Below, one piece after another: positions 1 through 52,546 of a stretch of DNA of 52,546 nucleotides. Below the pieces are notes generated by a model, which was not told the DNA's origin, did not search any database, and saw only the letters and a list, made by a program, of their open reading frames with translations. The translations under genes were made by a program, and so were the position numbers. The DNA is from an uncultured Thermococci archaeon (GTDB taxonomy: Archaea; CAYQAE01; CAYVLA01): contig CAZJVP010000002.1 in the NCBI GenBank assembly GCA_964549615.1, positions 1 through 52,546 on the forward strand. The letters run 5' to 3'. Within the stretch, counting starts at the first letter, position 1, and the number at the start of each line of letters is the position of its first letter.

Positions 1-617
1 AGATAGCTTATGTCCAGCATCAGCGAGTCTGCAACGATAAGGTTAAGCCTGATCCTCACCGGCTTCGACCCGGGGTCCGGGAAGTTGGCAAAGGAGGCTC
101 CCGGAACCTTGTACCACACCAGGCCCCCGTCGGTTGAGTACAGCACCTCAAAGGCCGTCGGGAAGCCGCCCTGAGGCGAGGGATAAAGCGTCAGGGTGCT
201 CAAGGCCCAGTGGCGCCCGAAGTATAGCTTCAGCCACTGTCGTCTCCCCGGGCTGGGGACCGGGGAACTGGACCAGAAGCTTTCCGCATCCCCGTCGATG
301 AGCCGCGAGACCAGGCCGGTTTCCGACGATGCGGTGACGTTCTTGATGGGCAGCCGCGCGACCTCGGGCGAAGAACCCGCGGCCCCGAAAAATCCCAAAC
401 TGATCCCAAGACATGCCAGCGCGACGAATGCTAGGATCTTTAGCTTCAGAAGACGTTTGCCCGCAGTCCCGGAAGGCCTGATGGGAAGGCTCAATTCCAC
501 ACCGTCCCGGAGGCCGCAGTCCCCCTTGGCCAGCTTGCCGACCTTCAGGGCATCCCGACGACCGCGGACGGTGGCGCTTGACGGCCGCCACTGCGGATGC
601 ACGGAATTTGGCACCAT
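1..617 (-). CDS. Secreted/membrane-anchored protein with F5/8 type C (discoidin/CBM32) domain; runs off the window edge
   Basis: Not in the ORF track because it has no stop in the window. Manual translation from ATG 617 gives a hydrophobic segment KILAFVALACLGISLGFF, then NVTASSE..LIDGDAESFWSS..QWLKLYFG..LTLYP..FPTAFEVLYSTDGGLVW, a typical discoidin pattern. True start may be further downstream. Confidence 0.75.
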   Translation of the reverse strand, partial: MVPNSVHPQWRPSSATVRGRRDALKVGKLAKGDCGLRDGVELSLPIRPSGTAGKRLLKLKILAFVALACLGISLGFFGAAGSSPEVARLPIKNVTASSETGLVSRLIDGDAESFWSSSPVPSPGRRQWLKLYFGRHWALSTLTLYPSPQGGFPTAFEVLYSTDGGLVWYKVPGASFANFPDPGSKPVRIRLNLIVADSLMLDISY

Positions 618-763
618 GGCCGCGCCGCTCTTCCCATTTTTGGCGGGCTTCCAGTTAAGGTTTTCCAAACAGTTTCAAGTCCCCACGGGCATGCTACTGA
701 CAGTCAAGCAACACCACGTAGCCCCCGGCCATCGTATCCGTCCATCTCTGTCTATCCAGCTCC

Positions 764-2479
764 TCACCCAAGTTTGAATCTCCAAGCCAGGAGGACGACC
801 AAAACGGCGAACCCACAGAGAAACGGTTCCGGCATCGCCTGGGCCCACTCCTTCATGCCCGCCAGCAGGTACAGGCGCCCCTCCTCCACCTGGCCTTCGA
901 GGATGATCCTCCTTGCGGTGAGGAGCCTGCCTAGGACAGAAATCGGAATTGCCGACTGTCTCGGCGAGGAAGCTGCCTGATCCAGAAGTGGCGAGATCTG
1001 GCAGAGACTCTTGTCAAAGGCCTGATCAATTGCGTTTCGGAGGATCTGCCTTGCCTGCCCGAGATTGCCCGAGTCGAAGTTGTTCTTGGCTCTCTGGAGC
1101 GCATCCTGTTCGTCCACCATGGTTCGAAAGCCAAGGGCGGCGTACGCTGAGATTATGTCCTCAAGCTCGCGGATCATGCTCCGTACCTCGGTTCTCTCAA
1201 GGTCGTTTGCAGACAGCCCGTAGAGGAAACAGGGGAGGTCGGACGTGCTGATCCGCCCACTCGTTACCGTCTTCGGCGTCAGATTCTCGCCCACATACGT
1301 CAGGTATGGGGATTCGGCGATCACCTCTATCGACGGAACGACGGTAGAGAGGTGTTCAGGTTGAAGGAGCAGCGTTACCCCAGAGGGGCCCTGCCAAGGT
1401 CTAGCGTGGATGTTGGGATAGATGGTGAAGGCGGGAAGTGGATGGGCTGTGGATGAGTTGAAGAAGAAGTACATATCGAAAAGTTGGTAGGCGAGGCTGT
1501 AGGTCTTCTCATCCGCTAGCCTGTACTGGTCGCCGTCGTGCTGGTATATCCAAAAAGCGCCGTTGTGCCGGATCGCCCTTTCCATATCGATGATCATCCT
1601 CCAAGGGCTGAGCGCGACCGTGTAAAGACCCGGCAGGATCTTCCCGTACAGCCGTCTTTGCTCGAACTGGTCTTGGTAAAAAGAGATCCTCGCCTCGTCG
1701 TATCCGCCGTAGGTGTCCTCTGTCCATGCCGTCACCGGGGCCGTCGAAGAGTTGAATCCGGCAAGGATAGTCCAGACGAACCAGCTGTCGCCAAACCCGA
1801 GGATGCCTAGGGAAAGATTCTGATTGATCGCGTGCACCTTTCTCTCGGTCTCCCTTGCCATCCGGTACACCTTCTCCCTCTGCCACTCCTGGAAACGCGT
1901 GAGCAACCCCTGATCCCTAAGGTAGGGATACCTCTCGGACGCAGGGAGATTCGGGATAGGGATTGCCGTCTCGTTCGAAAACATCTCCATTGCCTCTTCG
2001 TCAAAGGAGTAGTCGTTGTAGCGGAAGTTGTCGGCCAGGTAATGCTCGAAGTCCCAGACGACTCCCCAGATCGGATAATACAGGGACAGATTCGCAATGG
2101 CCACTGCCGGCTCTTCTATCAGCTTCTTCCAGTACGCGGCATCGACCCTCGACGGCGTCCAGGTCTCGGTTTTTCCATTTTGGCTAACAGCACGAACATA
2201 ATCGAAATCCGGAGTATCGCCCAGGTAGTACAGGCCTGCAACGTAGGTTATGTTGTACGTGCTCGCAGCAAGGCTGTTTCGGGCGAACTTGGCAAGAATC
2301 TCATCGGCTCCGAAGGTCCACCACGAGTTGTCGTAATCGGCGTCGAGGCCCACCTTGGCGTCCTGAGAGTAGTTCCAAGGCCCGTATATCGCCCTCGAAA
2401 AGGGAAGAACGTCGTCGCAGAGCGCCGAGCCCGCAAGGAACCATACCAGGATCAATGAAAACGACAATGCTCGCAGCAA
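764..2479 (-). CDS. Secreted putative glycoside hydrolase-like protein with C-terminal PEP-CTERM-like anchor
   Basis: 571-aa ORF; N-terminal signal peptide; aromatic-rich core with VVWDFEHY; ends MPEP + hydrophobic helix + basic residues (MPEPFLCGFAVLVVLLAWRFKLG). Confidence 0.6.
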   Translation of the reverse strand: MLRALSFSLILVWFLAGSALCDDVLPFSRAIYGPWNYSQDAKVGLDADYDNSWWTFGADEILAKFARNSLAASTYNITYVAGLYYLGDTPDFDYVRAVSQNGKTETWTPSRVDAAYWKKLIEEPAVAIANLSLYYPIWGVVWDFEHYLADNFRYNDYSFDEEAMEMFSNETAIPIPNLPASERYPYLRDQGLLTRFQEWQREKVYRMARETERKVHAINQNLSLGILGFGDSWFVWTILAGFNSSTAPVTAWTEDTYGGYDEARISFYQDQFEQRRLYGKILPGLYTVALSPWRMIIDMERAIRHNGAFWIYQHDGDQYRLADEKTYSLAYQLFDMYFFFNSSTAHPLPAFTIYPNIHARPWQGPSGVTLLLQPEHLSTVVPSIEVIAESPYLTYVGENLTPKTVTSGRISTSDLPCFLYGLSANDLERTEVRSMIRELEDIISAYAALGFRTMVDEQDALQRAKNNFDSGNLGQARQILRNAIDQAFDKSLCQISPLLDQAASSPRQSAIPISVLGRLLTARRIILEGQVEEGRLYLLAGMKEWAQAMPEPFLCGFAVLVVLLAWRFKLG

Positions 2480-2820
2480 TACGGCGCAGGGCGGACCCAG
2501 TTTTTCTTAAGTGTTGTCCGTTCCACATGCCAATCCGAGGAGTGATGGGGTCTGAAGCTCCAAGAGACATTCCCTCGCAGTCCCGGAAAGCTTGTCCATC
2601 ACCGTCGACCGATCCGAAAACCCAGGAATAACGCCGTCTCCGGCCTCGGCCACCCTCGGGAGATTCACCCGGCCAAACGCAGGACCGGAGCGGTGATGTT
2701 GAAGACGTCGAACCGAAACATTTCCGCGCCGGTGACGTACACCGACCGAGCAGCCCGGCCCTCGCCTCGGCGCGGCATTTTTCACCGCCATGCACAATTT
2801 CTTCGCCGTAGAGGATCATC

Positions 2821-4047
2821 ATGACGGCATGCAGGGAGGGCTGGGTTGCAGCGGTGCTCTTGGCAACCATCCTGGCACTCCCGTTGGCCAAGTGTGGGGG
2901 AAGCGCCGGGCCTAGGGTCGGCCCGCTCGGACGCATAAGGGTCCTTTATATAGGCGACGGATGGGGCCCCTCGCCGGTCGCCCACTTCCTGACGGATCCA
3001 AGCTTCAGGGTCGTCTCGGTACCGGCGAGCGAGAAGCACGTGGGGCACGGCGTACAGGCCATCAGCAGGGCCGAGATGTTGAGGTTCGTGAGGATCTACA
3101 TGCCCAGGACCTACGCCGCCCTGACGGGCGAATACGACTACATCGCCATCAGCGATGCCAACCGCGGCTTCTTCGGACAGGAACTCGCATGGATGAGGAG
3201 GTCGGTGGAGGAGGTGGGCCTCGGCATAATCATGGTAGGAGGACATGAATCCTTCGGGGGATGGGCCGGCGCACCCTCCTGGGCGGACACTGACGTGGCC
3301 GAGATCCTCCCCGTCACGATGAACGAGCCCAAGTACCACAGCTACGTCTACAAGGTGCGGCCCGCTCTCGATCATCCTTTCACCCGATCGCTTCCGTGGC
3401 AGACCATCCCCACGTTCCGCGATGGGAACCACGTCGCCCTCAAGGACGGAGCCACGCTTCTGCTGACGACCGATGTCCATCCTTACCCGCCCCTATCCTG
3501 CTGGAGGGTGGGAAGGGGGATGGGAATCGCCCACAGTATGGACTGGACCCCGGGGGGCGGAGAGCTTGTCATGCGCTGGGAGTACTATCCCGACTACGTC
3601 GCGAACATCGCCCTCCTCGCGGTGGGGCGCGAGATACCCGATGACCCGCAGCTAGTCCATAGGATCAGGTCACGCTTCTTCGATCTGGGAACCTCCCTTA
3701 GGCTCATGTTGGACATAGTGGCCTTCGCCGAGAAGTTCGGTGCCAACACGGCCTCGCTCGAGGTGGAAATAGCCCAGGTTCACGGACTGAGGCAAAGGGC
3801 CGAGCAGCTCTACGTGGAGCACAGCTACGAGGAATCCGAATTCACCATGGACCGGATCGATCAGAAACTCCTCGACCTGCAGAACAAGGCTCTGCAGCTG
3901 AAGGACCAGGCCCTGTTCTGGGTCTACCTAATCGAGTGGCTGTCCGTGACCGGGGTGAGCGCGCTCTCCTTCCTCGCCCTGTGGACGGTGATGATCAGAA
4001 GGTGGCTGTACAGGGAAGTTGCGACCACCAGGGGCCAGGCAAGATAG
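2821..4047 (+). CDS. Secreted class-I glutamine amidotransferase-like (DUF1355-like) protein with C-terminal TM anchor (paralogue 1)
   Basis: 408 aa; signal peptide; RIRVLYIGD, YDYIAISD, GIIMVGGHESFGG, EILPV, PLL-like/GRG elements; C-terminal WVYLIEW..LWTVMIRRWLYREV. Confidence 0.7.
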   Translation: MTACREGWVAAVLLATILALPLAKCGGSAGPRVGPLGRIRVLYIGDGWGPSPVAHFLTDPSFRVVSVPASEKHVGHGVQAISRAEMLRFVRIYMPRTYAALTGEYDYIAISDANRGFFGQELAWMRRSVEEVGLGIIMVGGHESFGGWAGAPSWADTDVAEILPVTMNEPKYHSYVYKVRPALDHPFTRSLPWQTIPTFRDGNHVALKDGATLLLTTDVHPYPPLSCWRVGRGMGIAHSMDWTPGGGELVMRWEYYPDYVANIALLAVGREIPDDPQLVHRIRSRFFDLGTSLRLMLDIVAFAEKFGANTASLEVEIAQVHGLRQRAEQLYVEHSYEESEFTMDRIDQKLLDLQNKALQLKDQALFWVYLIEWLSVTGVSALSFLALWTVMIRRWLYREVATTRGQAR

Positions 4048-4149
4048 ATCATCCCCCGCGCTGCTGCCCACTAGGCGGTCCCAAAGCCGCAGGTGGCGCG
4101 GAACCCGTCCGAGTCATCGATCGACGGCGGACACACCGACTGGATGCGC

Positions 4150-4476
4150 GATTGTCCGGGATCTGGCTCCACGGGTGCCGAGTCCGACTTATCGTGCACG
4201 AACCGCTTGTCGACGACCGACGCATCCCGGACGATCACCCTTCACGGCCCATTCATGTCCGCATCTCCTCCTCGCTCCTCCAGTCAGGCGATGATCGCCT
4301 GAGGTCATCGGTCAACCTTTGGGCCTGTCCCACAGACCGGGAGGAGACCCAGCTTCCAAGCATCTCATCCTCCCGCTTCCGTCGGCCACCGCCCTCCCAC
4401 GAACGGGCTCCAGTTCAGGAGGGGAGCCGCCTCATCCCCTCCGTCTCTGGATCAACCTCGCACCCACGACTTCCAT
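4150..4476 (-). pseudogene. Degraded vapBC (RHH antitoxin + PIN toxin) remnant
   Basis: Minus-strand fragments VDPETEGMRRLPLLNWSPFV, DWRSEEEMR and VIVRDASVVDKRFV match, in order, the intact pair at 22225-22889 (VDEKLKRRMDLLADINWSEFI, AWSGAEEIR, IVVDASVVVKWF) but are broken by frameshifts and stops. Left boundary approximate. Confidence 0.6.
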
Positions 4477-4525
4477 GAGACCGTTGGCTCTTCTTGCGCG
4501 TACGAGTACACTACCGCCGGCGCCC

Positions 4526-5011
4526 TCACACATCAAAGCAGTCGATCAGCGTCTTGAGATGGATCATGATCAGGCCCTTCATCTGGTCCCTGATGAGCGT
4601 ACCCTCCTCAGAATCTTCCATCAGCGCCTCCAGGACGTAGCGCAGTATCTCGGGCTGTCCGTAGCTCCTGACCAAGTTGCCCACCGTCTCCAAAAGCTCG
4701 CGGAATCCTCTGCCCCGGCAGCGCTCGACGAATTCGAGGTTCTCCCCCAGGGCCCGCTCCAGCATCTCGTCCGTGACTCGGGGCAGGGGCTTTGAGCCCT
4801 GGCGCATCATCTCGAAAACGACGATCCCCAGATACACCAACAGCTCCCGCTCGTCCTGGTTCAGGACGTCCTCGTCAACCCCCAACAGATAGGCGAGCAC
4901 ATAGGGCTGATCAGCACTGATGCGCCGGCTCACCTGGACGATCTCGCCATGGGTCAGGGAAGCCATCTTCTTCCATGTCCGCTCCACGACGTCCCGTGCT
5001 ATCGCCTTCAT
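4526..5011 (-). CDS. Hypothetical alpha-helical protein
   Basis: 161-aa ORF with protein-like composition; internal QPYVLAY / QPEILRY pseudo-repeat. Confidence 0.65.
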   Translation of the reverse strand: MKAIARDVVERTWKKMASLTHGEIVQVSRRISADQPYVLAYLLGVDEDVLNQDERELLVYLGIVVFEMMRQGSKPLPRVTDEMLERALGENLEFVERCRGRGFRELLETVGNLVRSYGQPEILRYVLEALMEDSEEGTLIRDQMKGLIMIHLKTLIDCFDV

Positions 5012-5191
5012 TGCCGGAGACTATGGATCGTCGGCTGAATAAGATTACGCCTTCGCGCTTCACGGCTTCCGTCCCCCGATCTCATCCCCATGGCCTCGAA
5101 GACCCCGATGCCAGTCGCTGCAGGCTGGGCGGCATGCAGGATCAGCCAATCCATGTAACACTTTTCGGACTCGAATGCCGGGCGGTTTGGG

Positions 5192-5771
5192 ATGAAGTTT
5201 GAGTCCGATGAACAGAGGAAGGCCGTAATGGCCAAGCTTAGCCCCACTAGGAAGTCAAAGATCCTCAGGTTACGCGCCACCCCCTCGCAACAAGACCAAG
5301 AGAATCCCCATCCAGAACCCGCAGGTCTGGCTTGCCCAGGCTGCAGCGCTTCTGAGGGACGCCGAGGACTCCGACAACAGGAGGCACAGTCCGGAGGGCA
5401 TATTCAGGCTGGCGTACCCTTCGGCCGAGATCGCCATCAAGGCGGCACGCGGCGAACACGAGACTGGTTGGAAGGGCCACCTACTGGCCCGTACCTTGGC
5501 CCAGCTTGCGAAGGGGCAGTCCTGCGAGGAATACGCCAAACTGCCCGGGATAGCCGGCAGGACGGAGCAGATAGCGGCCCAGATAACGCCCGAGCTGATC
5601 GGCCTCGCCAGGGTAGTCGAAGCATTCTGGCCGCGATACATGGATGCCGGCCACGGCCCCATCGACGAGGCAGCCAAGGACATGACCCTGCGTTTGGCCA
5701 GAGAACTGCACCGTATCCTGCAACCAGTTGGAGCTGAAACCAGGGCCAGAAGCTTCGAGGGAGGACGGTGA
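5192..5771 (+). CDS. HEPN-domain protein, apparently frameshifted near 5280 or lacking a canonical start
   Basis: The frame of ORF 5496..5771 is open from 5229 and encodes VWLAQAAALLRDAEDS..LAYPSAEIAIKAA..WKGHLLART..FWPRYMD (HEPN pattern). The upstream ATG at 5192 is in another frame. An MNT gene follows directly. Confidence 0.6.
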
Positions 5772-5790
5772 CGGTGGACGGTGATGGCTG

Positions 5791-6195
5791 ATGGCTGAAT
5801 CGGCTACGGCAAGGACACGAGGCGCGTGGCCCCGCCGAGCCGCCAAAGCCAGAAAGGTTTCGGCGGCACTCAAACGGTTTTCGGCGCGGGTTCGGTCAGA
5901 GTACGACGTGAAGCTCCTCATACTCTTCGGATCGTTCGCGGATGGAACCTTCCACATGGATAGCGACGTGGACATCCTCGTCGTCACCTCCGGGATGCCC
6001 GAAAGCTGGGGGGAGAGGAGGGTTGCGCTCGAACAAGATGATTTCCCGGCCCGCCTCCAGACATTTCCCTACACCCCCGAGGAATTCCTCCAGATGTGCA
6101 GAGGGGGCAGCGGCCTAGCCTTCAGCGCCCTCACGGAGGGAAGGGTCCTCTACATCGACGACGAGTACCGAAAGAAGCTCCTCGAAGCTCTCTGA
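5791..6195 (+). CDS. Minimal nucleotidyltransferase (MNT), HEPN-MNT antitoxin-like
   Basis: LFGSFADG..DSDVDILVV (GS + DxD motif); 134 aa; adjacent to HEPN. Confidence 0.85.
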   Translation: MAESATARTRGAWPRRAAKARKVSAALKRFSARVRSEYDVKLLILFGSFADGTFHMDSDVDILVVTSGMPESWGERRVALEQDDFPARLQTFPYTPEEFLQMCRGGSGLAFSALTEGRVLYIDDEYRKKLLEAL

Positions 6196-6383
6196 GCTGC
6201 ACCGATGCGCAGCCCACGTCCACTGCCGGCGGAGAACGGTGGCAGCAAATCGTGCTCACCACCACTTCGCTGCCCCGAGCATAACTGCAACCCCACCCGC
6301 TACTGGTGCTTCGCCATGGCGAATGGCATTGCCGAGATGCAGGCGACCGACAGGATACTGGCACGTTCGCGTGCGCGAGCTGC

Positions 6384-7793
6384 TCAGTAGCGCGTCGCGT
6401 TGTACATCTCCTTCGTCGTCCTTCGCTTCCTGACGACCCTGTTTGTGGCGGGATTGGGGTTGGGCCGATCGTTGGCAATGACGCGAAGCTCCATGCCCGG
6501 TCCTATGTCGGTCAGGACGACGGCCTCCGAGCGTCTGTCGCCCACCAGGTCGAAGACGTAGACCAGATGGCCAGGGATCCTGTCCACCACCCTTCCCCAT
6601 CCGTCGAGCACGACGACCTCTTCAGGATCGTTGACGAAGACCTCGTCCAGCCCGTCGCCGTTCCAGTCGCCAAGCCAGAATCCGAATCCGCCCTCCTGCA
6701 TATCGGGCTGGACGACTTCGAAGCTCCAGAGCAGATTGCCGTCAGCGTCAAGGGCAAGCACCCTGTCCTTGGCGCGCGGGTCTACCCTGCTTGCGCCTTC
6801 GTAGGCCACGACCTGACGGCCGGCCAAATCATCCCTGATCTTCCCCACCCTCAGTGCCTGTCCGTGCCTGAGGCCATCGATGCCCCAGAGAAGATCGCCG
6901 TGGCGCGAGAAACAATACGCGCCCGTGCTCATCAGGATCCTTGGCTCCCCGTCAAGGCTGGCAATGCGGACGCTGTCCGCGTGTCCGTCCCTGAGAAGCG
7001 CCTCTAGGTCGGAGGCAACCCAGGAAAGCGTCCCGTCGTGGTCGATGAGGCAAGAGCCGGCCATCACCTCCTTACGTCCGTCCCCGTCGATATCGGCCAC
7101 GTCGGGCGTATGTCCCATCGTCGTGTGCCTTCGGCCACGGGCATGGGAAAGATCGAGCTTCCAGAGCGTCTCCAGATCCGCGTCCAGGAGGGTCACCGAA
7201 CGGTAGTCCCAGCCGACCAGGACCTCTCGCCTCTTGGCCCGTCCCAAGGCATTTACGACTGAGACGGACGATCTGAAATGTCCGCCCTGCGCATCCTTTG
7301 GCATCGCATCCCGATCGGGGTAGGGAACGTTCTTCTTCGTCTCCCCCGTGAGCGCGTCGATCAGGCAGAGGTGAAGCCGGCCGTCGATCCTGCGGGGCCC
7401 CACCAGCTCCATGCGTCCGTCGCCGTCGAGGTCGTAGATCGGAAAGTTGCTGTCCATCCTTATGTCCATGCAGGTAGACCCGGGATCCTCGTACCTCCAA
7501 AGAACCGAGCCATCGTGCAGATACGCGACCTGGAGATGGGAGCCGCAGGTCAGGATCATGCCGATCCTGCCATCCCCGGTGATGTCAGCGAATCGCCAGT
7601 CGTAGAAGAACTCCATCCACGGGATCCAGCCGTGCCTATCGTAGTCCCACGTTACAGCCCCGTTCATCTCAGGCTCATTCAAGAGCCTCGAGTTAGGGGG
7701 CCGCGATAGCGATGCAAGCCATCTTGCAAAGCGCGGAAGCATGGTGACCCTGGATATGAATGGAATTGGATAGGTCAAAGCGACGCGGGCCAT
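6384..7793 (-). CDS. FG-GAP/VCBS-repeat beta-propeller protein (rhamnogalacturonan lyase PL11-like fold)
   Basis: Repeated DxDGDG motifs (DITGDG, DLDGDG, DIDGDG, DWNGDG), GHADS, HGQA. Start uncertain (7793, 7742 or 7667). Confidence 0.65.
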   Translation of the reverse strand: MARVALTYPIPFISRVTMLPRFARWLASLSRPPNSRLLNEPEMNGAVTWDYDRHGWIPWMEFFYDWRFADITGDGRIGMILTCGSHLQVAYLHDGSVLWRYEDPGSTCMDIRMDSNFPIYDLDGDGRMELVGPRRIDGRLHLCLIDALTGETKKNVPYPDRDAMPKDAQGGHFRSSVSVVNALGRAKRREVLVGWDYRSVTLLDADLETLWKLDLSHARGRRHTTMGHTPDVADIDGDGRKEVMAGSCLIDHDGTLSWVASDLEALLRDGHADSVRIASLDGEPRILMSTGAYCFSRHGDLLWGIDGLRHGQALRVGKIRDDLAGRQVVAYEGASRVDPRAKDRVLALDADGNLLWSFEVVQPDMQEGGFGFWLGDWNGDGLDEVFVNDPEEVVVLDGWGRVVDRIPGHLVYVFDLVGDRRSEAVVLTDIGPGMELRVIANDRPNPNPATNRVVRKRRTTKEMYNATRY

Positions 7794-8020
7794 CTGGAGA
7801 GTCCCGTTCCCTGGTTGGCCGTCTTTCTTATCTTTTAGGAGACAGCGTCTCAAACACTTAAGCATTGCCGCGGAGGAGAGGGACGCCGTTTCCCGCGCTG
7901 CAACGAGCCCAGCAGACCGACTCAGACAAGACAAGGCCCTCGAAGAAGGCGTCCCTTCAAATCGTAGGGCCGGCTCTCAGCTGGGAGAGGCGGACGTGAC
8001 GCAAACCGACCAGTGGCGGC

Positions 8021-8953
8021 TCAAAGCGATCTGTGGGCAAGCGCATGAATCCTATCGGCCAGATCCCGGATCAGTTCCCCCCTTGCCAATCGTGGATCGC
8101 CATTCGCGTGGAATCGCTTGCTCGCCGTAGAAGGCTCCTGCCAACTGCCCGCAGACCGCTCCCGTTGTGTCGGCGTCGTCACCCAAGTCCACTGCCAACA
8201 ACACACCTTCGCGGAACGAACCTCCCCTGTGGAAGGCCCAAAGCGCAGCCTCAAGGGATTCGACGACATAGCAGGTCCCCCGGATGTCCGGCGGATCCTT
8301 ATGTTTGAATGAGCCTGCGGCGACACGGGCAACCCCCGTGGCAAGCGGTGCCTCCCGCCATATCCCTTCTCCCGGCTCATAGTGGTCGGAGAGGAGGTCT
8401 TCCTTCGAAGCCCCCAACAACGCCCCAACTAGAAGCGCGGAGAGGTATCGACAGGCATCCACGGCCTCGGCTGCACCGTGCGTGGTTCGCGAACTCTCTG
8501 CCGCCATCCGGATCGCCAGCCGAGGATCCTGCGCGAAGAACAGCGGCACCGGCGCCAGCCGCATGATGGATCCGTTGCCCGCGCTCCAGGGATCGATGGA
8601 GCCACAGTACGGTTCCCCCGTCCTCTCGAATCGGTCTAGGGCTTCTCTGGTCGTGTTGCCGATGTCGAAGCATTCCGAGGTGCTGCTCATGTAGCCCTCC
8701 CTGTACCACCGAAGGTACCTCTCCATCTGGTCGTGCGGATCAAAGCCGCGGCATTCAACGAGGCTCTCGGCCAGGCAGAGAGCCATCGACGTGTCGTCAG
8801 TCCATTGCCCGGGCAGCAGGCCGAAGGGGCCGCCGCCCACCATGTGCTCGAGAGGGGCGAATGATCCAGGCGACCTGAATTCGAGCGTCTTTCCCAGCGC
8901 ATCCCCAACGCCAGCCCCAAAAGACAGCCACGGTAGCGGTCAAGGGTTTCCAA
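8021..8953 (-). pseudogene. ADP-ribosylglycohydrolase (DraG/ARH family), split over three frames
   Basis: [11 protein letters not shown] (8953 frame); [37 protein letters not shown] (main frame); [14 protein letters not shown] (8021 frame). Two apparent single-base frameshifts near 8908 and 8090. Confidence 0.8.
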
Positions 8954-9026
8954 GCCCGATCACCCACCTTGTCGGGATCGCATCACTCGACGTCACTCCG
9001 GAATTGCAGCGCGTTTGCCGAATAGG

Positions 9027-9269
9027 TCAGACATCATCCTGCATGTCCATGAAGTCGTCGAGCTCGTCGAGATCCTCCACCCTTGGTCTGCAAGGCTTCC
9101 TTGCACTGTCCGTCACCCCTTCACCGCCTGAGGGCATGGGCTTGAGCGCAACGAGCACCAAAAAGCCGAGAATCGCAAGCCCGGCCAGAGCCCAGGGCCA
9201 GCCGCCTCCCCCGATCACCATCATCAGACAGAAAAGCTCCAACAGCACGATCAAAAGCAGGACCATCAT
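9027..9269 (-). CDS. Small membrane protein (2 TM, acidic tail)
   Basis: 80 aa; two hydrophobic segments then EDLDELDDFMDMQDD. Confidence 0.55.
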   Translation of the reverse strand: MMVLLLIVLLELFCLMMVIGGGGWPWALAGLAILGFLVLVALKPMPSGGEGVTDSARKPCRPRVEDLDELDDFMDMQDDV

Positions 9270-9383
9270 CCATCCCCTGAGAACCTCGGTCGTACATCCG
9301 GCCAGACGAAGATCCGACCCTGCACATCTGCCGCAGTTCGATCCGCGACCGCCATTTCCCGCGACGGGAGAAAGTCGTCCGGC

Positions 9384-11069
9384 TCACCGAACGTAACGGC
9401 CATCTCGCGTCCTGACCTCCAGCTCGGTCTCCGGCGTGGTGTCGATCTCGCCCCGAATGTTGTACAGGGAGCGCTGCATGGTGGTCTTCACGACGATGGG
9501 GCCGGCGTTGAGCCTTATGGAGTCCGCGTTCTCCGGGACCACGCCTCTGACGACATTGACGCCGATCCTTGAAAAGAGTCCCTCGTTCCAGCAGACAAGC
9601 ATCACTCCCCTCGGGGTCAGGTGGGACGAGCAGATCTTCATAGGGTCACGCAGGTACTTGGGCGTCCCCGGGTCCTCCAGGAACGTCTGGTCCCTGCCGG
9701 AGTCCTTCGTCAGGTAAGGCATCGGGCTTGCCGTGTGATCCTTCCTTCTCAGCTCGTGGGGGATGACTGATACGATCCCCTCCTCCAGCTTCCGGCCCAG
9801 GATTCCGGCCGACCGGTACAGGGGCTCCACCATCCCCGGCTCAAACCAGCCGGAGCGGATGAGGAAGCCGTAGACTGCGAGCGCCTCTTCATACAGCCAG
9901 TGGCGGTAGAACAGGTCGCCCAGATCCTTCAGCGTGCGCTTCCCGTCAACCGCCGCCGGGACCTTGCCCAGGCAGCCCAGAGCTTTCTCATCGTCGCCGC
10001 CTGCGATCCTTGCAGCGGCCAGGGTGCACCAGACCAAGGCCTGGCCCTTGACATCGCCTTGCTCGAGCAGGGGGAGGAGGCTCTGCAGGATCCTGATCGC
10101 GTGCGCGGGATCTCTCCTAAGTAGGTGGGCTATCGCCCTTCGCGCCCCGACCTGCACCAAGAATGGCTTCCGTCTCTCGGAGGAGAGGCCAAGGTAGGTG
10201 GCCGCCTCGTCCAGATATCGCGCCGCCAGGTCGACGGAGCCGGCCTCCTGCGCCTCGACCCCCTTCTCGACCATGGCCCTGCCCAGCTCGCCGAAGATGA
10301 CCGACATCTTCTCGAGGGAGTCGCACTCGGTCGAACTCAGCCTGACACGCATCTCCTCGACCTTGGACAGCGGATCCTCGGATGAAGCGATCCCCTTGAC
10401 AAGGTCAAGCAGCGGCCGGACGTCCGATATCGCCTTCTTCTCGCCCCTCGTGAGGATCCCGCCTGCAAGGTAGTTTTGGACAAGGCCACCCGCCCCCGAC
10501 CTTACCACGGGCGGCGTCCTCTGCGCGGCTATCTGTCGCCTGATTTCTTGCTGCTGGGCCATGAAGGCCTCGGGGTTGGCGTTCTCCAGGAAGTGGCTGA
10601 GCAGCCTGTCGGTCACGATCTTGAGGAAGTGGGACGGGGATCTCCGGTGGAGCATCCCGGCGAACTGGTACGGGGTCATGATCTCCCCGACCGCAACCAT
10701 CCTTGCGTACTCCTGCCTGAGCAGGTAGTCGCTTGACACAAGCAGCGGCCTTTCCCCCGAGAGCGACAGTCCCGCCGCGATCAGGGCGTAGTCGGCCAAC
10801 GACTCACCCTGCGTCAGGCGGCAGGAGGTTTGCCCCATCACCTGCCTTGCCGCATCATCGCTGATGGGCAACGACCGGCAGCGCGAAAGCAGGACGCTTT
10901 TCATCTCCTTGCGGTGGATCTCGTCAAGCACCTGCCCCACGATCACCGGTTCAAACCCGGCCTTCCTTGCCTGATCCAGTATCTCGATCGCCGCGCTGAC
11001 GGCCTCGCTTAAGCTGAACTTGTGGTCCAGCGCGATGAAGACGTTGGAGTCAAACAGGGTCGGCGTCAT
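9384..11069 (-). CDS. PIN-domain nuclease fused to TPR-like helical region and a C-terminal beta-rich domain
   Basis: N-terminal LFDSNVFI..VLDEI..SLADYALI..LVSSD gives a full acidic PIN tetrad; central helical repeats (A..YL..A, KALGCL, YEEALAVY). ATG 11069 lies 8 nt after the SMC stop; the ORF track extends to 11102. Confidence 0.8.
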   Translation of the reverse strand: MTPTLFDSNVFIALDHKFSLSEAVSAAIEILDQARKAGFEPVIVGQVLDEIHRKEMKSVLLSRCRSLPISDDAARQVMGQTSCRLTQGESLADYALIAAGLSLSGERPLLVSSDYLLRQEYARMVAVGEIMTPYQFAGMLHRRSPSHFLKIVTDRLLSHFLENANPEAFMAQQQEIRRQIAAQRTPPVVRSGAGGLVQNYLAGGILTRGEKKAISDVRPLLDLVKGIASSEDPLSKVEEMRVRLSSTECDSLEKMSVIFGELGRAMVEKGVEAQEAGSVDLAARYLDEAATYLGLSSERRKPFLVQVGARRAIAHLLRRDPAHAIRILQSLLPLLEQGDVKGQALVWCTLAAARIAGGDDEKALGCLGKVPAAVDGKRTLKDLGDLFYRHWLYEEALAVYGFLIRSGWFEPGMVEPLYRSAGILGRKLEEGIVSVIPHELRRKDHTASPMPYLTKDSGRDQTFLEDPGTPKYLRDPMKICSSHLTPRGVMLVCWNEGLFSRIGVNVVRGVVPENADSIRLNAGPIVVKTTMQRSLYNIRGEIDTTPETELEVRTRDGRYVR

Positions 11070-11077
11070 TTCCGTGC

Positions 11078-12952
11078 CTACAGGGCGATCACGTTTGCCC
11101 ATCCGCCCTCGACGAGGGCCGGCTCGTTGCTGGTCACTATGATCTGGTCAGGGGCTGGGACCTCCCTGAGGAACTCCCTCATCTTGGCCACGTGCTCGGC
11201 GTCAAGGTGCTCGGTCGGCTCGTCCAGGACCATGAAGTCCGAGCTCACCATGGACTGTGCCAGCGCGAACCTTATCGCCAAGAAGCAGAGCATCTTCTCG
11301 GACGCCGCCATGGTCGAAGCCTGAATCTCATGTCCCTCCCTCTCGGCCACCGGCAAGAGCATGTTCTTCTCAAGGTCCACGTGCCACCCCTCGAAGATCC
11401 CCAGCTTCAGCACCGAACCCGTCGCAAGCTGCTCGATCTTCTTGATCGGTATTGACCCCAGCTCCACGACGGTGGCCTCGCAGGCCTCCCTGAGTAGCTT
11501 CGAGAGCGCCTTCGATCTCTGAACCTCCGCTTCCTGGTTCTCAAGCTCTTGCAGCCTCTCCTCAGCCGCCTTGAGCGCCGCCTGGTCAGCCACCACCCGG
11601 TCACGGCTGGCCATAACCTCCTCGAGCCTGGACTGTATCTCGGCAAGGCGGGCGTCGGTCTCCTCCACCATCTCGGCGCCCTTCACCCTCTGTCTCAGGT
11701 CTTGGACCTCCTTTTCCAGCCTCTCAATCTCCTTCTGGCGCTCGGCGAGGGCCTGCTGCAGGCTCTCTAGTGCCTCGATCTTTCGCCGGAGCCTGTCCTT
11801 CTTCTCGAGCCCGTCCTGCACCGCCTGCCTTTCCCTCTGGGCCTGCTGCGCGGCCTGCGCCGCCCGGGCAAGCTCCTGCTCCACGGACTCCAGCTCGCGC
11901 TTCTTCTCGGCGATGATCGAGTCCAGTATCTGGGGCGTGATCTTCTGGTGGCAGGTCGGGCACTCCCCGATCCCCTTCGCCTTCAGCGCCTGGACCGACG
12001 CCAGCGCGTCCCTGAGCAACAGGCTCCTCCCCCTCGCCTCGTCCCGCTTTCCCGACAGCTCCCTCTCCGCATCCAGCTTGGCCTTGAGTTCGTCCTGGGT
12101 CGCAGCGATGGATTCCATCTCGGACCTTATGGCTTCCAGGCTCGGGTACGGACCCTTCTCGGTTCCCAGCCTGCCTTCAAGCGACTTCCTCTCCGCGTCC
12201 AGGCGCTCCAGCCGCTCCTCGGCCATGCTGAGCTTCAGGCTGTCGTCGGCCAGGCCCTTGAGCGAGGCCTTCTGCTGGAGCAACCGCTCCTTCTCAGCGT
12301 TGAGCGCCTCCAACTCCCGGTTGAGCCGGTCAAGCTCGCCGATCAGCGGCTTTGCCTTCAGCACGGTCAGGTTCGTGGCGGCCTGGGCGAAGGCCTTTTC
12401 CAGCTCCCTTGCCCGTGCGTTGACCCGGCTCTGCCACTCCTTCGCCGCATCGGCTATCTCCTCAAGCCTCTCCAGCCTGATCAGCGACTTGACGAACTCC
12501 TTCCTCTTCATCGGCGTGCTGCTGGCAAGGTACTCGGGGATCTCCCCCTCCTTCATGAACACGGCCTGGGTAAGCTCAGGAAACCTGGCCTGAAGGAGCT
12601 CGGCTATCTTTAGGTCCACCGATGAGCCGCTCGCCAGCTCTGACACCTCGGAGCCGCCCTCGAGCCTGAGTAGGTGCGACTGCTTGCGGGTCGGCCTCCG
12701 CCTCACCCTGTAGGCCTCGCCGCCTATGGTCAGGTCAAGCTCGACCACGGCGTCCTTGGATGCCGCCCTGACGAAGTCGGCCGGCTTCGCCTTCGGCGCG
12801 AGCACCTCGCCCGTGAGGGCATAGAACATCGCGTTCACCAGGCTGGTCTTCCCGGAGAAGTTCTTGCCGTAGAGGACGTTCCTGCCCGGCTTGAACTCGA
12901 CGGCCTTCTGCTCGAACGGCCCCCAGTCGCGCACAGCCAGTCGGGTGATCAT
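11078..12952 (-). CDS. Rad50/SbcC-like SMC-family ATPase, short (624 aa), with zinc hook
   Basis: Walker A GKNFSGKTS; long coiled coils; central CPTC (res 331-334, nt 11951-11962); Walker B/D-loop MVLDEPTEHLD; atypical Q-loop, signature and H-switch. Confidence 0.9.
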   Translation of the reverse strand: MITRLAVRDWGPFEQKAVEFKPGRNVLYGKNFSGKTSLVNAMFYALTGEVLAPKAKPADFVRAASKDAVVELDLTIGGEAYRVRRRPTRKQSHLLRLEGGSEVSELASGSSVDLKIAELLQARFPELTQAVFMKEGEIPEYLASSTPMKRKEFVKSLIRLERLEEIADAAKEWQSRVNARARELEKAFAQAATNLTVLKAKPLIGELDRLNRELEALNAEKERLLQQKASLKGLADDSLKLSMAEERLERLDAERKSLEGRLGTEKGPYPSLEAIRSEMESIAATQDELKAKLDAERELSGKRDEARGRSLLLRDALASVQALKAKGIGECPTCHQKITPQILDSIIAEKKRELESVEQELARAAQAAQQAQRERQAVQDGLEKKDRLRRKIEALESLQQALAERQKEIERLEKEVQDLRQRVKGAEMVEETDARLAEIQSRLEEVMASRDRVVADQAALKAAEERLQELENQEAEVQRSKALSKLLREACEATVVELGSIPIKKIEQLATGSVLKLGIFEGWHVDLEKNMLLPVAEREGHEIQASTMAASEKMLCFLAIRFALAQSMVSSDFMVLDEPTEHLDAEHVAKMREFLREVPAPDQIIVTSNEPALVEGGWANVIAL

Positions 12953-12955
12953 CCC

Positions 12956-13132
12956 TTACTCCCCCACAAGCTTCGCCAGCTCTACGTCCGGCCTTGCGTC
13001 CTTGTCCTCGAACATCCGCTTGAAATAGGCCTCAAGCTTCTCGATGTCCTCCATGCTGACCAGCTTCTCCTTGGCCGCCAGCCCCCTGAGCTTCTCGGAG
13101 AAGATGCTCAGGGGCGAAACCCTATCCTGCAT
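12956..13132 (-). CDS. Small 58-aa helical protein coupled to the SMC gene
   Basis: MQDRVSPLSIFSEKLRGLAAKEKLVSMEDIEKLEAYFKRMFEDKDARPDVELAKLVGE; purine-rich GGGGGAAGAAGG before the ATG; stop is 3 nt before the SMC ATG. Confidence 0.65.
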   Translation of the reverse strand: MQDRVSPLSIFSEKLRGLAAKEKLVSMEDIEKLEAYFKRMFEDKDARPDVELAKLVGE

Positions 13133-13196
13133 CCTTCTTCCCCCTTCGGTGCCCGTGCCCGCCTGCTCGGCGGGAGTCCCGATGAAGCCAGCCCCG

Positions 13197-13985
13197 TTAC
13201 GCGTTGCACTCCGCGTCAAGGAAGAGCCTGCCCGTCCTTTCAAGCCCAACCTTGACCTTCTTGCCCTCGGACGCCACGCTGACCAGGTCCTTGCGCCTCA
13301 GGGATTCAAGGTGATAGACCACGTTTGACCTTGGGACCCTCTTTCTCCCCGTCCTGACCCGCTGCGCCAGTTCCTTGAGCGACTCCGCACCTCCCTCCGC
13401 CAAGCCCTTGAGGATCGCGCGCTCGGTCTCGCTGAGGGGCTCCACGGGGAGGGGAGACAGCTCCAGGATCTCCTTGACCCCGCTCGCCATCCCCTTCTGC
13501 AGGAACTCGTCCACGACCGCCTTCGCCCCCTCAAGTGACTCCTGGGACGGCTTACCTGCCGCCTCAAGCAGCGCCTCCACCATCCTTCCCTGCCTGTACT
13601 CCTCCGGCTTGACGTACAGCAGCCTCACCTGTCCCAGCGGCCTGCACATGGAGGCGGCCATCACGATGGCCACAAGTTCCAGCCTTGGCGCTGCCGAAAG
13701 GTTCACCAGGACCTTCTTCCCCAATGAGAGCTCGCTCTTGAGCAACGCGGATATCTGCCTGAACATGGCGTCGAAGTCGTAGATGTCCACCTCCACCGAG
13801 CGAATCCTGACCGGGAGCTGCCTGAGCTTCTCCAGGAAGTGGTCCTCAAGCGAGTGCTCCCCCGGGTACTCCTCGTTCTTGCTGCGCAAAAGCACCAGCT
13901 CATCCACGGGGTGCTCCAGCATCGGCGCGACTATCCTGTCGTACTCGAACCCGACCGGCACAATGTGGACGCAGGGCTGCCTCAT
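13197..13985 (-). CDS. CARF-like Rossmann domain + winged-HTH transcriptional regulator (DUF6293/HFX_2341-like, Csa3-like architecture)
   Basis: N-terminal VHIVPVGFEYDRI, VLVNLSAAPR, LLYVKPEEY; C-terminal LSETERAIL..SLKELA..RSNVVYHLESLRRKDLV wHTH. Confidence 0.8.
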   Translation of the reverse strand: MRQPCVHIVPVGFEYDRIVAPMLEHPVDELVLLRSKNEEYPGEHSLEDHFLEKLRQLPVRIRSVEVDIYDFDAMFRQISALLKSELSLGKKVLVNLSAAPRLELVAIVMAASMCRPLGQVRLLYVKPEEYRQGRMVEALLEAAGKPSQESLEGAKAVVDEFLQKGMASGVKEILELSPLPVEPLSETERAILKGLAEGGAESLKELAQRVRTGRKRVPRSNVVYHLESLRRKDLVSVASEGKKVKVGLERTGRLFLDAECNA

Positions 13986-13987
13986 CT

Positions 13988-14018
13988 GCGTTCCTTGGGG
14001 AACGCCTGTTCTTAAATA
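13988..14018 (-). promoter_or_regulatory. Archaeal TATA box plus palindromic operator for the CARF-SMC-PIN operon
   Basis: Minus-strand TATTTAAG at 14011-14018, about 26 nt before ATG 13985. Perfect inverted repeat GCGTTCC-ttgg-GGAACGC at 13988-14005. Confidence 0.65.
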
Positions 14019-14288
14019 TGTTTGCCAGAAGACACAAATAGTTGTTACGAAACCGCCTGAATGGTCGCAAAATCATGGACAGGGGATTGTTCCATGTGCC
14101 GAATCCTCGTCGCCCTCCTGGGCGGCCTGGCCGTGCCCGTGGTCGGTCCAGCGCGAGCAGGCGCCAAGACAGCGGAGGCAGGAGGCATGCCGTCCAGCTA
14201 CTTGGTGAACTCTACGCGAGGGCTGAGGCTTGGGCGCCCCAGGGAGATTTATCTGATCCCGCCTCCCATCTCGGGCTGAGGAGACTCC

Positions 14289-14708
14289 GTGGCAGCGCCC
14301 GAACTGAACCTCGCGAAGGCTGCCAAAAGGCTTGCAGCCGGGCTCTCTAGGGTTCCAGGGATAATCTGCGTCTACCTCTTCGGATCCGCGGCCAGGGGGG
14401 ACAGCAACGCGCTCAGCGACATCGACCTAGCCGTACTCCTTGAGCCTAGCCACGGAGGCGAGATGTCCAAGGCCGCCGAGGTGTTGGCAAGAGTCTTCGG
14501 GGAGAAGGCCGACATCTCGGATCTAGCTGAACTTCCGTTGTCCGTTCAGTTCAGGGCGATAAGGGATGGGGTGCTTCTCTACGTCGCCGATGACCTCGCG
14601 AGAGCCAGGTTCGAGGCCCGCGTCATCGAGGAGTACCTGGACATGGAGTTCCACAGGGAGGAATACCTAGGAGAGTGGTTTGGGGATGCCAGGCCGAGTG
14701 GATCGTGA
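14289..14708 (+). CDS. MntA-like minimal nucleotidyltransferase antitoxin
   Basis: YLFGSAARGDSNALSDIDLAV; C-terminal EEYLDME; overlaps the downstream DUF86 gene. Confidence 0.9.
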   Translation: MAAPELNLAKAAKRLAAGLSRVPGIICVYLFGSAARGDSNALSDIDLAVLLEPSHGGEMSKAAEVLARVFGEKADISDLAELPLSVQFRAIRDGVLLYVADDLARARFEARVIEEYLDMEFHREEYLGEWFGDARPSGS

Positions 14709-15422
14709 ACTCGTCGCGGCCAAGTTCATGCTGATCAAAGACAACGTCAAGCAACTCAGGAAGCTTGCGGCACTTCCGAAGGAAGCGTTTCTTGCGGATC
14801 CGATCCGGAGGGCTGCCGCGGAGAGGATGTTGCACATATCCATCGAGGCTGCGGTCGACATATGTAGCCATGTAATATCCGTCGAGAAGCTAAGGAAACC
14901 GGAGCACTATGCCGATATCCCCTCGATCCTGAAGGAGGCGCACGTCCTTGGTGAAGATGTCGCGACCAGCCTGGTCGACATGATCAAGTTCAGGAACATC
15001 CTCGTGCACCTGTACGCTGTTGGGTAAAGTGACATATGTTACACTTTTCCGCCTTCCCGCTCCGGCGGCCTTCCACCGAGCGATCAACTTTCGTATGCCC
15101 ATCGATGCGCAGGACTTCGAACAAGACATTCGGGAGGCGGGTTGAGTCCTTTCTCTCCTCCGGGGAGGAAGAAACCTCAAGAAGTCAGTCCACCCATTCG
15201 AGACACTCGGTCGCGGGCAGGAGCGCCATGACTCCCCATGACTCCTCGGACTGAGGCATGGAGAGTCCTCTGCAGAGTGTAACATATGTGGGTTTACCCA
15301 ACATCGTGCACCTGTACGCGAAGCTTGATGTAGAGAGGCCTCACGACATCCTCCGGAACAATCTGGACGACTTCGACAGGTTCGAAGACGACATCGTGCG
15401 GTACGTGAAGCGCACAGGGTAG
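14686..15422 (+). pseudogene. HepT-like (DUF86) HEPN RNase toxin interrupted by an insertion
   Basis: AAERMLHISIEAAVDI..KFRNILVHLY (Rx4H-x-Y). Removing 15018-15319 restores the frame: ..RNILVHLYAKLDVERPHDILRNNLDDFDRFEDDIVRYVKRTG*, stop at 15420-15422. Confidence 0.9.
15018..15303. mobile_element. 286-bp non-autonomous insertion element (MITE) with 28-bp TIRs and 16-bp target-site duplication
   Basis: Left TIR TGTTGGGTAAAGTGACATATGTTACACT (15018-15045); right TIR 15276-15303 reverse-complements to TGTTGGGTAAACCCACATATGTTACACT (25/28). Flanked by identical TCGTGCACCTGTACGC at 15002-15017 and 15304-15319. Confidence 0.93.
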
Positions 15423-15941
15423 CTGGAGCGGTGGGGCCGCGAAGGTGATAAGGCCGAATGCGGTCTACGCGTTTGATCCGGGTGGCCGCCCAATCCCTGA
15501 GACTTCCCTGTTGGGTTCCCTGGCGACGATCATATGCGCATGCTCGCTGAGGGATTTGAGCTGCGTTGGTAAGACTCCCTGAGCGACGGCGGCCAGATAC
15601 CCTTCTACTCCAGGCCCCAAGTCCCGGCAAGCCAACGGCCCGCGATGCCCGTCTGGGCGCCTTGGACATCACCCGCTCCCTTCAGCACGCCGCGTCAGCC
15701 CTTCCAGGATCTCCTCAGTACGGCGGCAAAGCCGGATCTGGAGCCACCCCGCGCCAGCTGGAACGAGCAAGTGATCGACAGATCGACCATCGGGCCGGGA
15801 TTCGCGGGTCGGCCATTTCGCCGGAAGCAATAGGATCAACGAGCGGCGCAAAGAAACAACCGGCAGAAAACATCCCCGGGCCACAAGCGGAACAGAAAGG
15901 CGAAGCGCGGGCCAAGCCAAAGCCACGAAGCAGGGGATGCC

Positions 15942-16283
15942 TCAACGAACCTCCTCGAGCTTGTCGATGAACCGGCTATACCATCGCTCGAGCTCTCCGC
16001 TTGAAACGATGTGCAGCTCTATGGGAGCGTCGATTGCCCCCAGGATCCGGGCCTTGGCCCTCGTGGCCTCCTCTCGGTCGACGCCGTCCACGACTATGAG
16101 GATGTCGATGTCGCTGCTGGCCGTGTACCTCTTATCCAGAACGGATCCGAACACATAGAGCCTGCAGTCCTTCCAGATCTGCCGTGCCGCCTCCTTTACT
16201 CTCCTTGCCACGTCCCTATAGGCCTCAAGCTGGCCGAGGGCCCTTTCGCCCGCCTTGATGTAGGGATCAAAGCTGCTCGACAA
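15942..16283 (-). CDS. Minimal nucleotidyltransferase (MNT)
   Basis: YVFGSVLDKRYTASSDIDILIV, PIELH; probable TTG start overlapping the HEPN stop. Confidence 0.85.
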   Translation of the reverse strand: MSSSFDPYIKAGERALGQLEAYRDVARRVKEAARQIWKDCRLYVFGSVLDKRYTASSDIDILIVVDGVDREEATRAKARILGAIDAPIELHIVSSGELERWYSRFIDKLEEVR

Positions 16284-16653
16284 TCGGTCCGAAAACCTCC
16301 TTCGCGAACCTGAGCATGCTCCTGACCTCGAGAGGCTCATGCTGCCTCGGCAAGTACCGGGCGGCGATGTATGCGTCCTCAATCTTGGTCAGCAGCACGA
16401 GGCTGTTTTCATCCTGAAGGAGGGCTCCCAGTTTCTGGGCGCCCGTTCCGAGATGGCGGATCAGTCGGACGAGGGAATGCGTTCTCGGGTAGGTACCCGT
16501 CTTCAATAGGAGCTTGTGCTTAAGGAGAAGTTGACAATACTGCTCGATGCTGAAAGCTGCTAGGTCCCAGACCTCCTCCGCCATCAGTCTTTCCGCGTTC
16601 CTCAGGAAGGCCTGCGCTCTCTCTCTCAGGGCTTCCGCCTCTTCGAAGGACAT
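16267..16653 (-). CDS. HEPN-domain protein
   Basis: AFLRNAERL..DLAAFSIEQYCQLLLK..YPRTHSL..YIAARY; TTTATAAG TATA box about 30 nt upstream (16683-16690, minus strand). Confidence 0.88.
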   Translation of the reverse strand: MSFEEAEALRERAQAFLRNAERLMAEEVWDLAAFSIEQYCQLLLKHKLLLKTGTYPRTHSLVRLIRHLGTGAQKLGALLQDENSLVLLTKIEDAYIAARYLPRQHEPLEVRSMLRFAKEVFGPIVEQL

Positions 16654-17300
16654 TTGACACCGAACCGGATTACGCCTCACTGCTTATAAAGGGCCCCATG
16701 CCCCGGATGTCGCGTCCGAATCCACGATTTTGGAGAGCCTTGCTTCGCAGCGCTGGATCGCTGTGTCCGCACTCGTCCGGGCGTCCTGGATCCAACAACT
16801 CTCCCTCACGACGCTGACGGTGAACGCGCAACTCCAGCCCTCGTTCCAAACCTTGTTTCCGCCCTACAACCCAAACGTCTCCGCCTTCGCCATGGCCGCG
16901 GGCATCATCCCGGTAACGACCAGCATGAACAAGCCCGGGGGACGGGAGCCCTCAGAGACGAAGCCTCGGGCGAGGAGCGGGTCTGCCCCGGCAAACCAGC
17001 GACCTAACCCAGAACGACCTACTGCGAACACAGGTCTGGGTCGCCCCCTTGAGTGTAACACAAGAAGGCAGCCCCAATATCCACCAAAAGGGCTCGGTAA
17101 TGTCGCACTTGAGCGGCATGACGCGGGAGGGGACAGACCGGGAGGCTGCAAGGCTCGAACTGCAGCCTAGCCCCAGTCGAGAAAACCATCCCCTGTAGTC
17201 TCGAAATAGACCGCCCCTTCCTCCGCGTCTCGGACCACATGCAAGGAACGCTGACTCCGCTCCGCCATCCGTTGGTTAGCTCGGATCACGCTCAGACGGG

Positions 17301-18545
17301 CTACGTTCGATCCATGAGCAGCTTTGTAGCTTTAACCTCGCGGTAGAACCTACGACGAACCATCAGCGACCAGAGGAGGAAGCCGCAGAAAAGCGTCGTC
17401 CCCGTCACTGCGAGCCACTCCACGACGTATACCCACAGCAGCGTTGCGTTCTTTAGCTTCATGGCGTCTTGTTCCATCTCGTCAAGCATCGCCTCCACCT
17501 CCCGGTACGCATCGAGCATCTCCTCAAAACGCAGCTGCAGGTACTCGGGCATGGCAGCAGCTATGGCTGCGTCGATCTCTCCCGCGCGCCGCAGGATGCT
17601 TCTCGTATTGGCCCCGAAGGACTCGCAGAAATCTAGAAGGCTGACCAATAGGGATCTCCTCGTTGCGACCTGGAAGATCTTGGTCCTTGCTGCGTGAGCG
17701 AGTGTCACGTCCTGGGGAACGGGCCGCCCATTCAGGTAGATCATCAGGTTGCTTCCGAAGTCGATCGCATACTCCCAGGGCGAGCCGTACCAGGAGAGCG
17801 CGTGGATCTCGCTAGTCAGCGCAAAAACCCTAGCCTCATTGGGGAGTTTCCAGGTGATCATCAGGGGGTCCTCGGATCCGCTGGCGGACACGACGCGCGC
17901 CAGCATCTCGGCTCCGGGCCTCACCTTCACCAAGTTGTGGTGCCACCTGATCTGGCCAAGGTTGGGGTCTTTGAAGTTCCACGGAATGCTCCGGATGAGT
18001 TCGTGGTCAGGCTTGTCGAAGATGACCGGCCAGCCAGACTCGACCCAGACCCCAACCACGTCCTCGGTCGGGAGCAGCCTGCCAACCGCGCTATCGCCCC
18101 AGGGCGGCGCGGCCATGCTAGTACCGCCGAACGTCTCCCAGCCGCCGGACATCAGCAAACCCATGCCACCTTCCTCCACGCCCTGGGCCAGCTTGTCTAT
18201 GTGCGTGCCCACCGCGAAGCGGTTGGCATTGGCAAGGACTATCACGTCGAAGTTGCTGACCAAGTCCCGGTAGGTCCGGGGCATGTAGAGCCTGACCCTC
18301 CTGTGCACCTCCGACTCCGCCATTCCAGCCCAGTCGCGCAGCGTGGCGATCACGAAGCCCATCGAGAAGAGCGGATCCGACCTCATGAAGTTGAAAGGAG
18401 GAGATCGAGCAATGCAGCCTATGTAAAGGACCCCGATCCTTCCGTCTTGGAGTCCAAGAGCTCCCTGACAAAGACATCCCGCAATAACCACGGCTGAAAC
18501 TACTGCCCACTCCCAGGAACCGGCTCCCCGCAACTCCCTGCTCAC
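17301..18545 (-). CDS. Secreted GATase-like protein with C-terminal TM anchor (paralogue 2)
   Basis: GRIGVLYIG, RLYMPRT, FDVIVL, GLLMSGGWETFGG, LLP, FGANT; tail WVYVVEW..LWSLMVRRRFYREV. Confidence 0.7.
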   Translation of the reverse strand: MSRELRGAGSWEWAVVSAVVIAGCLCQGALGLQDGRIGVLYIGCIARSPPFNFMRSDPLFSMGFVIATLRDWAGMAESEVHRRVRLYMPRTYRDLVSNFDVIVLANANRFAVGTHIDKLAQGVEEGGMGLLMSGGWETFGGTSMAAPPWGDSAVGRLLPTEDVVGVWVESGWPVIFDKPDHELIRSIPWNFKDPNLGQIRWHHNLVKVRPGAEMLARVVSASGSEDPLMITWKLPNEARVFALTSEIHALSWYGSPWEYAIDFGSNLMIYLNGRPVPQDVTLAHAARTKIFQVATRRSLLVSLLDFCESFGANTRSILRRAGEIDAAIAAAMPEYLQLRFEEMLDAYREVEAMLDEMEQDAMKLKNATLLWVYVVEWLAVTGTTLFCGFLLWSLMVRRRFYREVKATKLLMDRT

Positions 18546-18968
18546 ATCCTCAGCCGGTGGCCTTCTCCGTGAAAGCGCCTTGCCTTCTAAAGGCTTTTGG
18601 CCCGCAATCCCCGCGAACCCCCAGGACCCCAGCCAGTTTCAGCGCCTCGGCTGCCGTTAGGAGTCAGAACATTTCCATTTGCATCGGCTTGGGTGCGGAA
18701 AAACACGCCATCAGGGGTGGCGCTAAGCTCCCTCTTGGTTCTCTGCGGCTGAGGCCCAGAAGGGACGAACGCTCGTCTGTCAGGCACTTGCTTTGGCTTC
18801 ATGCCTCGTCTTTTCCCCCGCGCGGCATCCAAAAGAAGAGCATGCCCCCCTCAATGGCGGGCTGGCGCTCAGATTGGGTTCAAGAACTCCTGTGTCGTCC
18901 TCAGGCATTGGCCATGAGCCGGGCAGCAGGGAGTCCCTGAAAGCTTTTAGGCAACGCCAACGAACCTG

Positions 18969-21083
18969 ATGGCCGCAGGAGGGGCTTCTACGGAGACTGC
19001 GGAAAAGCCGGATGCCGCGGCTTGGCCGATGGGCGAGCCAGGATCGTATGGGATCTATGTATACGACAATGAGGGCAAGATCCCCTCCTCCGTCGTAGTG
19101 CAGCTGGGGGTCGAGCTTGGAGAAGTTGAGAGGAAAGCAGGACAAGGATATCAGTGGCTCCGGCTCGACGCTTACAAGATGAATGGCGAGCACTTTCGTG
19201 TCTGGCTGCTCGCCGCCCAGTACCCGCCTGAAAGGCTGAAGTATGCGTCCGGGACGGTTCTGCGGTACGTTTTCCAGGAAGGCAACCTGCGCCCGCTGGA
19301 ATATGTCGACAGGTTCACGGGAAAGGCCGTGCTGCCGAGTCTAGGCTTCTGGAGATACCAGTTCCCTAGGCCCCGAGAGGGGCAGGACATGTTTCCCTTT
19401 CCTTTGAGCGTCAAGTACCTGGGTCTGCCCATGAGGTTGGACTGCTCCGGCGTCGGGGACGTCTTCCCTTTGCCGAATCCGGCGAGGCTGGAGCTTCTTC
19501 CAGATCTGCAGATAGGGGCCAAGGGATACAGCGTCCGAGACAAGCGCGAGTTCCGTCGATATGACAGGCTGACTCCTGACGATCTTCACGGCCGGTACGA
19601 GATGGTTCCCTACGAGAGAAGCGATTACCCGGAAAGAATCGCAGCTGGCGAGACGACCTTCCACGTTCGGCCTTCGGACGAAGACCTGGTTGCCCGCCAA
19701 CCCGTGTTCTACTCGGGGATCGATGCCAAGGCAATGAAGTATCCGGAAAGCCTGTACCGGAGCAACTTCCTGGGCGGCGTGGAGCATCTAGACGAGCCAA
19801 CGGGGACGGCAGCCGGCCGACTCAGGAAGATGCCGCCGCAACAGATAACCCCCGAGATCGCTTTCGAAGAGGTGAAGAAAGCGTTCCGCGAAGCGAACTA
19901 TGAGAAAGGCTCGACGACCTGGCTCCTGAAGGGGCTCAAAGAGCGGGAAGATGTGGACGTAGGGGATATGTCCGGACTTCAGTCGAACATCTACACCTGG
20001 GACGGGGGAACCTTCACCGCGGCCTACCAGCTGAAAGACGATCCTGACGGTCCTCCCTGCGCGATAATCAACGAGTGGTATCTCAGCTTGGCGCGTGGTC
20101 CTGCATGGCTGGATCGAATCGCCGAGATCCAGATACCAACGAATGACGAGAAGGCGATGTGGGACTTCGAGTTTGCCCACCTCAGGGGAGCGGCAAGGGT
20201 GAGCGGGAAGAAATGGGGAGTCGCGATATATGGAGCGGACCTGGGGCTGATTCGGGAGGCTTTGAGAAAGGCATACGACGCCGGTGCTTCTTATTTCGTC
20301 TTCTGGACCACCGGGGGCCCGATGCACGTCCCATATCTGGAGAGGCTGGATTACGCGAGATTCCTGCGGCTGTACGCGGAACAACATCCGGACCGAGACA
20401 TGGAGGCTCTCAAGCGTTCGGCCGAGGTGATGATCCTCTATCCTCCAGGATATGCCTGGCAAGGGGATCCGATGTGGTGGGGGATACCTGCAACCAACCT
20501 TGAGCGCAAGAACCGCTTCGGACTGAAGTATCGGGAGATCCTGCACAGGGTCGGAATGGAGATCGAGAGATGCCATCGCCTTGGGATCTCTTACGATCTG
20601 GCCTGGGATATGGAGGGCCTGGATCTCTCTGGCTACCGCGAAGTCGTGAGGGTGAAGGAGGACGGAACGATCCATGTGACCGAGGACGGCGGGGCTGAGC
20701 AGGTCCTGCACGAGCCTAGACCCGTCCATCGCCCCAGCGGGGTTCCCCCAAGGCTGGACGTCGTGCTTTCCAAGCCTGAAGGGCGTGCCCCGACCGTCGT
20801 GACGGCAAGGGCCACCGTGAGTGGGGGCTCAGCTCCGATCTACTACGCGCCTTTTCAGGACGAGGCGGGAGTCTGGAGAAATCAGAAGGTCGCCTGGGAA
20901 CTCTACGGGCCGGAGGAGTGGGATTACACAGGCGGGATCTGCGGGTTGAGGCCTTTTGGAGAAGAACTCCTGAACGTGAGGTTCAGGCTCGAGAAACCGG
21001 GGAGGTACCGCCTGAGAGCAACCGCAATAGACCTAGCCGGCCGTACCACAGTGGTCTGGAAAGAGATCCTCGTTCGCCCTTGA
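18969..21083 (+). CDS. Large hypothetical protein, possibly carbohydrate-active, with C-terminal PKD/Ig-like domain
   Basis: 704 aa; C-terminal KPGRYRLRATAIDLAGRT; HLDEP and AYDAGASYFVFW suggest a GH-like barrel; TTTTAGG box upstream. Confidence 0.55.
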   Translation: MAAGGASTETAEKPDAAAWPMGEPGSYGIYVYDNEGKIPSSVVVQLGVELGEVERKAGQGYQWLRLDAYKMNGEHFRVWLLAAQYPPERLKYASGTVLRYVFQEGNLRPLEYVDRFTGKAVLPSLGFWRYQFPRPREGQDMFPFPLSVKYLGLPMRLDCSGVGDVFPLPNPARLELLPDLQIGAKGYSVRDKREFRRYDRLTPDDLHGRYEMVPYERSDYPERIAAGETTFHVRPSDEDLVARQPVFYSGIDAKAMKYPESLYRSNFLGGVEHLDEPTGTAAGRLRKMPPQQITPEIAFEEVKKAFREANYEKGSTTWLLKGLKEREDVDVGDMSGLQSNIYTWDGGTFTAAYQLKDDPDGPPCAIINEWYLSLARGPAWLDRIAEIQIPTNDEKAMWDFEFAHLRGAARVSGKKWGVAIYGADLGLIREALRKAYDAGASYFVFWTTGGPMHVPYLERLDYARFLRLYAEQHPDRDMEALKRSAEVMILYPPGYAWQGDPMWWGIPATNLERKNRFGLKYREILHRVGMEIERCHRLGISYDLAWDMEGLDLSGYREVVRVKEDGTIHVTEDGGAEQVLHEPRPVHRPSGVPPRLDVVLSKPEGRAPTVVTARATVSGGSAPIYYAPFQDEAGVWRNQKVAWELYGPEEWDYTGGICGLRPFGEELLNVRFRLEKPGRYRLRATAIDLAGRTTVVWKEILVRP

Positions 21084-21209
21084 CCTGGTAGCCATAGGGG
21101 ACGGGTCCGGACACGATCTTGGAGGCATGTGCTACCCGACCCCGTACTATCGAACCAGCAGCCCTGTGCGGGTGGCCGAAAGGAACGCCTCCGGATGTGC
21201 CTCCAGCGT

Positions 21210-22011
21210 CTAGGAACGATCCTTCCCGCTAAGAAGACGGTGGCCAAGGTGTGCCAAGCATCCACGTTGCCTTTCGGCCGAACGTTGAGCCTCGGCCAAG
21301 GATCGATGGGGAAGCATTCCTTCCAGGCTTCCTTCGGCCTTCCGAAGATCCATGGCTACTCCAGAGGGATCCTGTACTTGTAGTAGTCCGCCCACATCCA
21401 GCGCTCCGCGTCCCGCTCGGCGTAGCGGGTCAGGAACACCACGACCTCGCACGTCAGGAAACGTTTCCCGGACAAGACGCTCATCCCCAGGAGACCTACG
21501 CCCCCGGATCCCGGCAGGGATCGCCCCTGAACCAGACGGCCTGAATGTCGAGTAAACCTGGCCCCTCGAGGGCCGGCTCCAGATCTCCGCGACCTCTCTA
21601 ACCGTGGGCTCCAATTCCCTCGGGTCCCCCGCGTTCACGCCGCTGCACCAAATGTTGACGTAGACGTAGTAGCGCTCCCCGCGGTGCTCCAGCAATGCGT
21701 CCGGCCTCCTCTTCGAGGCTCGGCCCCGGCCGTACACCAAGAACGGCCAGAGCTTGCACGCCGCGGGCTTCATCCCCAGCGGCTGAAGGCCGCATCCCCC
21801 CGAAACGTCTTGGAAGATGCAGCGGCCGGCGATCCTTCGCAGGGACGGTCGGCCGACCGTGGACAGGTCGATGCACCATGAGCCGAACCTCTCGAGCAGG
21901 CGCGCGTATTCGATGGTCCTCAGCTGCGCCCTGTACCTGCCGCAGCACAGCCCACAGCCCAGACAGCGCCAGGAGCTTATCCTGCGCCAGGGAACGTACC
22001 GCTCCGTGCAA
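21210..22011 (-). CDS. YkgJ-family cysteine-cluster (CxxCxxCC) protein, ends possibly damaged
   Basis: WRCLGCGLCC..RCIF..GC..KPAACKLWPF..C. The nearest TTG (22011) is one base out of frame, and the C-terminus reads into low-quality sequence after about 21540. Confidence 0.65.
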
Positions 22012-22171
22012 CCAGGACACCGCGCAGGCAAATAAGTGTTGTTTGAGGATGAGACATCCCTGGAAGTTGGAGGAGATCCCGCAAAGCCCAGAGGCGTCCG
22101 GAGATTGCGTGGAGGAGCGGCGAGGGCCGTTTGCTCCGAACGGTGGCAGTGGGGAATTCGAAGAACCGCGT

Positions 22172-22216
22172 GTGTATATATCAAGCATTACATTTTAATC
22201 CGGGTAATATATACAC
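22172..22216 (+). promoter_or_regulatory. vapBC promoter with 10-bp inverted-repeat operator
   Basis: GTGTATATAT (22172-22181) and ATATATACAC (22207-22216) flank TTTTAAT (22193-22199), about 26 nt before ATG 22225. Confidence 0.65.
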
Positions 22217-22224
22217 GTACTTGC

Positions 22225-22485
22225 ATGGCCATCATAACGGTCAGGGTGGATGAGAAGCTCAAGAGGAGAATGGACCTGCTTGCTGATATTAACTGGTCAG
22301 AGTTCATAAGGCGGGCCATCGAGCGGAGGCTCGATATGGAGGACTCCATCCAAAGAAGCCTTAGCATCGATCTGAGCCGCCTCGACGTTGCCATGGCAGT
22401 GCAGGACCGCATAAGGGAGAGGACATCCGGAGCATGGTCCGGAGCCGAGGAGATACGGAGATGGAGGGACTCGAGAAGATCGTAG
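22225..22485 (+). CDS. vapB: VapB-like RHH antitoxin
   Basis: MAIITVRVDEKLKRRM..INWSEFIRRAIE; overlaps the PIN gene. Confidence 0.85.
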   Translation: MAIITVRVDEKLKRRMDLLADINWSEFIRRAIERRLDMEDSIQRSLSIDLSRLDVAMAVQDRIRERTSGAWSGAEEIRRWRDSRRS

Positions 22486-22889
22486 TCGATGCCTCGGTGG
22501 TCGTAAAATGGTTCAACCGGGAGGAATTCACCGAGGAGGCCCTCCTGCTGAGACAGCGAATCCGCCAGGGAACGGCCACGCCGTTTGTGCCGGAGATAAT
22601 GATATTCGAGGTCGCCAACTCGCTCCGATACAATCCCGATTTCGGCACATTGGACGTTGAGGAGGCCGTGCAGAGCCTCCGTGACATGCAGTTCCCAACG
22701 ATGCCCCTGAACGACGAGATGTGGCGGAGGGCGGTCGAGATTGCGTTCGAGAGGGGAATCACGATATACGATTCGGCCTACGTTGCGATGGCGGAGTGCA
22801 TGGACGCCAAGCTCTACACGGGCGACGCCAAGCTCGCCGAGAAGACCAAGGACATGGAGCGCGTCGTCCACATAGCGCACTACAGGTGA
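22461..22889 (+). CDS. vapC: VapC-like PIN toxin
   Basis: VVDASVVVKW..FEVAN..TIYDSAYVAMA..LYTGD. Confidence 0.9.
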   Translation: MEGLEKIVVDASVVVKWFNREEFTEEALLLRQRIRQGTATPFVPEIMIFEVANSLRYNPDFGTLDVEEAVQSLRDMQFPTMPLNDEMWRRAVEIAFERGITIYDSAYVAMAECMDAKLYTGDAKLAEKTKDMERVVHIAHYR

Positions 22890-22925
22890 GTGCAAGCCGT
22901 CTTGAAGGGAGGCCAGTAGCGCGTC

Positions 22926-24161
22926 TCAGGGCTTCCCGCGCGGCATATTCGTTCGCACGAACATCATGTCCTGGGCGGGGATTGATTCGCACTCGAGCGC
23001 GATCACCGATATCGGGTCGTCCGGTGGCTCCGCCGGCAGGCCAATGAGCCGAAGGCCGAAGTCGTTCTGCACGAACTCAACCCGGCTTTTCCTCGGCAGC
23101 AGCTTGGCCGAGACAACCTTGGTGCGCAGCCCACCTATCCCGCACTCCGGCCCCGGCCAGGAGTGGAGGTGCACGTACAGAGTCTTCCCCTTGCGCGTGA
23201 AGTTGGCAAAGCTGGACCTCTTCACTCCGCACGGCTCGGCACCGTAGATGGTGTGCCCGTACCTCTTCATCCACCTGCCGACCGCGCTGAGGATCCGAAC
23301 CGACTCTTGGGGCACCGATCCGTCGGCCTTGGGCCCAATGTTGAGGAGATAGTTGCCGCCGTCGCGGGCACAGGTGATGAGATACCCGAGGATCTGCTTG
23401 GGGGACTTCCAGTTGTCGTCCGCCTTGTGGTACCCCCAGCTCGCGTTCATTGTCATGCATGCCTCCCAGGCCCTCCCCTCGGGCTCGCCCCTGACGTGCT
23501 GCTCGGGGGTGCTGAAGTCCTCAGGGAGCCCCGAACGGTTGTTGATTATGATGTCGGGTTGGAGCTCTCTGACCATGCTGTTCATCTTGGCGGATTCCCA
23601 GCCCTCGGGCGTCAGGGGCCAGGGGACGTCGTACCACAGGATATCGACCTTGCCGTAGTTGGTCATCAGCTCCCGGACCTGGCCGTGGATGTACTTGACG
23701 AACCTCTTTCGTGCATCCTCGTCCTCCGCACACCTTGCCCCGTCCGGGTGGTGCCAGTCCATCAAGGAGTAGTAGAACCCGAAGCGAAGGCCCTCGGACC
23801 TGGCCGCGTCGACGAACTCTGCGACGAGATCCCGGCCGCAGGCCTTCGGTGCACAGTAATCCGTGTGCTCGGTGTCAAAAAGGCAGAAGCCCTCGTGGTG
23901 CTTCGTGGTCATCACCATGTACCTCATCCCAGCCCGCTTGGCCAGGCGCGCCCAATCTCGGGCAGGATGGGGCTTGGGCTTGAACCGCTTCGTGAGCTTC
24001 TCGTACTCCGCAACGGGAATTGCCTCGTTCTCCATGGCCCACTCATGCCTGCCGATTATGCTGTACAGCCCCCAGTGGATGAACATGCCGAACTTGGCCT
24101 CGTGCCACCACTTCATCCGCCTGATCCGATCCTCTTCGGAGGTAGAAACATTGCTGCCCAT
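22926..24161 (-). CDS. Alpha-L-fucosidase (GH29)
   Basis: WWHEAKFGMFIHWGLYS, TTKHHEGFCLF, YYSLMDW, LWYD, WEAC, GNYLLNIGP. Confidence 0.93.
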   Translation of the reverse strand: MGSNVSTSEEDRIRRMKWWHEAKFGMFIHWGLYSIIGRHEWAMENEAIPVAEYEKLTKRFKPKPHPARDWARLAKRAGMRYMVMTTKHHEGFCLFDTEHTDYCAPKACGRDLVAEFVDAARSEGLRFGFYYSLMDWHHPDGARCAEDEDARKRFVKYIHGQVRELMTNYGKVDILWYDVPWPLTPEGWESAKMNSMVRELQPDIIINNRSGLPEDFSTPEQHVRGEPEGRAWEACMTMNASWGYHKADDNWKSPKQILGYLITCARDGGNYLLNIGPKADGSVPQESVRILSAVGRWMKRYGHTIYGAEPCGVKRSSFANFTRKGKTLYVHLHSWPGPECGIGGLRTKVVSAKLLPRKSRVEFVQNDFGLRLIGLPAEPPDDPISVIALECESIPAQDMMFVRTNMPRGKP

Positions 24162-24196
24162 GTTACATCTCCTCCGGGCGGTCGTGGGCACTTCTA

Positions 24197-25015
24197 TTAT
24201 TTGTGTTCCCCTCGCCCCCGTTGGCTCGACGCGGCCGCCTCGCGCCAAAGCCTGCGGATGTTGGCCGTCGATCGAACGATGGACTCCAGGACCGGCGGAC
24301 CTCCGGTCTCGGAGGAAAGCCAGCCGTCGTAGCCGTGCCCCTTAAAAATCGCGAAGATGGCGGGAAGATCCACGATTCCCTCGCCGGAGGGCACATGCTC
24401 CATGCCCGAGGACAAGTCGCTGACGTGCACATGGACCACCCGGTCCGCGACCGCCCTTGTCAGCCTGACGGGGTCATCACCGACGGGCAAGGGATTGGAC
24501 GTATCCAGGTTCACCTTAAGCCGCGGGTCGCCCACAAGCTTAAGGATGTCAAGGAACTCCTCGATGCGACTCCCGAAAGGCGGATGATCCTCGAGGGCCA
24601 GCTGCACGCCGCGCCTCTCAGCGTAGTCCAAGCATGACCGTAGGCCCTCCGCGGCGCGACGGGCTCCCTCCTCCGCGCTCAAGGGGCCAAGGGGACCACC
24701 AGCGGTAAGGAGCACCGCTTGTGCGCCGCAGACCACCGCCCAGTCCACATCCCGCTTCACCGACGCGATCTCCCTCTTGATATTGCCGGATACGAAGTTG
24801 GCATAGTTTGTGAACATCGAGACCTCCAGCCCGGCACGTTCAATCAATCTCACAAGCTCTCTCAACCTCGCCTCAGTCGGTGGACGAACGAACGGCTTGT
24901 AGACCTCGACGCCGTCCAGGCCGACCTTGGCCGCCATTTGGACCCGGCTTTCCACCGGACGCTTTTCCTCGCTGAGCTCGCCGAGGAAACAGATTGGAAT
25001 GCATCCCACCTTCAT
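24197..25015 (-). CDS. Sugar phosphate isomerase/epimerase (xylose-isomerase-like TIM barrel)
   Basis: GLDGVE, LALEDH, NLDTSN, HVHVSD, GEGIVD, GYDGWLSSE. Confidence 0.88.
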   Translation of the reverse strand: MKVGCIPICFLGELSEEKRPVESRVQMAAKVGLDGVEVYKPFVRPPTEARLRELVRLIERAGLEVSMFTNYANFVSGNIKREIASVKRDVDWAVVCGAQAVLLTAGGPLGPLSAEEGARRAAEGLRSCLDYAERRGVQLALEDHPPFGSRIEEFLDILKLVGDPRLKVNLDTSNPLPVGDDPVRLTRAVADRVVHVHVSDLSSGMEHVPSGEGIVDLPAIFAIFKGHGYDGWLSSETGGPPVLESIVRSTANIRRLWREAAASSQRGRGEHK

Positions 25016-25262
25016 GGTGATGCCTGCCCCATTTGCCGCCGCCCGCTTATGACTGCGTGCGTCTGGGGAATCCTCCCGGCCGCACCGAGGCCACTCGGAG
25101 GCCCACCTCCTAGCGCGAATCCGGAGCCGTCACCCAAACCCGCCCTTCTTTGAGCAGATTCCATCCGTGCCAGCATCGGCTCAGGAAGACGCTTCTCAAG
25201 CCCGGGGCACGACCCGAGCGCCGTTTGCCTGCCTCACGGCCAACCTCCAGGGCGTAGCCGCG

Positions 25263-25754
25263 TCAGGCAAGGAATTTGCGGTAGTTTTCAACGCAGTACC
25301 TCGATCCCTTTCTGGCAACCGTGAATCCCTCTGCTTCGAGCAGGCGCTTGTGTGCCTCCGCGCCGCCCGGGTACTTGTCGTTCAGAATCCCGCCCACCTT
25401 GAGCGTGCGCCAGTACGGGGTGATGTCTTTTCTGCCCTCTGCCCGGGCTTCCTCAGCCGCGTTCGCCGCGATCATGACGAATATCCCGGTGGTCAGCGTA
25501 CAACAGAACCTCGTTCCGTGTTTCTGTGACAGCCTTTCGCATATCCCATCGAGTGTGATCAGCCTGCCCTTGGGAACGGATCGCATGACCGCGTCCACCT
25601 CCGAGGGAGGGGCGAGAACGACCAAGTCGCCGGGCTTGGCACCCCTCTTCTGGAGCGCCCTTCCGCAGGGGAAGCTGGGGTCAAATTCCAACACCTTTGG
25701 CATCTTCCCGCTGTCCCGGAGCTTTTCCCGCCAACTCTTCTTCCTGTATGCCAT
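25263..25754 (-). CDS. MGMT-family DNA-binding protein, alkyltransferase-like (no catalytic Cys)
   Basis: VPKGRLIT, PYWRTL in place of PCHRV, LLEAEGF. Confidence 0.8.
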   Translation of the reverse strand: MAYRKKSWREKLRDSGKMPKVLEFDPSFPCGRALQKRGAKPGDLVVLAPPSEVDAVMRSVPKGRLITLDGICERLSQKHGTRFCCTLTTGIFVMIAANAAEEARAEGRKDITPYWRTLKVGGILNDKYPGGAEAHKRLLEAEGFTVARKGSRYCVENYRKFLA

Positions 25755-26152
25755 GTTTCTACTCCCCCGTCACTCGACGTGCAGGTTTCCCGAGGCCACC
25801 TCGCCAACGAACAGGATCCTCACCCTCCCGGAACCGGGGCCGGTCCGCGCCTCAGCCTGCGCTAGGAGAGCCACGGCGACAAGGAAGCCGATCAGCGATG
25901 ACAACTTCCCTGCGGTAACGCCCCCGGGACGTTACATCGCGGGGCCGTGCCTCCAGATATCTCTTTCGCAAGTCCTGCCCAGGCATATCCTAGACGTGAA
26001 GGGCACCCTTTCCGAAGCGCATCGCCGGATCGCATCCGGAAGCTTCCGACACATCCCGCCCAGCAACCTTTTCCGGCGACGGGACTGTCCCGGGAGTGCT
26101 GCCAGGCCGCAGATCGTACGATTCTTATCATGGGGCGAAACACCAAGAAGCT

Positions 26153-27385
26153 GTGCGCAAGCCCATATTCCTCTGCGCCGTTGCGATCCTGGCCGCCATC
26201 ACGCCGCCCTGTTTGTGTAGAGAGGGGATGCGCGTCGACCCGGCAAGCGGGCGGATCCGCGTGCTCTTCATCGGCGACACATACATGGAGGCAGGCGAGG
26301 CGCAGCCCCTCATGATCCAAGACCCCCTGATCGCCGTCACCCCGGTGTTGGCAGAGTCCACCCTGAGCAGACCGGAAGACCTAAGGCGCGCGATCAGGCA
26401 GTACCTGCCCAGGACGCCCTCGAGCCTCTGGAGCGGGTACGATGTTGTGGTGATCACAGCCGTCCAGGCCGACACGCTGCCGGCTGACTTCCTTAGATGG
26501 GTCGTCCTCGGCGTCGAGCGGGAGGGACAGGGATTCCTGATGGCCGATGACCCAGCATCCTTCGGCGGCGTGGAGTTCGGGTCCTACCCCAATCCCAACT
26601 GGGGTGAGACGCCCATCGGATCGCTTCTGCCGGTGGAATGCCACACGGACCGCAAGTTCTGGGGCACCACCTACCAGTACAACCTCGTCCCCAAGATCCC
26701 GGACCACCCGCTGGTCGCAGGCATCAACTGGAGGGACGTGTGGTTCTTCTCCTACAACCGGGTCGACGCCAAGGTTGGCGCCACCACCGTCGGGGCCATG
26801 AGCCGATACCCGGAGGGCAGCCCCTGCCTCGTGTACTGGGACTTCGGCCGCGGAAGGTCGATGGCCTGGCTGTTCGACTGGGGAGGCAACGGCGCCGTCC
26901 AGTATTACAGGTGGCCCCATGCCGTCGCGGTCATGGCTAGGATGATCTACTACCCCGCGGGGGTGCCGATCCCGGACGATCTCGCAATCGCACAGGCCGT
27001 AAGGAGACGCTTCCAGAACTTCGAGGCCCTGAGGCGCTACACCGTATCGGTGGTGGAGTTCGCCGACAAGTTCGGGGCCAGAATCGACAGGGCCGAGAGG
27101 AGCCTCAGGGACGCCGCCGAGCTGAAATCCGAGGTTTTGCCGCTCTACGCATCGGGGATGTACGACGAAGCGATGGCTGCCATCGACGCTGCGCTGCTGC
27201 GACTGGGTGACGCTTCCGCCCAGGCGATCTCGGCCAAGAACGCGGCGCTCGTGTGGTGCTACGTCATCGAATGGTTCGTCGTGGCGGGAACCGGGATGCT
27301 ATGCGGGGCGGTCCTCTGGGGGCTTATGGTGAAAAGGAAGCTCTACGCCGAGGTGCCGACGGTTCGCCTCTCCAGGCGCATCTGA
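26153..27385 (+). CDS. Secreted GATase-like protein with C-terminal TM anchor (paralogue 3)
   Basis: Signal peptide; GRIRVLFIGD, RQYLPRT, YDVVVI, ASFGG, LLPV, FADKFGA; tail WCYVIEW..LWGLMVKRKLYAEV. ORF track start is 26096. Confidence 0.7.
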   Translation: MRKPIFLCAVAILAAITPPCLCREGMRVDPASGRIRVLFIGDTYMEAGEAQPLMIQDPLIAVTPVLAESTLSRPEDLRRAIRQYLPRTPSSLWSGYDVVVITAVQADTLPADFLRWVVLGVEREGQGFLMADDPASFGGVEFGSYPNPNWGETPIGSLLPVECHTDRKFWGTTYQYNLVPKIPDHPLVAGINWRDVWFFSYNRVDAKVGATTVGAMSRYPEGSPCLVYWDFGRGRSMAWLFDWGGNGAVQYYRWPHAVAVMARMIYYPAGVPIPDDLAIAQAVRRRFQNFEALRRYTVSVVEFADKFGARIDRAERSLRDAAELKSEVLPLYASGMYDEAMAAIDAALLRLGDASAQAISAKNAALVWCYVIEWFVVAGTGMLCGAVLWGLMVKRKLYAEVPTVRLSRRI

Positions 27386-27546
27386 TCCCCCCGTCCGACG
27401 GAACTGCTTCACGAATCTCCTTCTCCGTCCAGCCCGCCGCGCGATCGCATGCCGCGCCGATCAGTCGAGCGATTGACAAGGGAGAGGCTTTGCCCAGCGA
27501 GTGCCCGACTGGAAACCTTTATGCATGCGGCCAATCCGGCCGACCC

Positions 27547-28773
27547 ATGAGCAGCCCACAGACGGCGGGCGAGGTGGTAAGCTCCTGGTCGCCTGGCGGT
27601 CTGGACATCCACCACATCAACACGGGCCGGGGAGATTCCGGGCTCTGGATCATGCCGGACGGGACCTCGCTGCTCATCGACGCAGGGAACCTCCGCCCCG
27701 GCAACCCGCGCCACACACAGCCTAGGCCGGACGGTTCGCGGACGCCCGGCGAATGGATATCCAGATACGTTCGCCACATGCTCTCCAGTTTCAGAAGGGT
27801 TGTCCTTGACTACGTGATCGTCACTCACTTCCATGCCGACCATTTAGGCGAGGTCTGGGAAGATCAGAGGCTGTCCAGATCAGGCCGATTCAGGCTCACG
27901 GGCATCACCGAGGTCGGCGAGTCCATCCCCATTAGGAGGATAATCGACCCGGGCTGGCCTGACTACAACTACCCCATGCCGCTTGATGACCCGAGAGTCC
28001 AGAACTACCGGGCCTTCCTCGAATACTGCCGAGCCCGCGGCCGCCTTGAGGTCGAGAGGTTCCGTCCTGGGGTCAAGGACCAGATCGTGCCGCTGCGCAA
28101 GCCCCGCCGGTACCCAAGCTTCGAGATCCGCAACATCGCGGCCAACGGGGAGATCTGGACCGGCGTGGGCACGAGCACCAGATGCCTCTTCCCTCCCCTC
28201 GAGGGCCTCGACGCGAGCGACATCCCAACCCAGAACATGTGCAGCATCGCGCTTAGAGTGAGGTACGGCCGGTTCACTTACTTCTGCGGCGGCGACTTGA
28301 TCGGCGTGGCAAAAGAAGGGGTTGCGCCCCCGTTCCACGATGTCGAGACACCGGTCGGCCAGGTGGTCGGACCGGTCGACGTCAGCGTCGCCACCCACCA
28401 CGGCGACCTGACCGCCCAGAACGCCAACATGATCTCCTCCCTCCGCCCACGCGTCCACATCCTTCAAGTCTGGTCCGCCAGCCATCCCGCGCCAAGCGTT
28501 CTATGGCGGATGTTGTCCACGCGGCTCTACCCCGGCCCGCGGGACATATTCGCGACCAACATGAAGCAGGAGACCAGGATAGTCATCGGCCCAAACATCG
28601 AGAAACTCAAGAGCGACCAGGGACACATATTGGTCCGCGTGGAGCCGGGCGGCGACCGCTACTGGGTCATCGTCCTGGACGACTCCGCGGAGACTTACCA
28701 GGTAAAGTCCGTCCACGGGCCATACGAATCCAGATCGGGAGCCCCGTCGCCGGAGGAAGGCTTGGGTAGGTGA
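27547..28773 (+). CDS. Metallo-beta-lactamase-fold hydrolase (ComEC/Rec2-like MBL domain)
   Basis: LDIHHINTGRGDS, LLIDAG, THFHADH, GGDL, THHG. Confidence 0.85.
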   Translation: MSSPQTAGEVVSSWSPGGLDIHHINTGRGDSGLWIMPDGTSLLIDAGNLRPGNPRHTQPRPDGSRTPGEWISRYVRHMLSSFRRVVLDYVIVTHFHADHLGEVWEDQRLSRSGRFRLTGITEVGESIPIRRIIDPGWPDYNYPMPLDDPRVQNYRAFLEYCRARGRLEVERFRPGVKDQIVPLRKPRRYPSFEIRNIAANGEIWTGVGTSTRCLFPPLEGLDASDIPTQNMCSIALRVRYGRFTYFCGGDLIGVAKEGVAPPFHDVETPVGQVVGPVDVSVATHHGDLTAQNANMISSLRPRVHILQVWSASHPAPSVLWRMLSTRLYPGPRDIFATNMKQETRIVIGPNIEKLKSDQGHILVRVEPGGDRYWVIVLDDSAETYQVKSVHGPYESRSGAPSPEEGLGR

Positions 28774-28779
28774 GAGAGC

Positions 28780-29929
28780 ATGGGTGAACGCCGTGTCGTG
28801 GCGGGCTTCGGCCTGTTTGGAGGCCATCACTGCGAAACCAGCGCCGTGAAGAAGATCTTTGCCTACCACGACCTTCCGGTGTCAGAGGAGATGCTTTTCG
28901 GGCTGGCAGGAGGCATCGGCTTCATCTAGTGGCACATGAAACCCATGCCCGCGCCGCTCGTGAGCGGACGAGGAGGGGGGCGCTCCTTCATCGAGAACAT
29001 TGGCAGAAGAACGGGAAGCAAGCATCCGGGCTCGGAGAACGACGAGCCCCAAGAGCGGCCATGCCATGCTCATGGGTCGTCTGGCGCAGGGACTTCCCAC
29101 GGTCATCTACGCCGACATGGCCTACCTGCCATACAAGGGCGTGCCCGAGGATGCCCACTTCGGACAGCACGCCATGGTCGTCTACGGGGTGGACGAGGAT
29201 GCCCATACGGTCTACATCTCCGACCGGGCCAGGCGGGGCCTGACCGTCACGGTCGAAGAGCTCAAGCGCGCGAGGGCATCCGAGTTCCCACCCTGGCCAC
29301 CCCAGCATGCCCTCTTCGACATTCGGCTCCCGCAGAAGCTTGAGGTCACGCCGGAGATCGTCCGCGAGGCGCTTGGCAAGTGTGTGAAGGGGATGCTGAA
29401 TCCCCCATCAGCAACTTGGGGCTGCCCGGCATCCAGAAGTGGGCAGAGCTTATCCCGAAATGGCCCAGGATGTTCCCAGGCAAGGATCTCTGGATGGTCC
29501 TCATGAACGGGTTCATCCAAATAGAAACGGGAATACGGGCGGCAGTTCCTTTCGGCCGATGTTTGCACGATTCCTGGCTGAAGTGAGGCACGTGTTGGGC
29601 AAGCCGGGCCTGGGTGATGCCATCGCAAAGTACAAGGAGTCGGCTCGCATCTGGAGCAGGATCGCCGAGTCAATGCTTCCTGATGGCTGTCCGGGACTGC
29701 GCAGGGCCCGCGAGATCCTTTGGGAGAAAGATCGGGTGTTCTTGGCGTAGGAGCCGGGTGCTACCGACCGGTTGGCTAGGCTCAACCGGGAGCTTGACTC
29801 CATGCAGGACCAGATCGTGTCGGATCTGAAGCAGGCCCCTCGTTCCTCCTAGATGTGCAGAGCAGCGTCCTTCAATTGTACGAGGTTGAAAAGCGCGCAC
29901 TCAAGACTCTGCAGAAGGTACTCAGCTAG
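28780..29929 (+). pseudogene. BtrH-N/DUF4872 (papain-like fold) family pseudogene
   Basis: GHHCET..SEEMLFGLAGGIGFI* , DMAYLPY..HFGQHAMVVYGVD..YISD, NLGLPGIQKW, GTGG-like..FRPMFARFL. In-frame TAG at 28927 and 29748 plus several frameshifts. Confidence 0.75.
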
Positions 29930-30000
29930 TCCTCACAGAGACCGGCTTTCGTGCACCTTGGCTGTTGCCATCCCCAGGCACGACGGCAGATGGGACGTGT

Positions 30001-30753
30001 TCAGATTTCCTCTGCCCCATGCGCCTTGACCCACTTCTTCGTCCACTCAACCGTTTCCAGCCCGACATCCATGATCGACGAGCGAAGGAAGCACAGGCCA
30101 ACGCATTCACCCCTTCGCAGCAGATCCACTCCCGCGAGGACCTGCTTCTCCATCTCCCCCAAGGACAGCGGCCGATTGCCAGAGAAGTCGTAGAGGTAGA
30201 GGCCCAGAATCAGCGGCTTGCCGGCACTGATCTGGTTGCAGCGACCCACAGACTGCGGCAGCTGCTCAAGCTCCCGCCGATCCCAGACCCAGAAGCTGAC
30301 CCCGTCCGCGTGGCGCAGATATTGCCTGAGGTTGGGAATGTCCAGGCTCATGGAGTAGACAACGAGCCATAGCTGCATCGAGCCAAGCATGCATCGCCGC
30401 ATGCGGGCCAGCAGCTCAGGCTGAGCCCCCTTCCTGATCTCCGTCGTGCTGAAGTCATCCAGCAAGATCCCGACCACATTGGGATGGGCCCGGTGCAGCC
30501 TGGCGATGCGCTCAAGCGGCCTTTCAAACCCGAAGCCTTCTTCAAAGCTCATCTCCCAGAGGATTCTGCGGCACCGATGCACCGGCAGGTACTCGTCCTC
30601 GCTGGGAGGCAGCAGGCCGCACATCATGGCCTGATCCAGTCCAAGCTCGCCCAGCCCCTGTGCAACGGTCATCCGGGAGGTTGGGAACCCGTAGCCTTGA
30701 AGCGCGTTGGCCCGAGTCCCCCACAGCCAGAGCGCATCCCGGACAGCTGCCAT
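30001..30753 (-). CDS. Hypothetical TIM-barrel/glycoside-hydrolase-like protein
   Basis: 250 aa; NVVGILLDDF, GVSFWVW, ILGLYLYDF; starts 1 nt after the stop of the sialidase-like gene. Confidence 0.55.
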   Translation of the reverse strand: MAAVRDALWLWGTRANALQGYGFPTSRMTVAQGLGELGLDQAMMCGLLPPSEDEYLPVHRCRRILWEMSFEEGFGFERPLERIARLHRAHPNVVGILLDDFSTTEIRKGAQPELLARMRRCMLGSMQLWLVVYSMSLDIPNLRQYLRHADGVSFWVWDRRELEQLPQSVGRCNQISAGKPLILGLYLYDFSGNRPLSLGEMEKQVLAGVDLLRRGECVGLCFLRSSIMDVGLETVEWTKKWVKAHGAEEI

Positions 30754-30754
30754 C

Positions 30755-32395
30755 TCATCTATTCCTTCCTGCGGGAACGGGGCCGGCTTTGGTGATGCGG
30801 ATGAACTGAGCCCGCATCAGGCTTTCGAAGGAATCCCAGTAGACGTAGAGGATCGTGTTCGGCTCCACCTCCACCATGCTCCCCATGACCCAGATGGCCG
30901 AGTCTATCATGGTCCCCCCATCCCAGCTGCGGCCATCGTCCAGGCTCACGTGGATGGTGCACTCGGGCAGCCGGTGTGCCACGACGATCGCTCCGGATCT
31001 GGTCCGGGCGATGTTGGGGGCAGCATAGCCTGGAAAGGGCCCCCGCATGCAGGGCGTCCAAGTCAGCCCCCCATCCGACGACCAGGTCTCCCACATCCAT
31101 GGGGAGTAAATCGGCCTAGCCAGGGCCAGGATGCGTCCGTCGCCCGTCTGCACGGCCGATACCTCGGTCAGGTCCAGATTGCCGGCCACCCTCTGGCCCG
31201 AGCCGTCAACCGTGCCGTCGATGTTGACCCATGGCGACCAAGTCATGCCGCCGTCGGCGGATCTGCAACAGAAGGCCTGACAGTGGTGAGAACCCCAGGT
31301 GAAAATCGATGAGTCCGCAACGGTGGAAGAGTGGCCTCCGTAGGCGAACATGAGAAGCGAACCGTCGGCAAGGTTTAGCAAAGCCTGGGGCCCCAGGTGC
31401 AGCACCTTGATCCCGGGCGGGGAGGGCTGGATCCCCATGGGCCGAGGCCGGGACCATGTAAGACCCTCATCAGGGGTATCTGCGAGCATGTATCGGCCGT
31501 CCCTCCCTATGATAAGTCGCAGCTGGTCGTCAGGAAAGGCATGGATGACCGCGCTCTGCCATCCTTCGATGCCCTTGACCTCCAGGAGACGTGGCTCAGA
31601 CCAGTGCCTGCCTCCGTCCGTAGAGCGCACAAGAAGCGGGCCGATCTCCTTGGACACGGAATCGCGCCTCACATCATAGCTCAGGATAAGACCCCCAGAG
31701 GGGAGCCTGACCAGTTGCGCCGGAGCCTGCCAGATGCGTTGCTGTGGATGCGGACGAGGGTGGAACCAGTTCCTCCGGGGCAGGCGACGGCCGTTCCAGC
31801 GCTGCGATAAAGATGGCCTGCCGTCGATTCCAAGTCCACGGATCCCGGCGCCGCCAAACAGGTAGAGGCCCATTCTTCCGCGTCTGGGCATCGAGGGGTC
31901 CGAGGCCCGGAAGAGGCCCGTGTCCTGCAACCGGACGGCCAGGCGACGGCCCGTGACCTCCACCTCCGCATCCAGCCATCCGAATGGAGTGCTCGGGACG
32001 CGGCGCACCAGCTCCAGGTTCACCGACCGAAGGTAGCCGTCCGACCCCATGCGGGAAAAGGCCGCCCAGAAGTTCTGGGCCCGGCTCGCCTGCCCGCAGT
32101 TGGGGAAATGCAGGAGATGGAAGTGGGTCGGATCCTGCGCCCTGAGTATGATGCCTGCGTCGGAATGCGGCGTGAGCCTGAACTGGAAACGAGCCCGGAA
32201 ATCCCCCAAGACCATGGTCCTGAGGAACGCGTAATGGTGTCCCTGCATCGCGGGCCCGTCACGCCGGACAAGCGACTCCGGCACCTGAAGGGAGCCATCC
32301 GGGCCGTCTTGCCACGTGCCGTTCACGAACTGCCAGTCCGTTGGGTCGCCGACACGAATCAGCCTCATACGCGGAACAGCCACAGGATTCACCAT
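30755..32395 (-). CDS. Sialidase/BNR (Asp-box) beta-propeller with N-terminal lectin-like domain
   Basis: Asp-boxes STDGGRHW, TPDEGLTW, SADGGMTW, SSDGGLTW, SLDDGRSW; N-terminal beta-sandwich (FRARFQFR..SDAGII). Confidence 0.8.
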   Translation of the reverse strand: MVNPVAVPRMRLIRVGDPTDWQFVNGTWQDGPDGSLQVPESLVRRDGPAMQGHHYAFLRTMVLGDFRARFQFRLTPHSDAGIILRAQDPTHFHLLHFPNCGQASRAQNFWAAFSRMGSDGYLRSVNLELVRRVPSTPFGWLDAEVEVTGRRLAVRLQDTGLFRASDPSMPRRGRMGLYLFGGAGIRGLGIDGRPSLSQRWNGRRLPRRNWFHPRPHPQQRIWQAPAQLVRLPSGGLILSYDVRRDSVSKEIGPLLVRSTDGGRHWSEPRLLEVKGIEGWQSAVIHAFPDDQLRLIIGRDGRYMLADTPDEGLTWSRPRPMGIQPSPPGIKVLHLGPQALLNLADGSLLMFAYGGHSSTVADSSIFTWGSHHCQAFCCRSADGGMTWSPWVNIDGTVDGSGQRVAGNLDLTEVSAVQTGDGRILALARPIYSPWMWETWSSDGGLTWTPCMRGPFPGYAAPNIARTRSGAIVVAHRLPECTIHVSLDDGRSWDGGTMIDSAIWVMGSMVEVEPNTILYVYWDSFESLMRAQFIRITKAGPVPAGRNR

Positions 32396-32448
32396 CTGTA
32401 GAGGATCTTCAGGAACAAATCGCCACCACGATGTTCGTTCGCCAGATG

Positions 32449-32850
32449 TCAGATAACTACGGTGGCGACCCCCTCGCTGGCAGCGACGCGCGCTTGCCTC
32501 TCGTCCGACGTAAGCAGCCGCAACCCCAATCTCTTTGCCAACGCTATGTAAAGCGAGTCATAGATGTTTGCGTTTCGCCTGAGGGATATTGCGATCGCTT
32601 CATCCAAGTAGGCGAGCTCCCCTTCCATCTTGATGGCCCCTGCAAGCAAACCTTTCAAAGCTTTGAGCATGACTTTAACTTGTTCCTGAGATGTGCCACC
32701 CGCCCTGTGCCTCTTCAGCACGGCGCTGGCAGCCTCCTTCGCAATCTGATCGATTGACACGACCCCGGCCTTCAGATGTTCAGCTACCTCCAGCCACCCC
32801 TCCTCCTTCAGGAGGAACTTTGCCAAGACTGATGCATCAATGGCTATCAC
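32449..32850 (-). CDS. vapC: VapC-like PIN toxin
   Basis: IAIDASVLAK..KE..NIYDSLYIALA..LLTSD. Confidence 0.9.
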   Translation of the reverse strand: MIAIDASVLAKFLLKEEGWLEVAEHLKAGVVSIDQIAKEAASAVLKRHRAGGTSQEQVKVMLKALKGLLAGAIKMEGELAYLDEAIAISLRRNANIYDSLYIALAKRLGLRLLTSDERQARVAASEGVATVVI

Positions 32851-33055
32851 GATCTTCGCTCACCAACTTCCTTGCCGTTCCCTTGGGGGCCGGGGGCACC
32901 GAATCGAGAAGCCTCGTGGCCTCTTCGACTGCCTTCGCTCTCTCGAGCTCCTCGATTCTGGAGATCAACATCCTCCTGATCTCCTCCGGCCAATCGACAC
33001 GATCGGAGTAGGCCTTCATCTTCTCCCTTACCCAGGAGGGCACCTTCACGCTCAC
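32837..33055 (-). CDS. vapB: VapB-like RHH antitoxin
   Basis: SVKVPSWVREKM..VDWPEEIRRML..LVSEDRD; overlaps the PIN start. Confidence 0.8.
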   Translation of the reverse strand: MSVKVPSWVREKMKAYSDRVDWPEEIRRMLISRIEELERAKAVEEATRLLDSVPPAPKGTARKLVSEDRDSH

Positions 33056-33080
33056 TACGGACAGGGTACCACCTGGAGAC

Positions 33081-33121
33081 GGTTGGGTAAACTCGCTGAT
33101 AAACCTGTCGGTTTACCGACC
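33081..33121 (-). promoter_or_regulatory. vapBC promoter with inverted repeat flanking the TATA box
   Basis: GGTAAAC (33086-33092) and GTTTACC (33111-33117), extendable with mismatches, flank minus-strand TTTAT (33099-33103). Confidence 0.5.
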
Positions 33122-33194
33122 GGTCCGCGGGCGGATTTGCTAGGCAGGCCTGACAGAGGGCAAAACGCTTTAGGCTGAACGGCGAGCAAGATAC

Positions 33195-34166
33195 ATGTTC
33201 AAGATCGACAAGAGGCCGTTCGGCAAGCACACCGAGTACGTCATCACGAACGCAACGACCAGAGAGTCCGCATCGATCGTCGATGTGGGGGCGAATACGA
33301 GGGAACTGGTCCTCAAGGCAAAGGACTCCGACTCCCCGCCATTCTCAGTAATGCTTGGCTACCAAACGCCCGAGGACCTGGAGGAGGGCCGATGGTCAAG
33401 GGGGATCAAGATGATCCCCTTTCCGAACAGGATAGAAGACGGGAGGTACGCGTTTGGCGGTAGGACGTACAGCCTGCCGATAAACTTCCCCTCGCAGAAC
33501 CATGCGATACATGGGCTCCTCAGCAAGGAGGTGATGCGTCTGGTTGGATCGGAGGAGGGGAGGGATGAAGGATCCGTCACGCTGGACTATGATTTCACCG
33601 GCAAGTTCGACGGATACCCCTTCGGCCTGCATGTGGCCGTCAAGCACATCCTGAATGACGACGGCTTCACCGTCGAAACGGCGGCGGAGAACATCGGAGA
33701 AGAGCCCCTCCCCTTCGGGGATGGTTGGCACCCTTACTTCAGATTCGACGGAAGGTCCGACGTTGACAACTGGGGGCTCAAGGTTCCTGCCAAGCACCGG
33801 GTGAAGATGAACGCCCGGCTCATACCGACCGGCGACGTCCTCCCCGTTAAGGGCACCCAGTTCGACTTCCTACAGGAGAGGAGGATCGGGTCGATGACCC
33901 TTGATGACGTCTTCACCGGCCTTAAGAGAAGGAGGGGGCTGTCCGTGACAGAGCTAACGAACCCGGAGCTGGACGTGGTGCTGGAGGTCTGGCAGGATGC
34001 CGCGTACAACTACCTTGTCATCTTCACCCCGCCCGGCGAGAACCGGAATTGCATCGCAATAGAGCCCATGACCTGCAACACCAACGCCTTCAACAACGGG
34101 CAGGGGCTCATAGTCCTGAAGCCCCGCGACAAGTTCCACGGCCGCTACGGCGTCAGGCTGAGGTAG
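33195..34166 (+). CDS. Aldose 1-epimerase (mutarotase) family
   Basis: PFPNRI, HAIHG, GYPF, GWHPYF, LDDVF, AIEPMT. Confidence 0.92.
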   Translation: MFKIDKRPFGKHTEYVITNATTRESASIVDVGANTRELVLKAKDSDSPPFSVMLGYQTPEDLEEGRWSRGIKMIPFPNRIEDGRYAFGGRTYSLPINFPSQNHAIHGLLSKEVMRLVGSEEGRDEGSVTLDYDFTGKFDGYPFGLHVAVKHILNDDGFTVETAAENIGEEPLPFGDGWHPYFRFDGRSDVDNWGLKVPAKHRVKMNARLIPTGDVLPVKGTQFDFLQERRIGSMTLDDVFTGLKRRRGLSVTELTNPELDVVLEVWQDAAYNYLVIFTPPGENRNCIAIEPMTCNTNAFNNGQGLIVLKPRDKFHGRYGVRLR

Positions 34167-34211
34167 CCCCTCTCGGGAGGCGAACATGGCCCCCGACAGG
34201 CACCGAGATCG

Positions 34212-34907
34212 ATGACACCAAACCTTTATGAGCCCGCACCGGACCGTCCAGGCGGCGAGGAGCACACATTGGCACACGAGGACATACGTGAGATCCTTGC
34301 AGGGAAATGGGACGACGGCACACGGCCCAAGGACGTCTATGGGCTTTTCGTGTCCAAGGACCCCAAGGCCTACATCCCGGTGCTGATTGAGGGATTGGGA
34401 TCGGATGCAGCCAGGGTCCGGAACGGTTGCGCGGAGGTCGTCTCGCTTCTCTCAGAGGATTCCCCGGAGCTCCTGTACCCGTACGCCGAGCTGTTCCTGG
34501 CCAACCTCGATTCCCGCGACAAGGTGGTTCGCTGGGAGGCCGTGTGCACGCTTGGCAATCTCGCACCCGTGGACCGGGACCGCAAGATCGTGCCGGCCAT
34601 CGAAAGGATCGCAAGGAACCTTGGGGATGAGAGCATAGTACTCCAGGGACACTCCGTGCGGGCGTTAGGCAAGATCGCTAAGGCAAACCCCGACAAGGCC
34701 CCCGCGATCCTTGACGCGCTGCTGGGCTCCACCAGGTTCTTCCCGGGCAACCGACTCGGCTACATAGTCGAGGCGATGGAGTACTTTTTCGGCATCGAGG
34801 CCGTCGCCCCGCGCGTGCGGGACTTCGTCGAGCGGCAGACGCACAGCGATGAGGGGGTCGTGGCCAGCAAGGCCCGGAAGATGCTCAAACGTATCCAGCG
34901 GATGTAG
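34212..34907 (+). CDS. HEAT-repeat protein
   Basis: Repeats such as LIEGL..DAARVR, LDSRDKVVRWEAVCTLGNL, HSVRALGKIA. Confidence 0.7.
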   Translation: MTPNLYEPAPDRPGGEEHTLAHEDIREILAGKWDDGTRPKDVYGLFVSKDPKAYIPVLIEGLGSDAARVRNGCAEVVSLLSEDSPELLYPYAELFLANLDSRDKVVRWEAVCTLGNLAPVDRDRKIVPAIERIARNLGDESIVLQGHSVRALGKIAKANPDKAPAILDALLGSTRFFPGNRLGYIVEAMEYFFGIEAVAPRVRDFVERQTHSDEGVVASKARKMLKRIQRM

Positions 34908-34990
34908 CCGGAAACGCGGACTGCCACCTACTGCCCTCGGAGAGCGACAGCAAGCACTCACTTAAGAGGCGTGCTCGAAAACGGCCCAAC

Positions 34991-36463
34991 ATGCCATTCG
35001 GGTCGTTCAACCGCAGGCTCGAACTTCTGCCGAAGGATCGCGTCCAGATGATCAAGCAGGCCGCGCTCGACCTACTCGAGAAGGTGGGTTTCGCCTTCAG
35101 GCACCCGCGGGCCCTCGCATTGCTTGAGGAACACGGGGCATCGGTCGACCGCAAGACGGAGGTTGCCCGCATCCCGCGGGAACTGGTCCTAGAGTGCCTC
35201 TCCAAAGTGCCGAAGGAGTACGCCGTCAGCTCCGCCGAGGGGAACGAAGCAAGGTTCGGGGACGGCAGTCTGAAGGCAGTCATGTGCCTGGAGAGGCATC
35301 TGGTGGACTACAAGACGATGTCCAGACGACCCGGAACGACCGAGGACTGCATCAGGTCGATCGCCCTCGGCAACGCGCTGCAGAACATCGGGCTCGTATC
35401 GCCCTTCGTGGTTCCCAGCGACGTTCCGCTTCAGGTGGCCGACGTGAGAGGATACAAGCTCGTGTTCACCTACTCGCGCAAGCCGGGCTACGCATGGATT
35501 TACACCCACGCCTCATCCAGGTACATCATCGAGATGGCGAAGGCTGTGGCCGGAGGGGAAGAGGAGCTCAGGAAGAGGAAGATGGTGGGCTACGGTGCCG
35601 AGCCGACCAGCCCGCTGCAGCTCTCCCACCACGCGCTGGAGATCATGTTCGAGATGGCCCGGCATGGCCTGCCCATATCGGCCTCGGGCTCGATGACCCT
35701 GCTCGGCGGCACAAGCCCGATCACCCCCGCGGCAGGGGTAACCCTGCACACTGCCGAGACCTTGGCCGGAATAGTGCTCGTCAACCTCATCGATCCGGAG
35801 GCGCCGGCCAGCTTTTCCACCTCGGTGCACGTGCTGGACCAGAGGACGCTGCTCTGCTCGTTCGGGGCGCCGGAGAACATACTCTCTTCGCTGGCCGGGA
35901 TCCAGGTGGCAAGGGAGCTTGGCCTTTCATGCAACGCAAACGTCGTATTGTCCGACTCCAACATCCCGGATTTCCAGTGCGGCTTCGAGAAAGCCATGGG
36001 GGTGGGCTTGGCAATTGCGGCGGGGGCGGAGGGAATCGGGCACCAAGGGATAGTGGGTGCCGATCAGGGTGCGAGCTTCAACCAGCTCGTGATAGACGAC
36101 GAGTGGCTCGGCTACGCCAACAGGCTGTTCAGCGGCATGCAGGTCGATGAGGAGTCGATCGCCCTTGAGGTCATGGAGAAGGTGGGAGTCGGCGGCAGCT
36201 TCCTGAGGCAGCCGCATACCCTGCGGAACCTGCGCTCACAGACGTGGTACCCGCGCCTCTTCAACAGGAACGACTGGGCAAGCTGGGTGAGGAGGGGACA
36301 TTCTGATGTGCTCGACGCTTCCGCCACCCTCTTGGACAGCTTGCTCAAGGAGAACTATCCCCCTGCGAAGGTCATAGACCGGGATACGGCGATGGAGCTT
36401 GCGAGGATAGAGAAGCGGGCTGCCAGGGAGCTCGCGAGGACCCCCGCCCCGGCCCTGACCTGA
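34991..36463 (+). CDS. Trimethylamine methyltransferase (MttB) superfamily, non-pyrrolysine member
   Basis: LEKVG, EPTSPL, GGTSPIT..AETLAG, FGAPE, SDSNIPDFQCGFEK, QLVIDDE, FLRQPHT; no in-frame TAG; CTTAAG box 25 nt upstream. Confidence 0.9.
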   Translation: MPFGSFNRRLELLPKDRVQMIKQAALDLLEKVGFAFRHPRALALLEEHGASVDRKTEVARIPRELVLECLSKVPKEYAVSSAEGNEARFGDGSLKAVMCLERHLVDYKTMSRRPGTTEDCIRSIALGNALQNIGLVSPFVVPSDVPLQVADVRGYKLVFTYSRKPGYAWIYTHASSRYIIEMAKAVAGGEEELRKRKMVGYGAEPTSPLQLSHHALEIMFEMARHGLPISASGSMTLLGGTSPITPAAGVTLHTAETLAGIVLVNLIDPEAPASFSTSVHVLDQRTLLCSFGAPENILSSLAGIQVARELGLSCNANVVLSDSNIPDFQCGFEKAMGVGLAIAAGAEGIGHQGIVGADQGASFNQLVIDDEWLGYANRLFSGMQVDEESIALEVMEKVGVGGSFLRQPHTLRNLRSQTWYPRLFNRNDWASWVRRGHSDVLDASATLLDSLLKENYPPAKVIDRDTAMELARIEKRAARELARTPAPALT

Positions 36464-36663
36464 GCCCCACGCAATGTCCGCACAGGTGATTTCGGCCCCT
36501 GTTAAAAGGTCCATCTTTCGGGGCGCCCAGCTTCGCCCAGGCCCTGCGCAGGCCCGCAGACAGGTTTGTGCTGCCCCGTTCCTCGCACAAACACTATGGG
36601 GCCTGATTGCGCTCCCCCCGTTTCCTTCTGAGGGGAGCCGAGAAGTGACGCGAGGGCATTGAA

Positions 36664-37461
36664 TTGAGGGAATCCCTGCCCATAGCAGGTGAGACTGAGT
36701 TCGTCGTGATCAGGGGAGACGCATCGGGATTCATAGCTCCCGCGGCCTCAGCCCGGAAGGTGGCCCTCGACATGACCGACGAATCAGGCGTAAACGTTTT
36801 CAGCGCCATTTCGACGCTCATGCCGGTGCAGGCAATGGTCATCCAACGCGCGCAGGTGAAGAACCCTTGGCGCTCAGAGCACCCGACCGAGTTCTCCGAA
36901 CTTGAGCAGGAGGTCGTCCGGCTTGCCAAGAGCGGCGAGCCCCAGAAGGTGATCGAGTACCGCCCGGTGGTCCGCGAGTACTGGGCGCCGTTCAACTATC
37001 CCAACGTCCGGGTGGAACTGGGCCGAACGGACCCCTACGTCGGAGCGGAGTTCAACATGGACGGGGTCGAGCTCGATGTGCCGCCCTATGGAGCAATAAC
37101 CGTGGTTGAGGAGGAGCCGATCGTCGGCGTGACGGTGATAGGCAGTGCATGCTGCCCGCCGGGCTTCGTCATTCTGTGGGCCGAGCCGATGGAATGGAAG
37201 TACCCGCGGTCGGGGGTCAAGATGAGGATCGATAACCTTTTGGGGGAACACATGCGCATAGAGCCCTGGAAGAAGGGCCTTGATGAGGCGTACCGGGACG
37301 CCGGGATGAGCTGCGCCGTCTTCGAGCTCCCCGAATCGAGGAAGGTGACCATCATGGCGGGGAGCCAGATGAACATAGACGAGCGCGACATCGAGAACAT
37401 GCGCCACGACGCACACTACTGCATCCGGATCATCCGGGTCACCGTGAAGCGCGACCTCTGA
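36664..37461 (+). CDS. Hypothetical protein
   Basis: 265-aa ORF with protein-like composition; no family recognised. Confidence 0.6.
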   Translation: MRESLPIAGETEFVVIRGDASGFIAPAASARKVALDMTDESGVNVFSAISTLMPVQAMVIQRAQVKNPWRSEHPTEFSELEQEVVRLAKSGEPQKVIEYRPVVREYWAPFNYPNVRVELGRTDPYVGAEFNMDGVELDVPPYGAITVVEEEPIVGVTVIGSACCPPGFVILWAEPMEWKYPRSGVKMRIDNLLGEHMRIEPWKKGLDEAYRDAGMSCAVFELPESRKVTIMAGSQMNIDERDIENMRHDAHYCIRIIRVTVKRDL

Positions 37462-37521
37462 CCCCTCGTTTTCGGGGCAACCCCGGATCGCCCGTTGGGA
37501 CATTCGATGAGGGTGTCGGCC

Positions 37522-38913
37522 CTACTCGCAGAAGCGCAGCGAGTACAGATCCGCGTCCTTCAGCTCGAAGCGCAGCCTCACGGGCCTCCCCGCCAGAGAC
37601 CCAAGGTCCCGGCCCGGAGCCCATTCGACGGCATGCTCCACCTCGTCCCCGTAAATCTCCTCGCAGCTTTCCCTCTCAAACCCGGGGATTGGCCTGCCCC
37701 TCTCGTCCGCCACCTCAACCCGGATGCTGCCCGCAGCGGACGTCGAGTAGTTCAGGACGAGTTTGCTACCCTCGAACAAGAACGGCCGCGTGACGAGCTC
37801 CCCACCGGAATACGGGGCGTGGGCTGACACGAAGCCATCCACCCTCAGGGTGTGCCGGCGCAGGCGACAGCCTTCGGTGTAGTAGCCCTCGTTGCAGTAC
37901 AAGGAGAGTTCGTCGGGCATGCCCGCAATCGAGGCCTTCGTGACCAGGATCCCCCAGGCCGTCATGTTGTTCCTCTCCCACCATCGTTCCCTCTGCGGCC
38001 CGGGCCTGATGAACGCCTCAAGCCATCGGTTCCAATGAAGGCCGTCCCTGCTTGACATGAAGACGCCGTCCGAAAGCCCCGGCAGGGGATGCTCCGCCAC
38101 CTTCTTCCTTTCCGGCAGGAACCGCTTGGGGAAGCCAAGGTAGATGTGGGGGGCACGGAAGTAAGGCACGATCGCGTTGGTGTAGAGCTGTTCGCGCGGC
38201 AGAGCCCCGAAGTCCAGATACCGGGGCTTGGTCCAGTTGATGAAATCCTGAGAGGTCGAGGTCATGATCTCCCGGACGCCGTCCCGCCAGCCCCTGTGGT
38301 ACTCCACGTACCTTCCCGCTAGGGAATCCCAGAATGCGAGGTTCTGCGAGTCGAAGGCCCCCTCGGTGATCACCGGGTCATCCTGGATCATCTCCCAGTG
38401 GATCCCGTCAGCCGACCGGAAAGCCAGAAGGCCCTTCTCCGCGCTCGCCACGGCCTTGTACCTCTCATTCGGTCCGCAGTCGGGGTTGGCATCCTTGAAG
38501 GGGGTGAAGTTGTGGTTCCCTAGCCCCATCCACACGATGTTGTTGCGCTTGGAGCCGTTGAAATCGAAGATGCCCAGCTCGGGCCTTCTCCAGTGGATGC
38601 CATCTTCGCTCTCCGCGTAACAGGTGACCGAGTGCGCGATGTTCTTCGTATCCCAGTCGTAATGACAGCCCCGGTAGTACATGCGGAAGATCGGGCCGTC
38701 GCGAAAGACCGTGACATAGGCGCTCGTGTTGCCCTCCCAGGGCTTGTCGAAGACCATGACGACCTCCTGCGCGATGGGGCGGTTCAGCCTCAGCTCAACG
38801 CCGCGCATGCGGTCGATGAGCCAGCCGTCGACGAGAAGCTCGAGGCGTGAGCCTATCTGAACGGGGACGACCTTCCCTCGCCGGGCGTGCCTTCCTACCG
38901 GACTTCTCCTCAT
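37522..38913 (-). CDS. Putative five-bladed beta-propeller glycoside hydrolase (GH32/43-like)
   Basis: KPWEG, FRMYY, YAESEDGIHW, SADGIHW, FDSQN, SQDFINW, SRDGLHW, LRVDGFVS, DADLYSLRF. Confidence 0.7.
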   Translation of the reverse strand: MRRSPVGRHARRGKVVPVQIGSRLELLVDGWLIDRMRGVELRLNRPIAQEVVMVFDKPWEGNTSAYVTVFRDGPIFRMYYRGCHYDWDTKNIAHSVTCYAESEDGIHWRRPELGIFDFNGSKRNNIVWMGLGNHNFTPFKDANPDCGPNERYKAVASAEKGLLAFRSADGIHWEMIQDDPVITEGAFDSQNLAFWDSLAGRYVEYHRGWRDGVREIMTSTSQDFINWTKPRYLDFGALPREQLYTNAIVPYFRAPHIYLGFPKRFLPERKKVAEHPLPGLSDGVFMSSRDGLHWNRWLEAFIRPGPQRERWWERNNMTAWGILVTKASIAGMPDELSLYCNEGYYTEGCRLRRHTLRVDGFVSAHAPYSGGELVTRPFLFEGSKLVLNYSTSAAGSIRVEVADERGRPIPGFERESCEEIYGDEVEHAVEWAPGRDLGSLAGRPVRLRFELKDADLYSLRFCE

Positions 38914-39007
38914 ACAGGACCTCCCGTCCCGTCAATCAGCCCTTCCAGATAAGGATTATTTCCCAGAAGGGACGCCTTCCCCCAACCCCAAGGCGTCCGA
39001 CCACTGC

Positions 39008-39325
39008 TTAAGCCGGCTGGGTCTCCTGCGCCAACCACCGCAGGTACGCGTCGCTGCCCGCCACCACCGGCAGGACAATTACCTCTGGGAGCTTGTAGGG
39101 ATGGTTCTCCAGTATTATGCGCTGCGCCTCCGATCGGCGGTCGCTGCTGGTCTTGGCGATCAAGAGCACCTCACGGTCCTCGTTCATCCTTCCCTCCCAG
39201 CGGTAGAAGCTCGCGATGGTCCCGAGCATATTGACGCAAGCCGCTGCCTTGGCGGAGACGAGGGCCCGGGCTATCCTCCTGCCTGCCTTGTGGCTAGGAC
39301 ACGTCGTGATGATCAGCTCAAACAC
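39008..39325 (-). CDS. cutA: Divalent-cation tolerance protein CutA
   Basis: AAACVN, SFYRWEG, E..LIAKT, HPYKLPEVI, YLRWL. Confidence 0.92.
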   Translation of the reverse strand: MFELIITTCPSHKAGRRIARALVSAKAAACVNMLGTIASFYRWEGRMNEDREVLLIAKTSSDRRSEAQRIILENHPYKLPEVIVLPVVAGSDAYLRWLAQETQPA

Positions 39326-39486
39326 CGGGTCTACCTCCTTTAGAGCATAAAGTGACGGCCTTGTAAATACGTGATGCGTGAGTCCGAGGACGGGGGGCGA
39401 TCCACCTTGCGGATGCCACCGAGCCTTTCAACGCCTTGTACACGCACATCATGCCTGGCTGCACCCCGCGGCCGATAGGTTAATCT

Positions 39487-39759
39487 ATGATGCCGCAGCT
39501 ATGTATAGTGATGGAGCACGCGAAGAGCAACTTGGCCTCCGGACGCGAACCAGACTACGAAAGGCTCCTCTACGTCTGCGAGACCGACAGGATCCGCCTC
39601 CAGAAGCGCGTCGCCGAGTTGGAGGCGGAGGTCCGCGAGCTCAGAAGACAGATAGCAGAACTCAGGACAGAGATCGCCAGCAGGCGGCCGATGCCCAAGA
39701 CCTCCAACGAGATCGCGCCCAGGGGCGTGATTTCGGCCGAGGGCCCACTGGCCTGGTAG
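39487..39759 (+). CDS. Small coiled-coil hypothetical protein
   Basis: Heptad run LQKRVAELEAEVRELRRQIAELRTEI. Confidence 0.5.
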   Translation: MMPQLCIVMEHAKSNLASGREPDYERLLYVCETDRIRLQKRVAELEAEVRELRRQIAELRTEIASRRPMPKTSNEIAPRGVISAEGPLAW

Positions 39760-39878
39760 ATGCCCGGCCGCCCTAAACCGGGTCCAGTCGGAATGCACGT
39801 GGCTAGGTCAGAGTGGTACGAGTTTCCCGTCCGGACTGCGTGGCAAAAGATATCAACCGTCTGCCTGCACGCTCACCC

Positions 39879-40898
39879 ATGAACGGTTTGGGGAGAATGC
39901 TCACCGCCCTTGACCTTCGAGAACCTGATCGGATCCCCATCTGGGAGCTCATCATAAACGAGCCCGTGATAGCAGCCCTCGCGGGGTCCGTGTCGAAGGA
40001 GGATTTCTACGAAAGCGAGGGCCTCGACGGGATCAGCGTCTTTGAGGATGTCCGAAGGGTCCAGGTGATCGATCCCGCAACCTACCGGGACGAGTGGGGG
40101 ATACTGTGGAGGATCGAGCCAAGCGGGCTTGCATATCCGAGCGGAGGACCCATAAAGCTTCCTGAAGATCTCGACACGTACAGCCCTCCCGATCCAGATG
40201 CCGAGCATCGACTCCAGTCCCTGGAGCGGGCGGTCAAGCGATTCAAGGGAACGAGGGCCGTGGTCTTCGCCTGCCACGAGGGCTTTGAGTTCTCCCACTA
40301 CCTGAGGGGGATGAGGAGACTTTTGCTGGACTACTACCGCAATCCCAGGCTTGCCCGCCGCCTTGCCCGCATCGTAACCGACTACAAGAAGAAGGTCATT
40401 GCCCGGGCGATCGACCTTGGTGCGGACGTGGTGCTCACGGGTGACGACTACTGCAACCGGAACGGCCCGCTGATGTCGGTCGCCCACTTCGAGAAGTTCG
40501 TGCTGCCGTACCTCAGGGAAACGGTGGCCGTCGCACGCAGAAGGGGGATCCCTTACATCAAGCACACGGACGGCAACATCTGGCCCATCTTCGAGCAGCT
40601 AGTCAACGCTGGGATAACGGCAATCGACCCACTCGAACCGGCAGCGGGGATGGACATCGGCGAGGTTAAGGAGAGGTACGGCGACCGAATATGCCTCATC
40701 GGCAACATCGACTGCGGCGAACTCCTCTCGTGGCGCTTCCCGAGGGACGTCGCAGACTCGGTCAGGGAGACCGTCGCGAGGGCCGGCCCCGGAGGGGGAT
40801 ACATCCTCTCCTCAAGCAACAGCATCCACCCAGCAGTCAAGCCCGAGAACTACCGGGCCATGGTCCAAGCCGCTAGGCGCTACGGCAAGTACGCCTAG
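39879..40898 (+). CDS. Uroporphyrinogen-decarboxylase-like / MtaA-CmuA-like methyltransferase family protein
   Basis: EPDRIP, DEWG, GDD, KHTDGN, DPLEP, LIGNID, GGGYILSSSNSIH, ENY. Confidence 0.88.
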   Translation: MNGLGRMLTALDLREPDRIPIWELIINEPVIAALAGSVSKEDFYESEGLDGISVFEDVRRVQVIDPATYRDEWGILWRIEPSGLAYPSGGPIKLPEDLDTYSPPDPDAEHRLQSLERAVKRFKGTRAVVFACHEGFEFSHYLRGMRRLLLDYYRNPRLARRLARIVTDYKKKVIARAIDLGADVVLTGDDYCNRNGPLMSVAHFEKFVLPYLRETVAVARRRGIPYIKHTDGNIWPIFEQLVNAGITAIDPLEPAAGMDIGEVKERYGDRICLIGNIDCGELLSWRFPRDVADSVRETVARAGPGGGYILSSSNSIHPAVKPENYRAMVQAARRYGKYA

Positions 40899-41134
40899 GA
40901 GGCCCGTTCAGGCACGACCTGATCGCCGAGTGACCCCGCAGGTCGTCCGATGCCGGGTTCGATGGGCGCCTCCTGCCCGCCCCAGAGTAGAAACACTTAT
41001 CAATCGTTTTGCGCCGACTGTGGCCCAACAGGCTGGGAAGGGCGCACTATTTCTTCCACAATCCCCCCAAACACAATCCCCCCACCCTTCCCAGCCTGAA
41101 TTCGTGCATGTACCGCTCCAAGCGCCTTTGGGAT

Positions 41135-41164
41135 CTACGTCCGGCAGGGCTACGTCCGGCAAGG
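41135..41164 (+). repeat. Two-copy 15-bp tandem repeat, intergenic
   Basis: CTACGTCCGGCAGGG CTACGTCCGGCAAGG. Confidence 0.6.
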
Positions 41165-41224
41165 CGCAAGCTAACCAACAAAACGATGGGCGGTCGCGTG
41201 CCAAAAAGGGGCCAAAGCCGCACC

Positions 41225-42478
41225 CTAGGGTATGAGGCTAAGATCCCCTGTGAACGCGGCCTGGAGCGTCGGCCTCATGAGCCTGTCGACGTCCTCCGGC
41301 CCCATGGGCGTCGGCATGTTCTGCAGCTTCATCTTCAGTTGCGGGTCCTTGGCTGCCTCCAGCATGCGCTCGATGTGGGACTCGGTTGCCCCAGCTTCCT
41401 TCAGCGTGGTCGGGAAGTCGATGCTCCTGCAGAACGCGATCATGCCCTTCGCGACCGCAATCGCCAGATCCCGGCCAGAAAGCCTGGCGCTGCCCTTGAT
41501 GAGGCCAGCCGCCTCGTATATGGCTGCGACCTTTCTCAGCTGATCGCCTATTGCAGGGGCAAACAGCACGGTGTAGTACGGGTTCAGAACCGCGCATGCC
41601 CTGCCGTGGGACAGCACGTCAACGAGCGAGAAGCTTCCCAGATGGGGCCCGCTCGTCCCGCCCAACATTATGCTGTAGCCGCCGAGATCGGTCGCAAGGC
41701 CAAGCGCGTACCGGGCCTCCAGATCGTTGCCGTTCTTCAGGGCAGCAGGCAGGTTCTCTAGGACCAGCTTGATGCCGAGCTGGGCGACTTCGCTGATCAG
41801 GCCGTAGTTGGGCTTGCCGGTCGCGCCCATCCAGACCTCCCAGCAATGCGATATCCCGTCAAGTGCACCGTCCTTCGTGAAGCCGGGAGGCATCGTCCGG
41901 CTGACGTCGTACTGGTAGACGGATGCCCTCGGAACGATCGAGTCGTCGACAATGAGCTTCTTCTGGCCCGATACAACATCGGTGATGTTGGAGTACTTCG
42001 TGAGGTGTGCCCCCGAGCTGCTCGCGGTCTGAACCGCCACGAGTGGGATCTGCTGCCCGCCCGACTTCTCCGTGACCTTTCCTGTCCCAAAGTAGTCGTC
42101 TATGAGCCCGCCGTAGAGCTTGAGGACGAGACACGCCTTGGCAGCATCGATCGTGCTTCCTCCGCCGACGACCACGACCCCGTCGGGGTTGGCACGCGTG
42201 ACCTGGTACGCCAGACGGTAGAGGTCCTCCCTCGGCGCATTCGCCCGGGCCCCGTCAAAGGAGTCAACCACCTTGACGCCTGCGGACTTCAATGACGCCT
42301 CAACCTGCCTCATCGGGTCGCTGCCCTTCAGGTAGGTGTCGACCACGATCGCGATCTTGTTGCCGAGCCTCGCTGCGTAGGGTCCCACTCGTTTGAGGGC
42401 GCCGTCGCCGAAGGCATAGTTATCTCCCTTGAAATCCCTAAGCAGCTTCTCGGCCTTCGCCTTGTCCTCCTTTCTCAC
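41225..42478 (-). CDS. Iron-containing alcohol dehydrogenase
   Basis: GGGSTIDAAK, DGISHCWE, HLGSF..SHGRAC (Fe-ADH D/H/H/H ligands). Confidence 0.88.
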   Translation of the reverse strand: MRKEDKAKAEKLLRDFKGDNYAFGDGALKRVGPYAARLGNKIAIVVDTYLKGSDPMRQVEASLKSAGVKVVDSFDGARANAPREDLYRLAYQVTRANPDGVVVVGGGSTIDAAKACLVLKLYGGLIDDYFGTGKVTEKSGGQQIPLVAVQTASSSGAHLTKYSNITDVVSGQKKLIVDDSIVPRASVYQYDVSRTMPPGFTKDGALDGISHCWEVWMGATGKPNYGLISEVAQLGIKLVLENLPAALKNGNDLEARYALGLATDLGGYSIMLGGTSGPHLGSFSLVDVLSHGRACAVLNPYYTVLFAPAIGDQLRKVAAIYEAAGLIKGSARLSGRDLAIAVAKGMIAFCRSIDFPTTLKEAGATESHIERMLEAAKDPQLKMKLQNMPTPMGPEDVDRLMRPTLQAAFTGDLSLIP

Positions 42479-42585
42479 CAGAACTCACCTGCCTGCCATT
42501 GCCCGTTTGCGTTTCTTAAATGATGCCCAAAGGCAGGCTCATCCGGGATTCGACAAGTTGGAGTGATTCCAAGCCGGCGTCTCAC

Positions 42586-45318
42586 TCAGACTTGGACGGA
42601 GGCCATCCTCTCGGTCAGGCTGCCGATCCTTTGCCGCGTCCGCAGCAACAACCTGGGGTCCTGCGAGAAGTGGGTCAGATCGCGGCACAGCCGGGCCGGG
42701 ATCCGTAGCAGTCCCCTTGCCTGCTTCAGCATCCGGACGACCTCCGGCGCGCTACAGAAAGAAAGGCGATCGACCTCCTGCCGAAGCCTCGCAAGCATCT
42801 CGTAGTCCTCTATCCCGTGGCGAACGCATTCGAGCCTCACTGAGCTGAGGGGACCTCCGTCCAGACCCGGGTAGATCAGTTGGCCGTCCCCATTCGTGGC
42901 CGTCGGCCCGGTGTAGGTGTTCCACGGAACTTGGGGCCACCTCCCGCCGCGGTCGATGGCCCGGCGGGCAGTCGGGTCGGGCAGACTCGCGGTCTCCCTT
43001 TCGAGGCTGGGCTCGCCGACGCAGTTGCTCGACCAAAGGTTGATGCAGTAGTACAGGAAGCCCGTCACGCCGTACTTCCAGGTCTGCCAGAACAGGATCC
43101 TGTGGTCCAGCGCCGGATAATCCACGAAGAGGTTCGCGAAGGGATGGCGCGGCCACATGCTCACATACCACCAGAGCTCTTCGCCTTCCGCCTGCCTCTC
43201 CTTGTAGATCGCTTCGAAACGATCGGTCTGCGGCACCCAGATGTCCACGGTGCCGAAGATCCGCGGCAGCTCATGCGATGGCCCGATCGTGCAGGCCCTT
43301 TTGAGGTCGGGGTATGCCGCCTTTACGGCCGCGTAAGCCTCCCTGAGCTGCTCATAGCGGTCTGGGGTCACCTCATCAAAGCCGTAGACGTACGCCCACC
43401 GTAGCCAGCCTTTTTCCCTGAGGAACTCCACCGTCGGCCGGAGGCTCTCGATCCACTGTGCAAGCCTTTCCTCCTGCAGGTATCCCATCGATACCACATT
43501 TGCCCCGCCTCCCATCGCCCTGCCGACATCCTCGATCCTGGGCCGCGGCTCATCCTCGTACTGGCAGGACGGGCTGATGCGCCTGCGCAGCAGGAAGTCG
43601 TAGTACAGCCAGCGCTGCTCTCTGGTGAGCGGCCTCCTGTAGAAGGCCTCTATCTCCCTCTCGAACATGGGGAATGCCGTCCTCAAGGTGGTTCTCACCG
43701 GCAGCTCGAAGCCCCAGACCCTCAGCGAAACCGGGATTCGCAGCGGAGCGCAGCCGGAAGGTTTGATCAGGAAGCAGCCGCGGTACCTGCCCGGTCGGGC
43801 GTTCTTTGGGACCGTCGCGGTGACCCACAGGACCTCGAAATGCCCCTTAGCGACCGTGAAGGGCTGAGCGGGCAGAAGCGGGTCCGGATGAGCTCCAACG
43901 TACTCAGCGACGTATCTGGGTCGCCTGGTCACCACGCTCCCGACCCTCCACACCTCGATCGCATCGCGCCCAAGCTGCGCCCCACGCGGCGCGCTGAGCG
44001 GCCCTGCATCAACGGTACACCCGGCGAGCGCATGATCGAACGCCATGACGACCAGCTGGGCCGAGTCGCAGCCCCTCCTCGGAGCCTGTAACTTCACCTG
44101 CCTAGAAAGGCCGTCTGGGAGGGGCCTGCCGGGAAAGATCTTGACCAGGGTATGTGTCGACAGCACAGCCGCCGTCGCTCCGGGGTCGGGCAGCTGCGAG
44201 CGATGGTGGAGGATGCTTGCCCGGAGCTCGAGCCGTTCAAGTTCAGCTTCCAGGCGATGCCATGCTCGAGCGGTCTGGCGCCACCGACTCATCGCTTCGC
44301 GCACTTTTGCAAGGCCACGTTCCATGCTCTCGGCCTCCTTTCTGAGGAGGCCCAAGCCGGATTCGGCCGTCACCCGGAGGGCGCTTTGCAAACGAGCGAC
44401 CCTTTGCCCGAGTGCCATGCACCCGTCGCTGAGAGGAAACCTCGCTATCTCTACGCCTGACGATCTAACGACAACGAGAGCCACGCCTGCCTCGGGTAGG
44501 TCGAAGTTAGCGCGGAGGCTAGTTCTCCCCGGCGGAACGGTGAACCGCGCGCGGCCGACCGTCGCCGAGTTCTGCACCGCCTCAACGGTCGCAACTCGAC
44601 ATTTCCCCTGCCCGTTGAACAACACGAAGGAAGCACGGATTCTGCGCGGAAGAAGCCGGGCCCCTGCCAGGCCGCCGGAAACCCCATCCGCCCCGAATAC
44701 CACCTCGCCATACCGCTTCGGAATGTCCGTTCTTCCCAGGTACATGACCGACCATGAGGAGTTGTCCTCCTGGCGCTTGTACTCATGCCGGAAGATGTTG
44801 AAGCGCCATACGCCCCCGGGCTTGGGGGACCTGACGCCGAGGAGACTGAACGGTATGTAGGCCGCAAAACTCCATCCGTCCGTATCGAAGACCTGGGTGA
44901 GCCTGCCCTCGCCGCCCCACCACTGAGCAGGCGCGCCCCCTCCTCCGTCGATCGCCATCACTCCGGCAGGGCACATCCTTATCCGATACCACCGGCCCCT
45001 ACGGGGGCTAAGCAACAGCTGGAGCTGCTCGTGCTTGGCCTGACTCTCGACAACGTCGTCCCTCCCGTGGTTAGGCCTATACAGCTTCCCGGTGATCTCG
45101 ATTCCACGTGCGTCGTACGCAAGCCAGAACCGCGCGCGGTCGGGGCTAAGCGTCCCGTCCATGAAGTTGACCAGGAACGGTATCGCCGCCATCCTCCCCC
45201 GATTGGCGCTGCTCAACGGCGCCGCTGGTTCGGGACATCTGTCGAGCATCGGTATGGTGATGCGTGGAACCGGGGCCTCCAGATGCCGCTTCTCCATGGG
45301 ATAGGAGCCCATCGTCAA
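42586..45318 (-). CDS. CBM9-like + DUF4091/GH123-like glycoside hydrolase
   Basis: N-terminal WSFAAYIPFSLLG..WRFNIFR..SW (CBM9-like); C-terminal YGFDE, DIWVP, LWWY, TGFLYY, NGDGQLIYPG, SVRLE..GIEDYE. Confidence 0.8.
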   Translation of the reverse strand: MTMGSYPMEKRHLEAPVPRITIPMLDRCPEPAAPLSSANRGRMAAIPFLVNFMDGTLSPDRARFWLAYDARGIEITGKLYRPNHGRDDVVESQAKHEQLQLLLSPRRGRWYRIRMCPAGVMAIDGGGGAPAQWWGGEGRLTQVFDTDGWSFAAYIPFSLLGVRSPKPGGVWRFNIFRHEYKRQEDNSSWSVMYLGRTDIPKRYGEVVFGADGVSGGLAGARLLPRRIRASFVLFNGQGKCRVATVEAVQNSATVGRARFTVPPGRTSLRANFDLPEAGVALVVVRSSGVEIARFPLSDGCMALGQRVARLQSALRVTAESGLGLLRKEAESMERGLAKVREAMSRWRQTARAWHRLEAELERLELRASILHHRSQLPDPGATAAVLSTHTLVKIFPGRPLPDGLSRQVKLQAPRRGCDSAQLVVMAFDHALAGCTVDAGPLSAPRGAQLGRDAIEVWRVGSVVTRRPRYVAEYVGAHPDPLLPAQPFTVAKGHFEVLWVTATVPKNARPGRYRGCFLIKPSGCAPLRIPVSLRVWGFELPVRTTLRTAFPMFEREIEAFYRRPLTREQRWLYYDFLLRRRISPSCQYEDEPRPRIEDVGRAMGGGANVVSMGYLQEERLAQWIESLRPTVEFLREKGWLRWAYVYGFDEVTPDRYEQLREAYAAVKAAYPDLKRACTIGPSHELPRIFGTVDIWVPQTDRFEAIYKERQAEGEELWWYVSMWPRHPFANLFVDYPALDHRILFWQTWKYGVTGFLYYCINLWSSNCVGEPSLERETASLPDPTARRAIDRGGRWPQVPWNTYTGPTATNGDGQLIYPGLDGGPLSSVRLECVRHGIEDYEMLARLRQEVDRLSFCSAPEVVRMLKQARGLLRIPARLCRDLTHFSQDPRLLLRTRQRIGSLTERMASVQV

Positions 45319-45402
45319 GCTTCGCGCGCATAGGGGGGTTGAAAAAGGAATCGAGTCGCACGGCCCAAAGCTGCGCCCGGGACCGGGAAGCTTAGCATGC
45401 CC

Positions 45403-46137
45403 TCAGGATGGCCGGCCCACGACGCTCATATAGAGCACGCTCTCCTCGACGCCATCAACGCCGATCAGCGCGTTGACCTCGTCGTCGTAGAGCGCCCCGA
45501 TCTGGCAGCTGCCCAGCCCCAGGGCAACAGCCGCCAAGGCAAGGTTCTGCGCAATGTGCCCGGCGTCAAGGTAGACGTAGCGATAGGCCCTCTGCCCGTA
45601 CTTCCACTTCGACCTCCCGAAGACGCCGGTCCATACGAAGACGACCGGCGCACGGTAGGCCATCTCCTGGTCAAGCGCGGCCCGGCAGGCCTGGGTACGG
45701 AAGTCCCCCTTCCTCAGCTGCTCAAGCTCGTGACCCAACACCAAGTAATGGTAGACGCCCCTCTCGACCCCCGCGACCGCGTTGGCGATGAGATACGTCT
45801 CGACCGGGTAAAGAGCCCCGGCTGACGGGGCGGCCCTAAGCTCATACCCCCGGCCCCGACGGGTTACGCCTTGGCATGCCCAGAGAAGCTGCGAGAGATC
45901 CCCGATCGAGAGCTGTTCCGGCAAGAAGTTCCTCACGCTTCTGCGCTTTGAAATGACCGTCCATATCGACGGTCCACCCTCGATCGAGGGGCTGGGAAGC
46001 TTGACCTTCGGGCGATCAGGATAGCTCTTGTACGTTTCCGGCTTCCCTGCCCAATCCAGCTCGCCCCTCGGCAACTCGCCTCTCCGATACTTCGTCTGAA
46101 GGTGGAATTCGTCGCCGACGCCGCTCATACGCTTCAC
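45403..46137 (-). CDS. SagB/ThcOx-family nitroreductase-like dehydrogenase
   Basis: RRSVR, RAAPSAGALYP, KYGQRAYRY, DAGHIAQN. Confidence 0.92.
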   Translation of the reverse strand: MKRMSGVGDEFHLQTKYRRGELPRGELDWAGKPETYKSYPDRPKVKLPSPSIEGGPSIWTVISKRRSVRNFLPEQLSIGDLSQLLWACQGVTRRGRGYELRAAPSAGALYPVETYLIANAVAGVERGVYHYLVLGHELEQLRKGDFRTQACRAALDQEMAYRAPVVFVWTGVFGRSKWKYGQRAYRYVYLDAGHIAQNLALAAVALGLGSCQIGALYDDEVNALIGVDGVEESVLYMSVVGRPS

Positions 46138-46165
46138 CCGTCAGATCGCTGCTGTGCGCACAGAT

Positions 46166-46696
46166 TTATTTCTCATGCAGCAGGTTCTCCATCACCACGA
46201 CATCCAACCATCGCCCGAACTTGAACCCTACCTCCTTGAGGCGTCCCACCTCTTGAAAACCCATTTTCCTGTGGAGTGCGATGCTGACGTGGTTTGCTGC
46301 GTCCAGGCGGGCAATGATCGCATGGTGTCCGGCCCTTCTCGCCTCATCCACGAGTTTGCGCAGGATCATGGTGCCTATGCCCTTTCCCCTGAACTCCCTG
46401 CGCACGTATACGGAGTCCTCGACAGTAGCCTGATAGCCGCATCGATCGCTGAACCTTGACAATGAACCCCAGCCCACCACGCTGTCGCCCAAGATGGCAA
46501 CGATGATGGGATGCCGATCGTCATGCTCCTCCATCCACCTCCTCTGCTCCTCCATGGTCTTGGGTTCGAAGTCGAAGGTGGCCGTCGTGTTGAGGATCGC
46601 CTCGTTGTAGATCGAGGTGATCTCTGGCAAGTGGCGCCCGGTGGCGCCAGTTATCTTCACCGCTTGCGCCAGGCCGCCGGGTCTCATGCTCGCCAT
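46166..46696 (-). CDS. GNAT acetyltransferase (phosphinothricin acetyltransferase/YncA-like)
   Basis: IYNEAI..TATF, VEDSVYV, RGKGIG, SIALH..GF, VGFKFGRWLD. Confidence 0.9.
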   Translation of the reverse strand: MASMRPGGLAQAVKITGATGRHLPEITSIYNEAILNTTATFDFEPKTMEEQRRWMEEHDDRHPIIVAILGDSVVGWGSLSRFSDRCGYQATVEDSVYVRREFRGKGIGTMILRKLVDEARRAGHHAIIARLDAANHVSIALHRKMGFQEVGRLKEVGFKFGRWLDVVVMENLLHEK

Positions 46697-46700
46697 GCTT

Positions 46701-48425
46701 TCATCGCTCCTCGTAGGCTGCCCTGCGCGTGTTGATGGCGCGAATCCTGGCGGGATCAAACTTGGGCTTCCGGTCGTAGGTAAGAAGCCCGTTCACCTCC
46801 TGCTCTACGTCGTATAGCTGCGTGTAGCAGAAGCCAACTATCTTCGGATTGGCAAGGAGCGCCCCGGTCAGCGCTTCGTACCTTTCCAGGAACTCTGCCT
46901 CCGATTTCGGCCTTTCCCCGTACCCCCAGGCCTTTGTTCCAGTCTGCCCGGGGTTCCACCAGGTCCCTCCGAACTCGCTCACCATGACCGGCTGCCCGGA
47001 ATATGGGGCGTCCCGGCCGGGACGGTTGCGGTAAGGTTCGCCCCTCTCAAGGATGCTCAAATGTCTGGCCCTGAAGGTCTGCGGGTTCTGGTCGTAGTCG
47101 TGGCAGTCGTAAACGTCAGTTGCGACGTGCGTGTAGCCACTCGTGTCGATGACCGGCCGCTCCGGGTCGACCATCTTCGTGATCCCGTATACCGTTCGCA
47201 CGACCCAGCTGTCTTGGTTGGGATCCGTCTCGTTGAAGGGGCACCATCCTATTATGCATGGATGTTTGATGTCCCGTCTGAGCACCTCGACCCACTCGGA
47301 GATGAAATTCTCGCACGCCTGCGGCCTGGAGGGGTCTATCCCCCAGCTTGGGAACTCCCCCCACACCATATAGCCCAGCCTGTCCGCCCAGTAAAGAAAC
47401 CGGGGTTCAAAGACCTTCTGGTGGAGCCTTGCGCCGTTGAATCCCATCTCCTTTGAGATCTCGATATCGCGCCTCAGGTCCCCATCGCTCGGCGCCGTGT
47501 AGATGCCGCCTGGATAGTATCCTTGATCTAAGACCAGCCTCTGGAAGATCCGCTTCCCGTTCAGAAGGAAACGGTCACCCTGGATCTCGACCGACCTGAT
47601 GCCGAAGTAACTCCTCACCCGGTCCAGCACGCGCCCGCCGCTTCTTACGACCAGCTCAAGGTCGTAGAGATTGGGATCGTCTGGACTCCACAGCTTCGGG
47701 GTCCCCAGATCCAAGGGGATCCTGACTTCAGAGGATGCCGGGCTGCCCCCGCAGGCCACCATGGCCCCATCTTTGTAGACGAATGCCTCCACGACCCCCT
47801 CCGGCGAGCCGCTCAGCTTTGCCACTACCCACGTGCGACAGCCCTGCTTGGCGGTCCCCACGCTGACCGTCTCTATGAAGGCAGGACCGACGGCCTCAAG
47901 CCAGACCGTCTGCCAGATGCCGGTGACCCGGCTGTACATGCAGCCATAGGACTCCCGCCTTGCCGACTGCTTCCCGCTCGGTTGAAGCCCTGACCTGTTA
48001 TCGTCACGAGCCTGGAGGACGAGCCAGTTATGACCCCCGGACACCTTGCCCGTGATCTCGAACGTGAAAGGCGTGTACCCTCCCCTGTGCTCACCCAAGT
48101 AGTGTCCGTTCAGCCAGACCCTTGCCTCGTAGTCCACGGCCCCGAAGTGCAGCAGGATCCGTTTTCCCGCCATCGCTTTTGGCAGGCGGAATGACCTGGA
48201 ATACCAGACGACGGGCATGAAGTCGGTTAACCCGAGTCCGCTCAGCCGGCTCTCGGGCGGGAAGGGAACGAGGATCTCCAAGTCGAGCTCGGGTTCCCTG
48301 GCCCAGCCCCTGGCCTCCCCCGTCCCATCAAGGTCAACGGCGAACTTCCACGTCCCGTTAAGGCACAGCCAAGGCCGTCTGTATAGGGACGGCCTGGGGT
48401 GCTCGGGCCTTGGAATCCGGGCCAT
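46701..48425 (-). CDS. GH2 beta-galactosidase/beta-glucuronidase-like
   Basis: PRPEHPRP, LNGTW, HFGAVDY, GIWQTVWLE, LDQGY, GFNGARLHQK, WCPFNE, SEFGG, YTQLYDVEQE. Confidence 0.92.
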   Translation of the reverse strand: MARIPRPEHPRPSLYRRPWLCLNGTWKFAVDLDGTGEARGWAREPELDLEILVPFPPESRLSGLGLTDFMPVVWYSRSFRLPKAMAGKRILLHFGAVDYEARVWLNGHYLGEHRGGYTPFTFEITGKVSGGHNWLVLQARDDNRSGLQPSGKQSARRESYGCMYSRVTGIWQTVWLEAVGPAFIETVSVGTAKQGCRTWVVAKLSGSPEGVVEAFVYKDGAMVACGGSPASSEVRIPLDLGTPKLWSPDDPNLYDLELVVRSGGRVLDRVRSYFGIRSVEIQGDRFLLNGKRIFQRLVLDQGYYPGGIYTAPSDGDLRRDIEISKEMGFNGARLHQKVFEPRFLYWADRLGYMVWGEFPSWGIDPSRPQACENFISEWVEVLRRDIKHPCIIGWCPFNETDPNQDSWVVRTVYGITKMVDPERPVIDTSGYTHVATDVYDCHDYDQNPQTFRARHLSILERGEPYRNRPGRDAPYSGQPVMVSEFGGTWWNPGQTGTKAWGYGERPKSEAEFLERYEALTGALLANPKIVGFCYTQLYDVEQEVNGLLTYDRKPKFDPARIRAINTRRAAYEER

Positions 48426-48487
48426 ACGATCGCCCAAATGAAGACCGCCGCTGATAACCATTACCTGGCAGAATCCGAGCGCACTCG

Positions 48488-49117
48488 CTATTTCACCCAC
48501 GAGTCGATGATCTTCAAGCCCGCGATCGCCGAAGCCCCATAGGCATCGACCCCCGCCTCGGCTGCCCTCTCTTCATTTGCAGCGTTCCCCCCCAGGATGA
48601 TCTTGACCTGGTCCCTCAGCCCGGCCGCCTTCAGCGCCTCCACGACCTTCCTTACGCTGGGCAGGGCCTGCGTCAGGCCGACGGACAGGGCAAGGACCTG
48701 GGGCTTTACTTCCCTGACCTTCTCCACAAACTTCTCGGGAGGTACGTCGACGCCGAGATCGTGCACCTCGTACCCCGCCGAGGTCAGTATGGATATCAGG
48801 ATGCTCTTCCCCATGCCGTGGACGCTTCCCTGCACCGTCCCGACCACGATCCGCCCCTTCGCTGGCCGTGCTCTCTCGGCCAGGTAGGGCTTAGCTATCT
48901 CGAAGAGGTCCTGGGCCAGGGCTGCCGCCATTATGAGGTCGGAGAGGAAGTACTCCTTGTTCTCATACAGCCTCCCGACCTCCTCCATTCCCGCCCGGAT
49001 CGACTCGACCACTGCGGCAAAGCCGTCCGGAGCCTTCAGCGCCCTCTTGGCCAAAGCCTTCGCCTTCTTCTCATCGAACTCGACGATGGCGCGTGCGAGC
49101 TCATCCATATCCATCAC
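48488..49117 (-). CDS. Corrinoid (B12-binding) methyl-carrier protein, MtbC/MttC-like
   Basis: Cap domain GMEEVGRLY..YFLSDL; GTVQGSVHGMGK; DLGVDVPPE; ILGG. Confidence 0.9.
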   Translation of the reverse strand: MMDMDELARAIVEFDEKKAKALAKRALKAPDGFAAVVESIRAGMEEVGRLYENKEYFLSDLIMAAALAQDLFEIAKPYLAERARPAKGRIVVGTVQGSVHGMGKSILISILTSAGYEVHDLGVDVPPEKFVEKVREVKPQVLALSVGLTQALPSVRKVVEALKAAGLRDQVKIILGGNAANEERAAEAGVDAYGASAIAGLKIIDSWVK

Positions 49118-49120
49118 CCT

Positions 49121-50038
49121 TCAGATGTACCTCCCGAACTTGTGCCCCGTCTCGACCATCGCCAGCGCGTTCTCGACCGGGACGGAAGCATGAATCACGT
49201 TGCTGCTGGAAAGCACGTAGCCCCCGCCGGGGGCGGCGCGGGCGATGGCGGCCTTAGTCTCCTCGATCACTCTGTCAACGCTTTCCCAGGTCAGGGTCCA
49301 CGCGCAGTCGACGTTTCCCAGGATGCATATCCTGTCCCCGTACTTCTCCTTGACCTCCAGGATGTCCATGTTCGATGAAGGGTCGATGGAGTGCAGAGCA
49401 TCGATGCCCGATCCAACCAAGCCATCGAGGATGGGCCGAAGGTCGCCGTCGCTGTGCACGAGGAGCTTTGCGCCCATCCGGTGAATTGCGCGCGCCAGCC
49501 TCGCCAGATTCGGAAAGATGAACTCGTCATAGAACCTCGGAGCGAGGTAGGGACCCTCCTTCCCGGCCATGTCGTCCAGGCCGCCCCTGATGATCTCGAA
49601 TCCCGCCTCGACCTCGGCCTTCGCGCCCTCTATGGCTTTGAGCGCCATCTCCCTGCACTGCTTCCTCAGGTTCACCTTGTCGAAGTAGAACCGCCTGATC
49701 GTCTCGATATCCCCCATGCTCCCGGGCATGGGCGACACGTGTCCGCAACCGCCTAGATAGGCAAGCTCGGGAGCAATCTGCTTGGCCAAGGGCAAAAGAT
49801 CGCGTGGAACGGAGATCATGTCGTAGCCGAGCTTCTTCCACAGCTTGACCTTGTACTCGAAGTTCCGTTCCTTCACCTCCTTCTCCTTGCCCTTCTCCTT
49901 CAGCCGGATTGCCTCCTCCGGGCTGACCGGGCTCTTCCCGATTATCTTCTCGGCTATCTGAACCTCGAACTCGAACATGGGTACTCTGTCCGGTTCTCCT
50001 TTCTCGAGCGCAATCCAGATGCGGTCACGCGGGGTCAA
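49121..50038 (-). CDS. Uroporphyrinogen-decarboxylase-like / MtaA-like methyltransferase family protein
   Basis: EPDRVP, DD, HSDGD, HSIDP, ILGNVD, GGGYVLSSSNVIH; ends 3 nt before the corrinoid gene. Confidence 0.88.
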   Translation of the reverse strand: MTPRDRIWIALEKGEPDRVPMFEFEVQIAEKIIGKSPVSPEEAIRLKEKGKEKEVKERNFEYKVKLWKKLGYDMISVPRDLLPLAKQIAPELAYLGGCGHVSPMPGSMGDIETIRRFYFDKVNLRKQCREMALKAIEGAKAEVEAGFEIIRGGLDDMAGKEGPYLAPRFYDEFIFPNLARLARAIHRMGAKLLVHSDGDLRPILDGLVGSGIDALHSIDPSSNMDILEVKEKYGDRICILGNVDCAWTLTWESVDRVIEETKAAIARAAPGGGYVLSSSNVIHASVPVENALAMVETGHKFGRYI

Positions 50039-50311
50039 AAGCCCACCTTGGACCGGTCAAGTGCAGGGAATGAAATGTATTACCCTGGATGCCAGGCGGG
50101 AGGATCGAACCAACCCCCAAAGCCGCGGCAACTCCGAAACCCGAGCTTCTGAACTGGCATCGATCGCCGTGCAAACCAAGGCCGGGCTTCTGGTCGGGGG
50201 CAAAAGGCGAACTTCCACGGCCGGATCGCTTCCTGATCCAAATCCCACGCCCGTTGTGGGTGCCGGTGGAAAGAGTAATGAGACCCACGTGCTGGACGCG
50301 CGTGAGGCAGG

Positions 50312-51205
50312 TTGGGCGTACCAGACACCGTCTTCCCCACCTTCGTCATACTGGGCCTGGCATACCTCTTCCAGAAGAAAAAGAGGCTTGACTTAGACCC
50401 CATCATCGAGACCGCCCTCTACCTTGCATCCCCCTGCCTGATTTTCACCTCACTCTCCTCAAGCGACTATACGGCGGGCTCGCTTCTCCCCGTTGCGATC
50501 TCGGCAGCCATCGTGATGCTGGGCTGTCTTGCCCTCTCCCGGGCGGCCTTCGCGGCGGCGGGCCTGGGCGACTTGGATGCTAGAACCCTGCCCGTCATGC
50601 TGATGAACGCCGGGAACCTGGGCATCCCGATAGTGCTTTTTGCCTTCGGGGAGGAGGCGATGGGGCCGGTCGTCGCCTTCTTCGTAACGTCCGCCGTCTT
50701 CAACTACACACTAGGCATCTTCATTGCTGCAAGGCGTTCGCCGGACTCGGGCCGGCCCTGGTTGGAGGTGTTAAGGCTCCCGCTTGTCTATGCCGCGGTG
50801 GCAGGCGTAGCGGTGGGCGCCCTCGGGGTAAGGCTACCCGTCATCATGCTGCGGGCCATAAACACCTTGGGCCAGGCAGCGATACCCCTCTTCCTTATAT
50901 CGCTTGGGATGAGCCTGGCAAGCATCGACCCGAAGAGCCACCTCCCATCCGCCCTCCTGTCGGCCTCGATGCGGATCGGCTTGGGCCTAGTCCTCGGTAC
51001 AACGTCGGCAGCGATCCTCGGCATAAGGGGCGTTGCCCGTGGGGTCGTCATCCTTCAGTCATCCATGCCGCCGGCCGTTGCAAGCTTCATGCTTTCGCAG
51101 AAGTACCGCTGCAACCCGGAGCTCGTCGGCGCCACGGTCTTCGTCGGCACGGCGGTGAGCATTGCCACCATCCCAGTTGTGTTGTGGCTCGTGACCCAGG
51201 GGTAA
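50312..51205 (+). CDS. AEC-family (auxin efflux carrier-like) membrane transporter
   Basis: Multi-TM protein; PCLIF, NAGNLGIP, LGQAAIPL, ILQSSMPPAV. Confidence 0.88.
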   Translation: MGVPDTVFPTFVILGLAYLFQKKKRLDLDPIIETALYLASPCLIFTSLSSSDYTAGSLLPVAISAAIVMLGCLALSRAAFAAAGLGDLDARTLPVMLMNAGNLGIPIVLFAFGEEAMGPVVAFFVTSAVFNYTLGIFIAARRSPDSGRPWLEVLRLPLVYAAVAGVAVGALGVRLPVIMLRAINTLGQAAIPLFLISLGMSLASIDPKSHLPSALLSASMRIGLGLVLGTTSAAILGIRGVARGVVILQSSMPPAVASFMLSQKYRCNPELVGATVFVGTAVSIATIPVVLWLVTQG

Positions 51206-51385
51206 TGTGTAATGGGATGGTAGACACGAACAATCTCACCTCCAGGACGGGTTCTGCCCTGTCTTGGAAGGTTATCAGGAAATCGTTGGTCGGAGGAGAA
51301 ACTGATTCTTTGGAGTTATGCAGAGGTCTACAAGAACCCAACACCATGATACATCGCCCTCGACCCGCCGGCAGACCTTGGGGGG

Positions 51386-51612
51386 ATGAGCGATATCCAG
51401 ACCCGGATTGATTTCGTGGATCACAGAGCTGTGGTTGAAGTGAACGAGAAAGGGACAGAGGCTGCTGCAAGAACTATCGTTGTCCAAACCCTGAGTGCCG
51501 GGCCCAAGGCGCAGTTCCGGATGAGGTGGACCGACCATTCTTGTTCGTCATCAGGGACAACCAGTCGGGCGCCATACTCTTCATGGGGTTGATCAAGAAT
51601 GCCCAGACATGA
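51386..51612 (+). pseudogene. Serpin C-terminal remnant (hinge/reactive-centre loop and signature), frameshifted
   Basis: HRAVVEVNEKGTEAAA, then in a shifted frame VDRPFLFVIRDNQSGAILFMGLIKN; no N-terminal body upstream. Confidence 0.8.
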
Positions 51613-51793
51613 TCCTACACCATCCAACTGGTACAACTGGATGTGTACAGGCCGGAGGGAACTAGGATCATGATCCTTCCTATCATCAACTGACGAGACA
51701 TCGCCGTCGTCTGCCTCCACCTTCAATTTCACGAGTAGCCGTCGCCAATTCCCTTCGGAAGAAATGAACGCATCCCGAATTACAGGCCAACCC

Positions 51794-52420
51794 TTATCTA
51801 GGGGCGGGCTGCGAGCTTATGCGAAACCCGGAGCAGAAGGAAAGGGCGAACAGGACGGCGCTCAGAGCACTCAGCGCTACACAGGTCGCGCTCAGCGGCG
51901 AAACACCTAGCCGCCCTCCAGAAGGTATGTGCTGATCCGATGATCCCTTAGCACCATAACCCCTGCCGCTGCTACCATCAGGCCAAAGACACCGACCGAC
52001 AGAATAACAAACGCCGCCACAAGCCATAAGCTCCACAAGCCATAAGCTTGGCGGCCCTGCACCCAACCGCAAGGCCACGATCTTGATCCCTGTCCAGACA
52101 GCCATCGATCTCTGAAGTCCGAATCCCACTTTCGGGCTGCTGGTTGCGTCATCGGAACCTCCCTCTTCGGCAACGTAAAAGCCGTATCCGTATGCGGTGG
52201 CAGTCACCTTCCCCCGTTGGTGCTGGGATTGTCGTACGTGAACGTCACGTACTGTCCTGTCTTCGCTTCCGGATAGCTGTTTTCGCCCTGGCATGAGGCG
52301 GAGGGTCTCTGCGTGACACCTGCATAGTACGCGCTCGTCTCGGACTCGCCGAGCCGGTCCTGGCCTTTGTGCCAATAAACCTTGTGTGAGGTGGGCGGGA
52401 AACGAACCTGGGAAGACATC
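51794..52420 (-). pseudogene. Fragmented ORFs, possibly remains of a membrane protein gene
   Basis: Overlapping protein-like pieces in three frames (GQYVTFTYDNPS / KVTATAYGYGFYV / WLVAAFVILSVGVFGLMV). Confidence 0.3.
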
Positions 52421-52546
52421 TTAAAGCGCAAACAGCGCTGAGGGCGCGGGGATTTCGGTGAGACTGTCCATGGCTCCCCTAGCGCTCCTGGCCACGGCCA
52501 CGGTGATCGACGCTGCATCAGCCGGGGCCAGTAGCTTCCGCTCCGA

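Follow-up and report, generated by a model that had tools for sequence, protein, structure and literature searches.

An archaeal cassette joining a Rad50-like SMC protein to a PIN-TPR-OB effector: a possible Lamassu-like conflict system

Organisation of the cassette

The window analysed here, a stretch of 52,546 nucleotides from an uncultured Thermococci archaeon, carries on its minus strand four co-oriented genes that encode, in this order, a transcription regulator, a 58-aa small protein, an SMC-like ATPase and a PIN-TPR-OB protein (Table 1). An earlier note on this DNA had described such an operon, with intergenic gaps of 64, 3 and 8 nt and a single TATA-like element upstream, and all of this is present when the gaps are counted with the 58-aa and 561-aa starts. 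The archaeal origin assumed in that note is confirmed, and the domains assigned then (CARF-wHTH, SMC and PIN-TPR) all hold as well; what had been overlooked is an OB fold at the C-terminus of the effector. The small protein lies within a TTG-initiated frame of 97 aa (12956-13249), where an ATG at 13132 gives the 58-aa product, and the effector frame (9384-11102) would encode 572 aa, with a second ATG at 11069 that gives 561 aa. In both cases, the shorter product is favoured by the alignment of homologues.

Table 1. Coordinates of the genes and elements of the cassette in the window
Feature	Position	Strand	Evidence
CARF-like (HFX_2341_N / Csa3-type Rossmann) + wHTH transcription regulator, 262 aa	13197..13985	-	profile matches
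58-aa two-helix protein, predicted adaptor	12956..13132	-	homologue alignment, complex prediction
624-aa SMC-like (Rad50-type) ABC ATPase	11078..12952	-	family matches, motifs, trees
561-aa putative effector PIN-TPR-OB	9384..11069	-	AF2 model, fold matches
TATA-like element ATATTTAA	14011..14018	-	sequence reading; ~30 nt upstream of regulator ATG (13985)
Conserved upstream element CGTAACAACTATTT	14036..14049	-	3-locus alignment
Cassette extent	9379..14069	.	sole homology block with G002 contig C125

As read from the DNA, ATATTTAA would fit a single promoter whose transcript has a short leader or none, and the stretch around it is kept in locus L004 and partly in locus L005. Further upstream, CAACTATTT, the core of CGTAACAACTATTT, shows no variation in the 3-locus alignment; the whole element might serve the wHTH regulator as an operator, or form part of the promoter.

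Distribution and genomic setting

Small protein, SMC and PIN-TPR-OB effector form a core whose gene order is the same in genomes G000, G002 and G004 of a small archaeal phylum, and also in a distant archaeon (G034), where the genes overlap by 4 nt and the SMC is only about 25% identical. Another genome of the same phylum, G003, shows the small protein and the N-terminus of the SMC at a contig end. The complete four-gene set recurs at L004 with 72-81% identity and at L005 with 36-57%. The gene order, which the earlier note had proposed to look for in other archaea, is conserved in three further genomes, and the arrangement is therefore not due to chance.

The family is rare and its distribution very patchy: of 401 archaeal genomes, four encode the effector in full length, and 1.84 billion proteins include five full-length representatives. 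Moreover, the cassette stands out as a separate block of homology that coincides exactly with the operon and whose flanks are not shared within the genus: positions 9379-14069 of the window correspond to G002:C125:2753-7469 with 79% nucleotide identity, and a comparison of positions 1-19900 with this 9.4-kb contig from the same genus gave no match outside that block. TA or defence genes lie in the flanks of all four loci, in keeping with the defence-island setting that had been proposed from neighbouring HEPN-MNT pairs. In the window, these are two HEPN/MNT pairs beside the operon (14289-15027 and 15942-16680) and PDC-S09; at L005, Cas3g (5.9e-157) and an SbcCD-like pair; at the remaining two loci, PDC-S70, RHH and AbiEi in one case, and PDC-S70 and VapC in the other.

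The SMC-like ATPase

The motifs of the SMC comprise a Walker A, a Walker B (DE), an SxSEK signature and a CPTCxQ zinc hook. A CxxC hook at the apex of the coiled coil, as in the ATPases of Mre11-Rad50 and SbcCD, is therefore present, and its residues C331, P332, T333, C334 and Q336 are without change in eight sequences. The His of the H-loop, on the other hand, is replaced by Asn in every family member aligned, which sets the family apart from Mre11-Rad50, as does a much shorter coiled coil (624 vs 890 aa for the whole proteins). By sequence, the solved chains nearest to the heads are those of archaeal Rad50 (5.4e-40); the best 60 solved chains that match the protein include no LmuB.

Family models gave matches of limited specificity. 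The NCBIfam Rad50 equivalog covers the N-terminal part only, with a best score of 126.2 bits where the cut-off is 700. The PADLOC LmuB model PDLC03859 matches the full length (3.3e-38, 130 bits), yet this match is non-specific, as the model also gives 73-97 bits for proteins paired with SbcD and 147 bits for a second Rad50-like protein encoded in the genome. With PDLC03863, true LmuBs (L022, L027) reach 324-366 bits, versus 62 for the cassette SMC.

Two trees, built with a quick method and showing long branches, with only two LmuB and one or two PbeC rows, place the cassette SMC, its counterpart in G034 and a Poribacteria-type clade together with LmuB and PbeC, with moderate support (SH-aLRT of 88 and 97* in the first tree and 81-92 in the second). 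In both trees, the family falls outside all Mre11/SbcD-paired Rad50/SbcC rows and all ASRP rows; the earlier expectation that it would not branch with housekeeping Rad50 is upheld with this same moderate support. The suggestion of a Lamassu-type SMC fares less evenly, as the trees place the family near LmuB but its closest solved relatives are archaeal Rad50 proteins and not LmuB. The claim that the cassette lacks Mre11 is borne out: no Metallophos/Mre11 gene is found in the operon, nor among the core genes at L004, L005 and L051. The canonical pair for which the earlier note had proposed to search exists elsewhere in the genome, with Mre11 (444 aa) and Rad50 (890 aa) encoded on contig C101, and contig C51 encodes an SMC-ScpA.

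A further comparison concerns the ASRPs (ClsN, Sph1-4), archaeal SMC-like proteins of about 600 aa with a zinc hook, whose description reports no conserved gene neighbours (PMC9389158). A role in chromosome organisation or cell biology like that of these proteins (coalescin ClsN, Sph), in which the PIN-TPR-OB protein would be accessory, would account for the shared hook and for a full-length match to the NCBIfam ASRP model NF045487 (6.5e-35). We regard it as very unlikely, however, since the match, at 120.8 bits, falls far short of the cut-off of 300, the canonical SMC of the genome scores higher (135 bits), and two annotated ASRPs adjoining rdfA branch far from the SMC family in both trees. 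In addition, a PIN domain that is catalytically intact by its residues, and the patchiness of the cassette, misfit a housekeeping role, and the fixed small-protein and PIN partners distinguish the cassette SMC from the ASRPs.

The small protein

The gene of the small protein lies directly upstream of the SMC gene in L004, L005, L072, L051 and L007, and its products form eight clusters. No match to the 58-aa protein was obtained in Pfam, PADLOC or NCBIfam, and a profile comparison with Mre11 gave an hhalign probability of 0.1%, that is, no similarity; the partner in the cassette thus has no detectable homology to Mre11. PADLOC models of LmuC recognise neither the 58-aa protein at E <= 0.1 nor its homologue from G034 at E <= 1e-6; an LmuC positive control (L027:6603-7085) scored 1.5e-20.

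Structure prediction places this protein on the SMC with an ipSAE of 0.62 (best control, 0.00), a mark that 58 out of 80 solved complexes and two out of 110 mismatched pairs attain, in a method that may draw on solved Rad50-Mre11 structures. The runs have at least 91% of their contacts in common, with a partner pLDDT of at least 76. The contacts fall on SMC residues 162-176 and 478-498, at the base of the coiled coil, which the small protein is predicted to clamp. This model lends support to the tiny SMC-binding partner that had been supposed for the locus.

The PIN-TPR-OB effector

In an AF2 model of the effector (pLDDT 85.1), a PIN domain (~1-148) is followed by a helical linker, a TPR-like region (~216-413) and the C-terminal OB domain (~470-556). 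The best structural matches of the PIN domain are 2mdt (Z 11.9, rmsd 3.3, 115 residues aligned), 1y82 (Z 11.2) and 7f3e_E (Z 10.9), VapC-like proteins and protein-only RNase P rather than FEN-type nucleases. PIN-like folds include flap endonucleases. The TPR region finds matches up to Z 13, and the OB domain resembles those of HIN, RPA and telomere-end-binding proteins (Z 5-7.1). Four acidic residues of the PIN domain, D7, E50, D93 and D114, do not vary among 11 sequences with identities down to 18%. The protein thus combines a modelled PIN fold with four conserved acidic residues, which agrees with its earlier description as a PIN nuclease. Sequence models see little of this: no Pfam PIN model exceeds its threshold on the effector of the window, and distant members give sub-threshold matches to PIN_12 and PIN_5. 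Neither the Pfam family PIN-TPR-GreABC (PF20698) nor the PADLOC LmuA models match it at E <= 0.1. In the ESM Atlas, PF20698 appears only as a look-alike at rank 30 (score 0.81). Other archaea contain PIN-helical-OB proteins, some 600 aa long and weakly related to the effector, that stand alone among metabolic genes, which speaks against a conflict role.

From such components, one could conceive an alternative complex that processes ends or structures such as flaps, hairpins and stalled forks in host DNA and not in that of invaders, where the PIN-OB nuclease would replace the Mre11 phosphoesterase and the small protein would replace its Rad50-binding domain. Heads nearest to solved archaeal Rad50, an intact zinc hook and Walker B DE, a partner predicted at the coiled-coil base, an OB fold like that of ssDNA/dsDNA binders and the flap endonucleases among PIN-like folds would all suit repair. 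We nevertheless find this role unlikely, since Mre11-Rad50 already exists in the genome and the module is so sparsely distributed, and because its cassette behaviour, with unshared flanks and TA or defence neighbours at every locus, its Csa3-type regulator, the Asn in place of the H-loop His in all members, and a PIN domain that best matches VapC-like proteins or protein-only RNase P and not FEN-type enzymes are hardly those of a repair machine.

The invariant catalytic tetrad could also belong to a selfish addiction or TA-like module that persists mainly through post-segregational killing on mobile DNA, its PIN toxin being kept in check either by the small protein together with the SMC or without it. 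A small upstream protein in the core, TA-rich neighbourhoods and a discrete cassette block go along with this idea, which is quite improbable all the same: the small gene precedes the SMC gene rather than the PIN gene and its product is predicted to contact the SMC, an ATPase of 620 aa whose hook is conserved would make a costly antitoxin, the effector family was not found in viral contigs, and a plasmid collection queried with the SMC yielded no close relative. Compared with VapBC, with which it shares the PIN domain and its four acidic residues, and whose VapC-like toxins are the closest folds, the cassette differs in that the PIN domain heads a 561-aa multidomain protein, and the product of the small gene has no recognisable DNA-binding antitoxin domain.

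The regulator

The N-terminal domain of the regulator matches Pfam PF19810 (HFX_2341_N, CARF-like; 6.4e-28, 98 bits vs a cut-off of 30) and its wHTH matches HTH_20 (32.5 bits vs 27), the Rossmann-like CARF plus C-terminal wHTH architecture of the HFX_2341 and Csa3 regulators; the full length is matched by PADLOC CARF3 PDLC01876 (1.3e-45). It is not an HFX_2341 equivalog (64.9 bits for NCBIfam NF051475, below the cut-off of 500), and it heads an SMC-PIN operon, whereas those regulators stand alone or adjoin cas genes. Its identity to the syntenic genes is 79% (L004) and 57% (L005). The regulator lies upstream of the core in three of the four readable loci, the contig of G034 ending before that position; in G003, none is found directly upstream, and the view of the CARF protein as a fixed component of the system has to be given up. 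The CARF domain may sense a ligand. A search of the genome found neither Cmr2 nor Csm1 (no Cas10), so this domain has no obvious source of cyclic oligoadenylate.

HFX_2341 is reported to be a repressor of cas genes (PMC11434293). The grouping of the cassette regulator with Csa3/HFX_2341 CARF proteins, together with the Cas3g gene that adjoins the operon in L005, might suggest an accessory module linked to CRISPR and activated via this regulator. Such a link is the least probable of the explanations considered here: a cas neighbour occurs at only one of four loci, Cas1 lies on a separate contig (C80), the genome gave no Cmr2 or Csm1, and the G003 core has no regulator directly upstream.

Comparison with known systems and a proposed mode of action

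In Lamassu systems (LmuA-LmuC-LmuB; DdmABC; ABC-3C), as described, the gene of the small LmuC lies upstream of that of LmuB, and LmuA consists of an N-terminal enzyme and a C-terminal domain; in the long type, LmuB has a single CxxC hook and LmuC is similar to the C-terminal domain through which SbcD binds SbcC (PMC12663957). The effector domains given in that paper are Cap4, Mrr, protease, Sir2, FMO, HNH, SMEK and lipase, with PIN absent from among them, and Lamassu is reported from only seven archaeal genomes (PMC12663957). The cassette, especially when set beside long Lamassu, is similar in its SMC-like ATPase of the ~600-800 aa class, in the small gene directly upstream and in an effector that starts with the enzyme; the grouping with LmuB and PbeC in two trees is a further likeness. 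It differs in gene order (small-SMC-effector instead of LmuA-LmuC-LmuB), in the lack of any LmuA or LmuC model match beside a non-specific one to LmuB, and in a PIN effector with C-terminal TPR and OB parts and an attached CARF-wHTH regulator. The Lamassu logic that had been suggested for the locus is thus supported by an analogous layout and by the place of the SMC beside LmuB and PbeC, but not in its exchangeable effectors: PIN-TPR-OB is present at every full locus and no alternative effector was found beside this type of SMC, which leaves effector exchange without evidence. The earlier judgement that this combination falls outside the named systems stands, since the effector and the small protein both go unrecognised by PADLOC and the SMC gives only a non-specific match.

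Whether the cassette is a Lamassu-like, SMC-based conflict system (defence or abortive infection) with a new effector is, in our opinion, an evenly balanced question. The three-gene core and the lineage's own regulator probably form an undescribed defence system, because the layout is that of Lamassu, a form of bacterial immunity, but made of different protein families. For this conflict system, we infer a contact between effector and SMC, a trigger, a substrate and a defence phenotype along the following lines. The SMC would dimerise via its CxxC hook, with the small protein at the base of the coiled coil, as the C-terminal domain of Mre11/SbcD sits on Rad50/SbcC and at a site that would also be equivalent to the one predicted for long LmuC on long LmuB. 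The TPR-OB part would keep the effector inactive until the SMC meets an invader's DNA ends or aberrant replication intermediates; an ATP-dependent change of the SMC might then free or activate the PIN nuclease, which would cut single-stranded RNA or DNA and stop growth. Transcription of the genes from their single promoter would be governed by the CARF-wHTH protein.

Two other complexes built on zinc-hook ATPases can be set beside this proposal. Mre11-Rad50 and SbcCD share with the cassette the Rad50-like heads, the zinc hook, the Walker motifs and a partner at the coiled-coil base, which is a prediction for the small protein, but none of the four cassette loci has their Metallophos nuclease. 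RloC is a bacterial single polypeptide in which a zinc-hook Rad50-like ATPase is fused to an anticodon nuclease. Judged by its description, it resembles the cassette in that a zinc-hook sensor related to Rad50 is coupled, in a context of conflict, to an effector of the RNase type; it is set apart by its different nuclease domain and by the separate PIN-TPR-OB nuclease and the extra small subunit of the cassette.

Architecture and conservation of the operon

The positions of the four genes and of the other features discussed are collected in the table. The starts of the 58-aa small protein and of the 561-aa effector are backed by homologue alignment, and with them the co-oriented arrangement described in the earlier note, with gaps of 64, 3 and 8 nt, was reproduced. 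So was its TATA-like element, read from the sequence about 30 nt before the first ATG; the stretch upstream of the operon is conserved in two related loci, and the spacer of 64 nt in front of the small gene, rich in G+C, holds no TATA-like element of this kind.

Coordinates of the features discussed (window positions unless another locus, L, is named)
Feature	Position	Strand	Remarks
CARF-wHTH regulator gene	13197-13985	minus	262 aa
Small-protein gene	12956-13132	minus	58 aa, within a longer 97-aa TTG frame
SMC gene	11078-12952	minus	624 aa
Effector gene	9384-11069	minus	561 aa; 572 aa if the upstream ATG at 11102 is used
TATA-like element	14011-14018		ATATTTAA
Block shared with genome G002	9379-14069
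MNT-HEPN/HepT pair	14289-15027		right beside the cassette
MNT-HEPN/HepT pair	15942-16680		right beside the cassette
Inverted repeat	15003-15045 / 15276-15318		arms of 43 nt, 81% complementary, 230 nt between them
ADP-ribosylglycohydrolase gene	8052-8843	minus	1e-76; directly downstream of the cassette
GATase1-like gene	2821-4047	plus	membrane-anchored protein
GATase1-like gene	17301-18545	minus	membrane-anchored protein
MttB-family methyltransferase, URO-D-like and B12-binding corrinoid protein genes	34991-36463, 39813-40898, 48488-50038
Possible SbcCD-like module of genome G004	L005:1-4691	minus	divergent from the cassette
Second short Rad50-like protein, own genome (contig C15)	L032:6598-8682	minus	694 aa
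SMC-like protein, own genome (contig C32)	L033:4416-7373	plus	985 aa
Annotated ASRP gene and adjoining gene, haloarchaeal plasmids	L036:3971-6704, L037:3965-6884
Stand-alone archaeal PIN proteins	L052:7620-9440, L053:8101-9912, L054:7653-9467		about 600 aa

The gene set recurs in other archaea. A core of small protein, SMC and PIN-TPR-OB effector is conserved in the window's own genome (G000), in two genomes of the same small phylum (G002 and G004) and in G034, a distant archaeon of another family with 37% G+C. Two related loci, L004 and L005, keep all four genes in order, with identities to the window regulator, small protein, SMC and effector of 79, 75, 81 and 72% in the former and 57, 36, 51 and 41% in the latter; they are counted once each, because they are the same as G002:C125 and G004:C37. 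The G034 core consists of a small protein of 76 aa, an SMC of 615 aa (about 25% identical) and a PIN-helical-OB protein of 536 aa, joined by 4-nt overlaps, and its contig ends 172 nt upstream. In a further genome of the phylum (G003, 91% complete in 500 contigs), the small gene and the first 84 SMC residues (68% identity) lie at a contig end. Two metagenome contigs, L006 and L007, carry SMCs 26-29% identical, each preceded by a small ORF whose end meets or overlaps the start of the SMC.

The effector occurs in three of the five genomes of the window's GTDB phylum, and its profile matches 15 of 401 archaeal genomes at E <= 1e-5, full-length proteins being confined to four of them (G000, G002, G004 and G034). 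A word-indexed search of 5.8 billion proteins gave seven relatives, and HMMER, run exhaustively on 1.84 billion representatives, gave 33 proteins at E <= 0.001 (six at E <= 1e-30), among which five represent the family over its full length and another four are distant proteins that share the PIN-helical-OB layout. A metagenome scan with the effector profile found nothing.

Surroundings of the cassette

Within window positions 1-19900, the only part that matches the same-genus contig G002:C125 is the shared block, at 79% nucleotide identity, which comprises the promoter and the four genes. Since this block spans the cassette alone, the cassette sits in differing surroundings within one genus. 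Toxin-antitoxin or defence-type genes are neighbours in all four loci with readable flanks: an MNT/HepT and an MNT/HEPN pair in the window; PDC-S70, RHH/UPF0175 and AbiEi in L004; Cas3g (5.9e-157) and an SbcCD-like pair in L005; and a PDC-S70 pair and a VapC-type PIN in G034. The defence-island setting suspected from the window alone gained support in these four loci. With such neighbours, an addiction module of toxin-antitoxin type has to be weighed, in which the PIN protein would be the toxin; for a core that also includes an SMC-type ATPase, we judge it quite unlikely.

Neither a tRNA gene nor a long flanking repeat marks an integration site around the cassette. In a scan of viral contigs, no effector relative was found, and the SMC retrieved only phage SbcC-like proteins about 20% identical. 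A composite transposon was ruled out, as the repeated regions near 3900-4030 and 17335-17470 are paralogous genes, whose GATase1-like products are 31% identical. These genes match dozens of places in three related genomes, and hence form a large multi-copy family rather than an insertion sequence.

Other features of these flanks may be recorded. The inverted repeat lies just past the first MNT-HEPN/HepT pair, and the ADP-ribosylglycohydrolase gene falls outside the block shared with G002. In G004, the genes next to the cassette encode the Cas3g helicase, an AAA_23/AriA-like ATPase of 650 aa and a protein of 297 aa with a weak Metallophos match; they may form a further defence module of SbcCD type next to a type I CRISPR locus.

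The SMC protein and its affinities

Gene 3 encodes an SMC/Rad50-type ABC ATPase (Pfam SMC_N, AAA_23). Among eight sequences, down to 24% identity, the family keeps Walker A, Walker B with its DE, the SxSEK signature motif and an invariant CPTCxQ zinc hook, and has Asn where Rad50 and SbcC carry the H-loop His. The genome has a separate canonical locus on contig C101, where Mre11 (444 aa) overlaps Rad50 (890 aa), as well as an SMC with ScpA on contig C51, the 985-aa SMC-like protein and the second short Rad50-like protein.

The SMC profile matches 125 of 401 archaeal genomes at E <= 1e-25, with the four family members at E <= 1e-221 and the next best at 5e-57. Nine of these next-best loci were inspected: an Mre11 homologue lies directly upstream in four and one gene away in one, none was found within 1.5 kb in the other four, and the small protein and the effector are both absent from all nine. 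In two maximum-likelihood trees (IQ-TREE 'quick', LG+C20, 38 and 34 rows), the family groups with the G034 protein and with P0012, P0013 and L006, a clade of Poribacteria type, and together they join two LmuB rows and one or two PbeC rows; all rows of Rad50/SbcC paired with Mre11/SbcD fall elsewhere, as do two annotated ASRPs beside rdfA (SH-aLRT 88 and 97* in one tree, 81-92 in the other). The claim that this SMC is not the housekeeping Rad50 stands, as the genome has the separate locus. The placement in the trees is suggestive only, because branches are long and LmuB is thinly sampled; against an affinity with LmuB, the solved sequences nearest to the SMC are heads of archaeal Rad50 (5.4e-40), with no LmuB in the best 60 of 111 matches. 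A repair complex working independently of Mre11 would suit this Rad50-like head, but the genome already has its own Mre11-Rad50; we regard it as unlikely, if worth keeping in mind.

Two database matches were discarded as diagnostic. The PADLOC LmuB model PDLC03859 gives the cassette SMC 130 bits, but this model is not specific and is no proof of Lamassu, as it also matches SbcD-paired proteins and another Rad50-like protein of the genome. Membership of the ASRP family was ruled out, the NCBIfam match of 120.8 bits being below the cut-off of 300, with the canonical SMC at 135 bits on the same model. A chromosome role like that of ASRPs would share this distant match and disagrees with the position of the annotated ASRPs in the trees, and we consider it very unlikely.

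As for the other SMC-like loci, the 694-aa Rad50-like protein has no Mre11 alongside, scores 147 bits on PDLC03859, above the cassette SMC, and adjoins a 391-aa protein without Pfam or PADLOC match and a BNR-repeat protein. After the gene of the 985-aa SMC-like protein come two genes that overlap each other (254 and 179 aa) and lack a Pfam or NCBIfam family match; this locus may encode an SMC5/6-like archaeal complex. On the haloarchaeal plasmids, the annotated ASRP gene adjoins a gene annotated as rod-determining factor RdfA.

A small protein predicted at the base of the coiled coil

The small protein has no match in Pfam, PADLOC or NCBIfam, and its family comprises eight clusters in the collection of 5.8 billion proteins. 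Its proposed role as SMC partner gained support from complex prediction: with alignments of six SMC and three small-protein sequences, the pair reached an interface score (ipSAE) of 0.62, the best control being 0.00; of 80 solved complexes 58 attained that mark, as did 2 of 110 mismatched pairs. At least 91% of contacts were common to the runs, and the small-protein pLDDT was at least 76. Both helices are predicted to lie on SMC residues 162-176 and 478-498, in the coiled-coil strands that leave the head. According to PMC12663957, the C-terminal domain of Mre11/SbcD binds Rad50/SbcC at this site, and the long LmuC is predicted there too. Our prediction may partly reflect solved structures of Rad50 with Mre11. 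Homology with Mre11 found no support (hhalign probability 0.1%), and the small-protein profile found nothing below E 0.18 among PDB sequences; since no sequence relation is detectable, the likeness to Mre11 is only positional and homology is not shown.

A putative PIN-TPR-OB effector

Although no family in Pfam, PADLOC or NCBIfam matches the effector, its AlphaFold2 model (pLDDT 85.1) has three parts. The N-terminal PIN fold resembles 2mdt (Z 11.9, rmsd 3.3, 115 aligned), 1y82 (Z 11.2) and the protein-only RNase P 7f3e_E (Z 10.9) in VIA-align; the TPR-like region, about 216-413, reaches Z 13.2, a level common for repeats; and the C-terminal beta domain, modelled alone (pLDDT 74.5), matches OB folds only in the same tool, namely HIN (Z 7.1), RPA, Teb1, a telomere-end-binding protein, SSB and anticodon-binding domains of aminoacyl-tRNA synthetases. 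In Foldseek searches of the PDB, neither the full model nor its C-terminal domain had a match at E <= 0.001. Residues D7, E50, D93 and D114 are invariant in 11 sequences, down to 18% identity, which argues for an active nuclease, and the modelled OB fold and RNase-like PIN matches suggest single-stranded RNA or DNA as its substrate.

The stand-alone archaeal proteins of L052-L054 are weakly related to the effector, with an N-terminal PIN, a helical middle and an OB-like C-terminus; those of L053 and L054 are each followed by an ORF of 138-141 aa without Pfam match. In the ESM Atlas, the effector look-alikes are common archaeal hypothetical proteins from Thermoplasmatota and Methanobacteriota, in clusters of 58-347 members.

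The regulator

The regulator has a CARF-like, Csa3-type HFX_2341_N domain (98 bits, Pfam cut-off 30) and an HTH_20 winged helix (32.5 bits, cut-off 27), and matches PADLOC CARF3 over its full length (1.3e-45); it is not an equivalog of HFX_2341 (64.9 bits against the NCBIfam cut-off of 500). Its inclusion in the proposed system was borne out in part: a CARF-wHTH gene is present in three of the four loci with readable upstream region, a count that leaves G034 out, but none lies directly upstream of the small gene in G003. The gene is a lineage-specific addition to the core and not a fixed part. Neither Cmr2 nor Csm1 was found in the genome, and so the CARF domain has no obvious source of cyclic oligoadenylate; Cas1 is on another contig. 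That the cassette serves as a CRISPR accessory, to which its CARF domain and the Cas3g gene beside the cassette in L005 might point, is the least expected of the alternatives and very unlikely.

A conflict system parallel to Lamassu?

To our knowledge, nearly all cases of immunity based on SMC proteins (Wadjet, Lamassu) come from bacteria. PMC12663957 describes a Lamassu complex that senses DNA ends and then releases its effector, and a survey with only seven archaeal genomes positive. The earlier note had ascribed this logic to the cassette, and the anatomy fits: a sensor of SMC type, immediately preceded by the gene of a small subunit, and an effector whose N-terminus is an enzyme and whose C-terminus serves for docking. 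The LmuA and LmuC sequence tests failed; moreover, the gene order is different, the PIN class is not listed among Lamassu effectors, and the cassette is archaeal. On these grounds we class the cassette not as a member of Lamassu but as a variant of SMC-based logic with another effector. Because of this anatomical fit, our preferred reading is a conflict system built around an SMC, with a PIN nuclease as effector, which has perhaps an even chance of being right. Against a role in defence, no sign of effector exchange was found, the PIN-helical-OB relatives of L052-L054 stand alone among metabolic genes, and the ESM Atlas look-alikes are common archaeal proteins.

A bolder version of the conflict system is possible though doubtful. 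The core would be a distinct immune system of archaea, and possibly of some bacteria, as the Poribacteria-type SMC clade also has an upstream small ORF, derived from Mre11-Rad50 in parallel to Lamassu. Taken jointly, the Rad50-binding helix pair would have become a free subunit and a PIN nuclease would have taken the place of the phosphoesterase; the SMC would sense invader DNA, upon which the nuclease would attack RNA or single-stranded DNA, with the CARF sensor gating transcription. The defence-system models scanned were those of PADLOC-DB 2.0 (2023). No account of this gene set was found in searches of the full-text literature, though the ABC ATPase classification of Krishnan et al. 2020 may already cover the clade, which limits any claim of novelty; no paper on PIN-TPR turned up, and the ABC-3C papers listed are all concerned with Lamassu or other systems.

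If true, an archaeal cassette in which a free adaptor of two helices links a Rad50-like sensor to a PIN nuclease would mean that an immune sensor evolved from the Mre11-Rad50 repair machine by a second path, and would bring a new effector class into SMC-based immune logic. A repair complex would be of interest too, as an Mre11-independent nuclease machine of Rad50 type. The cassette would also be a small set of three proteins in which to study how a nuclease is controlled by the head of an SMC and the base of its coiled coil, where the invariant hook, the Walker B DE, the H-loop Asn and the PIN tetrad are obvious mutation targets.

The source genome

The genome (3.2 Mb, 104 contigs, 99.5% complete) bears its rRNA operon on a contig that matches archaeal SSU and LSU models, which ruled out the bacterial origin prompted by sugar-hydrolase neighbours. 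The MttB, URO-D-like and corrinoid genes of the window adjoin many glycoside hydrolases (fucosidase, GH2, GH123, BNR), an unusual mix for an archaeon. No RNA run was listed as containing the cassette stretch 9384-14018; it is whole in only one sequencing run, labelled as hot springs metagenome and possibly the source, and two further hot-spring runs contain 10-12% of its sampled words.
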